This document shows, piece by piece, positions 1-59,536 of a stretch of 59,536 nucleotides of DNA. The notes under the pieces are model-generated. The model saw nothing but the letters and a program-made list of their open reading frames with translations, searched no databases and was not told the origin of the DNA. The DNA is from Flavobacteriales bacterium (GTDB lineage Bacteria > Bacteroidota > Bacteroidia > Flavobacteriales_F > PHOS-HE28). The stretch covers positions 1 through 59,536 of the forward strand of contig JBDTNF010000211.1 in NCBI GenBank assembly GCA_039933875.1, read 5' to 3'. Positions within the stretch are counted from its first letter, which is position 1. Each line of letters starts with the position of its first letter. The translations under genes and the position numbers were made by a program.

Positions 1-2
1 TC

Positions 3-791
3 AAAAACGCCACGAAGAATTGGGGCGCGTACAACGTGTTCAGCCCGGACTGGTTCCGCGAGCGCTATGGTAACCGGCGCACGGTGGTGAACGGGACCGA
101 GTACACTATGAATGAGATCATGGACTTGGTGGAAGGCAAGGACACCACCCGTCCGGTGCCATACCCATGTAAGTATCATCTGCCGTCGCAACTACCCGAA
201 TTGGTTTCAATGGTATCACCGTTGAATTTGGGGTTCGCAACGCCGAACTGGTTGGAGAGCAATTGGTTCAAGCGCGGCTATTGGGGGAGCGCGTTGGAAA
301 TGTTCGTTGGCGGCCCAGGAGGCAAGTTCCCCTATGTGCATATGGACTACTATCACCTGAGCGCATGGATCAACCAGCTTTACGGGAACAAGCAATTCAC
401 CGTATGGCCGCGCGGCCAGGACCATTTGCTTTATCCAGAGCCGAACGACCCGTGGAAGAGTTCCATCCCCGACATCGAGAACGTTGATTTTGACAAGTAC
501 CCACTCTACAAACAAGCCACCCCGATCACGTTCGTGGTCGGTCCTGGCGAAACACTCTTCATCCCTTTCGGGATCTGGCATACGGCCAAGAGTTTGGAGC
601 CGACGATCTCCGTGGCGTTCGATCTTTTGAACGACCACAATTTCCCGCTGTTCCTGAAGGATGTTTGGGGGTTCAAGAAGCGCGACGGGGCGCTCAAAGC
701 GGTGGCGGCAACGACTTATGCGGCGCTAGGCGGCACGATCTGTCGCCTGGGAGATGCGATGGGGGTCCAGCGCGGTTCTGGTCATAATTGA
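3..791 (+). CDS. JmjC/cupin-like Fe(II)/2-oxoglutarate oxygenase (5'-truncated by window edge)
   Basis: Frame open from position 3 (KNATKNWGAYNVFSPDWF). HxD motif (HMD), G.K.F..W, and PGETLFIPFGIWHT with the distal His. Confidence 0.85.
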   Translation, partial: KNATKNWGAYNVFSPDWFRERYGNRRTVVNGTEYTMNEIMDLVEGKDTTRPVPYPCKYHLPSQLPELVSMVSPLNLGFATPNWLESNWFKRGYWGSALEMFVGGPGGKFPYVHMDYYHLSAWINQLYGNKQFTVWPRGQDHLLYPEPNDPWKSSIPDIENVDFDKYPLYKQATPITFVVGPGETLFIPFGIWHTAKSLEPTISVAFDLLNDHNFPLFLKDVWGFKKRDGALKAVAATTYAALGGTICRLGDAMGVQRGSGHN

Positions 792-805
792 TCCGCCCCC
801 GACGA

Positions 806-1225
806 TCACTTCAGGCGGGCAAGGTACTTGTCCTCGAGCTTGCGCATCGCTTCGCGCATCACCTTTGACTTGTCGCGATGGCCGAGCAGATGCAGCAGGC
901 CATGCACCATTACGCGACGCAATTCGTGCTGGGCGGTAACGCCATATGTGGCCGCGTTCTCCTTGATGCGGTCGTAGCTGATCAGCACATCGCCACTCAC
1001 ACCCGTGCCGGTTTGCCCGTCGAAGGTGATCACATCCGTATACTCATCGTGGCCCAGGTATCGGCTGTTGAAGTCCAGCAGAGCCTCATCGCTGAGAAGC
1101 ACATAACTCAACTCGTTGAGACTGTGGCCATGATCACGTGCCACGCCGATAAGCCATCGTCGCAGCATCGCACGCTCGCGGAAGGCGTTGGGAACCCCCT
1201 CGGCCTTGAACGCGATGCCCGCCAT
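806..1225 (-). CDS. ybeY: rRNA maturation endoribonuclease YbeY
   Basis: TDVITF and HGLLHLLGH zinc-binding motif; 139 aa. Confidence 0.95.
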   Translation of the reverse strand: MAGIAFKAEGVPNAFRERAMLRRWLIGVARDHGHSLNELSYVLLSDEALLDFNSRYLGHDEYTDVITFDGQTGTGVSGDVLISYDRIKENAATYGVTAQHELRRVMVHGLLHLLGHRDKSKVMREAMRKLEDKYLARLK

Positions 1226-1233
1226 GTGATGGG

Positions 1234-1671
1234 TTACTCCTTGACCGGTTGAAGGCCGAACGCCATCGCGACAGTGGCGCCGTTGTCAGAGAACTCCACG
1301 CTGTCCGCCAAGGCCCGCATCAAGAAAACACCCCGTCCGTGGGGCTTTTCGATGTTCTGGGGGTCGGTGGGGTCGGGGAGGTGGTCGTGGTCGAAGCCGG
1401 GGCCTTGGTCTTGCACAACGAACAGGATCCGGTCATCCTTCACTTCGTAGCTGAGCGACACCGTTTTGCTCGGGTCGAGCCCGTTGCCATGATGGATCGC
1501 ATTGTTCACCGCCTCGGTGAGGGCGATAAGGATATTGCCATAGTGGCTCTCGTGCACGCGGTGTCTTGTGCAAGCCTCATCGATCAGCTTCTCAGCAAGC
1601 GCGATGTTCTCGGCTTTGGCGGGGAAGTCGATGCGTTGAGTGAATTCCAACTCTTCGGTCAATGCTCCCAT
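1234..1671 (-). CDS. RsbW-like anti-sigma factor / Ser-Thr kinase (HATPase_c_2)
   Basis: EAVNNAIHHG (N box), DQGPGFD (G1), HGRGVFLM (G2); 145 aa. Confidence 0.9.
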   Translation of the reverse strand: MGALTEELEFTQRIDFPAKAENIALAEKLIDEACTRHRVHESHYGNILIALTEAVNNAIHHGNGLDPSKTVSLSYEVKDDRILFVVQDQGPGFDHDHLPDPTDPQNIEKPHGRGVFLMRALADSVEFSDNGATVAMAFGLQPVKE

Positions 1672-1679
1672 GGGGCTTT

Positions 1680-4600
1680 TCAGGGTCGGTCAAATGTACC
1701 GAAATACGCATTGACCCGATCGCGGTAATAGGGCTTGAGGCCGGGCGGCACCGTACGCAGCAGTTCCGCCTCGCGCGCCTTGCTCCGCTGGTATTCGAAG
1801 TAGCGGGCAGGGTCGGCGGCGGGCGTCTGCTGGCCTTCGTTGCTGGTGCGCTTCTGGTCCAATTCGCGCTCGCGCTCGGCCTTCTCATGTTCCAGGAGCC
1901 GTGTAACGATATCCTGCTGGCGGCGCAGCGTCTCCGGGGTGATCCGCTTGTTCACGATATCACGCTCCTGCTGTTCCATCTCCTCGGCCAGTTTGTTCAG
2001 GCCGTTCCCCGCGCCGCTACCGTCCTTGTTCAGTTCTTGGGCCAACCGCTGCATCTCCTTGCGGATGGCCGCCTGCTGCGCGGCCAATTGGGCCATCTGT
2101 TGGCTCATGCCAGGCTGCCCCATGCCGCCGGGGTTTTGTTGACCCGGCTTCTCTCCCTTTTTCTTCCCATCCTCCATGGCCTTGCGCATCGCCTCGAGCT
2201 GCTTCTGAAGAGCCTCCTGTTGGGCCTTCATCTTGGCCATGCTTGGTTTTTTGCCCTGGCCACTGCCCGCCCCCCCGGGTTTGTTGCAGCTACCGTTGCC
2301 GGGCTTGCTCTTCGCGTTCATCTGCTGCATCATCTGTTGCAGAGCCTCATCCAGCAGCAGGGCGAGGTTGTTCAATGAGGTCATGGCGTGTTGCTGCTTG
2401 TCCGTGGCCATCGGCTTGAACCGCTCATTGGCACGTGCCTCGCCGAGGTGCTGTGTGGCCTCATCCATGTTCGCGTTCACGGCGTTCATCTCCCGGTTCA
2501 CGATGCTCTCCAGCTGGGGCACCCGTTTGCTCAAGGCGAAAAGGGAGTCCTCGATCACTTTGGCATCGTCGCGTAGTTTCCGTTGGGTACGTCCGTGTTC
2601 CACGAAACGCGGGTCGCGCACATTGGTCGTGCCCAGGTCCTCCATCAACGCTTCCTGGTCGAAGCTCAACTGGACGATGTTCTCCAGCAACTGGCGTAAG
2701 GCATCCATGTCCTCTTCCTGCTGTTCTTCGGCACCACTTTGCATGGCGCTCTTCATCTGGAACGCAAGCTGCTCCAGTTGCTCAGCGGCCTTCTTCTGCG
2801 ACCCACTGGCTTTCTGGTTCTGCTTCTTCTCCAGTTGCTCGCTGCTTTCCTTCTGTTCGTCCTGGATGCCCTGCTCCTGTTGCTCGGTGTCGGGCAGGGG
2901 CATGGGTTGTTCCAGGGCTTCGTTCTTTTCGGCGAGCTCGTCCATTTCCTTGCGCAACTCCTCGAACTCCTTGTTCAACGCCTCCTGCTTTTTCTCCAGA
3001 TCCTCGCCCGGGGTCTTGCCCTCCTTGCTCTCCTCGCTCAGCTTCTCCTGCCGCTCAGCAAGTTCTTCAAGTCGCTTGGCAAGGTCCTCCGCCTTCTGTT
3101 CAACCTCCATTCGCTTGAACATCTCGAGCGCGCGGTCCAGTTCCTTTTCAACATCCTCCTGGCCCAGCTTCATATCCTGCAACTGCTCCTGGATCTGCTC
3201 TTTGTCGAGTTTCTCCATCAACTCCTGCACCTGGCGGTAGAGCTGCTTCATCTCCTCGCTCAGCACGTTCTCGAAAAGATCCTGCACCTGCTTCTGCTTT
3301 TCCAACAGCCGCTCATCCTGTGGCCTGAATTCCTGCTGTTGCTGCTGGCTCTGGTGCAGTGGTTCACTGCTTTGCTCAATGCGCTGCTGGAGCTGTTGTT
3401 GGCGCTGCATCACGTTCTCCAACTTCTGCTTGTCCTGCCAGGTCATCTCCTTCTTCTCCATCAATTCGCGGCGCAACTTGTCCAGTTCGTGCTGCAGGTC
3501 CTGAGCCTCACGGATATTCTCCTTCAGGCCGCTTTGGATGGCTTCGCTCTGCTGGTCCTGTTGCTTGGCGAGTTCGGTCAATGTGGGAGCGGCGAAAACC
3601 TGCGGCGCGCTCCGCGCGCTCTTACTGCCAAGAACCCCATCGTTGTCCCATACCTCGAACCAATGTTCGATACGATCGCCCGGCACAATGGTCAGGCCGT
3701 ACAGGTCCCAACTGTGGAAGAACTCTTGGTTTGTGTTGCGAGGATCGATCGATAGTTCCCGGGTCCCGCTGCGTTGTTCCGGCGCTACGCTGTCGCCACC
3801 GGCGATAAAGCGATAGTGGAAGAGCAGCCGCTTGAAGCCGTGATCATCGCCGATCTCACCGCGGTAGAAGATCCGCTTCAACGCGGTGCTGTCGGTTTTC
3901 ATCTCCACCTGGATGGTGGGGTAGAGGTCTGGGACCACTTCCACCCGATAACGCAGGGCATCTTCCGCACTGCGCCCGTTGAACGCCGGGGACATGCGGT
4001 ATGTGCGACTCTGAAGGAATCGGCGCTCGGCATGGAACGAGGAGGCACTCAGGTCGGAAGCCAGAGGTGCGAGCGTGTACGTGGTATCGTCGAACGCGAG
4101 GTCGAGCCTGTCAGCGCTGCGTGCGTTCACGGTCCATGTCACGCGTGTGCCGACAGGGATCGAGAGGTCGCCGCTGTTGCTGACGGTTTCCTTGGGCATG
4201 CCGAGATACGCGGGGTAATCCAAGTTCATGCTGAAGTCGACCAACAGGGGGTTGGGCACCGTACGCAGCAGGTACGTTTTGGAGTTGAACCCTTCCGACA
4301 CGAACCGGAACTCCACCGGTGCCTGAACGTTGCGGAAGCGATGCATGAAGCGTACGGCGTTCTGCTTCACCAACGGGATGCGCTGTCCATCGATGTCCAG
4401 GTCCACCTGTTGCGGGATGGCATCGCCCTCCAACTGAACGATCAATTCGAAGTCCTGCTGTTCGGGGACCTCAAGGGTATCGCTCACCAGAACGAATTGG
4501 AAGGGGGCCTCCGGCGTGAACTCGCTACCGTGGCTGATGAGGCGTTGCGCAGGGCCGGTGAGCAAGCTGGGGGCTGCGACCAGCAGGATCAGGAGCAGCA

Positions 4601-5093
4601 GGAGGGGAGGAAGCGCGTAACGCAGGTACCGTGTGTTGCGCCGCAGATCGATGGCGTTGGCGAAGGGCACCGGTCCCAGTTCACGGCTGCGCTGGGCGAT
4701 GGCCGCTTCGACCAGGTCGCGTTGCGGTGCATTGGTCACCATGTCCCGTAGCTGCAAGGTGTTCAGCAGTTTGTCACGCACCTCGGTGAAATGCACCCCC
4801 ACGATACGGGCCGCTTCTTCATGGGAGATCACGGAGCCCAGCCGGAACAATTTCACCATGGGGATCACGATGAAGCGCACCAGCACAAAGGCGGTGGATG
4901 CGATGACACCCCAGAACAAGGCCGTACGTGCTGCTGTGCCGAAATGCCCGAAGCTCTCCAACAAGGCCGCGCACAGGAAAAACGCCACTAGCAGCCCTAC
5001 ACTGTAAAGCACGCCGCGTATCAGCCGGTCCTTGTAGTATTTCCGGATGAAGCCATCGAGCTTGGCGATCAGGTGCTCGTAGTCGGTGCGCAT
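1680..5093 (-). CDS. DUF4175-like membrane protein with long Q/E/K-rich coiled coil
   Basis: N-terminal TM helices, beta-rich middle (DDHGF, WFEVWDNDG), long heptad-rich C-terminus ending LKPYYRDRVNAYF. Start set at MRTDYE (ATG 5093). Confidence 0.75.
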   Translation of the reverse strand: MRTDYEHLIAKLDGFIRKYYKDRLIRGVLYSVGLLVAFFLCAALLESFGHFGTAARTALFWGVIASTAFVLVRFIVIPMVKLFRLGSVISHEEAARIVGVHFTEVRDKLLNTLQLRDMVTNAPQRDLVEAAIAQRSRELGPVPFANAIDLRRNTRYLRYALPPLLLLLILLVAAPSLLTGPAQRLISHGSEFTPEAPFQFVLVSDTLEVPEQQDFELIVQLEGDAIPQQVDLDIDGQRIPLVKQNAVRFMHRFRNVQAPVEFRFVSEGFNSKTYLLRTVPNPLLVDFSMNLDYPAYLGMPKETVSNSGDLSIPVGTRVTWTVNARSADRLDLAFDDTTYTLAPLASDLSASSFHAERRFLQSRTYRMSPAFNGRSAEDALRYRVEVVPDLYPTIQVEMKTDSTALKRIFYRGEIGDDHGFKRLLFHYRFIAGGDSVAPEQRSGTRELSIDPRNTNQEFFHSWDLYGLTIVPGDRIEHWFEVWDNDGVLGSKSARSAPQVFAAPTLTELAKQQDQQSEAIQSGLKENIREAQDLQHELDKLRRELMEKKEMTWQDKQKLENVMQRQQQLQQRIEQSSEPLHQSQQQQQEFRPQDERLLEKQKQVQDLFENVLSEEMKQLYRQVQELMEKLDKEQIQEQLQDMKLGQEDVEKELDRALEMFKRMEVEQKAEDLAKRLEELAERQEKLSEESKEGKTPGEDLEKKQEALNKEFEELRKEMDELAEKNEALEQPMPLPDTEQQEQGIQDEQKESSEQLEKKQNQKASGSQKKAAEQLEQLAFQMKSAMQSGAEEQQEEDMDALRQLLENIVQLSFDQEALMEDLGTTNVRDPRFVEHGRTQRKLRDDAKVIEDSLFALSKRVPQLESIVNREMNAVNANMDEATQHLGEARANERFKPMATDKQQHAMTSLNNLALLLDEALQQMMQQMNAKSKPGNGSCNKPGGAGSGQGKKPSMAKMKAQQEALQKQLEAMRKAMEDGKKKGEKPGQQNPGGMGQPGMSQQMAQLAAQQAAIRKEMQRLAQELNKDGSGAGNGLNKLAEEMEQQERDIVNKRITPETLRRQQDIVTRLLEHEKAERERELDQKRTSNEGQQTPAADPARYFEYQRSKAREAELLRTVPPGLKPYYRDRVNAYFGTFDRP
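1691..1698 (-). promoter_or_regulatory. Bacteroidota sigma-A -7 element (TACATTTG) upstream of the RsbW-like/ybeY genes
   Basis: Exact TAnnTTTG match ~20 nt upstream of the ATG at 1671, inside the 3' end of the upstream gene. Confidence 0.55.
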
Positions 5094-5135
5094 ATGTGAA
5101 TGTTCCAACGGTCCTGCCATTGGACTATTGCCGTC

Positions 5136-5143
5136 CAAAGCTA
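5136..5143 (-). promoter_or_regulatory. Bacteroidota -7 element (TAGCTTTG)
   Basis: Exact TAnnTTTG match 43 nt upstream of the ATG at 5093. Confidence 0.6.
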
Positions 5144-5207
5144 CGGTGCTCCGACCGCTGGTGCTTGGTTCTACACGCCAGGGTGGCGGAAGGTTCGATC
5201 CGCGCGC

Positions 5208-6977
5208 TCAATGGATCACCAGGCGCAACGTCCGCGCATGGTCACCATCCAGGAGCTGTAGTACATAGGATCCCTGAGCAAGGGCCACCTCCATGTCCGC
5301 GCGCAGGGCCCCTTGCGAGGTGGACTCGGCGCGTTGCATCAGGATGCGCCCTGTCATATCCGTGATCCGCAAATACACCAGAGGACCACGAAGTCCCTCT
5401 GCGACCACTGTGAACGCCCCTTCGTTGGGAACAGGGAACAGAGCGAAGCGTGACCCACTGTTGCCGGGGTCGGCGCTCCCCGTGGTGATCAACAAATAGT
5501 CCTCTTCGATTACGCAGCCATTGCCAGCATCCACGATCACAACATACAAGCCATCGCCCTCGGTGAAGATGAACGCATCGTCCCCCCCGATCGGAATACC
5601 GTCATGCGTCCAGGCGTAGGCGGGGTATCCACTGGGAACGAAGAGCACATCGTCACTGCGCACGATATCGAATGTTGGACAGACCACGACGGTGTCACTG
5701 ATCATCGCGCAGCCGAAGCCGTTCGTACCGACCACCTGCCAGAGTCCGGGCCCGGTGGGTGTATAACATGGGCTGGTGGCCATGGGAACCGTATCCCCAT
5801 CGAGCAACCACAGATAGCTCACAAGAGAATCGTTCAGTGCGCATAGTTCACCGGTCATCGTGTCTTCAAGAAGGACCAGCTCCGGTAGTGGGAAGACCAC
5901 GATGGTATCCGTATCCGCGAAGAGCTGGAGCGGTTCGATGCTGATGTCCAGGCTGCCGGTCGTACCGCCCGCAACGTTCACGAAGAGGGTGCCTGAACTG
6001 TTCGATGGGATGTTGTAGGTGCCCAATAGATCGTTCTGGCTCACCGCATCCTCGTCGTAGAAGGAGATGGAATAAGGACCATTGTCCATCAGTATGCCGA
6101 GGTCGGCCCATGATGCCGTGGACGAATTATCCACGCTTCCCGAGGTGATCGTGCCTCCACCGGCGTCGGTAAGTACGAAGTAAGGGTCCGGTGATCCGGT
6201 GCATCCCACAAAGGGGATATCGGGTTCTTCGACATCGCCGCACCAATTATCGTTCACCCCCGTGAGCACCACGCTGTTGAGCAGGTATCCACCAACGGTG
6301 GTTTGCAAGGTGATGACATAGGTGCCTGTCTGCTCGTAGGTCTGCGCGGGTGGCTGTGCGAGGTCGCTCGTCGTGCCGTTGCCGAAGTCCCAAGCGTAGG
6401 TCATCGGCGAGGGTGACGCGTCGATCAGTGCTTGAAAGCTGGCGCTCACTGGGCTGCAACCGGAAGTGGGCGAGTAGGAGAAGCTGAGATTCCCGCCGGA
6501 GCCCGGCAGCACGGTGAGCACGATGGGGAATTGTTGGGGTGAATTGATCGTGATCCCACTGTACATCACGGTTGCCAGAATGCTGATCGTGACCGTATAC
6601 ACACCGGCACCGATGGGTGTGCCGCACACACGAGCGCAACCGAATTGGTTCTCTTGCGGGTAGTAAACACCGCCCGGCGCACTCGCTTCGAACGCCAGCC
6701 CAAAGGGAAGTCCGGAGATCCCCGTGATCGTCATCTGCTGGAAGTCGACCGTGAAACCCGAACCGGGATCCGTGAACGAGGTGGGCATCCAGAAGGTGAA
6801 GTCCGCTGCGTAGGGTTCGCCAGCGGTCGCATCCGGAGGGGTCACGGGGCAGAGTGTGGGATATGCCGGGGACACGATGCAGGCGAGGTCGGGGGCACAC
6901 CCTGGACATTGCGCCAGCACCTCGTGAACGGGCACGGCAAGGACCAACGCAACGAGCGCGTAACGGGTACGAAGCAT
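5208..6977 (-). CDS. T9SS type A cargo protein: Cys-rich N-terminus, PKD domain with C2-like insert, Ig-like domains
   Basis: Signal peptide MLRTRYALVALVLAVPVHEVLA/Q; YAWDFGNG PKD motif; C-terminal LFPVPNEG...ITDMTGR...GSYVLQL type A CTD. Confidence 0.85.
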   Translation of the reverse strand: MLRTRYALVALVLAVPVHEVLAQCPGCAPDLACIVSPAYPTLCPVTPPDATAGEPYAADFTFWMPTSFTDPGSGFTVDFQQMTITGISGLPFGLAFEASAPGGVYYPQENQFGCARVCGTPIGAGVYTVTISILATVMYSGITINSPQQFPIVLTVLPGSGGNLSFSYSPTSGCSPVSASFQALIDASPSPMTYAWDFGNGTTSDLAQPPAQTYEQTGTYVITLQTTVGGYLLNSVVLTGVNDNWCGDVEEPDIPFVGCTGSPDPYFVLTDAGGGTITSGSVDNSSTASWADLGILMDNGPYSISFYDEDAVSQNDLLGTYNIPSNSSGTLFVNVAGGTTGSLDISIEPLQLFADTDTIVVFPLPELVLLEDTMTGELCALNDSLVSYLWLLDGDTVPMATSPCYTPTGPGLWQVVGTNGFGCAMISDTVVVCPTFDIVRSDDVLFVPSGYPAYAWTHDGIPIGGDDAFIFTEGDGLYVVIVDAGNGCVIEEDYLLITTGSADPGNSGSRFALFPVPNEGAFTVVAEGLRGPLVYLRITDMTGRILMQRAESTSQGALRADMEVALAQGSYVLQLLDGDHARTLRLVIH

Positions 6978-6981
6978 GGGG

Positions 6982-8220
6982 TCAGTTCGGTTGGTGTTGA
7001 TCGCTGCGTAGCATCCGGAAGGCCATCGCACCGATGCCGATGATCAGGATGATGATCCCAGCCCAGACCCACCAGCGCGATGGGTCGAACACGGTCGCGG
7101 CGTTCGCCGGGACGGGCCGCATCTCCAAAGGACCCGGGACCAGTTTCCCCAGCGCTCCTGGCAATTTGTCCCGGAAATATTCCATGTCATAGCGCGGTGC
7201 GCTTTTCTGCGGGTCACCCGTGATCAGTGTGTACCGCATTCCAGGCTGCAACATCGCCGCCACCGTTCGCTCCAGCTGCAGGAACCGCACGTCGGTGAAG
7301 TGCAGCGGCCGATCATCCCCATTGTCGAACATCAGGTCGAAGGTGATCGCACGCACAGCGGGCAGGTCAATGGTCAGGCCATCGTCACTGCCGATCGAGA
7401 AAGAGGCCAGTGTTTCGGCGCTGCGCGAGGTATGCTTCTTTTTTCCGCGGCCGCTGGTGGTGGTTCTCCATGCGATCAGATCGCAGGTACGATGATAAGC
7501 TTGTGTATCGCTCACGGCGAACTCGATCCTGTCGATGGGGTGGGGGAATGCGGTCGGGATGTGTATCCGCGTCATGCCCGCACTGTCTTGTTGCGTCCAT
7601 CGCACAGCCAGCGCGGCTGTGTAATCCCCATAGCTCCGTGCCTGGCTGAACCACTGCGCACCGAGCACACGAACGGGTGCTGTCGCCGAATCGTTCAAGG
7701 CGATGCGATAGTGGCGGTAGTCGGTGGGAGGGAGCGTGATCTCCTGTGTAAGGTTCGCCAACTGGATCCCGCGCACGAGTTGCAGGCGGTCGTTCTTGAT
7801 CACATACCAGTTTTTGCCATCATCGCTCCCGGTGATCTCCACGGGTTTCGCCACCTCGGCGTTCCGCAGACGCAACGAGATGTGGTCGACAAGTATCCCC
7901 GCGTCGGGGCGGTCGAGTTCGAGCAGGGTCCGCTTTCCCACCACTTCGTTCCGCGTCATCACGAAGTCGTGGAACTCACCCTTGGTTTTGTACCGCATCG
8001 CGGCGTCCAGCAGGTAAGGCACCTCCTGGCCGGTGCTGTCGACAAGGCGCACATCATCGAGTGCCACCTGGGAACTTCCAACGAATTCCGGGCTCAGCAC
8101 GATGCGGTAAAATCCGGCCTTATCCACAAGAGGGACCGCCGACTCCCATCGGTACGTCTGCGCCGTGAGCAACTGTGCTGCGCAGGCACACAAGAGAAAA
8201 ACCTCAATTCTGCGGCGCAT
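6982..8220 (-). CDS. DUF3999-like exported protein with C-terminal TM anchor
   Basis: Signal peptide, DVRLVDSTGQEVPY, DNGDDRPL, APRYD and a C-terminal TM helix; directly downstream of the DUF2339 gene. Start at MRRRIEV. Confidence 0.6.
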   Translation of the reverse strand: MRRRIEVFLLCACAAQLLTAQTYRWESAVPLVDKAGFYRIVLSPEFVGSSQVALDDVRLVDSTGQEVPYLLDAAMRYKTKGEFHDFVMTRNEVVGKRTLLELDRPDAGILVDHISLRLRNAEVAKPVEITGSDDGKNWYVIKNDRLQLVRGIQLANLTQEITLPPTDYRHYRIALNDSATAPVRVLGAQWFSQARSYGDYTAALAVRWTQQDSAGMTRIHIPTAFPHPIDRIEFAVSDTQAYHRTCDLIAWRTTTSGRGKKKHTSRSAETLASFSIGSDDGLTIDLPAVRAITFDLMFDNGDDRPLHFTDVRFLQLERTVAAMLQPGMRYTLITGDPQKSAPRYDMEYFRDKLPGALGKLVPGPLEMRPVPANAATVFDPSRWWVWAGIIILIIGIGAMAFRMLRSDQHQPN

Positions 8221-10657
8221 CGCTCTTTTGTTCGTTCGCGGGAACATCCTCCATCAACAGGCCCTTTAGTTTCTGGTACATGAACGAGACGACAAGCAGC
8301 AGCGCACCCAGGAAGATGAACGCGGCCACACGACCACCCTCGCTCAGACTGCCAAGGTCGAAAATGAAAAGCTTCAACAGGGTGATCCCGAAGAGCGAGA
8401 GCGCGATCACGCGCATCATCCGCATACGCTGCCGCATGCCGTACCACATGAACAGGAACGAACCAACGCCCCAGAGGATCGGGTAGCCGATGCGCCGCGC
8501 ATCACGCAGCGCATCGCTGAACGCGAAACCCGCGGGCTGACGCGCGAGCAACATCACATGATCGAGTTCCTGACTGGCGAACACCACAACGAACACGCTT
8601 ATCGCCCAGAGGTAAACGTTCCAGCCACCGGTGCGACGCTCGACGTGCTCTCTCGCAAGCATCGCCATGCGTACAAGAGCCATCACCATCAGTGCGAGCG
8701 CGGCATAGTGTGCTGGAAAAAACCCCCGCGCCCCCTGCTTCTCCAACAGATACCACAACGCGCTGCTGCTGCTTTGGTAGAACCCGGTGATATAGACCAA
8801 CGCGGTGATCGTGAACAGCGCTGCGATCGCAGCACGGAAGCCACGAGGTACCGAACGGGTCAGGAGGTCGAGCACAAGCAGGAAGAGCAACGAGTATCCC
8901 ATGAGCGCCATGGCCATGACCGGCCCATCCACGATGCGCCCGAGCTGGTAACGCAACTCGAGAAGGTTGGCGAGGTATAGGACCACGACCGCCAGAACAA
9001 CGGTCACCTTTCGCATCACTCCGGCGGTCAGGCCAAGCAACAAACCATGCGAGGCTTCGCGGCGACGCAACAGCAATGTCATACCGGCCAGGGACAATAC
9101 ACACACCATGCCTGTGATCCAGCCCTTGTTGAATAGCGGGGTCATCGTTTCCGCGGCGCTCCAGCCGTATACGTGGACGAGGTCCATCCAAAGACTACCG
9201 AGCATCAGCGTCATCACCAGTACACTACCGCGCTCCACAAGCCGGAGGTCAGTTCGCTGTGCGAACCACAGGAGCAACACGGCTTCCGCGGCCCAGAACA
9301 AGGTGATGTGGCTACCCTCCAACTGCACCGGGGCCGCCAGGCTGATGAAGGTGAGCACCAGCCCGATGAGCAGCAACTTGAGCGGACGCGGAATGCCTTC
9401 CTTCTTGTGGAAATACAAGGCGAACACCAGGTAAAAGAGCCCGATGGAAACCGTGAACAGGCCCGTGATGCGCAGGGGGCTATCGCTCAATAAGTGCATC
9501 CCTGCGGCGTAGTACGCGGCGGTGTTCACCAACAGCAGCATATGATCCAGCACGCCGAACGCCTGCCGGTGGCGAAGGTTGTAGCGCAGGTTCATCAGGA
9601 AGAACACGAGGAAGAAGGCACTCGCGAACACAAAGGCCATCGCGTACGGGCGTGGTTGCAGATCCGTGTAGGATACGATCGACCAACCACCGAACAGAAG
9701 CAGCGTGAGGACGAAGGACAGGATGTTGATGACGTGCCACTTCTTGAAGTTGGCCAGCACCAGCATGCCAATGTCGAGTACGAGGATGTAGGTGAAAAGC
9801 ACGCGGAAGTTGCCGTCGCCATTGCTGGCCATGAATGGCGATGCGAACCCACCCAGCAAGGCGATCACCGCCAGTTCCTTGCGGTCGTAGGCTAGCGTGA
9901 GAAGAACCCCAAGACCGGTGATGCCGACCATCACCAGGAACGCTGGTGTTTGCGCAATGACGTCGGTGTACTGCTGGTAGGCGATGGCGATACTGAAATA
10001 GAGCACGGCCAATCCGCCACCGACCAGCACAGAACTGAACGCGCGGAAGCTCTCCCGCAACCGGTGCGCGAAGAAGATGAGTATGCCTCCCGCGGCAAGT
10101 CCGATCAGGGTGCGTGCCGTTTCGCTGATCAGCCCTTTACCGATGGCGTAACGCATGAGCAACCCAATGCCAATGACCAGCACCGCGATCCCGATCTTGT
10201 TGATGAGGTTCTCGCCGATGAACTTCTCCAGATCCGGGTGTCGTTCGAAGAACGACGGGCGCGGAGGTGCCACTGATGGCGGGCGAAGCGGTGGTTGCTG
10301 CACCACGAACGGAGGGGGCGTGCTCGCGGCCCTGGCGGGTTGGGTAATAGCGACCGGGGGGGGCTCTAGGGGGACAACGATCGTTCGTTCCAGTATGGGC
10401 TTCTCCGGCGGTGGGGCCATCGCGGGGGGGGCGGATACCACCGGTGGCGGCGCGCTCATGGGCGGGGCTGTTCGCTGTGGCGCTTCAGGGGAGATCGCCG
10501 AGGAAGACGAACCGCGCAGACGCTCCGTGAGTGCCTCCATGCTCTGGCGCGTGGTCTTGAGTTCACGCGAAACGGTGCCCAGTCGTGCGAGCAACACGAT
10601 CATCAGGATGAGGATCGCGATAGGGATCAAGGCGAGCAGCACCAGGTAGTCCTCCAT
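8204..10657 (-). CDS. DUF2339 family polytopic membrane protein
   Basis: Pro-rich linker, LEKFIGENLINKIG, many TM helices, C-terminal TLLKLFIFDL..L....RVAAFI.LG motif. Confidence 0.85.
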   Translation of the reverse strand: MEDYLVLLALIPIAILILMIVLLARLGTVSRELKTTRQSMEALTERLRGSSSSAISPEAPQRTAPPMSAPPPVVSAPPAMAPPPEKPILERTIVVPLEPPPVAITQPARAASTPPPFVVQQPPLRPPSVAPPRPSFFERHPDLEKFIGENLINKIGIAVLVIGIGLLMRYAIGKGLISETARTLIGLAAGGILIFFAHRLRESFRAFSSVLVGGGLAVLYFSIAIAYQQYTDVIAQTPAFLVMVGITGLGVLLTLAYDRKELAVIALLGGFASPFMASNGDGNFRVLFTYILVLDIGMLVLANFKKWHVINILSFVLTLLLFGGWSIVSYTDLQPRPYAMAFVFASAFFLVFFLMNLRYNLRHRQAFGVLDHMLLLVNTAAYYAAGMHLLSDSPLRITGLFTVSIGLFYLVFALYFHKKEGIPRPLKLLLIGLVLTFISLAAPVQLEGSHITLFWAAEAVLLLWFAQRTDLRLVERGSVLVMTLMLGSLWMDLVHVYGWSAAETMTPLFNKGWITGMVCVLSLAGMTLLLRRREASHGLLLGLTAGVMRKVTVVLAVVVLYLANLLELRYQLGRIVDGPVMAMALMGYSLLFLLVLDLLTRSVPRGFRAAIAALFTITALVYITGFYQSSSSALWYLLEKQGARGFFPAHYAALALMVMALVRMAMLAREHVERRTGGWNVYLWAISVFVVVFASQELDHVMLLARQPAGFAFSDALRDARRIGYPILWGVGSFLFMWYGMRQRMRMMRVIALSLFGITLLKLFIFDLGSLSEGGRVAAFIFLGALLLVVSFMYQKLKGLLMEDVPANEQKSDAPQN

Positions 10658-10783
10658 CGGTCGCGGTGTTCTGTGGGCAAGCTAATCAGCAGCCCGCGTA
10701 TCGGACCTTTCACCGACCGGGTAACGCGTTCCGATAGCGTGGGCGGGCATCTTTCCGCCTTGTCCGCCGTCTACCTGCACAGG

Positions 10784-11644
10784 ATGCTCGAAGCGCGGTC
10801 GAAAGAAAGGGGTGGATGCATGGTGGCGCTTCTGGTGGCCGCGCTGTTGCTTTTCCCCGGGCCTGGCGCGGCGAGCCCACCGACCAAGCTGTCGCTTCTG
10901 ACACCTCTTGCATCAAGGATCGGTGATATTACGCATTCGCGTGGGCGCCTCATGCATCACTCGGCCAACCGCAACGGCACGCAGTACTTCCTGATGACCT
11001 CCGCGCTTTCCCTGGATAGAGGCGAGGGGTACTACAAGAACATCATGGTGTCCTTCAACCAGGTGGCGATCGGGCTCACACGCAACCTCTCCATGGGCGC
11101 GGGAGTGGATGTGGCTTCGGTTGTCACAACACGCACACACGGCCCGGTCTGGTTCGGTCGTATGCAGTTGTCAGGCGACCTTTCCGACCTCGCGCATATC
11201 GGCATATCCGCCTTCTACCTTAACTACCCGTTGCCCACGGCGGTCGAACTTCCGGAGGATCAGAAGACCAGTGGCTTCGGCGCGGCACTTGGCATGTTCA
11301 CCTTCGGCGATACGGATAAGCAGATCACGGTGGCAGGTGGCTGGGGCCACGATGGCAAGCGTGCCACCCGTGGACCGGTGCTCAATTTTGCCGCGGCCTA
11401 TCGTGTGTTCCCCAACGTTTCGGTGATCACCGAGCACTGGATCCTCACCGATCCTTACCAGAACTTTCCGTTGCACACACTGGGTATCCGTGTGATCGGC
11501 GAGTATCTGTCGATGGACGCGGGCCTGGCCTATGACCCGCAGATCACCAGCAAGATCACGCCTGTTGGCCTGCCGTTCCTTGCGGCCATCTTGAATTTCG
11601 GCCACCGGCGTGGCTCGTCGCTCAGCGGGAAGGGCCCACGATAA
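10784..11644 (+). CDS. Hypothetical exported protein, probable beta-barrel outer-membrane protein
   Basis: Hydrophobic signal segment, YFLMTSALSLDRGEGYYKN, alternating amphipathic strands. Start uncertain (10784 or 10820). The 3' end overlaps the convergent gene by 23 nt. Confidence 0.55.
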   Translation: MLEARSKERGGCMVALLVAALLLFPGPGAASPPTKLSLLTPLASRIGDITHSRGRLMHHSANRNGTQYFLMTSALSLDRGEGYYKNIMVSFNQVAIGLTRNLSMGAGVDVASVVTTRTHGPVWFGRMQLSGDLSDLAHIGISAFYLNYPLPTAVELPEDQKTSGFGAALGMFTFGDTDKQITVAGGWGHDGKRATRGPVLNFAAAYRVFPNVSVITEHWILTDPYQNFPLHTLGIRVIGEYLSMDAGLAYDPQITSKITPVGLPFLAAILNFGHRRGSSLSGKGPR

Positions 11645-13190
11645 ACGGACGCGCGTAGGTACCCGCATCATCGGAGAGCTGGAGGAAGTATGCTCCCGCG
11701 TCGGTCCCCCGGAGGTCCATCGGATGGTCCAATTGCCCGTTGTTGATCCGGACCTGTTCCTCATACACCCTTCGTCCGGACGTATCGAGCACCCGCAACA
11801 GGACCACACCAGCGCATCGAAGCCCATTACCGCGGACCGTGAAACGCCCCTGATTGGGCACTGGGTAGATCGACCAGGTCGGGGCGTTGGAGCTGTGATC
11901 AGCGATCCCCACGCCGAGGACTTCGTAGCTCGCCGTGGCGGAACAGCCGAACGCGCTCGTGCCGATCACCGTCCACACGCCATTGGCCACATCAACACAC
12001 GGAGTGGAAAGGCCGGGCACGGTGTCCCCATCAAGCAACCAGACATAGCTGGCCAGATCCTGGTCGGCAGCACACAGCGTTGTATCACCGAGGTCGAATG
12101 TCAGCGTCACGTCCGGCACGGGGAACACGACGACCGTGTCGATGTCCTCGAACGTTTGCACCGTTTGGATCTGCACTTGAACGCTACCGTTGGTGCCGGA
12201 GAGGTTGAATGGGAATGTGCCGGTACCGATAGGAAGTGAGTAGGTCCCCAGCAGATCATCGCCGCTCAGGTCGTCCGAGTCATAGAAGCGCAAGGTGTAG
12301 GGAGGGAAATTGAGCGGCAGGAACAACCCGCTCCAACTCGGCGACTGATCGTTGGCGATGGTGGTCGAACGCTGGGTCCCGTTGTTCGCGTCGGTGAGTG
12401 TGAAGTAGATATCCGGCTGGCCCACGCAGCCCACGATGGGAATATTCGGCTCATCGATATCGCCGCACCAATCCTCATTCACCGCTGTCAGCGTCGCCTG
12501 TGTGAGAATGGGTGCCGTCACCGTGGTCACCAACGAGACGATGTGTTCACCGGCATCATAGGTCTGTGGCGGTGGCGTGGGACCGGTGTATGTACCGCCA
12601 TCGCCGAAGTCCCAGTCATACGTGCTCGTGAGCCCCGGACCACTGATCAGCGATCCGAAGGTCACGGTGAGGGGAGCACACGCCGAATCGGGTTCAAAGA
12701 CGAAGCCGATGTTCGGGTCGTCGCTCATGAGGATCGTCAAGGGGATCTTCAACGTCTGGTCCTGGTTAACGGGCAACCCCGCGACCGTGGCCTGGGCGGT
12801 CACATTGATGAACACAGTGTCCTGGCCGGGGATCATGGGTGTGCCGCAGACGCGCACACATCCGAACGGGTTCTCTTGTGGGAAGTAGATGAGGTCGGCG
12901 TCGTTGGGCTGGAACGTAAGGCCAAGAGGCACACCCGTGATGCTCGTCACCGTGATCTGGTCGACCACCACATTGAGCCCGGTTCCTTGTTCCTGGAATT
13001 CCGGCGGGATCCAGAACGTCACATCCAACTGCATGGGCACTCCGACGATCCCTGGAGGAGGAATGGCGGGGCACACCGTGGGGTAGGGTGGGTCCACCGT
13101 GCATGTGTCGCCGATGGCGCAGAGCCCACATTGCCCGAAGGAGGAACTTGCAAAAAGAACCGCCGTGAAGAGGAGTAGCAGGTTGCGCAT
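11622..13190 (-). CDS. T9SS type A cargo protein, paralogue of 5208-6977 (PKD with C2-like insert)
   Basis: Signal peptide MRNLLLLFTAVLFASSSFG/Q; YFPQENPFGCVRVCGTP versus YYPQENQFGCARVCGTP in the paralogue; WDFGDG; IYPVPNQG...GAYFLQL CTD. Confidence 0.85.
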   Translation of the reverse strand: MRNLLLLFTAVLFASSSFGQCGLCAIGDTCTVDPPYPTVCPAIPPPGIVGVPMQLDVTFWIPPEFQEQGTGLNVVVDQITVTSITGVPLGLTFQPNDADLIYFPQENPFGCVRVCGTPMIPGQDTVFINVTAQATVAGLPVNQDQTLKIPLTILMSDDPNIGFVFEPDSACAPLTVTFGSLISGPGLTSTYDWDFGDGGTYTGPTPPPQTYDAGEHIVSLVTTVTAPILTQATLTAVNEDWCGDIDEPNIPIVGCVGQPDIYFTLTDANNGTQRSTTIANDQSPSWSGLFLPLNFPPYTLRFYDSDDLSGDDLLGTYSLPIGTGTFPFNLSGTNGSVQVQIQTVQTFEDIDTVVVFPVPDVTLTFDLGDTTLCAADQDLASYVWLLDGDTVPGLSTPCVDVANGVWTVIGTSAFGCSATASYEVLGVGIADHSSNAPTWSIYPVPNQGRFTVRGNGLRCAGVVLLRVLDTSGRRVYEEQVRINNGQLDHPMDLRGTDAGAYFLQLSDDAGTYARPFIVGPSR

Positions 13191-13258
13191 GGCGAACCGG
13201 TTAAGTGGAAGATGTCTCGAATGTACTCGGTTGGTCCAACGGTCGCACAACCGGGTCC

Positions 13259-13894
13259 TCAAGATCCTCCAACCGCGCAACGTTTGATCGCGCGTTCGAT
13301 ACGCTTGCGCTTTGGGGGCTGTGGAACATCCACCAGGCGCTGCTCAAGGATCGTGACGAAAAGTGTGGCGTCCTTCCCCCTCACCACCGGGCCCACCAGC
13401 TCGGCGTACATGGGCAGCTGGTTCACGGGTGCGGTGCGCAAGTGTTCCAGCAGCAACGGAACGGTGGATCGTGCGAACCGCTCATGCGCCGCCAGTTTCA
13501 CCATGGCCTTCATGGCATGGTCGCGTGTGATCACACTGCCTTTGTCCACCGCCTGCATGATCTGCGGCAGCAGCATGTAAACCGCCTCAGGCTTCACACC
13601 CGCGATGGCGTCGATCGCGCACATGGCCCCCCAGACCATGCGGTTGTCGGGGCTGGTCAGCAGGTTCTTGAACGAGGCGATGAACGGTGCGATCATCTCC
13701 GGCGCGCGCTCACCCACTTCGTACAGCGTTTTGATCGCGTCGCTCTTCAGCGCCTTGTTCTTGCCGCTCAACAGGTCCACCAGTTCGCGAACGCCCGCCG
13801 CGTTCTTCTCCGCCACGATCTTTTCGGCCAGAGCGATGTTCGGCTTCTCATCGTCATGGCCGAGCGCGGAGGCAAGGAGGGAGGTGACGCTCAT
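13259..13894 (-). CDS. Hypothetical all-helical (HEAT/ARM-like) protein
   Basis: Repeated amphipathic helices (DAIKTLYEVG, NRMVWGAM.AI, SVITRDHAM..M.KL); begins 7 nt after the sigma factor stop. Confidence 0.6.
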   Translation of the reverse strand: MSVTSLLASALGHDDEKPNIALAEKIVAEKNAAGVRELVDLLSGKNKALKSDAIKTLYEVGERAPEMIAPFIASFKNLLTSPDNRMVWGAMCAIDAIAGVKPEAVYMLLPQIMQAVDKGSVITRDHAMKAMVKLAAHERFARSTVPLLLEHLRTAPVNQLPMYAELVGPVVRGKDATLFVTILEQRLVDVPQPPKRKRIERAIKRCAVGGS

Positions 13895-13901
13895 GCGACC
13901 G

Positions 13902-15167
13902 TCAAGGTCCGGCTTTTTCTGTCGTTTGGAGCTTGCGTGTCAACAACTCGTGCTCCATGGGCGAACTCGTCAAACGAAGCGCATGTTCGAAAGCCGCACG
14001 CGCTTCCCTGTTCCTTCCGGCTCGTTGGAGGAGATCCCCACGCACGGCATGGAACAGGTGTTGTTGCTCCAGTCCGGTGATCCGGTCCAATTCATCGAGT
14101 CCGCGCAACGGTCCATCAACCTCCGCCACGGCGATCGCGCGATTGAGCGCGACGATGGGCGATGGCTTCATGCGGAAAAGTTCATCGTACATCCGGGTGA
14201 TCGACCGCCAGTCAGTGCTGGCGTAGGTGATGGCGTTCGCATGCAACGAGGCGATGATGGCTTCGAGGTGGTAGGTGGTGAAGAGTTCGCCAGCCGATGC
14301 CCGGGAGAGGTGCTCGTTCCCGAGGGCGATCAAGGCGCGATCCCACTGGGAACGGTCCTGGTCCTGCAACAGGACGATGGCGCCATCGGTATCGATGCGT
14401 GCTTCGGAGCGCGCCGCGTGGAAGATCATCAGGGCGAGCAGGGCGTGTACCTCCGGCCGCTGAGTGGTGGGATGATCCAGCAACAACTGACAGAGCCGGA
14501 GCGCCTCCTCGATCACATCCTCGCGGATCAGGTTTTCGTGACGGGTCGCGTTATAGCCCTCGTTGAACAACAGGTAGATCGTTGAAAGCACGGATCCGAG
14601 CCGGTCGTTCAGTTCCGCACCCTGCGGGATCTCCAACTGGCCAAGCGCGCGGAACGCTTCGCGAGCCCGGTAGAGCCGCTTATTGATCGTCTCCTCGCTC
14701 GTAACGAAGGCGCGGGCTATCTCCGGCACACCGAAGCCGCAGAGCGTTTTCAACGCGAGCGCCACCTGCTGCTCGGGTGCGAGCGAGGGATGACAGCACG
14801 CGAAGAACATGCGCAGTTGGTCGTCGCTGATCGCGGACGCGTTCAACTCCGAGTGCACGGTGGCGGCCAGGGTCCATTCACTGCGCAACAACACGGCGTT
14901 CTCCCGCAGCAGATCAAGGCCTCGCGCATCGCGTCGCAGTTTGTCGATGACGCCATTGCGCGCCACGCGATGGAGCCACGCCTCCGGGTTGTCTGGAATT
15001 CCCTTGAACGGCCACTCCTGCATGGCCTTCAGCAACGTGTCCTGTACCACGTCCTCGGCGAGTTCGAGGTGCTTGCTACCAAAGAAGCGCGTCAACGAGG
15101 CGACCATCTTTCCCGCTTCACGACGGAAAAGATGGTCGGCCAGTTCGTTGGTGTTGCTCTCGAGCAC
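13902..15167 (-). CDS. ECF sigma factor, ECF42-like with C-terminal TPR-like extension
   Basis: Region 2 AEDVVQD...AWL..VARN, DDQLRMFFACCHP, region 4 EIARAF, extension IYLLFNEGY...LQDQDRSQWD...VALNRAIA. Start uncertain (GTG 15167 or 15182). Confidence 0.9.
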   Translation of the reverse strand: MLESNTNELADHLFRREAGKMVASLTRFFGSKHLELAEDVVQDTLLKAMQEWPFKGIPDNPEAWLHRVARNGVIDKLRRDARGLDLLRENAVLLRSEWTLAATVHSELNASAISDDQLRMFFACCHPSLAPEQQVALALKTLCGFGVPEIARAFVTSEETINKRLYRAREAFRALGQLEIPQGAELNDRLGSVLSTIYLLFNEGYNATRHENLIREDVIEEALRLCQLLLDHPTTQRPEVHALLALMIFHAARSEARIDTDGAIVLLQDQDRSQWDRALIALGNEHLSRASAGELFTTYHLEAIIASLHANAITYASTDWRSITRMYDELFRMKPSPIVALNRAIAVAEVDGPLRGLDELDRITGLEQQHLFHAVRGDLLQRAGRNREARAAFEHALRLTSSPMEHELLTRKLQTTEKAGP

Positions 15168-15174
15168 GTTGACT

Positions 15175-15205
15175 CCCCTCACCGGGGAGAGGGTATTGGG
15201 TAAGG
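15175..15205. repeat. REP-like palindromic element (degenerate copy)
   Basis: CCCCTCACCGGGGAGAGGGTATTGGGTAAGG resembles the element at 19954-19989. Confidence 0.45.
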
Positions 15206-15550
15206 CTACATACTCATCACCTGCACGGGCCGTACCTCCACGCTGCCATCATTCTCGAAGATCGGACAGGTCTTGCTCAAATCCGTCGCATCATCAAGAC
15301 TCTTCGCTTCTACGATCAGGTAGCCGCCAACCACCTCCTTGCTTTCGGCGAAGGGCCCATCGGTGATCTTCCTGGCGCGTCCGGTGAGCAGCTTGCCCCC
15401 GCCCTCCAACGGTTCACCGGCGAGCATCTGGCCGCTTGACGCCAGGGTGTCCATCCAGACCTTCCACTTCATCATGTTCGCCTGCATCTGTTCGGGCGAG
15501 GAGGTTTGCGGGTTCATACCCCCGCGGAAAAGGAACATGTACTTGCTCAT
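15206..15550 (-). CDS. YciI/DGPF (DGPFAETKE) family protein
   Basis: ITDGPFAESKEVVGGY and CP...G.VEVRP motifs; the usual partner of ECF42 sigma factors. Confidence 0.92.
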   Translation of the reverse strand: MSKYMFLFRGGMNPQTSSPEQMQANMMKWKVWMDTLASSGQMLAGEPLEGGGKLLTGRARKITDGPFAESKEVVGGYLIVEAKSLDDATDLSKTCPIFENDGSVEVRPVQVMSM

Positions 15551-15606
15551 GGTCGTCTGTTTTTGTCGGGGCCGATGATCGTCGGCCGTAAGTGTTGTTC
15601 GAGCTA

Positions 15607-15634
15607 TGACGAACGGATCAAGCGGATCCGGACA
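15607..15634 (-). promoter_or_regulatory. Putative ECF42-type promoter (TGTCCG-N-TTCGTCA)
   Basis: Minus strand TGTCCGGATCCGCTTGATCCGTTCGTCA upstream of the DGPF-sigma operon; near-duplicate at 16103-16130. Confidence 0.7.
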
Positions 15635-15658
15635 GCCCGTTGTGACTTTTCACGGGGA

Positions 15659-16042
15659 TCACTTGTTGGAGTGCATGGCCATGCGGTTGCCCTCGCTGTC
15701 GATGAAGAAGGCCATGAAGCCGAACTCCGAGATCTTGGTCTTGGGCATGGTCACCGTGCCCCCTGCCTTCTCCACCTTGCCCAGGGCTTTCTTCAGGTCG
15801 GGGTCGGCGTTCAGGTAGACCACACACCCCCCGGTCTTCGAGGGCTTGTGCAATTTGCTTTTCACCAGGCCGCCCGTAGCCTTTCCATTGCCCGGGGTCC
15901 AGGGGAAGAAGGCCATGAGCATGCCTTCCATTTCCATCTCTTCCATCTTGATCCCGAAAACGGTCTCATAGAATTTCTTCGCCCTTTTCATATCGACGGC
16001 GGGGATCTCGAACCAGTTCAGGCTGTTGCTGCTGTTGTTCAT
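15659..16042 (-). CDS. VOC (glyoxalase/bleomycin resistance) family protein
   Basis: NWFEIPA.D..RAKKFYE.VFG, GG.V..PKT.I, F.DSEGNRMA.HS. Start at MNNSSN. Confidence 0.92.
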   Translation of the reverse strand: MNNSSNSLNWFEIPAVDMKRAKKFYETVFGIKMEEMEMEGMLMAFFPWTPGNGKATGGLVKSKLHKPSKTGGCVVYLNADPDLKKALGKVEKAGGTVTMPKTKISEFGFMAFFIDSEGNRMAMHSNK

Positions 16043-16102
16043 GGTGTCGTGTGTGTGTGTTTGCTGGATATGGTCGGGCGTTGTTCGCCCCACCAGGTGT
16101 AC

Positions 16103-16130
16103 TGACGAATACACCACGCGGATCTGGACC
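16103..16130 (-). promoter_or_regulatory. Second putative ECF42-type promoter
   Basis: Minus strand GGTCCAGATCCGCGTGGTGTATTCGTCA; same length and spacing as 15607-15634. Confidence 0.65.
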
Positions 16131-16147
16131 GCGGACCGGAACGCCCC

Positions 16148-16573
16148 CTATTTCTTCTTCACGGTCTTTTTCGGTCCGGCCGTCTTCTTTCCCTTGGCCG
16201 CCGAGGCCTTGGCGGAAGAGGAGGGTGCTGGTTTCACGTCCTTCTTCGGCATCGTCTTCACATGGTCCACGCACAATCCCACCCACTTCTCCAGCGCCTT
16301 GCCGTTCTCCACCGCAGCGGCATCCACGAAAAGGAAGCCTTTCATATCGCCCTTGCCGAATGTCATGGGTTTCGCGCCTGGCCACGTGCTGATCTCCGCG
16401 TGCCGCGTAGCGTCGAAGCGCACCATCAAGTCGCCCTTGTTGGTGATGCCCACGCTCATATTGCCGTTCACCATGAACGCCACACCGCCGAACATCTTCT
16501 TGGGTTCGGCTTTCACACCCAGAACCTTCAGGACATCGGCGATGCGCCTCTCGAAAAGTGGATCGTGGGCCAT
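16148..16573 (-). CDS. TfoX/Sxy N-terminal domain protein with Lys/Ala-rich tail
   Basis: KKMFGGVAFMVNGNM, LMVR, MKGFLFVD, L..WV motifs. Confidence 0.85.
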   Translation of the reverse strand: MAHDPLFERRIADVLKVLGVKAEPKKMFGGVAFMVNGNMSVGITNKGDLMVRFDATRHAEISTWPGAKPMTFGKGDMKGFLFVDAAAVENGKALEKWVGLCVDHVKTMPKKDVKPAPSSSAKASAAKGKKTAGPKKTVKKK

Positions 16574-16687
16574 GTTCGTCGATCGCAATGACCGAAAGGT
16601 ATGGCCACCGACCTCTTCGTTCCATTCGGCCGAACCGCCTCGGACAGGCCGGGGAAGCCCCCCTCTGCTTTCCCGGTCTAGGCTCGG

Positions 16688-16695
16688 TACCTTTG
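16688..16695 (+). promoter_or_regulatory. Bacteroidota -7 element (TACCTTTG)
   Basis: Exact consensus, 4 nt before the ATG at 16700. Confidence 0.65.
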
Positions 16696-16699
16696 CTCC

Positions 16700-17029
16700 A
16701 TGCCCGAGAAGGAAACCCCTGCCAAGATCGACCTTGAAGCATTGTCGCTATCGGATGAAATGGAGGCCCGCCAATTCGTTTTGAAGATCGGCGAGCACCG
16801 TGCCCGTATGGAATACGACAGGAGTAGCGGCGACCGCATCTTCCTGACCCGCCTCGAGGTGCCGCCCGCCCTGGACGTGGAAGAGGTGTCGGCCGTTCTC
16901 ACGGAGAAAGTCCTCAACTGGGCCGAGGCGAACAAGTTGAAGGTGGTGCCTTATTGCGCTTATGTGAAGACCTTCCTGCGCCGGCATACCGCTTGGCAGC
17001 GCCTGCTCGTGAAGGGGGTGCAATTATGA
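16700..17029 (+). CDS. Small GNAT-like N-acetyltransferase (YjdJ-like)
   Basis: RQF.L....H.A.MEY, T..EVP..L, KVVPYCAYV..FL.RH; 109 aa. Confidence 0.8.
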   Translation: MPEKETPAKIDLEALSLSDEMEARQFVLKIGEHRARMEYDRSSGDRIFLTRLEVPPALDVEEVSAVLTEKVLNWAEANKLKVVPYCAYVKTFLRRHTAWQRLLVKGVQL

Positions 17030-17100
17030 GGCACCCTGGGCTGTTCCGTTTTTGTCGCATGCAGCGCTGGACCTGCTAGAACCCCAAAGCCCGGTTCCCC

Positions 17101-17850
17101 ATGGCCGAAATGAACAACAAGGACCTTCGATTGGCGGTGCTGATCGACGCGGACAATGTGCCCAGCCGGTCCGTCAAGGAGATGATGGAGGAGATGTCCA
17201 AGTATGGCACCCCCACCTTCAAGCGGATCTATGGCGATTGGACCAACACCGCACTCAGCGGCTGGAAACAGGTGCTCAACGAGCACGCCATCGTTCCGGT
17301 GCAGCAGTTCAGCTATACAAGCGGCAAGAACTCCACCGACTCGGCCCTCATCATCGATGCCATGGACATCCTCTACACCCGCCGGGTCGATGGGTTCTTC
17401 ATCGTGAGCAGCGACAGCGACTTCACGCGTCTGGCGACACGCTTGCGCGAGGAAGGCATGCGGGTGTTCGGCATGGGCGAGCGGAAAACGGCGGTGCCCT
17501 TCATCAAGGCCTGCGAGAAGTTCATCTACATCGAAGTACTTCGGCCCGAACCCGTGGCCGCGCGGAGCTTGGGCAAGGGCCAACCTGTGCAGAAGCCCAA
17601 GGCCTTCCGCGACCCGGAGCTCGAAGCGCTCGTCATCAGCACCATCGAGGACATGGCCGACGATGCCGGCTGGGTCGATATGGGCGGCCTGGGCAATGGC
17701 TTGCTGAAGAAGCGGTCGGACTTCGACCCCCGCAACTACGGCTTCAAAAAGCTCACCGACCTCATCATGGCCATGCACGGTGTGGTGGTGGAAGCGCGCA
17801 GCACCGGCCAGGGGAATGTGAAACACTACTACCTCAGGCTGAAGAGCTAG
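17101..17850 (+). CDS. NYN-domain (LabA/DUF88) putative RNase with C-terminal OST-HTH/LOTUS domain
   Basis: LIDADN, KRIYGDW, GKNSTD.ALIIDAMD, SSDSDF, FDPRNYGFKKL. Confidence 0.92.
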   Translation: MAEMNNKDLRLAVLIDADNVPSRSVKEMMEEMSKYGTPTFKRIYGDWTNTALSGWKQVLNEHAIVPVQQFSYTSGKNSTDSALIIDAMDILYTRRVDGFFIVSSDSDFTRLATRLREEGMRVFGMGERKTAVPFIKACEKFIYIEVLRPEPVAARSLGKGQPVQKPKAFRDPELEALVISTIEDMADDAGWVDMGGLGNGLLKKRSDFDPRNYGFKKLTDLIMAMHGVVVEARSTGQGNVKHYYLRLKS

Positions 17851-17910
17851 GGCGCCTTGCTCGAACGAAGCCAAGCTTCAACGTGGGCCGGTATCTTCGC
17901 GACCCATTCC

Positions 17911-19446
17911 ATGAGTGTCCGAGTCCGTTTCGCCCCAAGCCCCACCGGTCCCCTGCACATGGGCGGTGTGCGCACCGCCTTGTACAACTACCTCTTCGCG
18001 CGCAAACACGGCGGGCAGTTCCTTCTGCGTATCGAGGATACCGACCAGGCGCGTTTCGTGCCCGGCGCCGAGGAGTACATCAAGGAGTCGTTGGAGTGGT
18101 GCGGGCTTGTGCCCGACGAAAGCCCGTGGGTGGGCGGCCCCGATGGTCCCTACCGCCAGAGCGATCGCAAGGCCTTGTACAAGCAGTACGCCGATGAACT
18201 CATCGCGGGCGACAAGGCCTATTACGCGTTCGACACGCCGGAGGAACTGGATGCGATGCGCGAGCGCCTGAAGGCTGCGGGTGTAGCGGCCCCGGCCTAT
18301 AACGCCGTCACGCGCGAGCACATGAAGAACAGCCTCACGCTGAGCGCCGACGAAACGAAGGAGCGGTTGGCGCGTGGCGATGAATACGTCATCCGGTTGA
18401 AGGTGCCTCGCCATGCCGAGGTGCGTTTCGAGGACATCATCCGCGGCTGGGTGGTGGTGCACAGTGCCAACATCGACGATAAAGTGCTGTTCAAGAGCGA
18501 TGGCATGCCCACCTACCACCTCGCCAACATCGTCGATGATCATTTGATGCGCATCACGCACGTCATCCGCGGTGAGGAGTGGTTGCCGAGCGCCCCGCTG
18601 CACGTGCTCATCTACGAAGCCTTTGGTTGGGAGCGTCCGCAATTCGCGCACCTGCCGCTCATCCTCAAGCCCGATGGCAATGGCAAGCTCAGCAAGCGCG
18701 ATGGCGATCGCCTCGGCTTCCCGGTGTTCTCGCTCAACTGGACCGATCCCACAAGCGGTGAGAAGAGCAGTGGCTACCGCGAGCGTGGTTACTACCCCGA
18801 GGCCTTCATCAACATGCTCGCCCTGCTCGGCTGGAACCCCGGCACCGATCAGGAGATCATGAGCATTGCCGAACTCACGCAACTCTTCGACCTGGAGCGC
18901 GTGCACAAGGGTGGGGCGAAGTTCGATCCGGAGAAGACCAAGTGGTTCAACCAACAGTACCTGCGTATGCGGCCCGATGCGGAACTCGGCGCACAGCTGC
19001 AGGTGAGGTTGAAGGAGAAAGGCATCGACACGACGGTCGAACGCGCCACACGGGCCGCCACCTTGCTGAAGGAGCGCGCCACCTTCGTGGAGGACATGCT
19101 TGAGGGCACCTATCTCTTCACGGCGGGCTCTCCGCTCAAAGGCAATGATGCCGCCAACGAGGAGTTAAAGAAGCGCTGGAAGCCCGAAGCAGCCCCAGCG
19201 CTGGAAGCCTACATCACCAAGCTCGCCACCCTTTCGCCCTTTCACCCTTCCACTCTTGAACCAGCGTTCAACGAGGTGCTCCAGTCACTCGGTTTGAAGG
19301 TCGGCCAGGTCATGCCGGTGTACCGCTTGTTCGTGGCGGGCCGCATGCAAGGCCCCGGCATGTTCGACGTGAGCGCATTGCTTGGCAGGGAGGAGGTGAT
19401 CGCCCGGCTCAAGGCCGGCCTCGAGCTCTGTCGCACATGGGCCTGA
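17911..19446 (+). CDS. gltX: Glutamate--tRNA ligase
   Basis: RVRFAPSPTG.LHMGG (HIGH), RIEDTD, HVIRGEEW, KLSKR (KMSKS). Confidence 0.97.
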   Translation: MSVRVRFAPSPTGPLHMGGVRTALYNYLFARKHGGQFLLRIEDTDQARFVPGAEEYIKESLEWCGLVPDESPWVGGPDGPYRQSDRKALYKQYADELIAGDKAYYAFDTPEELDAMRERLKAAGVAAPAYNAVTREHMKNSLTLSADETKERLARGDEYVIRLKVPRHAEVRFEDIIRGWVVVHSANIDDKVLFKSDGMPTYHLANIVDDHLMRITHVIRGEEWLPSAPLHVLIYEAFGWERPQFAHLPLILKPDGNGKLSKRDGDRLGFPVFSLNWTDPTSGEKSSGYRERGYYPEAFINMLALLGWNPGTDQEIMSIAELTQLFDLERVHKGGAKFDPEKTKWFNQQYLRMRPDAELGAQLQVRLKEKGIDTTVERATRAATLLKERATFVEDMLEGTYLFTAGSPLKGNDAANEELKKRWKPEAAPALEAYITKLATLSPFHPSTLEPAFNEVLQSLGLKVGQVMPVYRLFVAGRMQGPGMFDVSALLGREEVIARLKAGLELCRTWA

Positions 19447-19787
19447 TCGAGGTCAACGGCATTCGCGTTTTCGCCTATCACGGCTGTCTGGAGGAGGAGG
19501 CCCGCATCGGTGGTCACTACCGGGTCGATGTGGCCGTGGAAGGGGATTTCTCCAAGGCGGAGGCCAGCGACCAGTTGCGCGATACGGTGGATTATGGGCG
19601 GGTAACGGCCATTGTGAAGGAGCAGATGGCGCAACGCGGCAAGTTGATCGAACACGTGGGCCGACGCATCATGGACGCGCTCAGGGCCGAATGGCCTGCC
19701 GACTTCCGCTGGCGGGTGCGCCTGGTGAAGGAGCGCCCCCCGGTGAACGGCGATGTCGATCACGTGGTGTATGTCCTCGAAGGATAG
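19437..19787 (+). CDS. folB: Dihydroneopterin aldolase
   Basis: FAYHGCLEEE, SD.L.DTVDY, LIEH, K..PP. Confidence 0.93.
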   Translation: MGLIEVNGIRVFAYHGCLEEEARIGGHYRVDVAVEGDFSKAEASDQLRDTVDYGRVTAIVKEQMAQRGKLIEHVGRRIMDALRAEWPADFRWRVRLVKERPPVNGDVDHVVYVLEG

Positions 19788-19824
19788 GGACATTCCACAA
19801 CCGCCTATCTTCGCCGACCATTCT

Positions 19825-19895
19825 GGTCGCGTGGCCGAGTGGCTAGGCACAGCTCTGCAAAAGCTGCTACTGCGGTTCGAATCCGCACGCGACCT
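19825..19895 (+). tRNA. tRNA-Cys (GCA)
   Basis: Acceptor stem GGTCGCG/CGCGACC, discriminator U, D arm GCCGAGTGGCTAGGC, anticodon arm CAGCT-CTGCAAA-AGCTG, T loop TTCGAAT; CCA not encoded. Confidence 0.95.
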
Positions 19896-19905
19896 CCGAT
19901 CAGCT

Positions 19906-19937
19906 GGTGCTCCGGGTAACCGGAGCACTTCGCTTTT
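19906..19937 (+). terminator. Intrinsic terminator after tRNA-Cys
   Basis: 9-bp stem GTGCTCCGG/CCGGAGCAC with GTAA tetraloop, followed by TTCGCTTTT. Confidence 0.75.
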
Positions 19938-19953
19938 CAGTGAACTTGTCGAA

Positions 19954-19989
19954 CCCCCTCTCCTTGGGAGAGGGCTGGGGTGAGGGGGC
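19954..19989. repeat. REP-like palindromic element
   Basis: CCCCCTCTCC-TTG-GGAGAGGG-CT-GGGGTGAGGGGGC hairpin with G-rich tail. Confidence 0.6.
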
Positions 19990-20065
19990 TTTTTCGTTGC
20001 TGCCCGTACCTTGCCCATACCGATCGCGCCCAAGGCGCGTTGTGAGCATTGCCCTTATCCTTGCC

Positions 20066-22435
20066 ATGTCCGTGAACCGTATTCTGCTCCTCTTCGTTCT
20101 TGTGCTGGGGTCGACCTGCGCAGCCACTGCCCAGTCCCAGGAAGCCATTGGTAAATGGCGCGACCACTTCCCCTATCGCAACATGGTGGCCGTGGCCGAG
20201 GGTGGCGGTAACTTCTATTGCGCCACAGCCACGGGCCTGTTCCGGTACACCCCGGGCTCGGGCGAGATCCAGCGCCTGAACAAGGTGAACGCATTGAACG
20301 ACGTGGGCATCCAGGGACTGGCCTGGAACGAGACCCTCGGTATGCTGCTGGTCTACTACACCAACGGCAACCTGGATCTGATCCAGGGGGAGTCCAGCTA
20401 CAACATGGGCGATATCAAGCGGAGTTCGCTGCTGGGTAACAAGGGGATCTACTCGGTGTATTTCGAAGGCCCGATCGCCTTCCTCGGCTGCGGCTTCGGC
20501 ATCGTGAAAGTGGATCTGGCGCGGCGGGAGGTGCGCGAGACCTGGTTCATTGGTCCTTCGGGCGCGCAGGTGCAGGTGAACGGGATCACGGTTTTCCAGG
20601 ATTCCATTTATGCAGCGACCACCACCGGGCTGTTCGTCGCGAAACGAACAGCCGCCAACCTGGCCTCGTTCGATAACTGGCACAAGCGTGCCGACATGGG
20701 GGTGGGCATGGCCGATGGGCCTTTCAGTGCCGCTGTCCGCTTCGGCGACCGGCTCCTGGTGAATTACAAGGGCACGACCGGAGGCGACACATTGCTCACC
20801 ATGGAGGGCAGCAACACATGGGGGCGATTCTCGCCCTTGTTCGGGTATGCGAACAACAACCTCAACGTCTCCGCCGATGGCGCCTACCTCGTGATCCCGC
20901 ATGAGTACGATGTTCAGCTCTACGACCTGAGCCTCACGATGCTCAATTCCATCTATGGCTATCTCGGCACCTTCGCCAACCCCACGCAGGCCATCCGCGG
21001 AAGCGACACGTACTTCTGGGTCGCCGACCGCAACCAGGGTCTGGTGCGCTCACCCGGAGGGGATCAGGGAACAGGTGTGCGGCCCAGTGGCCCCTCCACC
21101 GCGAACACGTGGCGCATGGCCAGCAGCGGAGGGGCCGTGTATGTGGCCACCGGTGCGTTGGCGGGCAACTGGACGAACAGCTTCCTGAAGGATGGCATAC
21201 ACTACTTCCAACAAGGGGAGTGGAGAACGATCGATCGCAGTACAAGCCCGTTGATGGACCACGGTGCCAACACGTTCGGCGGAACGGTCAATGATGTGGT
21301 GGCGGTGATCGTGGATCCCGACGATGCCGCACACGCGTTCGTAGGCAGCTGGGAGGAGGGACTGATCGAGGTGGTGAACGGACAACCGGTGACCATCTAC
21401 AATGCGGACAACAGCAGCCTCCAGATCGAGATCAATGCGACAGAGGGCAAAGTGCTTGTCGCGGGACTGGACTATGACAGGGACAATAACCTGTGGATGA
21501 CCAACCCGAACACCAATTCGCCGATCGCCGTGAGGACGAAGGCGGGCGATTGGCACAGTTATTCCCCAGGCAATCTGCTCAATGGGAACAACCTCGTGTC
21601 GGATATCGTGGCGGCCAGCAACGGCTACAAATGGATCGTGCGTCCGCGTGGTAATGGTCTGCTCGTGTTCGACGACGGAGGCACCGTCGGGGAAACAGGG
21701 GATGACCAATACAAGGTCTTGAACAACATCGTGGGCACGGGCGGATTGCCGGCTCCGGACGTTTTCTGTGTAGCCGAAGATGAGGATGGCCAGATGTGGG
21801 TCGGCACCTCCAAGGGGATCGCGGTGTTCTACACACCCTCGGCGATCTTCGAAAGCGAGGATTATGATGCACAGCAGATCCTTATCGAACAAGACGGCAA
21901 CGTCCAGATCCTCCTGGAGACGGAGTACGTGAGCGCGATCGCCATCGATGGCGCGAACCGGAAATGGATCGGCACACAGACCGGTGGTGTATACCTCGTC
22001 TCTGCCGACGGACGCGAACAGATCCACCACTTCACCGCCGCGAACAGTCCGCTTCCCAGTGACAACATCACCGCGATCGCCATCGAAGGGACCTCCGGAG
22101 AGGTATACCTCGCCACGGACCGGGGCATCATGAGCTACCGCAGCGATGCCACCGAAGGGGCCGATGAGAACACATGCGCAACGGTCTTCCCGAACCCGGT
22201 TCACGAGACCTATACCGGCCCCATCGCGATCAGTGGCCTGGTGCGCGACAGCGAAGTGAAGATCACCGATGTGAGCGGCAATCTCGTTTACCGCACCACC
22301 TCGCTGGGCGGGCAGGCCATCTGGACGGGCAACGACATGAGCGGGAATCGCGTTTCCACCGGTGTATACCTGATCCTCGCCACCGACCGCTACGGTACCT
22401 TCAAGTGCAATACGAAGGTGCTCGTTGCCCGCTGA
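20066..22435 (+). CDS. porZ: T9SS component PorZ (beta-propellers plus CTD)
   Basis: G.WRDHFPY start, Y.NGN.DL, AIDGANRKWIGT..GG, FT..NSPLPS..I, FPNPV...G..VSTGVYL CTD; directly upstream of recO. Confidence 0.88.
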   Translation: MSVNRILLLFVLVLGSTCAATAQSQEAIGKWRDHFPYRNMVAVAEGGGNFYCATATGLFRYTPGSGEIQRLNKVNALNDVGIQGLAWNETLGMLLVYYTNGNLDLIQGESSYNMGDIKRSSLLGNKGIYSVYFEGPIAFLGCGFGIVKVDLARREVRETWFIGPSGAQVQVNGITVFQDSIYAATTTGLFVAKRTAANLASFDNWHKRADMGVGMADGPFSAAVRFGDRLLVNYKGTTGGDTLLTMEGSNTWGRFSPLFGYANNNLNVSADGAYLVIPHEYDVQLYDLSLTMLNSIYGYLGTFANPTQAIRGSDTYFWVADRNQGLVRSPGGDQGTGVRPSGPSTANTWRMASSGGAVYVATGALAGNWTNSFLKDGIHYFQQGEWRTIDRSTSPLMDHGANTFGGTVNDVVAVIVDPDDAAHAFVGSWEEGLIEVVNGQPVTIYNADNSSLQIEINATEGKVLVAGLDYDRDNNLWMTNPNTNSPIAVRTKAGDWHSYSPGNLLNGNNLVSDIVAASNGYKWIVRPRGNGLLVFDDGGTVGETGDDQYKVLNNIVGTGGLPAPDVFCVAEDEDGQMWVGTSKGIAVFYTPSAIFESEDYDAQQILIEQDGNVQILLETEYVSAIAIDGANRKWIGTQTGGVYLVSADGREQIHHFTAANSPLPSDNITAIAIEGTSGEVYLATDRGIMSYRSDATEGADENTCATVFPNPVHETYTGPIAISGLVRDSEVKITDVSGNLVYRTTSLGGQAIWTGNDMSGNRVSTGVYLILATDRYGTFKCNTKVLVAR

Positions 22436-22472
22436 TCGACCACGTTGATCCGACCCGAGGTCGGCCCCCCAC

Positions 22473-23186
22473 ATGCTGCAAACCACGCGCGCCATCGTAT
22501 TGAAGACGATCCGGCATGGCGACCGCACGGTTGTGCTGAAAGCTTGGACCGAACGGTTCGGGACACGATCGTACATGGTGCGGGCCGGAGGGAAGCGCGG
22601 CGTGGCCTCCGCCGCTCTTCAACCGCTGAACCGGCTCGAATTGGTGGTGGACGAGCATCCCGAGCGGGACCTGCATGCTGTGCGTGAGTTGCGCGTCGAA
22701 CGACCGTACATGCGCGTACCCTTCGATCCGGTGCGCGGCGCGTTGGCGTTGTTCGTTCAGGAGGTCTTGTACAAGGTGCTTCGTGGCGAATCGCCCGATG
22801 ATGCGTTGAACGCCTTCGTGGAAGAGACGCTCGAAGCGATGGATTCCGCGGAGGATATCCGCCATTTCCCTCTGGTGTTCCTGCTGCAGCTATCCGGGCA
22901 TCTTGGTTTCTTCCCTGAGGCGCCTGCCGGGAGGGAGGAGCACTTCGATCTGCGTGAAGGACACTTCGTCGCTGCCACGCATCCGCATGGTCACACGCTT
23001 GGCCCACCGTTGAGCCGTGCGTTCATCAGCTTGCTCGAGGTGGACTTCGGTCGGATGCACAAGCTGGATCTTCCCGCAGCGCAACGCAGGGAGCTTCTTG
23101 ATCACCTCCTGCTCTATTTCCGGCTGCACCTGGAGGGCCTCGGCGAGCTGCGCTCGCCAGCTGTTCTGCACGAGGCACTGAGCTAG
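22473..23186 (+). CDS. recO: DNA repair protein RecO
   Basis: T.AIVLK.I..GD, T..FG, LQPL, LGFFP, FDLREG.F, LRS..VL.E. Confidence 0.93.
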   Translation: MLQTTRAIVLKTIRHGDRTVVLKAWTERFGTRSYMVRAGGKRGVASAALQPLNRLELVVDEHPERDLHAVRELRVERPYMRVPFDPVRGALALFVQEVLYKVLRGESPDDALNAFVEETLEAMDSAEDIRHFPLVFLLQLSGHLGFFPEAPAGREEHFDLREGHFVAATHPHGHTLGPPLSRAFISLLEVDFGRMHKLDLPAAQRRELLDHLLLYFRLHLEGLGELRSPAVLHEALS

Positions 23187-23228
23187 GCGGGGACCTTCCC
23201 GCGCGTACTTTCGGCCTCCGTTCGCACC

Positions 23229-25409
23229 ATGCGTCGCCTCATCCTCCTTCTCCCGCTGACGCTCCTGGACGCAGCGTGCCAGAACGCCCCCGCCCCCATG
23301 AACGATACCGACCGGCCCACACCACCCGTGGCCGCCAAGCGTCCGCATGCGCTCACCGCGCACGGGCATACCCGCAACGATGAGTATTACTGGATGCGCC
23401 TGAGCGAGGAGCAACGCAACGCGGATCCTCCCGATGCGCACACGAAGGAGGTGGTCGATCTCCTGAACGCGGAGAACGCGTACACTGAAGCTGTTCTTGC
23501 ACCAGTGAAGCAACTGCGCGAGGACCTCTTCAAGGAGATGAAGGCGCGCATCAAGGAGACCGACCTCAGCGTGCCCTACCGGGAGAACGGCTATTGGTAC
23601 CAGTTCCGGTTCGAGGAGGACAAGGAGTACGCGGTGCATGTGCGTCGCAAGGACAGCCCGGAAGCGAAGGACGAGGACTTCCTCAACGAGAACACGCTGG
23701 CGGAGGGATCCACCTATTTTGATCTGGGGGACTACGAGATCAGCCCCGGCAATGGACTGGTGGGGTATAGCGTGGACCGGATCGGGCGTCGCCAGTACGA
23801 GATCCGTTTCCGGGACCTCGTCACCGGCAAGGACCTTCCCGATGTGATCGATAACACCGGTGGTGGATGTGCGTGGGCCGATGACCGTACGGTGTTCTAT
23901 CCGCGCAAGGACCATACCCTGCGCAGCTACCGGATCTATCGCCACGTGCTGGGCACCGATCCGGCGACGGATGTTGTCGTGTACGAGGAAAAGGACGGGG
24001 CCTTCAGTTGCGATGTTTACCGCAGCCGGTCCGAGCGTTTCGTGATGATCGTGACGGAAAGCACGTTGAGCAGCGAGCATCATTACCTGCCGGTCGAGGA
24101 ACCCATGGGCGCGTTCTCCGTTTTCCTGCCGCGCGAGGAGGAACATGAGCATTCGGTGATGCACGTGCCGGGGTCGAACGGCAAGCCGGGTAGTTGGTAT
24201 ATCCTGACGAATTGGAAGGCGCAGAACTTCCGGCTGATGCAATGCGCCGAAGGCGACACACGCGACAAGCGGAAATGGAAGGAGGTCCTTCCGCACCGCA
24301 AGGATGTCCTGCTGGAGGATGTGGATACCTTCAAGGACCACCTCGTTTTCAGCGAGCGGAAGGACGGGCTGACGCATCTGCGCATCCGCGAGCTCAGTAC
24401 GGGTGCCGAGCATGAGATCGCGTTCAACGATCCCGCGTATGTGGCCTACACAGGAACGAACCCGGAGTGGGATACCGACAAGCTGCGCTATGGGTACACA
24501 TCGCTCACAACGCCGAACGGGGTGTATGAGCACGACCTGAACACCGCCACGGATACGCTGTTGAAGCAACAGGAAGTGGTCGGCGATTTCGATGCTTCAC
24601 GGTATTCGAGCGAGCGCATCTGGGTCGATGTGCGCGATGGCGAGCGCGTTCCGGTGAGCATCGTTTATCGAAAAGGGACGAAGCGCGATGGCACAGCGCC
24701 GTTGTTGCTTTATGGCTACGGCAGCTACGGCAACAGCATCGACCCGACCTTCAGCAGCTCACGACTTTCGATGCTTGATCGCGGGTTCATTTTCGCCATC
24801 GCCCACATCCGTGGTGGCGAGGAATTGGGTCGAGAGTGGTACGACAACGGGAAGATGGAGCACAAGATGAACACCTTCACCGACTTCATCGATTGCGCCG
24901 AAGCCCTGGAAAAAAGGAAATACGCCGATCCCCAACGGCTGTTCGCCTGGGGCGGCAGCGCAGGCGGGTTGCTCATGGGTGCCGTCGTGAACATGCGTCC
25001 GGAATTGTGGAACGGCGTGATAGCGGAAGTGCCTTTTGTCGACGTCGTGACCACGATGCTCGACGACAGCATACCCCTGACCACAGGTGAGTTCGATGAA
25101 TGGGGCGATCCCAAGGAGAAGGAGGCCTACGACCGCCTGCTCAGCTATTCACCGTACGACAACGTGAAGGATGCTGCGTATCCCGCGCTGCTTGTCACCA
25201 CCGGGTTCCACGACAGCCAGGTGCAGTACTGGGAGCCGGCCAAGTGGGTGCAACGCTTGCGCGAACACCAGAAGGGCGATAACCCGATCCTGCTCAATAC
25301 GAACATGGAAGCCGGCCACGGTGGAGCCTCCGGTCGATTCGAGATGTTGAAGGAGGTGGCGCTGAACTACGCGTTCCTGCTCATGCGGGCAGGACTCGTT
25401 GGGAACTAG
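23229..25409 (+). CDS. ptrB: Oligopeptidase B (S9A), probable lipoprotein
   Basis: HG..R.D.Y.WMR, YGYGSYG, GGSAGG nucleophile, HDSQV, AGHGG; N-terminal AAC lipobox-like segment. Confidence 0.93.
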   Translation: MRRLILLLPLTLLDAACQNAPAPMNDTDRPTPPVAAKRPHALTAHGHTRNDEYYWMRLSEEQRNADPPDAHTKEVVDLLNAENAYTEAVLAPVKQLREDLFKEMKARIKETDLSVPYRENGYWYQFRFEEDKEYAVHVRRKDSPEAKDEDFLNENTLAEGSTYFDLGDYEISPGNGLVGYSVDRIGRRQYEIRFRDLVTGKDLPDVIDNTGGGCAWADDRTVFYPRKDHTLRSYRIYRHVLGTDPATDVVVYEEKDGAFSCDVYRSRSERFVMIVTESTLSSEHHYLPVEEPMGAFSVFLPREEEHEHSVMHVPGSNGKPGSWYILTNWKAQNFRLMQCAEGDTRDKRKWKEVLPHRKDVLLEDVDTFKDHLVFSERKDGLTHLRIRELSTGAEHEIAFNDPAYVAYTGTNPEWDTDKLRYGYTSLTTPNGVYEHDLNTATDTLLKQQEVVGDFDASRYSSERIWVDVRDGERVPVSIVYRKGTKRDGTAPLLLYGYGSYGNSIDPTFSSSRLSMLDRGFIFAIAHIRGGEELGREWYDNGKMEHKMNTFTDFIDCAEALEKRKYADPQRLFAWGGSAGGLLMGAVVNMRPELWNGVIAEVPFVDVVTTMLDDSIPLTTGEFDEWGDPKEKEAYDRLLSYSPYDNVKDAAYPALLVTTGFHDSQVQYWEPAKWVQRLREHQKGDNPILLNTNMEAGHGGASGRFEMLKEVALNYAFLLMRAGLVGN

Positions 25410-25657
25410 CTCGCCAGGCTTTCCGCGTGCACGATCTCATCGGGCTGCATCGGGATCACGCCGATGGGTTGACGTGGATCATGCTGCAAACGCTCGTAGT
25501 CACGCACACTGGCGAAGTACAAACGCTTCGAATTGGCGAGTTGTCCGGTAAGGTCCGTGGTCTCCACTTCCCATACGACACCGAACACCTCCTTGCCCGA
25601 ACGAAGCTTGAAGCGACAGTGCTTATGGGTGAAATCCCTGATGTGTGCGAAATCCAT
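25406..25657 (-). CDS. Small hypothetical protein, possible Sm/LSm-like fold
   Basis: 83 aa from MDFAHI; CRFKLRSGKEVFGVV pattern; promoter-like TACTTTTC ~22 nt upstream supports this start. Confidence 0.6.
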   Translation of the reverse strand: MDFAHIRDFTHKHCRFKLRSGKEVFGVVWEVETTDLTGQLANSKRLYFASVRDYERLQHDPRQPIGVIPMQPDEIVHAESLAS

Positions 25658-25865
25658 GATGACCGTTCTACGCTCACCGAAAAGTACGGGGAGGTGATGC
25701 GCCGATGCGTTGTGTTTTTTCAACAGCGGTGACCGTTCTGTTCAAAAAACGGAATGCGTGCGACGCTATTGCTTGGCCATCAGTGCAATGCGGAAAAGCA
25801 TGTAAAACGGAGAATGTGTGCAATCTCCGCGGCGATGGCGTCCGGAAGGACGGAAGTACGAAGGG

Positions 25866-27341
25866 TCAACCTTCCTGCACGCGTACCTTGATCTTGCTGC
25901 CGGGCGTCAAGCCCTCGCTCCCCAGTTCGGTGTTCAACCGCCGCAGGTCCTCAACGCTCACACCGGGATAGCGCTGCGCGATGTTCCACAGCGTGTCGCC
26001 GGGTTGCACAACGTAGTAGATGTACTGCTCCTGTGGCTGGCGCGCAGCGGGCTTCGCGGCAACGACTCGTTCCTTCTGCCCCACCTTCAACTTTTGCCCC
26101 GCGTGGATCATATCGCGGTGCAATCCGTTCATGCGTTTCAGTTCGGCTACGGAGAGGTGATACTTGTTCGCGATGGTGCCCAGTGATTCACCACGGCGTA
26201 CCGTATGCGTACGTGCGACCGATCCTTGCACAGGCTCCGGAACAGAAGCCGGGTGTGGTGCGGAGGGCTTGGTGTTCGCCACCTGGTAACTGTAGCGCAA
26301 CAACTCCTCATTGGCCACGAAGACACCAGCGGCCTCGCGCGGCAGATAAATACTCACGGGCTGTTCCACATCGGGGACCACACCCAGTTTGAAGGAGGGG
26401 TTCAGGTCGCGCAGCTCTTTCACGGTAGTGCCGGTGAGCACCGCCAGCGATGAAAGGTCGAGCGGGTAGCAGACCTGCACGGTATCCAACTCGTACGCAC
26501 AATAGGTGGGTGCGATCGGATAGAGATTGTGGTCCGCGTGATGGGCGAAGATGTAGTTCACCGCAATGAACGCGGGCACATACCCACGGGTCTCGCGCGG
26601 CAGGTAGTCATAGATCTTCCAGTAGCTCTTCTCACCACCACTGCGGCGGATCGCCTTGTTCACATTGCCCGGACCACAGTTGTATGCGGCCAATGCCATC
26701 TCCCAGTCGTCGTAGAGGCTGTGCAGATACTTCAGGTATTTGCAGGCAGCTTCGGTGCTCTGGTACAGGTCGTGGCGTTCGTCAACATAACTGTCCACCT
26801 CCAGGCCGTACATGCGGCCCGTGGGCAGCATGAACTGCCAGAGGCCCACGGCCCCGGCGCGGCTGCGCGCGGCGGGGTTCAACGCGCTCTCCACCACGGC
26901 GAGGTACTTCATCTCGAGCGGGATCCCGTAACGGTCGAGTTGCTCCTCAAAGACGGGGAAGTACAACTCGGCCAGACCCAGCATGCGCGAGGTCATCTCC
27001 CGCTTTCGCACCGCGTACAGATCGATGTACGACTGCACCACCGGGTTGTAGGTGAGGTCGAACGGCGTGCTCTGGTCAAGAACGGCCAGTCGATGTGCGT
27101 AATCACTCTCGGACCATACGGGAACCCGTTCGGCCGAGAAACCGTGCACATTGAGCGCGCTGGTATCCGTGGAGAACGACGAATTCTTGATCCAGGGAAG
27201 CGCTGCCAGGTCGTCCAAACGCGCAGCCACCGGATCGTCCGGCATCAGGTGTACTTCGGCAACAGGTTGGGCATGAAGTCCTTGAAATAGGCCAGCCATT
27301 GCGCCCAATAGCAACAGTGGGGTCCGTAAGGAGGTCAGCAT
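25866..27341 (-). CDS. mltD: Lytic murein transglycosylase MltD-like (SLT plus two LysM domains)
   Basis: LAVVESAL.P.A.S..GA.GLWQFM, AAYNCG.G, LPRETRGYVP; LysM HTVRRGESL and YVVQPGDTLW. Confidence 0.92.
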   Translation of the reverse strand: MLTSLRTPLLLLGAMAGLFQGLHAQPVAEVHLMPDDPVAARLDDLAALPWIKNSSFSTDTSALNVHGFSAERVPVWSESDYAHRLAVLDQSTPFDLTYNPVVQSYIDLYAVRKREMTSRMLGLAELYFPVFEEQLDRYGIPLEMKYLAVVESALNPAARSRAGAVGLWQFMLPTGRMYGLEVDSYVDERHDLYQSTEAACKYLKYLHSLYDDWEMALAAYNCGPGNVNKAIRRSGGEKSYWKIYDYLPRETRGYVPAFIAVNYIFAHHADHNLYPIAPTYCAYELDTVQVCYPLDLSSLAVLTGTTVKELRDLNPSFKLGVVPDVEQPVSIYLPREAAGVFVANEELLRYSYQVANTKPSAPHPASVPEPVQGSVARTHTVRRGESLGTIANKYHLSVAELKRMNGLHRDMIHAGQKLKVGQKERVVAAKPAARQPQEQYIYYVVQPGDTLWNIAQRYPGVSVEDLRRLNTELGSEGLTPGSKIKVRVQEG

Positions 27342-27454
27342 CGCGTCGAAGTTATCCCTAATACGTGCTTTGGTCGCCGTTGTTATGTGCGGCCATCGTC
27401 CACAGGGAGGTGTTCACCACGCCGATCCGTAGGACAGGAACGCGCGAGGTGCGG

Positions 27455-28858
27455 TCAGAACAGATGCTTCGCCGCAGCCAGCAACTTCGTCTCAGCGAAT
27501 GGAGCTGCGGAAAGTTGTACCCCGAACGGCAGGCCATTGCTGTGCGTGCCCATTGGCAGGCTGATCGCCGGCGTGCCGGCCAGGTTCGCCTGCACGGTGA
27601 AAATGTCCTGCAAGTACATCGTCACCGGATCGCTGATCTCCCCATGGCCGAACGCCGTGGAGGGGCATGTGGGGGAGAGGATCAGGTCGTAATTCTGGAA
27701 AGAGGCCAGTGTGTGATCGCGGATGATACGGCGCACACGTTGTGCTTGCGCATAGTACGCGTCGTAGTAGCCTGCGCTCAGCACGAACGTGCCCAGCAGG
27801 ATGCGACGCTTCACTTCGGGTCCGAAGCCTTCAGTGCGGCTCAAGCGATAGGTCTCGTCCACACCCTTCGCCGCCTTGCTGCGATGGCCGAAGTGGATGC
27901 CATCGAAACGCGCAAGGTTGCTGCTCGCCTCGGCGGTGGCCAGGATGTAGTACGTGGGCACTTGGTGATCCAACAGCGGTACGCTGATCGGTTCGACTAT
28001 GTGACCATCCGCCTTGAGCCGATCGATATGCTGCTGCAGGTGTGCGACCACTTCGGGATCCATCCCGGCGCGTTCGAGGCCCTCACGGTAGTAGCCGATG
28101 CGCAACTTGCCCGGGTGCCCGAAGGCGATCGGGTCAACGGGCCGATGGCTTGTCGTGCTGTCCTTCGGGTCGGGGCCTGCCATCGCGGTGTACACCGCTG
28201 CGACGTCCTCGATGGTATGTGCGAACGGACCGATCTGATCGAAGCTGCTGGCAAAAGCGATGAGACCATAACGGCTCACACGACCGTACGTAGGCTTGAA
28301 TCCGATGGTACCGGTGAACGACGCGGGCTGTCTGATCGATCCGCCGGTATCGGAACCGAGCGCCGCATGCACCATACCTGCCGCCACCGAAGCAGCTGCG
28401 CCACCGCTTGAACCGCCGGGCACTTTCGTTGGGTCGAGCGGGTTCTTCACGTTGCCGAACGCACTGTTCTCGTTGCTGCTGCCCATGGCGAACTCGTCGC
28501 AGTTGGTGCGACCGAGGATCACTGCATCGGCAGCGAGCAGACGTTCCAACGCCGTCGCGGTATAGAGAGAAGTGAAGCCTTCCAAGATCTTCGACGACGC
28601 GCTGACCTTGTGGCCTTTGTAGCAGAGGTTGTCCTTGATGCTCACCACCATCCCCGCGAGCGGACCGGCAGTGCCAGCCTTGGATCGGGCATCGACAGCG
28701 GCTGCCTGCGCCAGCGCACTCTCCTCGAACAGTTCCAGGAACGCGTTCAGTTCCTTGTTCGCTTCGGCGGCTTGAAGCGCGGCTTGCGTGGTGTTCACCA
28801 CGGAACCCGCTCGGGACAAGGGTGTCCGGGCCTCACTCAAGGTCTTGGTGGTATTCAC
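27455..28858 (-). CDS. gatA: Asp-tRNA(Asn)/Glu-tRNA(Gln) amidotransferase subunit A
   Basis: IKDN, DEFAMGSS, PGGSSGG, GSDTGGSIRQPA, SNLARFDG, EVKRRI.LGTFVLSAGYYDAYY. Confidence 0.96.
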   Translation of the reverse strand: MNTTKTLSEARTPLSRAGSVVNTTQAALQAAEANKELNAFLELFEESALAQAAAVDARSKAGTAGPLAGMVVSIKDNLCYKGHKVSASSKILEGFTSLYTATALERLLAADAVILGRTNCDEFAMGSSNENSAFGNVKNPLDPTKVPGGSSGGAAASVAAGMVHAALGSDTGGSIRQPASFTGTIGFKPTYGRVSRYGLIAFASSFDQIGPFAHTIEDVAAVYTAMAGPDPKDSTTSHRPVDPIAFGHPGKLRIGYYREGLERAGMDPEVVAHLQQHIDRLKADGHIVEPISVPLLDHQVPTYYILATAEASSNLARFDGIHFGHRSKAAKGVDETYRLSRTEGFGPEVKRRILLGTFVLSAGYYDAYYAQAQRVRRIIRDHTLASFQNYDLILSPTCPSTAFGHGEISDPVTMYLQDIFTVQANLAGTPAISLPMGTHSNGLPFGVQLSAAPFAETKLLAAAKHLF

Positions 28859-28911
28859 GCCGAAGGAAGGTCAATTGCTGGCAGGCAGGAACCCCGGTCG
28901 AATGCCGGTGA

Positions 28912-29076
28912 TCACTTGCTGTCACCGTCCTTCTCAACGCCGTCTTTGGCGTCCTTGAACTCCTTCATGCCTTTGCCGAGGCCACGCATGAGTTCGGGGA
29001 TCTTCTTGCCGCCGAACAGGAGCACCACCACGAGGAGGATCAGGACGATCTCCATGATACCGAACTTGCCACCCAT
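28912..29076 (-). CDS. tatA: Twin-arginine translocase TatA/E
   Basis: [32 protein letters not shown]. Confidence 0.95.
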
Positions 29077-29121
29077 TGCTGTAAGCCCAAGGTCGAATGG
29101 TACGTTGACCAGGAGCCGCGC

Positions 29122-29129
29122 CAAAGGTA
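29122..29129 (-). promoter_or_regulatory. Bacteroidota -7 element (TACCTTTG) for tatA-gatA
   Basis: Exact consensus 46 nt upstream of the tatA ATG. Confidence 0.6.
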
Positions 29130-29155
29130 GCCCATCGGGGCGTCAACGGCCCCCT

Positions 29156-30388
29156 TTAGTCCCGGAAGATCCAGAGACCTGGATCGACCTTCACCAGCCC
29201 ATCGGCGGTGATCTTCCAGATCTCGATATGGGCCACTGAGCCAGTGTCATCCGTGAGCACGGTTCCCACGGCTTGTTTGGTATCCACCCTTTGGCCTTTG
29301 GCGACGGCCACGTCGCGCAGGTTGCTGTAAACCGTGCGGTAGGCACCATGACTTACGATCACGGCTTTACCCGCCCCCGGGATCACGATCACGCTGCTCA
29401 CCGCCCCCCGGAACAACGCCCGGACCGAGGCGCCCTTCTCCGTCGTGATGTCGATACCGTTGTTCTCGATCACAATGCCCTTCAGCACGGGGTGCGGCTG
29501 TTTCCCGAAGCGGCTGGTGATGACACCTTTCTCCACGGGCCAGGGCAACTTGCCCTTGTTCTTTTCGAAATCGGCGTTGAGCTCCTTGGCCTCCGGAGTG
29601 AGGGTGATGTCCAACTTGCCGGAGGCGGGTGCCACGCCACCGGCCTTCGGCTTGGGCTTCAATTCGGCTTCGATGGCCTTGCGGATCGCCTGATCCAGGT
29701 CGTGCCGCTGGCTTTCCTGCTTGCGTTGGGTTTCGCGCAGCCGTCCTTCCTCTTTCTTCAGTGTGTTCAACGCGCTCTGTTGGCCAGTGCGGTCGGTGTT
29801 CAGCTTCTGTTTCTCGGCGAGTTGCTGACCCACAAGCCGGCTCTTCTCCTCGCGTTGTTGTTTCAATCCCGCGAGGCGCGCATCGATCGTCACCCTGGTC
29901 TCCTCGATCAACGACGCCTGTCGCTTGCGCTGTTCACCGATCTGGCTCAGGTAGCGTGAGCGCTTGTACGCCTGCTGGAAACTGGTGGCCGCGAAGAGGT
30001 AGCTCATGCGGTCGTACGCGCTGCGGTTCCGGTAGGCGAACTGCACCATTCGGGCGTATTCCTCCTTCAGCGTAACGAGGTCCTTCTTCAAGGCGACCAC
30101 CATCTCCTCGTCCTCGGCGATGCGCTGGTCCGCTTGGCGCAGTTCGCCGTTCATCGCGCGGATGAGCTCTTCACGCGCGTCGATCTGGCTCTCGAGCAAC
30201 TGCAGTTGCTCCTGTGTCACGCGCTGTTCCTTGCGGGCCTGATCGATCAGCGCCGTGGTGGTGCGGATCTGCTTGTCCAGCGCGGAGCGCTTTTTCTCCA
30301 GGTCCTTCCGGCTCTGGCCGAAGGTGGGTGTACAGAGCAGAAGCAACAGCAAAAACAACCCGATGGCGCGCTCACGGCATCCGCTCAT
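29156..30388 (-). CDS. EnvC-like murein hydrolase activator (coiled coil plus degenerate M23 domain)
   Basis: Signal peptide, long coiled coil, KGKLPWPV, NNGIDI, HG.Y.TVY.NL, HIEIW. Confidence 0.88.
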   Translation of the reverse strand: MSGCRERAIGLFLLLLLLCTPTFGQSRKDLEKKRSALDKQIRTTTALIDQARKEQRVTQEQLQLLESQIDAREELIRAMNGELRQADQRIAEDEEMVVALKKDLVTLKEEYARMVQFAYRNRSAYDRMSYLFAATSFQQAYKRSRYLSQIGEQRKRQASLIEETRVTIDARLAGLKQQREEKSRLVGQQLAEKQKLNTDRTGQQSALNTLKKEEGRLRETQRKQESQRHDLDQAIRKAIEAELKPKPKAGGVAPASGKLDITLTPEAKELNADFEKNKGKLPWPVEKGVITSRFGKQPHPVLKGIVIENNGIDITTEKGASVRALFRGAVSSVIVIPGAGKAVIVSHGAYRTVYSNLRDVAVAKGQRVDTKQAVGTVLTDDTGSVAHIEIWKITADGLVKVDPGLWIFRD

Positions 30389-31262
30389 ACTTCTCGGGTA
30401 TCTTGAAGTTCAGCTGCAAGGGCTCGTTCAATGTGATGCGCGAAAGCTCCAGCGTTCCACTGGCCTCGCGCCCGGGTTCGGTAAGGGTGATGCTGATGTG
30501 TGTGGGAAGGTGGCGCTCTTCTGTGCCACCGCGAAGGTCATAACGCACATCGGCTGCCTGGTCGCGTGCCAGGTCCGTGATCTGCACGCGGGTCACTTGA
30601 AAACTGTCGGGTTCTATCCAGTAGCGGAACACCACGGCTTCCTTCTCCTCGGCGCGGCGCAGCGTGCGCTCCAGGCGGCGCTCGCCCATATCGCGGTCGC
30701 GCGCCAGTGTGTCGCCCGGACTGATATCCTCGGCCGCCCGCACGAAACGCCGCCGCTCCTTGCTGGTGAGCACATAGAGGCCATCCTCCCGGTCGCTGCG
30801 GTATTTCTCGGCGGCATCCAGCCCGATGGGCTCTCCGAGCAAGGCCTGTTGCAGGAGCGAGAGGCTCGGTTGCAAGCCGAATTTTTTCTTCGCTGCTGCG
30901 GTGTCGCCCACGAAGTACTGGTCGTGCAACTTGTCCAGGAACTTAAGGCTGTCAGGGGTGAGGAGGATACGCGCCACCTCGATCCCCAGCGCGGGCACCA
31001 CACTCACCCAGGCCGCGCTGTCGCGCACCGACCGGACCTGGGCCTTGAACCCCTTGCTCCCATCGGGTAGCACGAGGTCAACGTTCGCTTTAGCACTGTA
31101 CGTGCGGATATCACCGTGCCCGTTGGCCAGCACCCGCTCCAGTAGCTTTTCCGCGGAGCGGGCCGGAACATCGCGGTTGCGCAGGACGATCGGCTTGCCG
31201 CTCTTGCACCCGGCGACGGAGAGGAACGTGAACAGGAGCACCGCTTTCGCTCCAGCGTTCAT
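30372..31262 (-). CDS. DUF4292 family lipoprotein
   Basis: Lipobox VAG-C, RDSA.WVS..PALGIEVAR.L.TPDS, F.IP.KY; start overlaps the TPR gene stop (ATGA). Confidence 0.8.
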   Translation of the reverse strand: MNAGAKAVLLFTFLSVAGCKSGKPIVLRNRDVPARSAEKLLERVLANGHGDIRTYSAKANVDLVLPDGSKGFKAQVRSVRDSAAWVSVVPALGIEVARILLTPDSLKFLDKLHDQYFVGDTAAAKKKFGLQPSLSLLQQALLGEPIGLDAAEKYRSDREDGLYVLTSKERRRFVRAAEDISPGDTLARDRDMGERRLERTLRRAEEKEAVVFRYWIEPDSFQVTRVQITDLARDQAADVRYDLRGGTEERHLPTHISITLTEPGREASGTLELSRITLNEPLQLNFKIPEKYERMP

Positions 31263-33037
31263 TCCACGCGCAGGCCTTCGTTGATCTTGCGGTCGATGAC
31301 TTCGCTGGCCCCGCCGGCCTCCTTGGCCAGGCGCCAGTTCTTCATGGCGTTCTCCTTGTCCCCCAATTCGAAGAGGATATCGCCGTAATGCTCCAGGATC
31401 ACGCCATCGGCACCACCTGCGGCCACGGCCTTTTCGATCCACACACGGGCATCGGCATAGCGACCCAGCCGGAAAAGCACCCAGGCGTAAGTGTCCTGGT
31501 AGGACATCTGCGTTGGGCTCAACTCGTTGGAACGCTTGCTCATGCGTTCCGCCTTCTCCAGCTGCTCATTGCGCACGCTCAGGTAGTAGGCGTAGTTGTT
31601 CAGCACGCTGGCGTTGTCCGCATCGATGGCCAGCGCCTTGTCGTAGGCCTGATCGGACTTGGAGAAATTCTCCGCTTCGTTGTACACATCGCCCAAGCTG
31701 CTCCAGAACTGCACTTCCATCGGTGGGTTGTCCACTACCAGGTCGCGTCCGGTGATCAGGGTCTCGATAGCCGGATCGTACTGCTTCAGTTGCGAAAGCG
31801 CGATGCCATTGTACAGGTAGGGCTCCGGCATGGTGGGGAACATGCTGATGGCCTCCTCGGCGTCGTGGTGCAATGATCCGTGGTCGCCGAGCTGCATATC
31901 CAGCTGCAACAATTGGAGGTGGATCGGGAACCGCTCGTTCTCGAACTTCAGTGCGGTGCGGAACTGATCGCGGGCCTCGGCGAATTTGCCATCGCGCATC
32001 AGGAAGTCGCCGTGGATGGTGTGCGGCTTTCCGCTTTCGGGGTGCGCCTTTTCCAGGGAGCCGATCAGGTCGTAGGAGCGGCGGATCAAGTCGGCGCGAT
32101 CACCGGGCTTCTCGCCCTCCGAGTTGGTCATTTCGAAGAAGCCGATCAACACCTGCATCTTGGCATCGATGTCCAACTCGGGGTCGAGGAAAGCCTCGCT
32201 CAACTCCGAATAGGCTTCCTCCATGCGGCCTACGGTGTAGTAGTGCTCGGCGAGCGCGATGCGCAACATGCTGTTGCTGGGGTCCATCTCCAGCGCCTTC
32301 TTGTATTGCTCGCGCGCCTTGTCCTGTTCGCCTCGGTGATCGTACACCTCGGCGAGCAGCCCTTGGTATTGTGGCTCTTGCGGGTAGGCCGCGATGGCCC
32401 GCAGGATGAGTTGCTCCGCTTCGTCCACACGTTCGTTGCCCATGAGCATGCCGAACTCCTGCATGATCAGATCGTCGTTCAAGCCGAAACGTTTCTCCAG
32501 ATCGCCGTAGACCTTGAGGGCTTCGCTCACTTTCCCGCCGTAGGCCAGTGCGTTCGCAAGGTCCACATAGACCTCGTAACGGTCGGGCCATTTGGCGATG
32601 ATGCCACGGTACACGTCCGCGGCTTCGTCCATGTTGCTGTTCTGCTGGTAGAGGTCGGCGAGCAGGAAGCGGTACCAGATGTTCTCCTTGTCCGTTGCGA
32701 CCGAACGCTTCGCGAGGTCCAGCGCCGCCGGGAAGTTCTGCGAGCCGTGGTAGAGCTTGGCCAGCTCGAACATCGCAGCCGCGTTCTGCGGATCGAGTTT
32801 CAGGCAGGCGAGATAGAGTTCCATCGCCTTGGCCACCTGTCCCCCGAGGCGGGCCTGTGTGGCGTCCATGAACAGGCGCATCACCTCGGCGCGCTTGTCG
32901 CCGTCCTCTGACCCTGTCGCCGCGCGCTCCTGTTCACCGGGCGCCTGCGGTTTCTCGGTCACGGTCTTGGCCCCGCCGCAAGCGCCGAGCAGGAGCAGTG
33001 TCAAAAGACCGGAAAGCAGAGTGTGGCTGGCGCGCAT
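31259..33037 (-). CDS. Tetratricopeptide repeat lipoprotein
   Basis: Lipobox LGA-C, many TPR units, LNNYAYYL, DTYAWVLF..G.Y, EHYGDIL. Confidence 0.9.
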   Translation of the reverse strand: MRASHTLLSGLLTLLLLGACGGAKTVTEKPQAPGEQERAATGSEDGDKRAEVMRLFMDATQARLGGQVAKAMELYLACLKLDPQNAAAMFELAKLYHGSQNFPAALDLAKRSVATDKENIWYRFLLADLYQQNSNMDEAADVYRGIIAKWPDRYEVYVDLANALAYGGKVSEALKVYGDLEKRFGLNDDLIMQEFGMLMGNERVDEAEQLILRAIAAYPQEPQYQGLLAEVYDHRGEQDKAREQYKKALEMDPSNSMLRIALAEHYYTVGRMEEAYSELSEAFLDPELDIDAKMQVLIGFFEMTNSEGEKPGDRADLIRRSYDLIGSLEKAHPESGKPHTIHGDFLMRDGKFAEARDQFRTALKFENERFPIHLQLLQLDMQLGDHGSLHHDAEEAISMFPTMPEPYLYNGIALSQLKQYDPAIETLITGRDLVVDNPPMEVQFWSSLGDVYNEAENFSKSDQAYDKALAIDADNASVLNNYAYYLSVRNEQLEKAERMSKRSNELSPTQMSYQDTYAWVLFRLGRYADARVWIEKAVAAGGADGVILEHYGDILFELGDKENAMKNWRLAKEAGGASEVIDRKINEGLRVE

Positions 33038-33048
33038 GTGTTCCGGGC

Positions 33049-34056
33049 CTAGCCCAAGGTGCTATCGTCGCTCAAGCTCAGGTCCAATGCCGTGCCATGC
33101 ACGCTGGCGCGTTCGCCGATCATGCTGTTGTCCACGATGGCATCGGTCACTGTCACGCCGGGACGGATGATCGAATTGCGCACCACGCTGCCGGTGATGG
33201 AAGCGCCTTGTTCAATGGAAACGTTCGGGCCCACGATGGCGTTCGTCAGGGTCACGTTCTCCCCGATGAAGCAGGGCGGGACCACCACGCTGTACACGCT
33301 CTTCAGCGATGCGCTCACCAGGCCTTTCTCATCCTTCAGGAACCCGAGCACCTTGGTGTTGGTATCGACCATGGCGTTCTTGTTCCCACAGTCCATCCAC
33401 ACATCGACGGCACCGGCCTTGAAGCGGGCGCCTTTCTGTTTCATGTTCTCCAGGGCGTTGGTCAGCTGGTATTCGCCCTTGTCCTTGATGTCGTTGTCGA
33501 TCAGGTACTGCATCTCCCTCCTCAAACGTTCGCCATCGGCGAAATAGTAGATGCCGATGATCGCCAGGTCGCTCACGAACTCCTGCGGCTTCTCCACGAA
33601 TTCCGTGATGATGCCTTTGTCATCGCGTTTCACCACACCGAAGGCGCGCGGGTCTTCCACTTTGTTCACCCAGATCACGCCGTCGCAATCCTTGTCGAGC
33701 TTCATATCGGCGCGGAACAGGGTATCGGCGAAGGCCACGATCACACGGCCGCTCAAGGCGCTTTCGGCACAGAGGATGGCGTGCGCGGTACCGAGAGCGA
33801 CCTCCTGATAATGGATGGTGCCTTTGGCACCTACGGCTTTGGCGATGGCCAGCAGCTCCTGCTCGACCTTGATGCCGAACGCCGGATTGGTGACGAAGGC
33901 GACCTCTTCCACGGTCTCCCCGGCCACGGCGGCCAGGTCCTCCACCAGACGCTGCACGATGGGTTTGCCCGCGATGGGCAGAAGGGGTTTGGCGGTGGTG
34001 TGCGTATGGGGCCGCATGCGCTTGCCCATGCCCGCCATAGGGACGATGATCTTCAT
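33049..34056 (-). CDS. Sugar-phosphate nucleotidyltransferase
   Basis: IIVPMAG.G.RMRPHT...KPLLP.AGKP, LGTAHA, FVEKP, GEYQLT, C-terminal hexapeptide repeats. Confidence 0.92.
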   Translation of the reverse strand: MKIIVPMAGMGKRMRPHTHTTAKPLLPIAGKPIVQRLVEDLAAVAGETVEEVAFVTNPAFGIKVEQELLAIAKAVGAKGTIHYQEVALGTAHAILCAESALSGRVIVAFADTLFRADMKLDKDCDGVIWVNKVEDPRAFGVVKRDDKGIITEFVEKPQEFVSDLAIIGIYYFADGERLRREMQYLIDNDIKDKGEYQLTNALENMKQKGARFKAGAVDVWMDCGNKNAMVDTNTKVLGFLKDEKGLVSASLKSVYSVVVPPCFIGENVTLTNAIVGPNVSIEQGASITGSVVRNSIIRPGVTVTDAIVDNSMIGERASVHGTALDLSLSDDSTLG

Positions 34057-34072
34057 TCCAAGTGGTTCTCGC

Positions 34073-34531
34073 TCAGCGGGTGCCGGTGTGGCCGAAGCCA
34101 CCTGCACCTCTTTCAGTGGCGCGAAGGTCCGGACTTTCCTCCAAAGTGATCCGGACGTAACGCGCGACCACCAGTTGGGCAATGCGCTCCCCATCCGCGA
34201 CGGTAAAAGGCTCCTGGCCGAGGTTGATCAGCAATACGCCCACTTCGCCCCGGTAATCCGCGTCGATCGTGCCCGGCGCGTTGAGCACCGTGATGCCGTG
34301 CTTGAAGGCCAGTCCGCTGCGGGGCCGAACCTGGGCCTCGGTGCCTTCGGGCAGTTCCAGGAACAGGCCGGTGGGGATCAGTGCCCGTTGGCCGGGTTGG
34401 AGGACGACCGGCCCCTCGAGGTTGGCGCGCAGGTCCATACCCGCACTATGTTCGGTGGCGTAGTGGGGCAAGGGGTGTTTGCCCTTGTTGACGATGCGGA
34501 CGGGAAGCGTCTCGGCGAGGGACTCAGTCAT
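34073..34531 (-). CDS. dut: dUTP diphosphatase
   Basis: [38 protein letters not shown]. Confidence 0.97.
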
Positions 34532-34583
34532 GGTACAAAGGTGTGGCCGAACGAGCACTGGTCATGATGATTAGATTGGCAGT

Positions 34584-35063
34584 ATGTGGTACGACGAACT
34601 CTTCGCCCCAAAGACGTGGATTGTCAATGTGGTGGTTGCGGTCATTACTGCTCCCATAGGAGTCTATGTCGGCATCTTGATTGAGCGATTTCGAGTAAGG
34701 CGTAAGTATCGCCATCTCGCAGGGCTGGTCGGAACCTATCAACTCTGGCAAATAGTGGATGGGGGTAGTCAGATTCCCACAGGAACCGTGGTCATTCACA
34801 AGCACAACTCCGAAGTTTTGTTTTTCGCAGGGAGCACTACGTCGCCTAACGAAAGCCAAAGAGCATTTTCGGGCACATTGGTTTTCCCACATGAGAAAAC
34901 GGAGAAGATCACAGGCACATACGTGCACGACTATGGAGACCTGCTCGGTCAGCTTGAAGGGTCTGTAATGGGTGATTGGCCGAAACCCGATTTGCTACTT
35001 ACCCACAACTACGTTGCGGGCCAACGCGAGCTGAAGATTAAGACAAAGTGGAAACGGATTTAG
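34584..35063 (+). CDS. Orphan protein: one N-terminal TM helix plus beta-rich domain; lower GC than neighbours
   Basis: 159-aa ORF filling the gap between dut and the flippase; TM segment followed by RFRVRRK and LAGLVGTYQLW. Confidence 0.65.
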   Translation: MWYDELFAPKTWIVNVVVAVITAPIGVYVGILIERFRVRRKYRHLAGLVGTYQLWQIVDGGSQIPTGTVVIHKHNSEVLFFAGSTTSPNESQRAFSGTLVFPHEKTEKITGTYVHDYGDLLGQLEGSVMGDWPKPDLLLTHNYVAGQRELKIKTKWKRI

Positions 35064-36541
35064 CCGGCCACGCTCTCTCGTCCAAGCGTCGGCCGTTCAA
35101 GCCTCCACGCGACCCCGACAAATACCAACAGCCCGGCGGCACGTACCGCATAGCTCAGGACCCCGCTGACCGGTAGTTGCTCAATGCCCCACCAGAGGAA
35201 CACAGCCCCGGCCATGTAGAGTAGCAGGCGCGAGACATTGTAGGGCACCGGGTAGTGCTTCTGTCCCCACACGTAACTGATCACCGCCATGCTCGCATAG
35301 CAGATGAAGGTGGCCCATGCCGCACCCATGTAACCCATCTTGGGGATCAACAGGAAGAGCAGCGCCAGGGTGATGCCTGCGCCGATGATGCTGATGGTGC
35401 TGCCTGCGCGCGTGCGGTCGGTGAGCTTGTACCACACGCTCTGGTTGTAGTAGATGCCGAGGAAGACGTTCGCGAGCATAAGGATGGGTACGACGCGCAA
35501 TCCTTCCCAATACGCGGGGTTGGGGATGAACCACTTGAACACATCGAGGAAGAGCATCACGCAGAGGAAAGCGCTCATGCACACCGCGACGAACAGGTTC
35601 ATGATGTGCGCGAACGTGGTTGTGCTGTTCTTCTCCTTCGCATGGCTGAAGAAGAACGGCTCGGCACCCATGCGGAAGGCCTGGATGAAGAGCGTGATGA
35701 GGATCGCAAGCTTGTAGCACGCGCCGTAGATGCCGATCTGCGCATCGGCGGTATCGATTGGCAGCAAGTACTTGAGCACGGTGCGATCGGCGGTCTCGTT
35801 CACCATGCCGGCGAGACCCGCGATAGCGAGTGGTGCGGCGAACACCAGCATCGGCTTCCATAGTGCGCGATCGAACTGTGCGAGGCGTGGCCACTGCGGA
35901 ACAAGCAACAGGAACTTCACCGCGCTGGCGATAACGCCGATGAGAAAAACGTAGCCCACACCGAACGCGGGATCATACACTGCATCGATGAGCGCATTGT
36001 GTTCACCAGCCTTCACCTTGGACATCGCATAAGCGAAGTAGAAAAGACTCAGCACAACTGTGACGCCAATGCTTGACACGTTCGCCACCACAAAGCGCCA
36101 CGGACGGCCCTCGTTGCGCAACCGCGCCATGGGCAAGGCGGTCATGGCGTCGAGGCCGAGGGAAACGACGAGCATCAGCACCAGCGTGCCCTGTTCCGGA
36201 TAGCGGATACCGCTTGCGATGGCATCGGAGAAGAACGTGCACACCAGCGTGAAGAGGATCGAGAGTCCGGCCACGCTGAAGAACGCTGTGCCGTAGGCGC
36301 GCTTGGGATCAAGCTCGTTGCGGTGCGCGAAACGGAAGAAGGTGGTCTCCATTCCGAAGGTGAGCACCACGGTGATAAAAGCCGCCCATGCATACAGCGA
36401 CGTGATGATGCCGAACTGATCCGGCGGGAACACACCCTTGCTTGTATAGAGCGGCGTTAGCAGGAAGTTGAGGAAGCGCGCAACGATGCTACTCAGCCCA
36501 TAGATGGCTGTTTGACCGGCGAGGTTGCGGAGGGCACTCAC
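35060..36541 (-). CDS. MOP-superfamily oligosaccharide flippase (Wzx-like)
   Basis: LAGQTAIYGLSS, TFGMET.FFRF, GIYGACYKL, QAFR..AEPFFF; many TM helices. Confidence 0.9.
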   Translation of the reverse strand: MSALRNLAGQTAIYGLSSIVARFLNFLLTPLYTSKGVFPPDQFGIITSLYAWAAFITVVLTFGMETTFFRFAHRNELDPKRAYGTAFFSVAGLSILFTLVCTFFSDAIASGIRYPEQGTLVLMLVVSLGLDAMTALPMARLRNEGRPWRFVVANVSSIGVTVVLSLFYFAYAMSKVKAGEHNALIDAVYDPAFGVGYVFLIGVIASAVKFLLLVPQWPRLAQFDRALWKPMLVFAAPLAIAGLAGMVNETADRTVLKYLLPIDTADAQIGIYGACYKLAILITLFIQAFRMGAEPFFFSHAKEKNSTTTFAHIMNLFVAVCMSAFLCVMLFLDVFKWFIPNPAYWEGLRVVPILMLANVFLGIYYNQSVWYKLTDRTRAGSTISIIGAGITLALLFLLIPKMGYMGAAWATFICYASMAVISYVWGQKHYPVPYNVSRLLLYMAGAVFLWWGIEQLPVSGVLSYAVRAAGLLVFVGVAWRLERPTLGRESVAG

Positions 36542-37122
36542 TTGGGTTGGTTAGGAAGCAAATGCGCCTCTTTGGCTGGTATCTGGTAAGTATGCACATT
36601 CTGGGGGCCACGTCTGACGAAGCGAGAAACACGACTTAATCCTTGGAAGTCCTCATACATCAACGCCTGAAGCTCTTTCCGCAATTCGCGGAACCGCTTA
36701 TGGTGCAATATGCCGAGGCGTTGGAGTTCATCGTCATAGTTGCCGTTCTCGTCAATCTGATGCTGGATGTTGATGACAATGAAGGCGTTGATGTCAGATA
36801 GTTTGTTACTCACCGCATCGCTAATCCAAAATGACTTTCCCAAAGCTGCGCTCAACGAAATGATGAAATTCTGGAAGTGTTCCTGTCCAAAAGCACAGAC
36901 ATAGGGACACATACTCGCGTCCTCTTCGAAAACAATAAAGCCCTTTAAGTCTTGGAGGATGCCCTCGACCGTGCCGTAGGCATCAAGTCGTTTATCCAGG
37001 AGTTTGGCGAAGTACTGATTCTTGTAGTTCTCCCTGGTGACCCGCCAAGTCATGAACGCTGTGAGCGAAGCAGCAAGGACGGAACTTGTGAGGACGAGGC
37101 TAATAACTGCCGTTGGTTCCAT
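36538..37122 (-). CDS. Orphan protein: N-terminal TM helix plus helical domain; lower GC than neighbours
   Basis: 194-aa ORF with AT-rich codons; TM, then KLLDKRLDAY; stop overlaps the flippase start. Confidence 0.65.
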   Translation of the reverse strand: MEPTAVISLVLTSSVLAASLTAFMTWRVTRENYKNQYFAKLLDKRLDAYGTVEGILQDLKGFIVFEEDASMCPYVCAFGQEHFQNFIISLSAALGKSFWISDAVSNKLSDINAFIVINIQHQIDENGNYDDELQRLGILHHKRFRELRKELQALMYEDFQGLSRVSRFVRRGPQNVHTYQIPAKEAHLLPNQPK

Positions 37123-37143
37123 CTTCTTACGTCACTACGCTGC

Positions 37144-37932
37144 CTACGCTCCAGTAAAGCTCGCCGCCCGCTTTTCCATGAAGGCGCTGGTGCCCTCCTT
37201 GAAGTCCGCCGTACCGAAGCACTTGCCGAACTCCTCGATCTCGCGTTGCATGCCATCGGCGCCGGGTTCGTAACCGGCGTTCACGGCGCGTATGGCGGCG
37301 GCGAGGGCGGTAGGGCTGTTGCGTGCGATCTTGCTCGCGAGTTCAAGGCAGGTGGAGAGCAGCTGGTCCGGCGGTACGACGTGGTTCACCAGCCCCCACC
37401 GCAAGGCTTCATCCGCAGGATCGAAGCCCACATTGCCCATCATGATCATTTCCAGCGCCTTGCCCTTGCCGACCAGTCGCGCGAGTCGTTGCGTGCCGCC
37501 GTAGCCCGGGATCACCCCGAGTGAGACTTCCGGCAAGCCAAGTTTGGCGGTGGTGCTCGCCACGCGGAAGTGACAGGCCATGGCCAATTCCAATCCACCA
37601 CCAAGTGCGAATCCGTTCACTGCGGCGATCACGGGCTTGTTCATGCGCTCCACATGATCGAAGAGCTTGCGCTGGCCATCCGCGCTCAACGCCCTGCCCT
37701 CTTCCACCGAGAAATGCGCGAACTCCTTGATGTCGGCCCCTGCGACGAACGCTTTCGTTCCGCTTCCGGTGATGATGAGCACGCGAACGCTCTTGTCCGC
37801 GTCCGCCTCGCTCAGCGCGCGATCAAGCTCGTCGATCGTTTCGCGGTTCAGCGCATTGAGCTTGTCAGGGCGGTTGATGGTGATCGTGCGAACGCCGGAG
37901 GCGTCTTCGATGAGGAGGTTGGTATAGCTCAT
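37144..37932 (-). CDS. Enoyl-CoA hydratase/isomerase
   Basis: NRPDKLNAL, AFVAGADI, NGFALGGGLELAMAC, PEV.LG.IPGYGGTQRL. Confidence 0.95.
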   Translation of the reverse strand: MSYTNLLIEDASGVRTITINRPDKLNALNRETIDELDRALSEADADKSVRVLIITGSGTKAFVAGADIKEFAHFSVEEGRALSADGQRKLFDHVERMNKPVIAAVNGFALGGGLELAMACHFRVASTTAKLGLPEVSLGVIPGYGGTQRLARLVGKGKALEMIMMGNVGFDPADEALRWGLVNHVVPPDQLLSTCLELASKIARNSPTALAAAIRAVNAGYEPGADGMQREIEEFGKCFGTADFKEGTSAFMEKRAASFTGA

Positions 37933-37977
37933 GACGCGTGCTTAAGGAGGACCGGTGCGAGCCCGGGCGACGTCCGG

Positions 37978-37985
37978 CAAATGTA
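37978..37985 (-). promoter_or_regulatory. Bacteroidota -7 element (TACATTTG)
   Basis: Exact consensus 46 nt upstream of the enoyl-CoA hydratase ATG. Confidence 0.6.
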
Positions 37986-37989
37986 TCCG

Positions 37990-40900
37990 CTAGCCTGCCA
38001 GCGGTAGCGAAACGAAGAACGTGGTGCCCTCACCGCTTCGTGTGGTGAACCACACCCGGCCACCGGCGCTCTCGACGATGCGTTGTACCATGGCGAGGCC
38101 AAGGCCCATGCCGCTGCTCTTCGTGGTGAAGTTGGGTTGGAAGATGCGCTCGAGATCCGCTTCGGCGATGCCTGTTCCATTGTCCCGCACTTCGGCGATC
38201 GCGTTGGTCCCTTCGCTGCGGAGCAGGATGTCGATCCGTCCGTGCTGTTGGTCCGGTATGGATTGGAGTGCGTTCTTCAGGAGGTTGTTGAAGACCCTCA
38301 ACAACTGTTCACGATCGGCGACAACGTTGAGCGGTCCGGAAGGGCTCGTGACCGAAACGTTGGTGCCCGGTGTGCTGTGGAAGACCTCCGTCGCGACATG
38401 CGCCAATTCGGCGAGGTCGAGGCGCTCCTCACGCGCCTTGGGCATCTGTGCGAAGTTGCTGAACTCGCCCGCGATCGCGCTGAGCGCGTCGATCTGCTGC
38501 ACCATGCCCTGGCTGAAACGTTCGAGGCGTTCGGCAGCATCGGGCTCATCGGGAGACCAGGTGCGCTGGAAATGTTGGATGCTCAACTTCATCGGCGTGA
38601 GCGGGTTCTTGATCTCGTGAGCCACTTGTCGCGCCATCTCGCGCCATGCGCTCTCGCGTTCGCTGCGCGCGAGCTTTTCCGCGCTATCGCGGAGCTCTTC
38701 CACTTTGCGATTGTACACTTCAACCAACTGGCCCACTTCATCATCACCCTGGTAGCGGATGGGTTCGTTGGCGCCCTGCAGCCCCACACGAGAGAGCGCA
38801 TTCTTCAACAGGTCCAAGGGTCGTGTGGTCCAGTTGCTGATGAACACCGCCACCAGCACGCTGAGCGCGAAGAGCAGCACGAACAGATTGACCACCGCCA
38901 CCAACACCCCTGATCGACCTTCCTCCTGTTGCGCTTGATCGGCGAAGCTGGGCAGCGCGATAAAGGCGAGCACCGTGCCCTTGCGGTCGGTGAGCGGGAG
39001 GTAGGCTGTACGATAGGGTGCGGTACCGATGGACCCTTCGAGCAGGGCCGAACTCATCCCGCTCAGTGCAAGACGTTCGTAGGCGACGGGATCCATCCAG
39101 CGCCCCAACAGCCCGGCGGAAAAGATCTGCGGACGCGATGTGGCGAGCATACGACCATCGACGGCATAGACGGTGATGTCCGTGAAGAACACGTTGCTCA
39201 ACTGCCCGAGCAGGTGTTCGAGGTAGGCCACGTGCCCGCTGTTGAGAACGGGTTCACCCGAAAGGCGGCGTTGTAGCTCCTGGTGAACGAAGCGCGCTTT
39301 CTCGGAGATCGTCTCGTTGGAGCGTTGCGTGTATTGCTGGGAAAGCAACCGCTCGGTGCCGAAGCCGAAGAAGAGCAATCCTGTGACGGCGAAGAGCACC
39401 AATGCGATGCGCACCTTGGCCCCGAGGCTGAGCGACGGGATGCCCCGTGCCTTCCAGATCGCGCGCGAAGCGAAGACGATCGTGGCAAGGACGCTGAACA
39501 ACGCGAAGAGATAGCTGAACGTGGTCGCCTTGTCCAGCAGCCCGGGATCGCGCAGGCCGAGTACCAGCAACGTACCGTCGCGATCACCGCGGGCGAGCCA
39601 TTCATAGCCATCAGCCTTGTACCAGGCGGTGCCGTCGCTGTCGAGCGGACGTGTCCAGTGTTGCGGTTGTGCCGGACCTTTTGAACGCTCCATCAATACG
39701 CCGTGTTGATAGCGCGCCTGCGCGTAACGATCCGCGCGATGATCCACGGGGTCGCCACCAGCGAGCAACAGTTCCGGGAACCCCAGGCTTTGTGAAAGGG
39801 ACCGCGGCTGAAGCTCCACGATGAGCTGACCGGGCGGAAGGCTGTCCACAGGCATCACGGCCACGCGCGCATGATAGAAGGAACCTTCGCCGGGCCGTTC
39901 TTCGATGAAGAGGTCGGGCATATCCGCCACCGCGAGGGGATCGGAGAATCCAGCGAGCGTATCGTTCAGGCTGCGCGGCGGATCCGGATCATTGGCGCAG
40001 CGCAGCACACCCTGGGGGCCGAAGGCGTAAAGCCGAACGTCGTAACGCTCCCAATAGCCGCTGAAGTAGGGTAGACGCACCCGTTCTTCAAGCAGTCCGG
40101 GATCGCAGGGCGCCGGGCCGACGAGCAGGTGGTACACGGCGGTGTCGGCTCGCAGCCCGGGCGCGGTCTCACGGAACAGTTGTTCGAGCACGGGATCCTC
40201 GCGCACCGCCAACCGCTCCGCGAGCACGACACGCTCGCGCTGCTCGCGGTTCCGCATGTATTTGGTGAGCACATGCGTGGAGAGGCCCGCGAGCACACCA
40301 AGGCCCAGCAACAGCCCTGCGAAACCCGAGCGGCCGCGATGAGCCAGAACAAGGAGCGCGATCAACGGCACCGGCCACAGGAACAGCAGGGTGTCGACGA
40401 TACCCAGGATGTGATGGATCACAATGGAGCCAACCAGCGCGAGGGCCCCGGTGACCATTACGGAACGCAGGTTCGCGCCAGCGAGCATCAACCGCATAAG
40501 CGTGTGCGCCAGCACGACCCAAGCGGTGAACAGCAGGGCCACGCTCAACAGCGCGATCAAGCTGAACGCGCTCATTTCCTGCACCCGATAGAGGTCAAGC
40601 TCCACGCTGCTGTCGTTCACCAGACCGATGAAAAGGCGTGTGATCCAGGCGGCGTGGAGCAACACGACGCTCCAGGCGAGCATGTTGCCGGGCCAACGCT
40701 GTCGATCGCTATGAACAGCGTGCAACGCCTGCCTCACGAACAGCCCGCCGAGAAGCAGCAGTACCGCATTGAAGAGCAGGTCACCGAGGGAGGGGAACAA
40801 CAACGACGCCGCATAAACCGCCGGGTCGAACAAGGGCAGCCGGTCGAACGGGGCCAGCGGCCCCCAAGCCAGCGTGGCGGCACGTAACACCAGGAGCCCT

Positions 40901-41622
40901 CCGAGGAAGAGGAATATCCCGCCCCACGCGTTCCGTCGCGCGAGCCCCGCGCACACCGACCACATTGTTGCGATCAAGAACGCCGTTGCCATGATCATCA
41001 GGGCGAACCGCAACCGGATCCAATCGCCCACCTCCATCGCACCATCGCGCCAGCTGAGCCGGAACATCACCTGGCCTTGCGCGTCGCGCACCACCGGACC
41101 CAGGCCCGCCCCCGATTCGGCCCGCAGGCCTTTTGACGCCTTCATGGATGGGTGGAAGCCGCGTTCGAGGTAATGGTTCTCGATCGGTGGTGCCAGCCAT
41201 ACGGGGCTCACCGCGTGCATCTCCAGATCGCCTGAGCGGCTCACCGCGTGTAGACTAACGGCTTCTCCGTTCATCAAATGAGCGGCGGTATAGCCGTGTA
41301 GCTCACCTATATCCCAGAGCACTTCACCCGACCAGCAGATCAGGCTGTCGCCCTGGAGCCCGATGAAGGTGATGCCTTTATGCTTGTCCCCAGGAGAGGT
41401 CCATCGCGAATTAGCCCTCATCCACGCACCACCACCCAACTTGGAGAGCGAAAGAAGTTGCTCCTTACACATTGCCTGAAGGTGCTGTGCGTGAGCATCC
41501 ACCGCGCGCTCCATGCGGCGTGCTTCATCGTCCAGACGCTCATCCCCATCCGGCTCATGCACCAGGAGCGCGAGCCCTGAGAACAGGAGGCTCAGCAAAA
41601 GGAAAAGGACCGAACGTGGCAT
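37990..41622 (-). CDS. Large multi-TM sensor histidine kinase (NtrY-like, HAMP-HisKA-HATPase)
   Basis: AWREMARQVAHEIKNPLTPM, NLLKNA, DNGTGI, FTTKSSGMGLGL. Start at MPRSVLF. Confidence 0.92.
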   Translation of the reverse strand: MPRSVLFLLLSLLFSGLALLVHEPDGDERLDDEARRMERAVDAHAQHLQAMCKEQLLSLSKLGGGAWMRANSRWTSPGDKHKGITFIGLQGDSLICWSGEVLWDIGELHGYTAAHLMNGEAVSLHAVSRSGDLEMHAVSPVWLAPPIENHYLERGFHPSMKASKGLRAESGAGLGPVVRDAQGQVMFRLSWRDGAMEVGDWIRLRFALMIMATAFLIATMWSVCAGLARRNAWGGIFLFLGGLLVLRAATLAWGPLAPFDRLPLFDPAVYAASLLFPSLGDLLFNAVLLLLGGLFVRQALHAVHSDRQRWPGNMLAWSVVLLHAAWITRLFIGLVNDSSVELDLYRVQEMSAFSLIALLSVALLFTAWVVLAHTLMRLMLAGANLRSVMVTGALALVGSIVIHHILGIVDTLLFLWPVPLIALLVLAHRGRSGFAGLLLGLGVLAGLSTHVLTKYMRNREQRERVVLAERLAVREDPVLEQLFRETAPGLRADTAVYHLLVGPAPCDPGLLEERVRLPYFSGYWERYDVRLYAFGPQGVLRCANDPDPPRSLNDTLAGFSDPLAVADMPDLFIEERPGEGSFYHARVAVMPVDSLPPGQLIVELQPRSLSQSLGFPELLLAGGDPVDHRADRYAQARYQHGVLMERSKGPAQPQHWTRPLDSDGTAWYKADGYEWLARGDRDGTLLVLGLRDPGLLDKATTFSYLFALFSVLATIVFASRAIWKARGIPSLSLGAKVRIALVLFAVTGLLFFGFGTERLLSQQYTQRSNETISEKARFVHQELQRRLSGEPVLNSGHVAYLEHLLGQLSNVFFTDITVYAVDGRMLATSRPQIFSAGLLGRWMDPVAYERLALSGMSSALLEGSIGTAPYRTAYLPLTDRKGTVLAFIALPSFADQAQQEEGRSGVLVAVVNLFVLLFALSVLVAVFISNWTTRPLDLLKNALSRVGLQGANEPIRYQGDDEVGQLVEVYNRKVEELRDSAEKLARSERESAWREMARQVAHEIKNPLTPMKLSIQHFQRTWSPDEPDAAERLERFSQGMVQQIDALSAIAGEFSNFAQMPKAREERLDLAELAHVATEVFHSTPGTNVSVTSPSGPLNVVADREQLLRVFNNLLKNALQSIPDQQHGRIDILLRSEGTNAIAEVRDNGTGIAEADLERIFQPNFTTKSSGMGLGLAMVQRIVESAGGRVWFTTRSGEGTTFFVSLPLAG

Positions 41623-41885
41623 AAGCGCGCGGAAGGACAAGGTCCGCGCCAAAGTACGGGATGCCCCTTGGGCACCAGTTGGTTCGCGTTGGCCGACCTG
41701 ACGCAGGCTGGTCATAAGGACGAGCCAGAAAAAGCAGGAGGCGCATTACCGCTACACCGGGTGTCTTCTAGGAACCGAACGCCTCTTCGACCAATCTGTG
41801 AGAAACGTCGACGGAAAGAACTCCGAGGGCTCTATTCACGTACACCGGTCCCGACCCGATGCTGGGTGCCTAAATGTTGATAAGG

Positions 41886-44800
41886 ATGAACAAGGCGCTA
41901 CTCTTCGCTTTTGTCGCGTTCGTTTCCGGTCCACTTCTGGGGCAGACCGGGACCGAATTCTGGATGGCCCCCCCGGACATAACCTACTACCACAATACCC
42001 CGGGGGATGAGCCGATCTACATCAACGTGACCACGGGGGGCACTGCTGCGACCGTCACGATCTCGCAGCCAGCCAACGCGGCGTTCAATGGAGGCGCCCC
42101 GATCGTTCTGAACGTAGCGGCCAACGCTGCGGTCCGATACAACCTCACCTCGTTGAAGGCCCAATTGGAAACGCGTCCGACCAACAGCGTGTGCAATACG
42201 GGGCTTCGGATCCAATCGACGGCGAACATCACTTGCTACTACGAACCTAGCAACACGAACAACCCGGATATCATGGCCTTGAAGGGGCAGAACGGGTTAG
42301 GCACCGAGTTCTATATCCCACTGCACAAGCACACTCCGTTCTACAACAACAACTTCTCCCCGAACAACGCCGATCTGGCGTTCGCCTCGTTCGACATCGT
42401 CGCCACCCAGAACAATACAACGGTGATGATCTATTCGCCGGTGGCCGTTGATGGCCACGCGGCGCTTACACCTTTCACGGTCATCCTGAACCAGGGCCAG
42501 ACCTATTCCTGCGCGAACACCAATCCGGCAACACATACCGACCCACTGACCCACCCATCAGGTGCGGTCGTGCTTTCGGATAAGCCGGTGGCCGTTTCGA
42601 TAAAGGATGATTCCAATCACAATCCTTCAGGTGGCTGTTATGATCTGATGCTCGACCAGATCGTGCCTGTCAACGTTCTCGGCACCGAGTACGTGGCAGT
42701 GAAAGGCGCCTTGAACCCCACAGGAGATGAGTCCCTCTTCGTGATGGCGGTGCAGAACAATACACAAGTGTACATCGATGGCAATCCGACACCGGTAGCC
42801 ACGCTCTTCGCCGGTCAGTACTACAGGCATGACATGGATTACTTGAGTGGTGCAGCGAACAACTCGACGCTGGTCACCGGCTCCAAGCCATTGTATGCCA
42901 TACACGTTACCGGCTTTGGTTGCGAACAAGGGATGGCTATCCTCCCGCCCCTCAATTGTGCGGGCAGCACCCAACTAAGTTTCACACGATCGACCAGTGA
43001 AGCGTTCTATCTGAACCTTCTGGTCCGGAACGGATCACAGAACAATTTCGTGGTCAGCCCGGGAACAGCGACGATCCCGGGCTCTGCCTTTCAAGCCGTT
43101 CCTGGAACTGGTGGGGTGTGGATGGCCGCACAGATCCAGTACAACGCAACGCAAGTGCCGGTGAACCAGGCGTTCATCGTAAGCAATACATCGGATGTAT
43201 TCTCGCTGGCGATCATCAACGGGGGAGCAACATCGGGTTGCCGCTATGGCTTCTTCTCGGAGTTCGCAGGACAGATCAATGTGACGGCGGGTTCGGACCA
43301 AACGCGCTGTGCGGGCGACAACGTGACACTTACTGGAACTGTTTCCGGGGGGAGCACAACAGGGATCTGGACCACTTCCGGAAGCGGAACCTTCACACCG
43401 AGCGCGACCTCCCTCACAGCGACCTACCAACCCAGCATCGGCGATCTCGCGATCGGGAATGTGACCCTGACCCTGACCTCGACGGGGCCATGCACGCCCG
43501 CCAATGATGCGATGGTGGTCACCTTCAGCCCGAAACCGATCCCGAACGCCGGACCTGACCAGAGCGTGTGCCGCAACAACCCGGTGGTGCAATTGGCCGG
43601 TAGCATGCTCAATGCCGTTGGCGGCGTTTGGACCGGCGGAGCCGGCGCTTTCCTTCCCGGCAACAGCAACCTCAACGCGACCTACACACCGACGGCAGCC
43701 GACTTGGCCGCTGGCCAGGTGTGGATCAAGCTGGCCTCCACCGGCAATGGCGTGTGCGCCGCGGTTGTGGACAGCATGCTCGTGACCTTCACCCTTGCGC
43801 CGACCGTGAATGCTGGACCCGCCCAAACGCGTTGCGCGAACAACGCCGTGGCGCAATTGAACGGCTCGTTCACCGTGGCCACGGGAGCGGTTTGGAGCGG
43901 TGGCGCCGGATCCTTCGATCCGAGCACGACGAATACCAGTGCGCAATACACGCCCACCGCAGCGGAGATCGCCAGCGGCTCGGTGACCTTGACGTTGACC
44001 ACTATGGGCAATGGCAATTGCAATGCGGTCAGCAGCCAGGTCGTCATCACATACACAGCGGCGCCGGTGGTGAACGCTGGAGCCGCCGTTTCGCTCTGCG
44101 CGAACAATGCACAAGTGAGTTTGAGCGGATCGGTTACTGGCGCGACCGGCGGAGTTTGGAGCGGCGGTGCCGGCTCCTATTCGCCGAACAACACCGCGCT
44201 CAACGCGACCTATACACCTACGGCTGCGGAGATCGCCGCAGGGACGCTGACGCTGACCCTGAGCAGCACGGGCAACGGCAACTGCCTGCCTGTCACCAGT
44301 AACAAGGTGATCGGCTTCACGCCAGCACCCACGGTGAATGCTGGCCCGAACGGAACGGTGTGCGCGAACAACGCGAACATCACCTTGGCCGGTTCTTTCA
44401 CGCTCGCTACGGGCGCGGTTTGGAGCGGCGGCACGGGATCGTACAACCCGAACAACGCGACGATGACCGCAGTGTATACGCCGAGCGCGGCAGAACGGAC
44501 TGCGGGCACGGTGACACTGACGCTCACCACGGTGGGTAACAGCAACTGCAACGCGGTCAGCTCGAACGTGACCTACACGATCACGCCTGCGCCGACAGCC
44601 AACGCCGGAGTGGACCAAACGCTTTGCGCGAATAACGCAGTTGCAATATTGAACGGATCGTTCACGGTAGCTACCGGTGGCATCTGGAGCGGTGGCGCGG
44701 GATCATTCAGCCCCAGCACCACGAACATGGGTGCTCAATACACACCGACGCCGGGTGAGATCTCCAGCGGGTCAGTGGCACTGACGTTGACCACTGCCGC

Positions 44801-47800
44801 CAACGGTGGCTGTGTCGCCGTTGCCGATCAAGTACTGCTGTCCTTCACACCCGCGCCAGTAGTAAGCGCCGGCGCTGCTGTTTCGGTGTGCGCGAACAAC
44901 GTGCAGGTTTCCTTGAACGGCAATGTGATCGGAGCAACAGGAGGTGCTTGGAGCGGCGGAACGGGTTCCTTCAACCCGAATGCGACCACCCTGAACGTGA
45001 CCTACACACCGAGTGCTGCCGAGATCGCCGCAGGTACGGTGACACTGACATTGAGTTCCACTGGCAACGGTAATTGCAACGCGGTATCGAGCAGCAAGGT
45101 GATCACCATCACTCCTGCACCTACCGTCAATGCTGGTCCGAATGGAACGGTATGCGCGAACAACCCCGCGATCACGCTCGCGGGCGCGATCACTGTTGCT
45201 ACGGGTGCGACCTGGAGCGGCGGTGCGGGTACTTACAGTCCGAACACTACGACGCTGAACGCGATGTACACACCGAGCGCTGCAGAGCGCGCAGCGGGTA
45301 CGGTGACGCTCACGCTTACCACGGTGGGCAACGGCAACTGCAATGCGGTCAGCTCGAGCGTGACCTATGCGATCACGCCTGCTCCGACAGCGAATGCAGG
45401 CATCGACCGGACGGTGTGTGCCAACAACGCGGTGGTCACCTTGAACGGTTCGTTCACGGTGGCAACGGGAGGGATCTGGAGCGGTGGCGCAGGATCCTTC
45501 GATCCGAGCACCACGAACATGGGCGCGCAGTACACGCCGACGCCCGGTGAGATCTCCAGCGGTTCCGTTGCGCTGACCTTGACCACCACCGGCAACGGTG
45601 GTTGCCTCGCTGTTGCCGATCAGATGGTGATCGCCTTTACGGCGGCCCCTGTGGTGAACGCGGGTCCCGCTGTATCGCTCTGCGCGAACAATGCGCAAGT
45701 GAGCTTGAGCGGGTCAGTTACCGGCGCTATGGGTGGCATCTGGAGCGGTGGCACGGGCACCTTCAACCCGAGCAACACCGCGCTCATCGCGACCTATACA
45801 CCAACGGCCGCGGAGATCGCGGCGGGCACTTTGAGCCTCACGTTGACGAGCACCGGTAATGGCACCTGCAACCCTGTCTCGAGCAACAGGGTGATCACGT
45901 TCACATCGGCTCCTGTCGTGAGCGCTGGTTCGAATGGCAGCGTGTGTACGAACAACGCAACGATCAGCTTGAACGGATCGGTCACCGGTGCGACCGGTGC
46001 GATCTGGAGCGGCGGTGCGGGCACCTTCACGCCGAACAACACCACGCTGAATACGACCTACACGCCGACCGCCGCTGAACGAACCGCAGGTACGGTCACG
46101 CTGATCTTGACCTCTGCGGGCAACGGCAATTGCACTGCGGTCAGCGCGAGCGTCACCTATTCCATCACCCCTGCTCCGACCACGAACGCAGGCCCGGACC
46201 TATCGCTTTGCAGCAACAATCCAGTGGCCACGTTGAGTGGAACTTTCACCGTTGCGACCGGTGGTATCTGGAGCGGCGGCAACGGTTCCTTCAGCCCGAG
46301 CACCACGAACATGGGAGCGACCTACACGCCGACGGCAGTGGAGATCGCGAACGGGAATGTGACCCTGACCCTGACCACGACCGGCAACGGCACTTGTGTG
46401 GCTGTTACCGATGACATCCAACTGAACTTCATGCCGAGCCCGACCGCGAACGCAGGACCGAACCTGACGCTCTGCCGCAACAATGCGAGCGTTGCGCTGG
46501 GTGGGTCGGTAACGGTGGCCACTGGTGGCATTTGGAGCGGCGGTGCAGGTTCGTACACGCCGAACAACACCACGCTCAACGCGACCTACACACCGACCCC
46601 AGCGGAACTCGCAGCGGGCACGTTGACCTTGACCTTGACCACCACGGGCAACGGTAACTGCAATGCGGTTTCGAGCAGCCGCGTGATCACCTTCACTCCA
46701 GCACCGACCGTTGATGCTGGACCGAACGCGACGGTATGCGCGAACAACGCCGCGATCACCCTGGCGGGGACGTTCGCCATCTCGACCGGTGCCCAGTGGA
46801 CCGGTGGCAGCGGCACGTATAACCCGAACAACACCACGATGAACGCGGTGTACACTCCGAGCGCCGCCGAACGCGCCGCGGGTACGGTAACGCTTACGCT
46901 CACCACGGTGGGCAACGGGAATTGCAACGCGGTCAGTGATCAGGTGACGTTCACGATCACACCCGCACCGACGGCCAATGCGGGTCTCGATCGCACGGTG
47001 TGCGCGAACGATCCGGGAGTGGCATTGAACGGTTCATTCACCATTGCTACTGGAGGGATCTGGAGCGGCGGTGCTGGCACCTTCGACCCGAGCACCACGA
47101 ACATGGGCGCGATCTACACGCCGAGCACTGCGGAGATCACGGCCGGCATCGTGACCCTGACCCTGACGACCACCGGCAACGGAACGTGCAACGCGGTGAA
47201 CGATCAGATCGTGATCAGCATCACCGATGCACCAACGGTGAACGCCGGTGCACCGATCTCCCTCTGCGCGAACAATGCGCTAGTGAGCTTGAACGGCAGC
47301 GTGTTCGGTGCGACAGGCGGTGCATGGTCCGGCGGTTCCGGCACCTTCTCGCCGAACAACACGACGCTCAACGCGACCTATGCGCCGAGCGCGTCCGACC
47401 TCGCGGCGGGCACAGTGACGCTGACCTTGACGAGCACGGGCAATGGCACTTGCAACCCGGTATCGAGCAGCCGTGTGATCACCTTCACGCCTGCACCGAC
47501 CGCCAACGCAGGTGCGGATGCGAGCGTATGTGCGAACAATGCAAACATTCCCCTGGCAGGGGCCTTCACCGGTGCAACGGGTGCGATCTGGAGCGGTGGC
47601 ACGGGCACGTACAATCCGAACAACACCACACCGAACGCGGTGTACACGCCGAGCATCGCGGAACGCACTGCGGGCACGGTGACGCTCACGCTCACCACGG
47701 TGGGCAATGGCAACTGCAACGCTGTGAGCGATGCCGTGACCCTCAGCATCACGCCTTCCCCAACAGTGAATGCGGGTGTCGACCGCACGGTTTGCGCGAA

Positions 47801-50800
47801 CAACGCAGCGGTAACGCTGAATGGTTCCTTCACTGTTACTACCGGCGGTGTTTGGAGCGGCGGCAATGGAACCTTCGACCCGAGCACCACCAACATGGGC
47901 GCGATCTACACGGCAAGCGCTGCGGAGATCGCGAACGGTTCCGTGACCCTCACGCTGACCACCACGGGCAACGGCGGTTGCATCGCGGTGGCTGACCAGA
48001 TGGTGATCAACTTCACCGCTGCTCCTGTGGTGAACGCGGGCGCCCCTGTTTCGCTATGCGCGAACAATGCGCAAGTGGCCCTCAGCGGCAGTGTCTCCGG
48101 TGCGACAGGCGGCGTGTGGAGCGGAGGAACGGGCACCTACAGCCCGAACAACACCACGCTCAACGCGACCTACACGCCGACCGCCGCGGAGATTGCGGGT
48201 GGCACCTTGACGTTGACCCTGACGAGCACCGGCAATGGCACATGCAACCCTGTGCAGAGCAGCCGGGTGATCTCCTTCAGTCCGGCACCTTCGGTTAGTG
48301 CTGGTCCGAACGGAACGGTCTGCGCGAACAACTCGACGATCGCCCTGGCCGGTTCACAGAGCGGCGCTACGGGTGCTGTCTGGAGCGGTGGCACCGGCAC
48401 CTACAACCCGAACAACGCAACGCTGAACGCTGTGTACGCACCGAGCGCGACTGAGCGCACGGCTGGCACGGTGACGCTCACGCTCACCACAGTAGGCAAC
48501 GGCAATTGCAATGCGGTCAGCAGCCAGGTGACGTATTCGATCACACCTGCCCCGACGGCTAACGCAGGACCGAACCAATCGCGTTGCGCGAACAATGCGG
48601 TGGCGACACTTGCTGGCAGCGTGACCGTTGCGACAGGCGGCATCTGGAGCGGTGGCGCCGGAACCTTCGCACCGAGCACGACGAACCTGAACGCGACCTA
48701 CACGCCGACCGCTGCGGAGATCGCGACCGGCTTCGTCACGCTCACGCTGTCCACGGCGGGCAACAACAATTGCGTTGCTGCTTCCGATCAGGTCACGATC
48801 GCTTTCACCCCAGCGCCCGTTGCGAATGCCGGCGCTCCGGTTTCCATCTGCGTGAACGATCCGCAGGTTTCGATGACCGGTTCCGTTTCGGGCGCCACGG
48901 GCGGCGTATGGAGCGGCGGCCTTGGATCTTTCACGCCGAACAACACCGCGCTCAATGCGGTGTACACGCCAACTCCGTCGGAACTCGCTGCGGGCACGCT
49001 GACCCTGACCTTGACCACGACCGGCAATGGCAATTGCAACTCGGTTACCAGCACGCGCACGATCACCTTCACCCCGGCCCCGACAGTGAACGCCGGCGCG
49101 AACGGGACGGTTTGCTCGAATGCGTCCTTGATCACCCTGAACGGATCAGTGATAGGCGCGAGCGGCGCGATCTGGAACGGTGGAGCCGGTGTCTTCGCGC
49201 CGAACAACACCACGCTCAACGCAACCTATCAACCGACCAGCGCTGAACGCAATGCCGGAACGGTTACGTTGACACTGACATCGGCGGGCAATGGCAACTG
49301 CAACGCGGTGAGCTCGAACGTGACTTACACCATCACTCCCGCACCGACGGTCAGCGCAGGCGTGGATCAAGTGCGCTGCGCGAACAATGCGGTGACCACC
49401 CTGAACGGTGGCTTCACGATCGCGACCGGTGGCGTGTGGAGCGGTGGCGCGGGCACCTTCAGCCCGGGCACTACGAACATGAATGCGACCTACACGCCGA
49501 CCGTATCGGAGATCTCGAACGGCTCGGTGACACTGACATTGACGACCACGGGCAACAACAACTGCGTGGCGGTGAGCGACCAGATGGTGATCAGCTTCAC
49601 ACCGAGCCCAACGGTGGATGCTGGCGTCGATGTATCCGTGTGCCGGAACAATGCGAATGTCGCGCTGAACGGCTCGGTAGGTGTCGCTACGGGTGGCATC
49701 TGGAGCGGCGGTGCGGGGTCCTTCACGCCGAACAACACCACGCTCAATGCGACCTACACGCCGACGCCTGCGGAACTCGCGTTGGGTACGCTGACGTTGA
49801 CGCTGACCTCCACCGGTAATGGCAACTGCAACGCCGCATCGGACACCAAGGTGATCACCTTCACGCCTGCCCCAACGGTGAGTGCGGGATCGAACGGAAC
49901 GGTGTGCGCGAACAACGCGAACATCGCACTGGCGGGCGCGATCACCGGTGCTACGGGTGCAGCCTGGAGCGGTGGAACGGGCACTTACGACCCGAACAAC
50001 ACCACACTCAACGCTACCTACACGCCGAGCGCTGCGGAGCGCACAGCGGGGACAGTGACGCTGACTTTGACCACGACGGGCAACGGTAATTGCAACGCCG
50101 TGAGCGCCCAAGTGACGTACAGCATCACACCTGCGCCGACAGCGAACGCCGGTGCCGATCGCGTGCTCTGCGCGAACTATGCTTCGACCGGATTGTCCGG
50201 TGCATTCTCGATCGCCACAGGTGGTATCTGGAGCGGTGGCGCGGGCACCTTCGATCCGAGCACCACGAACATGAGCGCGATCTACACGCCGACGGTGGCT
50301 GAGGTCACGGCTGGTAGTGTGACGCTCACGCTCACGACAACGGGCAACGGCTTGTGCAACGCAGCAACGGATCAAGTGCTGCTGACCTTCACCGATCCTC
50401 CTTCAGCGAACGCTGGTCCGGATGTGACCCGTTGCGCGAACAACGCGGCTGTGGCACTCGGAGGAAGTGTGGTCGTGGCGACCGGTGGAACCTGGACCGG
50501 TGGAACCGGAACGTTCACGCCGAATGCGAACACACTGAACGCGACCTACAACCCAGGCGCTGGCGACCTCGCTGCTGGCCAGGTGACCTTGATGCTGACG
50601 ACTACGGGCAACGGTAACTGCACCCCGGCGACCGACACGAAGATCATCACCTACACACCTGCGCCGATCGTGAACGCTGGTGCGAATGGAAGTGTGTGTG
50701 CCAATGCTGCGACCATCGTCCTGAACGGTACCGTTACCGGTGCTGCAGGTGGCGTGTGGAGCGGTGGTGCGGGATCCTTCAGCCCGAACAACATCACGCT

Positions 50801-53800
50801 GAACGCGACCTACACACCGACCGCAGCGGAGCGCGCAGCAGGTACGGTAACGCTGACCTTGACCTCTGCGGGCAACGGCCAGTGCAATCCGGTATCGAAT
50901 ACCGTGACGTACTCGATCACGCCTGCGCCGACGGTGAACGCCGGTGTGGACCAGTCGGTATGCGGCAACAACGCCACGGCAACAGTGAACGCGGTGATCA
51001 CGGTTGCAACAGGTGTGCAGTGGTCGGGCGGCTCCGGTGTATACAGCCCCGGCAGCACAGCGCAGAACATCACGTACTCGCCTTCGCCGATCGAAGTGGT
51101 GAGCGGATCGGTGACCTTGATCGCAACAACCACGGGCAACGGTACCTGCGCGGCGGTAAGCGATGCCATGGTGATCACCTACACGCAGGCGCCTATGGCG
51201 AATGCGGGTCCCGATCAGACCGTGAGCAGCAATAACGCGAACACGACGCTCGCAGGTAGCTTCTCGATCGCCACCGGTGCGACCTGGAGCGGAGGAGCGG
51301 GAACGTACAATCCGAATAATACCACAATGAACGCGGTGTACACGCCGACCCCTGCGGAGGTCGCGGCGGGCAGTGTGACACTGACCCTGATCACGACTGG
51401 TAACGCGAGCTGTTCGCCTGCTACGGATGAAATCACGATCTTCTTCGGCGCAGCTCCCACCGCGAATGCTGGACCGGATCAAACCGTCTGCGCGAACAAC
51501 CCTGCTGTTCAGTTGAGCGGCGCGATCACCATCGCCACCGGCGGCATTTGGAGCGGCGGTACGGGCACTTACAACCCGAACAACAGCACGCTCAATGCGA
51601 TCTACACGCCGAGCGCTGCGGAACGCGCAGCAGGCATAGTGACCTTGACGCTCACCTCAGTGGGCAACGGCAACAGCAATCCGGTGAACGACCAGACCGT
51701 CATCACCATCACGCCAGCGCCGATCGCGAACGCAGGCGCTGATCGCACCGTGTGCGCGAACCAGCCAGCAGCGCAGCTCTCCGGCGTGGTGAACAACGCG
51801 ACCGGTGGTGTGTGGAGCGGCGGTTCAGGCACTTTCAATCCGAGCAACACGAACCCGAACGCGACCTACACGCCGACGTTGGGCGAGATCGCCGCAGGCA
51901 TGGTGACGCTCACCTTGAGCAGCACCGGCAATGGCTTGTGCAATGGAGTGGCGGACCAGATGGTCATCTTCATTGTCCCTGCTCCGGTGGTGAACGCGGG
52001 TATTGACCGGACGGTCTGCTCCAACAACGCCAGCGTGCAGATGGCCGGATCTGTGAGCAACGCGGGCGGCGGCATCTGGAGCGGCGGCACGGGCACCTTC
52101 TCGCCGAGCATCAATGCGCTGAATGCGGTGTACACGCCCAGCACGTCGGAGCTCGCGAACGGTTCTCTGACCTTGACCCTGAGCAGCACCGGCAACGGCA
52201 CTTGCCTCTCGGTGAGCGACCAAATGACGATCTTCTTCTCGCAGAGCCCTGCGGTGAACGCCGGCATAGACCGCACGGTGTGCGCGAACGACCCCACGGT
52301 GATCCTCAACGGCTCCGTGACCATTGCCAGCGGTGGTGTGTGGAGTGGTGGCGGCGGAACCTTCACCCCGAACGCGAACACCCTGAATGCGACCTACTAC
52401 CCGAGCCCGGCTGAGGTGGCACTGGGTACCGCAACGCTGACCTTGACTTCCATGGGCAATGGCTTGTGCAACGCCGTGAGCGACCAGATGGTGATCACCA
52501 TCATCGCCTCGCCGAGCGCGAATGCGGGTGCTGACATAGCGATCTGCTCGAACAACGCACAGGTACAACTCGGTGGATCGGTGAGCGGCGCCGGTGGCGG
52601 CCAGTGGAGTGGTGGTGCAGGCATTTTCACGCCGAGCATCGCCTCGCTGAACGCGACCTACACACCGACCCCAGCTGAGGTCGCCGCAGGCAATCTGATG
52701 CTGACATTGACGACGATCGGCAACGGCAACTGCGTGCCGGTCTCGGATCAAGTACACATCACCTTCACTGCTTCGCCCACCGCGAATGCCGGTGCGAATG
52801 GTGTGCGCTGCGCGAACAACGCGGGCATCCAACTGAACGGAAGCGTCACCATCGCGAACGGAGGAAGCTGGTCCGGAGCAGGAGGAACCTTCACGCCGAA
52901 CGCGAATGCGCTGAACGCGGTGTACACGCCTTCCGCTGGCGAACTCGCTGCAGGGCAGGTGACGTTGACCCTGACCACCAGCGGCAACAACGGGTGCCTA
53001 GCGGTGAGCGATGACGTGAGCTTCACGTTCACACCTGCCCCAACTGCGAACGCGGGTGTTGATCCCTTCACCTGTGCGAACAACGCAACGGTGACGCTGA
53101 ATGGTGCGATCACCGTAGCTACCGGAGCTCTCTGGAGTGGCGGCAACGGCACCTATGCGCCGAGCAATAGCGCGCTCAACCCGATCTACACGCCTAGTGC
53201 ATCGGAGATCGCCGCAGGCACGGTGACACTCACGTTGACCACGGCGGGCAACGGCACGTGCAACCCGGTCAATGATGAGGTTGTGATCAGCATCACCCCA
53301 TCGCCGATCGTGAATGCCGGTACGCCGCTGACCTCTTGCGCGAACAACCCTGCCGCGCAGTTGGCCGGTTCCGTTCAGAACGCGACCGGTGGCATCTGGA
53401 GCGGTGCTGGAACCTTCTCGCCGAGCGCCACCAACCTGAGTGCGACCTATACGCCGAGCAATGCGGAAGTGGCTGCCGGCACAGCGATCATCACCCTCAC
53501 CAGCACGGGCAACGGCTTGTGCAACGCGGTATCGTCGCAAGTGGCGTTGACCATCACGGCAGCTCCGATCGTGGAAACTGGTTCGCCACAAACGTTGTGC
53601 GCGAATAATGCAGTAGCGCAATTGGCAGGTCAAGTGATCAACGCCTCCGGTGGTACATGGAGCGGTGTTGCCGGTGCCTTCAGCCCGAACTCAAGTGCGC
53701 TGAACGCGACGTACACACCGAGCGCAACGGAGATCGCGAGCGGCCAGGTCTGGCTCTTCCTCACCTCAACCGGCAACGGCGGCTGTCTTGCTTCCCGCGA

Positions 53801-56800
53801 CTCCGTGCAGTTGCAGTTCACTCCGGCGCCGACGGTGAACGCTGGTCCTGATGCCCATGTCTGTGCGAATGCTGCGCAGGTGAGCTTGAACGGTGCCATC
53901 ACCGTGGCGAACGGCGGCATCTGGACCGGTGGGAATGGCTCCTACACGCCAGACAATTCAGCGCTCAACGCGACCTACCTCCCGACGGCTGCGGAGATCG
54001 CCTCTGGCCAATTCACCCTGGTGCTGAGCAGTACGGGCAATGGCAACTGCGCCATCGTTCGCGACAGCTTGGTGGTCCTGGTGGATCCCGTTCCCGTGGT
54101 GAATGCAGGCCCTGACCAACAGATCTGCGCGAACAATTCGAACGTGCAGATGAACGGCTTCGTCGGCAATGCGCCGGGTGGAGCTTGGAGCGGTGGTGCG
54201 GGAACCTTCTTCCCAAGCAACACCATGCTCGCCACGCAGTATGCCCCGACGGCTACTGAGATCGCTTCCGGTTCGCTCACGTTGACGCTGACTTCCACGG
54301 GGACCGCATTCTGCAACGCTGTCACCGATCAGATGACGATCGTGTTCACCGGTTCGCCGATCGTGAGCGCTGGCAGTGATCTGCAGATCTGTGCGAACAA
54401 CAGCGCCGTGCAACTCACAGGTAACGTCACCAACGCAAGTGGTGGCACCTGGACCGGTGGCAGCGGATCCTTCGCGCCGAACTCCAACGTGCTGAGCCCG
54501 GTGTACACGCCGAGCGCTGGTGAACTCGCCGCAGGCCCATTGTCCCTCTACTTGACAAGCACGGGTAACGGCAACTGCATCTCTGTGCGCGATACGGTGA
54601 TCGTGACCTTCACACCTGCGCCAACGGTGAATGCAGGCGCGGACCTGGATGTGTGCACGAACAACCCAGTAGTGACCCTCAACGGTTCCATCACAGTAGC
54701 AACGGGCGCACAATGGAGTGGCGGCCTCGGCACCTACACCCCGAACGCGCAGGCGCTGAACGCGCAGTACGTGCCATCCGCTTTCGAACTGGGATCGGGT
54801 AGTGTGCAGCTCACGCTGACCACAATTGGCAACAGCAACTGTGTCGCTGTGACCGACCAAATAACCATCACCGTAACGCCATCACCGGTGGTGAACGCGG
54901 GGGCGGATGTGATCACCTGCTCGAACCAATTGCAAGTGCCGCTGAACGGCACGGTACAAGGCGGTGCCACCACGGGTCTGTGGAGCACTTCCGGAACCGG
55001 TACGTTCAGCCCGAGCACATCCACATTGAACGCGACGTACATCGCGAGCAGCCTCGATTCGCTGAACGGAACGGTGGATCTGACGCTCACGTCCAGCAAC
55101 AACGGCCTTTGCACTGCAGTGAGCGATGTTATGACGGTGACCATCCTGCCGAACGCGATAGCGAACGCAGGTGTGGATCAAGTTGTCTGCTCCACAACAA
55201 GCACGATCCAATTGAACGGCACCATCACCGGCAATGCGACCCAAGGCCAGTGGACAACCACAGGTGCGGGCGGTTTCTCGCCGAGTGCAAGTGCCGCGAA
55301 CGCGGTGTACCAGATCGCAACAGGCGACCCTGCGATGGGCACCCTCACCTTCACTTGGAGCGTGAACAGTTGTGACAATGCCATGGACCAAATGGTGCTG
55401 ACGATCACGCCTGCATCGGTGGCCAATGCCGGTGCGGATCAAGTGACCTGCTATAACAACCTGAACATCGTGATCAACGGATCGGTGAGCGGCGCGTCGA
55501 ACAGCGGCACGTGGAGCACCTTGGGTAGCGGCAGCTTCGCCAACCCGAACACGGCGCTGAGCAACGTGTATCAAGCGAACGCGAACGATCAGCTCGCTGG
55601 TGGCGCCTACCTGGTACTCACTGCAACAACAACGGGCGTCTGCCAAGCCGCGATCGACACGATGTTCATCGCGATCCAGCCTGCGGGTACGGTGAACGCA
55701 GGTATTGATGTGGTCGCTTGCGCGAACAACGCGGTGACGCAACTCAACGGGACGCTGAGCGGCGACGCTACCCAGGTACAGTGGAGCACCTCCGGCACGG
55801 GCTCCTTCTTCCCGAACGCCAACGTGCTTACGCCGACCTACGTGCCGAGCGCGATCGACACGACGATCGGCACCCTCACGTTGACACTGAGCGCACCGGG
55901 CACCTGCAACAACGCGACCGATGAGATCCAGTTGACACTGACCCCGGCGCCGTATGTGAACGCGGGCCCGGATCAGACCTACTGCGATCAAGTGACGCAG
56001 TTCAACCTGAACGGAACGATCACGGGCATCACGAGCGCGGGCCAGTGGACCACGACCGGTACCGGCACGATCGCGAATGCGGGTTCCTTGAGCACGACCT
56101 ACACGGCGAGCGCGGCGGACGTCGCCAATGGTTCCATCACCTTCACGCTCACCTCCGTGAACAACGCGAACTGCAATGCGGTGACCGATGCGATGACGAT
56201 CTACCTCATCGACGGCCTCATCGTGAGTGCCGGACCGGACCAGAATGTGTGTGTGGCTTCCGATCATGCCAACATGCAGGCGACGGTGCAGAACGGATCG
56301 CCATCGGGTATCTGGACCACTACGGGTACCGGCAACTTCCAGCCGAACGCTGATGTCCTGAACGCGCAGTACTTCTTCTCGGCGAACGATGTCACCAGCG
56401 GCTCGGTGGTGCTCACGTTCACGGCCACGAACACGGGTACTTGTCCGGTGATGCAGGATCAGATGGTGCTCACCTTCGGCAGCAGCACCTTCGCTTATGC
56501 GGGTGCCGATCAGGCGCTCTGCGCGAACTCGCCAATCGCCCAACTCGCCGGCAACTTCAGCGGTGGTGCGCAAGGCATCCAATGGAGCACAAGTGGCTCG
56601 GGCTTCTTCAGCAACACCACGGACCCGAATGCGACCTACACGCTGAGCGCTTCGGATATCGCTGCTGGTCAAGTGCAGCTAACGCTTACGACGATCACGA
56701 GCGGTTCCTGCTTGCCCGCATCGGATGTAGTGGCGATCGCGGTGAACGCACTGCCGAACATCACGGCAGGCGGAGACATCACCGCTTGCACAGCTGCTGC

Positions 56801-58844
56801 TATACAGGTCACAGCCAATGCTGCGAACGCGGGCGGAGGTATGTGGACCACTTCGGGTACGGGTACGTTCTTCGACCCGAACGCACTGGCCACGCTTTAC
56901 ACGCCAAGTGCCGCCGACAGCCTTGCCGGTTCCGTTACGCTGACCGTGACGACTACGGGTGTGGCACCGTGCAGTACGGTATCGGATCAATTGGTGATCA
57001 GCTTCGGTGGTGGCCTTGCTGCGGCAGCAGGCGCGGATGTGGTCGCATGCAGCACCAACCCGAACATTGTGCTGAGCGGTGCAGTGGCCGGAACGACCAC
57101 CGGCACTTGGAACACCAGTGGCACGGGCTCCTTCCTGCCGAACGCGAGCGCGCTCAACGCGACCTACATCCCCGGTGCGGCGGATTTCGCGATCGGCGAC
57201 ATCAACCTGATCCTGAGCACCACGAACAATCTGGGATGCCCTGCCGGACGTGACACCTTGGTGGTGAGCTACCACGTACCGCCGACGGTGAACGCTGGTA
57301 CGGATGTGCTCCTGTGCAATGGCTTGCAGAACGTACAACTCAATGGAAGCGCGCAGAACCAAGGCTCCGTGCAGTGGGCGACCATGGGTACAGGATCATT
57401 CACGCCGAATGTGAATGCGCTGAACGCCACCTACTTGCCGACCGTGAACGACAGCATCGCCGGTGGCGTGTACCTCGTGCTCACCGCCTTCGGAACGGGT
57501 ACGTGCGGAAATGCTTCGGACTCGGTGTTCATCGACATTGGTCCGACGCGGATCGCGAGTGCCGGTGTTGATCAGACGATCTGTGCGAATGGCGGAGCGA
57601 TCCAGTTGGCAGGCACGATCACCGGCGTCACTGGCGGTGTATGGACCACCAATGGCACAGGCACCTTCGCGCCTGGCGCAACCGACCTGAACCCGGACTA
57701 CGTGCCGAGCACGACCGACCTGGTCTTCCCGCAACTCCGCTTCGTGCTGAGCACAACGGGGAACATGGGCTGCCCTGCGCACTCGGATACGGTGACGGTC
57801 GCTCTTCAGCAACCACCGACCGTGAATGCGGGCAACGATGTGACCACATGCGATGCCTCGGCCGATGTGCAACTGACGGGCTCGTTCAGTGGCGCGGCGG
57901 GTATCCATTGGACGACGAACAGCTCTGGCGTCTTCGTGCCGAACGCTGATGCACCGAACGCGGTGTACCAGCCAAGTGTGGCGGACTCGCTCGCGCAGAA
58001 TGTGCTGTTGATCTTGACGACCACCGGCAACCAGAACTGTCCGGCGGCTGCGGATACCATGCACCTGTCCTTCGTGAACCCGCTTGTCGCTGGCTTCACC
58101 TTCGCTAACCCTTGTGCCGGATCAGCAACGCTCTTCACTGATGCCAGTACCACGAGCGGATCGGCGATCATCGGTTGGAACTGGAGCTTCGGCAACGGCA
58201 CCACTGCCACAGGCCCGCAAGCTGCCGCCATTTTCCCGACGGCTGGACAGTACAACGTATCGCTCACCGTCTTCTCACAGAGCGGCTGCAACGCGACATA
58301 CAATGCAGTGATCGATGTGGTCAACTCGCCGGTCGCTGGGTTCAGCATCGATGGCGATCCCTTTACCGACACGCCGATCGTCTTCACGGACCACTCCTTC
58401 GGTGCAACAGGCTGGCAGTACAACTTCGGAGATGGCACAGGTTCGCTGGCTTCCGCTCCGACGCACGAGTACACCGACGCGGGTCAGTTCCTGATCGTGC
58501 AGACCGTGGTGAACGCCGCTGGATGCATGGATCACGACTCGTTGTTGGTCAGCATCACGGAGAAGGACATCCTTCCCCCGAAACTACCGAACGCGTTCAG
58601 CCCGAACGGCGACGGAGTGAACGATGTGTTCTACGTGCGTGGCGGACCATTCGAGACCATGCACCTTCGCGTGTACAATGGCTGGGGCGAACTGATCTTC
58701 GAGACGGAGGATCCCACCTTCGGCTGGGACGGTACGCATGACGGCACACCGGAGATCAACGGGGTGTACGTCTACTCCGTGGTCGCCACGACAACGGATG
58801 GAACGCTGCACGATCGTTCCGGCAAGATCACACTCATGCGATAA
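41886..58844 (+). CDS. Giant T9SS type-B-secreted adhesin (IgGFc-binding N-domain, 56 Ig-like repeats, 2 PKD domains, CHU_C/gliding-type CTD), 5652 aa
   Basis: Signal peptide MNKALLF...LLG/Q; GTEF, SDKPV.V, DQ.VPV..LG.EY (IgGFc-binding); tandem repeats; WSFGNG and YNFGDG PKD motifs; PNAFSPNGDGVND...YNGWG...WDG...GVYVY...G.ITLMR type B CTD. Confidence 0.93.
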   Translation: MNKALLFAFVAFVSGPLLGQTGTEFWMAPPDITYYHNTPGDEPIYINVTTGGTAATVTISQPANAAFNGGAPIVLNVAANAAVRYNLTSLKAQLETRPTNSVCNTGLRIQSTANITCYYEPSNTNNPDIMALKGQNGLGTEFYIPLHKHTPFYNNNFSPNNADLAFASFDIVATQNNTTVMIYSPVAVDGHAALTPFTVILNQGQTYSCANTNPATHTDPLTHPSGAVVLSDKPVAVSIKDDSNHNPSGGCYDLMLDQIVPVNVLGTEYVAVKGALNPTGDESLFVMAVQNNTQVYIDGNPTPVATLFAGQYYRHDMDYLSGAANNSTLVTGSKPLYAIHVTGFGCEQGMAILPPLNCAGSTQLSFTRSTSEAFYLNLLVRNGSQNNFVVSPGTATIPGSAFQAVPGTGGVWMAAQIQYNATQVPVNQAFIVSNTSDVFSLAIINGGATSGCRYGFFSEFAGQINVTAGSDQTRCAGDNVTLTGTVSGGSTTGIWTTSGSGTFTPSATSLTATYQPSIGDLAIGNVTLTLTSTGPCTPANDAMVVTFSPKPIPNAGPDQSVCRNNPVVQLAGSMLNAVGGVWTGGAGAFLPGNSNLNATYTPTAADLAAGQVWIKLASTGNGVCAAVVDSMLVTFTLAPTVNAGPAQTRCANNAVAQLNGSFTVATGAVWSGGAGSFDPSTTNTSAQYTPTAAEIASGSVTLTLTTMGNGNCNAVSSQVVITYTAAPVVNAGAAVSLCANNAQVSLSGSVTGATGGVWSGGAGSYSPNNTALNATYTPTAAEIAAGTLTLTLSSTGNGNCLPVTSNKVIGFTPAPTVNAGPNGTVCANNANITLAGSFTLATGAVWSGGTGSYNPNNATMTAVYTPSAAERTAGTVTLTLTTVGNSNCNAVSSNVTYTITPAPTANAGVDQTLCANNAVAILNGSFTVATGGIWSGGAGSFSPSTTNMGAQYTPTPGEISSGSVALTLTTAANGGCVAVADQVLLSFTPAPVVSAGAAVSVCANNVQVSLNGNVIGATGGAWSGGTGSFNPNATTLNVTYTPSAAEIAAGTVTLTLSSTGNGNCNAVSSSKVITITPAPTVNAGPNGTVCANNPAITLAGAITVATGATWSGGAGTYSPNTTTLNAMYTPSAAERAAGTVTLTLTTVGNGNCNAVSSSVTYAITPAPTANAGIDRTVCANNAVVTLNGSFTVATGGIWSGGAGSFDPSTTNMGAQYTPTPGEISSGSVALTLTTTGNGGCLAVADQMVIAFTAAPVVNAGPAVSLCANNAQVSLSGSVTGAMGGIWSGGTGTFNPSNTALIATYTPTAAEIAAGTLSLTLTSTGNGTCNPVSSNRVITFTSAPVVSAGSNGSVCTNNATISLNGSVTGATGAIWSGGAGTFTPNNTTLNTTYTPTAAERTAGTVTLILTSAGNGNCTAVSASVTYSITPAPTTNAGPDLSLCSNNPVATLSGTFTVATGGIWSGGNGSFSPSTTNMGATYTPTAVEIANGNVTLTLTTTGNGTCVAVTDDIQLNFMPSPTANAGPNLTLCRNNASVALGGSVTVATGGIWSGGAGSYTPNNTTLNATYTPTPAELAAGTLTLTLTTTGNGNCNAVSSSRVITFTPAPTVDAGPNATVCANNAAITLAGTFAISTGAQWTGGSGTYNPNNTTMNAVYTPSAAERAAGTVTLTLTTVGNGNCNAVSDQVTFTITPAPTANAGLDRTVCANDPGVALNGSFTIATGGIWSGGAGTFDPSTTNMGAIYTPSTAEITAGIVTLTLTTTGNGTCNAVNDQIVISITDAPTVNAGAPISLCANNALVSLNGSVFGATGGAWSGGSGTFSPNNTTLNATYAPSASDLAAGTVTLTLTSTGNGTCNPVSSSRVITFTPAPTANAGADASVCANNANIPLAGAFTGATGAIWSGGTGTYNPNNTTPNAVYTPSIAERTAGTVTLTLTTVGNGNCNAVSDAVTLSITPSPTVNAGVDRTVCANNAAVTLNGSFTVTTGGVWSGGNGTFDPSTTNMGAIYTASAAEIANGSVTLTLTTTGNGGCIAVADQMVINFTAAPVVNAGAPVSLCANNAQVALSGSVSGATGGVWSGGTGTYSPNNTTLNATYTPTAAEIAGGTLTLTLTSTGNGTCNPVQSSRVISFSPAPSVSAGPNGTVCANNSTIALAGSQSGATGAVWSGGTGTYNPNNATLNAVYAPSATERTAGTVTLTLTTVGNGNCNAVSSQVTYSITPAPTANAGPNQSRCANNAVATLAGSVTVATGGIWSGGAGTFAPSTTNLNATYTPTAAEIATGFVTLTLSTAGNNNCVAASDQVTIAFTPAPVANAGAPVSICVNDPQVSMTGSVSGATGGVWSGGLGSFTPNNTALNAVYTPTPSELAAGTLTLTLTTTGNGNCNSVTSTRTITFTPAPTVNAGANGTVCSNASLITLNGSVIGASGAIWNGGAGVFAPNNTTLNATYQPTSAERNAGTVTLTLTSAGNGNCNAVSSNVTYTITPAPTVSAGVDQVRCANNAVTTLNGGFTIATGGVWSGGAGTFSPGTTNMNATYTPTVSEISNGSVTLTLTTTGNNNCVAVSDQMVISFTPSPTVDAGVDVSVCRNNANVALNGSVGVATGGIWSGGAGSFTPNNTTLNATYTPTPAELALGTLTLTLTSTGNGNCNAASDTKVITFTPAPTVSAGSNGTVCANNANIALAGAITGATGAAWSGGTGTYDPNNTTLNATYTPSAAERTAGTVTLTLTTTGNGNCNAVSAQVTYSITPAPTANAGADRVLCANYASTGLSGAFSIATGGIWSGGAGTFDPSTTNMSAIYTPTVAEVTAGSVTLTLTTTGNGLCNAATDQVLLTFTDPPSANAGPDVTRCANNAAVALGGSVVVATGGTWTGGTGTFTPNANTLNATYNPGAGDLAAGQVTLMLTTTGNGNCTPATDTKIITYTPAPIVNAGANGSVCANAATIVLNGTVTGAAGGVWSGGAGSFSPNNITLNATYTPTAAERAAGTVTLTLTSAGNGQCNPVSNTVTYSITPAPTVNAGVDQSVCGNNATATVNAVITVATGVQWSGGSGVYSPGSTAQNITYSPSPIEVVSGSVTLIATTTGNGTCAAVSDAMVITYTQAPMANAGPDQTVSSNNANTTLAGSFSIATGATWSGGAGTYNPNNTTMNAVYTPTPAEVAAGSVTLTLITTGNASCSPATDEITIFFGAAPTANAGPDQTVCANNPAVQLSGAITIATGGIWSGGTGTYNPNNSTLNAIYTPSAAERAAGIVTLTLTSVGNGNSNPVNDQTVITITPAPIANAGADRTVCANQPAAQLSGVVNNATGGVWSGGSGTFNPSNTNPNATYTPTLGEIAAGMVTLTLSSTGNGLCNGVADQMVIFIVPAPVVNAGIDRTVCSNNASVQMAGSVSNAGGGIWSGGTGTFSPSINALNAVYTPSTSELANGSLTLTLSSTGNGTCLSVSDQMTIFFSQSPAVNAGIDRTVCANDPTVILNGSVTIASGGVWSGGGGTFTPNANTLNATYYPSPAEVALGTATLTLTSMGNGLCNAVSDQMVITIIASPSANAGADIAICSNNAQVQLGGSVSGAGGGQWSGGAGIFTPSIASLNATYTPTPAEVAAGNLMLTLTTIGNGNCVPVSDQVHITFTASPTANAGANGVRCANNAGIQLNGSVTIANGGSWSGAGGTFTPNANALNAVYTPSAGELAAGQVTLTLTTSGNNGCLAVSDDVSFTFTPAPTANAGVDPFTCANNATVTLNGAITVATGALWSGGNGTYAPSNSALNPIYTPSASEIAAGTVTLTLTTAGNGTCNPVNDEVVISITPSPIVNAGTPLTSCANNPAAQLAGSVQNATGGIWSGAGTFSPSATNLSATYTPSNAEVAAGTAIITLTSTGNGLCNAVSSQVALTITAAPIVETGSPQTLCANNAVAQLAGQVINASGGTWSGVAGAFSPNSSALNATYTPSATEIASGQVWLFLTSTGNGGCLASRDSVQLQFTPAPTVNAGPDAHVCANAAQVSLNGAITVANGGIWTGGNGSYTPDNSALNATYLPTAAEIASGQFTLVLSSTGNGNCAIVRDSLVVLVDPVPVVNAGPDQQICANNSNVQMNGFVGNAPGGAWSGGAGTFFPSNTMLATQYAPTATEIASGSLTLTLTSTGTAFCNAVTDQMTIVFTGSPIVSAGSDLQICANNSAVQLTGNVTNASGGTWTGGSGSFAPNSNVLSPVYTPSAGELAAGPLSLYLTSTGNGNCISVRDTVIVTFTPAPTVNAGADLDVCTNNPVVTLNGSITVATGAQWSGGLGTYTPNAQALNAQYVPSAFELGSGSVQLTLTTIGNSNCVAVTDQITITVTPSPVVNAGADVITCSNQLQVPLNGTVQGGATTGLWSTSGTGTFSPSTSTLNATYIASSLDSLNGTVDLTLTSSNNGLCTAVSDVMTVTILPNAIANAGVDQVVCSTTSTIQLNGTITGNATQGQWTTTGAGGFSPSASAANAVYQIATGDPAMGTLTFTWSVNSCDNAMDQMVLTITPASVANAGADQVTCYNNLNIVINGSVSGASNSGTWSTLGSGSFANPNTALSNVYQANANDQLAGGAYLVLTATTTGVCQAAIDTMFIAIQPAGTVNAGIDVVACANNAVTQLNGTLSGDATQVQWSTSGTGSFFPNANVLTPTYVPSAIDTTIGTLTLTLSAPGTCNNATDEIQLTLTPAPYVNAGPDQTYCDQVTQFNLNGTITGITSAGQWTTTGTGTIANAGSLSTTYTASAADVANGSITFTLTSVNNANCNAVTDAMTIYLIDGLIVSAGPDQNVCVASDHANMQATVQNGSPSGIWTTTGTGNFQPNADVLNAQYFFSANDVTSGSVVLTFTATNTGTCPVMQDQMVLTFGSSTFAYAGADQALCANSPIAQLAGNFSGGAQGIQWSTSGSGFFSNTTDPNATYTLSASDIAAGQVQLTLTTITSGSCLPASDVVAIAVNALPNITAGGDITACTAAAIQVTANAANAGGGMWTTSGTGTFFDPNALATLYTPSAADSLAGSVTLTVTTTGVAPCSTVSDQLVISFGGGLAAAAGADVVACSTNPNIVLSGAVAGTTTGTWNTSGTGSFLPNASALNATYIPGAADFAIGDINLILSTTNNLGCPAGRDTLVVSYHVPPTVNAGTDVLLCNGLQNVQLNGSAQNQGSVQWATMGTGSFTPNVNALNATYLPTVNDSIAGGVYLVLTAFGTGTCGNASDSVFIDIGPTRIASAGVDQTICANGGAIQLAGTITGVTGGVWTTNGTGTFAPGATDLNPDYVPSTTDLVFPQLRFVLSTTGNMGCPAHSDTVTVALQQPPTVNAGNDVTTCDASADVQLTGSFSGAAGIHWTTNSSGVFVPNADAPNAVYQPSVADSLAQNVLLILTTTGNQNCPAAADTMHLSFVNPLVAGFTFANPCAGSATLFTDASTTSGSAIIGWNWSFGNGTTATGPQAAAIFPTAGQYNVSLTVFSQSGCNATYNAVIDVVNSPVAGFSIDGDPFTDTPIVFTDHSFGATGWQYNFGDGTGSLASAPTHEYTDAGQFLIVQTVVNAAGCMDHDSLLVSITEKDILPPKLPNAFSPNGDGVNDVFYVRGGPFETMHLRVYNGWGELIFETEDPTFGWDGTHDGTPEINGVYVYSVVATTTDGTLHDRSGKITLMR
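43272..58079 (+). repeat. 56 tandem intragenic repeats of ~264 nt (88 aa)
   Basis: Counted from the translation: P.vnAG....C.nn....L.G....a.gg.Wsgg.G.f.P.....natYtP...e...G.vtLtLt..gng.C....d...i. Repeats 3-38 are exactly 264 nt (for example starts at 43797, 50925 and 51189). Confidence 0.95.
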
Positions 58845-58859
58845 GCGAACCTGAGCAAC

Positions 58860-59536
58860 ATGAAGAACCTGAACAACCTTCCAGCGCTGCTTTTCGCACT
58901 CTGTGTGAGCGGCGGGACCAGGGCCCAGGACGCGCACTTGTCCCAGTATGAGACCGCACCGAACACGTTGAATCCCGCACTTACCGGGATGTTCGAGAAC
59001 GCGGACTTCCGTATGACGAGCAACGTGCGCAGCCAGTGGAACAGCTTATCGAGCAGTTTCCTCACCACCGGATTCGCGTACGACATCGCACTGCAGAACC
59101 GCTTCGGGGCTGGACTGTACATGACGAACTACAACCAAGCGGGCATTGTGAACACCTTCCAGATAGGTGCCTCCGGAGCCTACAACGTGTCAGGGAAGAG
59201 CGCGCACCACACGCTATCCGTGGGGGCACATCTGGGTCTGATCTACAAGAAGGTGAACAGCCAACAACTACTCTGGGACAACCAGTACAACGATGGGTAC
59301 TTCGATAGTGATCTGCCCTCAGGTGAGATCCTGCAACGTGGTTCGCGCTTCATGCCGGACCTCTCCGCGGGTGTGGCCTACCGGGGTACGAACAAGCGCA
59401 AACGGGTGAACCCGTTCGGCAACTTCGCACTGTTCCACGTCACCACGCCGGATGAATCGATCCTGCGCACCACAGCCAGCGACCTGCCTATCCGGTACTC
59501 CGTGAACGGAGGGGCGCGGGTGGAATTCAATGAAGG
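58860..59536 (+). CDS. PorP/SprF family T9SS outer-membrane protein (3'-truncated by window edge)
   Basis: Not in the ORF track because it has no stop in the window. Reads MKNLNNLPALLFALCVSGGTRA/QDAHLSQYETAPNTLNPALTG...RSQW; directly follows a type B CTD gene. Confidence 0.9.
   Translation, partial: MKNLNNLPALLFALCVSGGTRAQDAHLSQYETAPNTLNPALTGMFENADFRMTSNVRSQWNSLSSSFLTTGFAYDIALQNRFGAGLYMTNYNQAGIVNTFQIGASGAYNVSGKSAHHTLSVGAHLGLIYKKVNSQQLLWDNQYNDGYFDSDLPSGEILQRGSRFMPDLSAGVAYRGTNKRKRVNPFGNFALFHVTTPDESILRTTASDLPIRYSVNGGARVEFNE

Follow-up and report, generated by a model that had tools for sequence, protein, structure and literature searches.

Covariation points to disulfides between successive Ig-like domains of a giant T9SS surface protein

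The closest described system is grappling hook protein A (GhpA) of Aureispira sp. CCB-QB1, which the accessible part of its preprint presents as a giant T9SS substrate of 5898 aa with 52 Ig-like repeats (10.1101/2024.01.29.577165). Its hook module spans residues 26–1402, and intramolecular disulfides are described between adjacent Ig-like domains, for example Cys2988–Cys3140, 152 residues apart (10.1101/2024.01.29.577165). GhpA forms a heptameric bundle whose protomer–protomer contacts are ascribed to hydrogen bonds, and its authors propose that the inter-domain disulfides give the stem its rigidity (10.1101/2024.01.29.577165). The discussion in the same text has T9SS cargo crossing the outer membrane in the folded state, after Sec export, and the authors state that no structure of SprB is available (10.1101/2024.01.29.577165). 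A literature search on inter-domain disulfides in T9SS, SprB and Ig-like adhesins returned the GhpA preprint as its only relevant match; as far as that text goes, GhpA is the one solved protein in which such bonds have been seen to date.

The window analysed here, a stretch of 59,536 nucleotides from a Flavobacteriales bacterium, encodes a giant T9SS surface protein of 5656 aa with 120 Cys (41874..58844, + strand; from the list of open reading frames and Pfam/NCBIfam matches). An N-terminal IgGFc_binding-like domain is followed by 56 repeats of 88 aa, two PKD domains and a CHU_C (type B) domain. The N-terminus is hydrophobic by eye (MLIRMNKALLFAFVAFVSGPLLGQ), a candidate Sec signal peptide. 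The IgGFc_binding domain (PF17517, Pfam E 1.1e-33) covers aa 139–424 (42288..43145, +), and seven Cys lie upstream of the first repeat (aa 107, 121, 213, 255, 350, 362 and 456). The array of 56 Ig/PKD-like repeats occupies aa 466–5402 (43269..58079, +); all 56 were excised and aligned, with a period of 87–90 aa, mostly 88. Beyond the two PKD domains (58080..58580, +; Pfam) lies the CHU_C / T9SS type B sorting domain, which contains no Cys (aa 5570–5641, 58581..58796, +; PF13585 E 1.8e-17; TIGR04131 E 7.8e-13, 48.4 bits against the NCBIfam cut-off of 35). Immediately 3′ of the giant open reading frame, a PorP/SprF-family gene (58860..59534, +; PF11751 E 4e-22) is cut by the contig end at 59536. 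The sorting domain and this neighbouring gene mark the protein as T9SS type B CTD cargo.

The fold of the 88-aa repeat is Ig/PKD-like despite sub-threshold Pfam scores. Across R30–R33 and their flanks the repeat stayed below the Pfam gathering threshold (PKD_4 18.3 and K319L-like_PKD 16.7 bits versus 27), and NCBIfam held no model matching the repeat or the N-terminal domain. An AF2 model of R30–R33 reached a pLDDT of 95.9 and predicts a straight head-to-tail tandem Ig-like array, as in the GhpA stem. When this model was aligned structurally, the seven listed GhpA cryoEM entries (9flp, 9flu, 9flv, 9flw, 9flx, 9fly and 9g8b) ranked 1–6 and 11, with Z of 11.1–14.5. Their alignments cover 312–319 of the 352 model residues and all four domains, with an identity of 18–24% and an rmsd of 4.3–5.2 Å for six entries and 8.8 Å for 9fly. 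PDB sequence searches with the four-repeat stretch and with the repeat profile returned unrelated proteins (best E 0.1 and E 0.6), so GhpA was reached only through fold comparison.

Exactly two Cys, at positions 14 and 76 of the repeat alignment, are found in 54 of the 56 repeats, and the two exceptions are neighbours. Repeat 31 (R31; aa 3105–3192, 51186..51449, +) lacks Cys14, which is replaced by Ser3118 (AGC, 51225..51227, +; context PDQTVSSNN), and keeps Cys76 (C3180, TGT, 51411..51413, +). Repeat 32 (R32; aa 3193–3280, 51450..51713, +) keeps Cys14 (C3206, TGC, 51489..51491, +) and has lost the F–G-loop Cys76, replaced by Ser3268 (AGC, 51675..51677, +; context GNGNSNPV). In the register suggested by co-loss and couplings, described below, C3180 would pair with Cys14 of R30 (C3030, TGC, 50961..50963, +), and C3206 with Cys76 of R33 (C3356, TGC, 51939..51941, +), 150 residues downstream. 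The 110 repeat Cys codons comprise 92 TGC and 18 TGT; with TGC as the usual codon, AGC is only one step away. R3–R30 are triplet-periodic, with an identity of 0.69–0.70 at lags 3, 6 and 9 versus 0.56–0.57 at other lags, and the same comparison found no triplet periodicity in R31–R56. The initial annotation, which numbered the two positions 13 and 75, had described two Cys in every repeat except the neighbours 31 and 32, single TGC-to-AGC changes at these two codons, and a junction near the end of the triplet zone. The repeat alignment bears this out, with the R31/R32 junction one repeat beyond the periodic zone and the single changes consistent with the codon counts.

From the same two losses, the initial annotation had proposed a pairing between Cys14 of domain n and the F–G-loop Cys76 of domain n+1, and had suggested looking for covariation across homologous adhesins. 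A repeat profile search found 7988 proteins at E <= 0.001, and the close homologues carry the database name 'gliding motility-associated C-terminal domain-containing protein'. The main co-loss set comprised 254 proteins with 9066 repeats, in which 8520 junctions passed a strict coverage filter and were scored. Both Cys were kept at 8425 of these junctions, Cys14(n) alone was lost at 33, Cys76(n+1) alone at none, and both were lost at 62. In the 254-protein set, co-loss was zero in each of the same-repeat, n/n−1, n/n+2 and 76(n)/14(n+1) registers. Loss of both Cys within one repeat, which the initial annotation had held to speak against its proposal, was found in none of 8806 repeats. Without the coverage filter, paired-loss junctions numbered 67 and formed at least 14 groups when clustered at 62% identity. 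One cluster holds 53 of the 67, and the 254 proteins include many relatives, so that p-values overstate independence. An initial set of 151 proteins, with less redundancy, gave the two-by-two table 3972, 10; 32, 17 (p = 9.5e-28). The residue pairs at paired-loss junctions vary (S/S, G/N, A/A, A/T, P/S, V/A, G/F, P/Y, Y/F and others), and in other proteins these junctions are scattered along the arrays. Positions 67 and 82, which carry an optional Cys pair, served as the positive control: the two co-occur within a repeat, 92 repeats having both versus 10 having one.

Junctions that lost only Cys14(n) mostly show a replacement: 30 of 35 such junctions, counted without the filter, have a new Cys in their own linker, ~6 residues N-terminal to the NAG motif. 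Five losses lack this compensation although Cys76(n+1) is still present (P0159 and the divergent P0137 have two each, P0231 has one), which indicates that a free F–G-loop Cys is sometimes tolerated. Set beside zero well-covered losses of Cys76 alone, they hint that Cys14 is lost first. Apparent losses of Cys76 alone (10 in the 151-protein set, 11 unfiltered) traced back to incomplete HMM matches, most of them to another kind of domain located after the array, and disappeared under the coverage filter.

Direct-coupling analysis of 8149 two-repeat windows (Meff 5900) gave 14(n)–76(n+1) as the top inter-repeat coupling, at rank 13 of 14706, followed among inter-repeat pairs by 16(n)–77(n+1) and 17(n)–77(n+1). 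The same-repeat 14–76 coupling ranked 221 and 238, the level found between any two invariant columns. The intra-repeat couplings 11–85 and 13–87 run strand A′ parallel to strand G (strands taken from the AF2 model), which brings residue 14 next to residue 88 and well away from the F–G loop of its own domain. Two further couplings, 15(n)–2(n+1) and 16(n)–3(n+1), link the same turn to the N-terminal linker of the next domain.

The C-terminal end of the array seems to follow the same register. PKD1 contains C5414 (58113–58115) and C5472 (58287–58289), and PKD2 the single C5551 (58524–58526; context NAAGC), in keeping with the earlier reading that PKD1 has both Cys and the last PKD only the late one. 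Cys14 of the last repeat, R56 (C5326, 57849..57851, +), would on C-terminal parity pair with the PKD1 F–G-loop Cys, C5472, 146 residues on. The Cys count after the last repeat is odd in 188 of the 208 proteins with Cys14 retained in that repeat, and even in four of the five where it is missing (Fisher p = 0.0006). The staple register thus seems to run on through the two C-terminal PKD domains. Pairing of Cys14(n) with Cys76(n+1), as initially proposed, is strongly though indirectly supported: co-loss, couplings, C-terminal Cys parity and the GhpA precedent all point to it. The further claim that no Cys is left unpaired is numerically true of this protein (7 + 110 + 3 = 120) but gives no robust rule at the N-terminal end. 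There, parity across homologues shows no bias (98 odd versus 83 even); among homologues sharing the Ser/Ser junction, the number of Cys ahead of the first repeat ranges from 4 to 8, and the total is odd in several. No partner for Cys76 of R1 was identified at this end, and C456 is missing in some homologues that keep this Cys76.

Another 45 homologous proteins, all from separate assemblies, share the Ser/Ser junction (once Ser/Gly), which is accordingly old rather than an assembly error. Contigs from a second sample of the same study cover 51100–51490, including the first AGC codon, with zero differences; a sample that may be the source covers the entire stretch, likewise with zero differences. 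These agreements rule out the assembly error that the initial annotation had considered for the AGC codons. In homologues, the number of repeats ahead of the junction is always divisible by three (9 to 42), and usually 25 repeats come after it. Ser is kept at 47/47 and 46/47 of the shared junctions, a conservation that is not exceptional where 76 of the 176 surrounding columns are conserved at a level of at least 95%. The AF2 model shows no drop in confidence at R31/R32, which is a weak test.

An Ig-like domain with two Cys is usually expected to contain an intra-domain disulfide. Each repeat would then bond its own Cys14 to its own Cys76, R31 and R32 would have one free Cys each, and their adjacency would be due to chance. 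In this window alone, a single loss at each of the two positions would land in the n/n+1 register by chance with a probability of ~1/56, which is small, yet the adjacency was noticed post hoc. Across homologues the association is overwhelming. This reading has to contend with the absence of same-repeat co-loss against 62 cases in the n/n+1 register, with a same-repeat coupling at background rank, and with couplings that put residue 14 at the G-strand end opposite the F–G loop. The genuine intra-domain pair 67–82 does show the same-repeat co-occurrence that 14 and 76 lack, and the C-terminal segment has an odd Cys count in most proteins. We regard the intra-domain reading as close to refuted, with very little probability left to it. 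Covariation is blind to within-chain versus between-chain contacts, so a real n/n+1 pair could be bonded between protomers of a staggered multi-stranded bundle, and GhpA is a heptameric bundle according to its preprint. Against such bonds, the accessible preprint text calls the GhpA disulfides intramolecular and names hydrogen bonds as the protomer contacts. The couplings of 15(n) and 16(n) tie the turn to the next domain's own linker, and the Cys that compensates for a lost Cys14 belongs to the linker that joins the two domains covalently within one chain; we consider bonds between protomers highly unlikely. Conservation of the Cys for metal binding or another modification, with no disulfides at all, is barely credible. 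The disulfide in the present protein is predicted from sequence, yet a covalent link between two partners predicts just such a register-specific, pairwise co-loss, and also the substitution by a linker Cys close by. In addition, the solved relative GhpA has disulfides at this place, and T9SS cargo, as its preprint discusses, is folded after Sec export when it passes the outer membrane. The periplasm would presumably offer oxidising conditions for this folding.

A different question is whether R31/R32 is a selected functional hinge or weak point between a length-variable proximal triplet zone and a constant distal zone. Its retention in 45 other homologues with regular spacing on either side, the kept Ser residues, and its position one repeat beyond the triplet-periodic zone are what such a hinge would lead one to expect. 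The Ser residues are, however, no better conserved than many columns nearby; Ser/Ser is isosteric with the lost Cys pair, so the interface may stay packed, and AF2 confidence is steady there, weak as this test is. Paired losses elsewhere are scattered along their arrays, and the two-mutation barrier to regaining the bond explains persistence without selection. We judge a selected hinge unlikely. A special hinge role is possible, and one unstapled yet still packed junction is most likely.

The reading that we favour, with a probability of roughly 0.85, is that disulfides between Cys14 of domain n and Cys76 of domain n+1 form at almost all junctions of a T9SS-secreted rod of ~58 Ig-like domains and stiffen it, R31/R32 being an old paired loss. 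In this rod-like surface protein, exported via the T9SS, Cys14 would lie at the end of the A′ strand, adjoining the C-terminal end of domain n. It would bond Cys76 in the F–G loop, at the N-terminal end of domain n+1, and the register would carry on into both C-terminal PKD domains. What the analysis demonstrates is the Cys pattern, the register of co-loss and coupling, and a fold and domain arrangement similar to those of GhpA. From these we infer that the bonds form in the present protein and make it more rigid, as proposed for the GhpA stem. Loss of one Cys would be followed by removal of the orphan partner, and two mutations would then be required to restore the bond. The Ser14/Ser76 pair of R31/R32 would represent a single old paired loss, inherited across a group of Flavobacteriales proteins.

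If the staples exist, members of this family would be rods roughly a quarter of a micrometre in length, braced by covalent cross-links, rather than loose bead chains, which would bear on cell-surface reach, force resistance and passage through the secretion pore. On this analysis, thousands of uncharacterised homologous proteins in Flavobacteriales, Cytophagales and related groups may be built in the same way, and a rule can be read from sequence: the F–G-loop Cys of domain n+1 would be retained only if domain n or the linker supplies a partner. A broader proposal makes the n-to-n+1 staple a building rule of the huge Bacteroidota T9SS adhesin family, with a swappable donor Cys and an unstapled junction selected as a flexible or force-sensitive joint; taken as a whole, we find this doubtful. 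In that proposal, the donor Cys sits at the A′-strand end or in the linker, and the junction borders the zone of three-repeat units and the constant distal zone of 25 repeats. The natural Ser/Ser junction provides a built-in internal control for rigidity, with and without reduction. Inter-domain stapling itself is already known from GhpA, and no new kind of biology is opened.

The protein resembles SprB and the gliding motility-associated C-terminal domain proteins of Bacteroidota in its giant size, tandem Ig-like repeats, type B CHU_C domain and adjoining PorP/SprF-family gene. Unlike in SprB, the SprB repeat (PF13573) had no match in the three segments of the protein that were scanned, and any gliding role is hypothetical. 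With PKD arrays (PF18911, PF00801) it shares the Ig-like beta-sandwich, and its two C-terminal domains are true PKD domains, whereas the 88-aa repeat falls under the Pfam threshold. In Gram-positive pilins and adhesins, isopeptide bonds provide covalent reinforcement that stiffens or toughens chains of Ig-like domains. Covalent cross-links in an Ig-like chain are predicted here as well; they would be disulfides across the domain junction, whereas the isopeptide bonds lie mostly within a domain.

The comparison with GhpA extends from size to gene order. The two proteins have 5656 aa and 56 repeats here versus 5898 aa and 52 in GhpA as its preprint gives them, with repeats of 88 aa versus ~82–86 aa. 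Inter-domain Cys spacing is 150 residues for the pairs predicted here versus the published 152. GhpA Cys2988 and Cys3140 map near position 10–11 of one domain and near position 77 of the next, in ranges interpolated between model residues 1–352 and chain residues 2893–3234 rather than at residue level. The N-terminal ~465 aa with IgGFc_binding take the place of the ~1400-aa hook module that would mark an orthologue of GhpA. According to the preprint, GhpA heptamerises and binds the prey flagellum, properties that are hypothetical for the present protein. Both have a C-terminal T9SS sorting domain and a downstream PorP homologue; PorP and PorE homologues follow in GhpA, and here the PorP/SprF gene begins at 58860, shortly before the contig end. 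Covariation indicates the same kind of inter-domain disulfide, from n to n+1, and our verdict on this protein is a predicted GhpA-type stapled Ig rod secreted by the T9SS.

The giant open reading frame (41874–58844, + strand; 5656 aa) encodes, in translation, a hydrophobic N-terminus, a 7-Cys N-terminal region, a long near-identical repeat array and, beyond it, a pair of short domains ahead of the C-terminal tail. Pfam identified an IgGFc_binding domain (PF17517, aa 139–424, E = 1.1e-33) and, at the C-terminus, a PKD pair plus a sorting domain for type IX secretion, CHU_C (PF13585, E = 1.8e-17), with NCBIfam TIGR04131 corroborating the type B assignment. Directly downstream lies a PorP/SprF family gene (58860–59534, + strand, cut by the contig end; E = 4e-22), the usual partner beside a type B CTD cargo. 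Divergent from the giant gene is a histidine kinase of 1241 aa (HAMP, HisKA, HATPase_c; 37990–41715, − strand), near genes for an enoyl-CoA hydratase (37144–37932) and a polysaccharide-biosynthesis protein (35060–36541). The window has a G+C content of 60.7%, and the metagenome runs containing it are from rhizosphere. Close homologues are Flavobacteriales MAG proteins, labelled by their sources 'gliding motility-associated C-terminal domain-containing protein'.

We split the array (aa 466–5402) into 56 aligned repeats, R1–R56, with a period of mostly 88 aa. Exactly two Cys, at repeat-profile positions 14 and 76, are present in 54 of the 56. The exceptions are R31, with Ser at position 14 (AGC, 51225–51227), and R32, with Ser at position 76 (AGC, 51675–51677); because TGC is the usual codon (92 of 110 repeat Cys), each is one step from Cys. 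After the array, PKD1 carries two Cys (5414, 5472) and PKD2 one (5551). Repeats R3–R30 show a three-repeat period, with identities of 0.69–0.70 at lags 3, 6 and 9 versus 0.56–0.57 at others; the same comparison found no such period in R31–R56. The initial annotation had described the two-Cys repeats, both Ser codons, the PKD Cys and the triplet zone correctly in every respect. Related two-Cys repeats also occur in other proteins of this genome: C277 (3259-aa frame, 31 repeat matches), C44 (1867 aa), C179 (1988 aa), C148 (1074 aa), C265 (2151 aa), C261, C171 and C30. The few single-Cys repeats there all lie at array ends (the first in C171 without Cys76, the last in C261 without Cys14), a sequence pattern that fits pairing of Cys14 in domain n with Cys76 in domain n+1.

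This pairing, proposed in the initial annotation, was assessed through Cys losses across homologues. Searched against 1.84 billion representatives, the 56-repeat profile matched 7988 proteins (E ≤ 0.001). The 150 best matches, another 103 giant homologues that a second search supplied and the window's protein together made up 254 proteins with 9066 repeats, in which 8520 junctions were judged after requiring the profile match to span the scored position. Both Cys were kept at 8425 junctions, Cys14(n) alone was lost at 33, Cys76(n+1) alone at 0 and both at 62. Co-losses numbered zero in each other register of this filtered set: same-repeat, 76(n)/14(n+1), n/n+2 and n/n−1. Loss of both Cys within one repeat, named by the initial annotation as contrary to its proposal, has no instance among the homologues. 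The first, less redundant set alone gave the table [[3972,10],[32,17]] with p = 9.5e-28, although the proteins are related, so that p-values here and below overstate independence. The 10 Cys76-only losses in that set were only apparent: they arose where the profile matched, incompletely, another type of domain at the array end. Before filtering, the paired-loss junctions numbered 67 and fell into no fewer than 14 clusters when grouped at 62% identity, with many different residue pairs: S/S, G/N, A/A, A/T, P/S, V/A, G/F, P/Y and Y/F.

Where Cys14(n) was lost and Cys76(n+1) kept (unfiltered), a new linker Cys was present in 30 of 35 cases, ~6 residues ahead of the NAG motif in repeat n+1. This variant occurs in homologues P0034, P0053, P0102, P0106, P0111, P0120, P0127 and P0129, and is not seen in the window. 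In P0102, P0106, P0111 and P0120, junctions lacking both Cys14 and the linker Cys also lack Cys76(n+1). Thus Cys76, the F–G-loop Cys, generally persists only where a partner is available in the preceding domain or the linker; the five exceptions are in P0159 (two junctions), P0231 (one) and the divergent P0137 (two). The absence of well-covered Cys76-only junctions and the rarity of uncompensated Cys14-only ones (5) suggest that Cys14 goes first, with the unpartnered Cys76 soon following. As a positive control, optional Cys at positions 67 and 82 (strands F and G) co-occur within one repeat (92 both, 10 single) in homologues such as P0084, P0034 and P0106; they have the look of an extra disulfide within the domain, confined to a subfamily.

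Mean-field direct-coupling analysis of 8149 distinct two-repeat windows (effective number 5900) gave intra-repeat couplings that were equal in both halves and consistent with a beta-sandwich. The strongest coupling of all, 67–82, together with 65–84 and 63–84, delineates the F–G hairpin, while 11–85 and 13–87 place strand A′ parallel to strand G. An AF2 model of R30–R33 (pLDDT 95.9, pTM 0.65), whose alignment input was 53 four-repeat windows of the same protein, has strands at 11–14, 63–71 and 80–88. In the modelled domain, residue 14 adjoins residue 88 at the C-terminal end, and the opposite, N-terminal end holds the hairpin turn with residue 76. A same-domain 14–76 bond would need to span the length of strand G, whereas a 14(n)–76(n+1) bond would cross the junction only. 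The top inter-repeat coupling was 14(n)–76(n+1), at rank 13 of 14706, followed in order by 16(n)–77(n+1), 17(n)–77(n+1), 15(n)–2(n+1) and 16(n)–79(n+1). Same-repeat 14–76 ranked 221 and 238, as any pair of invariant columns would. As couplings at 16, 17 and 77 are independent of Cys losses, they provide separate evidence for the contact.

A register continuing past the last repeat needs an odd number of Cys in the segment after it. Where Cys14 is retained in the final repeat, the post-array count is odd in 188 of 208 proteins; where it is missing there, the count is even in 4 of 5 (Fisher p = 0.0006). The window's protein has 3 post-array Cys, with spacings of 146 (C5326–C5472) and 137 (C5414–C5551) residues, and its 7 N-terminal Cys (41874–43268) would by count leave one for Cys76 of R1. 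The initial annotation's statement that no Cys is left unpaired stands, by count, for this protein and fails as a general rule. Among homologues sharing the Ser/Ser junction, the Cys count ahead of the first repeat ranges from 4 to 8, and several of these proteins have odd Cys totals, so that in some of them a minimum of one Cys must be free or paired differently; N-terminal parity across all homologues shows no bias (98 odd versus 83 even), and some proteins retaining Cys76 of R1 have no Cys just upstream of it.

An R31/R32-type junction is present in 45 other homologues, as Ser/Ser in all but one and Ser/Gly there, and the R31–R32 stretch is 61–93% identical to that of the window (P0003 lies outside the comparison). 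The junction is therefore old and not an assembly error. Both AGC codons were confirmed in metagenome run X1, possibly the source sample, and the first, with no differences, in contigs of X2, a second sample of the same study. A second X1 contig matches 51129–51348 and 51597–51622 at lower identity, differing by a diverged skip of 153 bases (51149 to 51303) and a single T>C (51317); this contig probably represents another array repeat or a related strain. In homologues sharing the junction, the count of repeats before the Ser14 repeat is divisible by three (range 9–42), except in three fragmentary entries starting inside the array; after it, the count is mostly 25. Homologue lengths (P0151–P0251) step by ~264 aa. 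Together, these counts and steps indicate that the triplet zone (within 43269–51185, R1–R30 in the window) varies by three-repeat units while the distal part is constant.

The unstapled junction, one repeat beyond the triplet-variable zone, was read in the initial annotation as a hinge, which we consider unlikely. The two Ser are kept at 47/47 and 46/47 junctions, yet conservation is also ≥95% in 76 of 176 neighbouring columns, and Ser/Ser should persist in any case, since two changes via single-Cys intermediates are needed to restore the bond. Moreover, Ser and Cys are isosteric, AF2 confidence shows no drop at R31/R32, and the paired losses of other proteins fall at scattered places. The Cys14(n)–Cys76(n+1) pairing itself is supported by co-loss confined to n/n+1, couplings, C-terminal parity and the GhpA precedent. 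On this independent, indirect evidence and published structure, we place its probability at roughly 85%.

With the R30–R33 model as query, Foldseek and a second-look aligner both placed cryo-EM fragments of GhpA on top (Z 11.1–14.5; 312–319 residues aligned across all four domains), with an rmsd of 4.3–5.2 Å in six entries and 8.8 Å in 9fly. The preprint (10.1101/2024.01.29.577165) describes GhpA, the Aureispira grappling hook protein, as a heptamer secreted by the T9SS; it is 5898 aa long, contains 52 Ig-like repeats and has PorP and PorE homologues downstream. The giant gene and its PorP/SprF neighbour are arranged as in ghpA–ghpB. The two proteins share the stem design, sorting domain and PorP neighbour. 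The N-terminal hook module of GhpA is absent from the window's protein, which is therefore not a GhpA orthologue. Among the papers returned by the literature searches, the GhpA preprint was the only one to describe disulfides of this kind between domains of T9SS Ig-repeat proteins. The staple mechanism is already known from this one experimental structure; new here are evidence that a very large family may follow it as a rule and an alternative position of the donor Cys in the linker. The preprint reports disulfides within one GhpA chain that join adjacent Ig-like domains, for example Cys2988–Cys3140; these lie 152 residues apart, versus 150 for the proposed pairs in the window's protein. Interpolation (model 1–352 against chain 2893–3234, not a residue-level alignment) places the two GhpA Cys at about position 10–11 of one domain and ~77 of the next.
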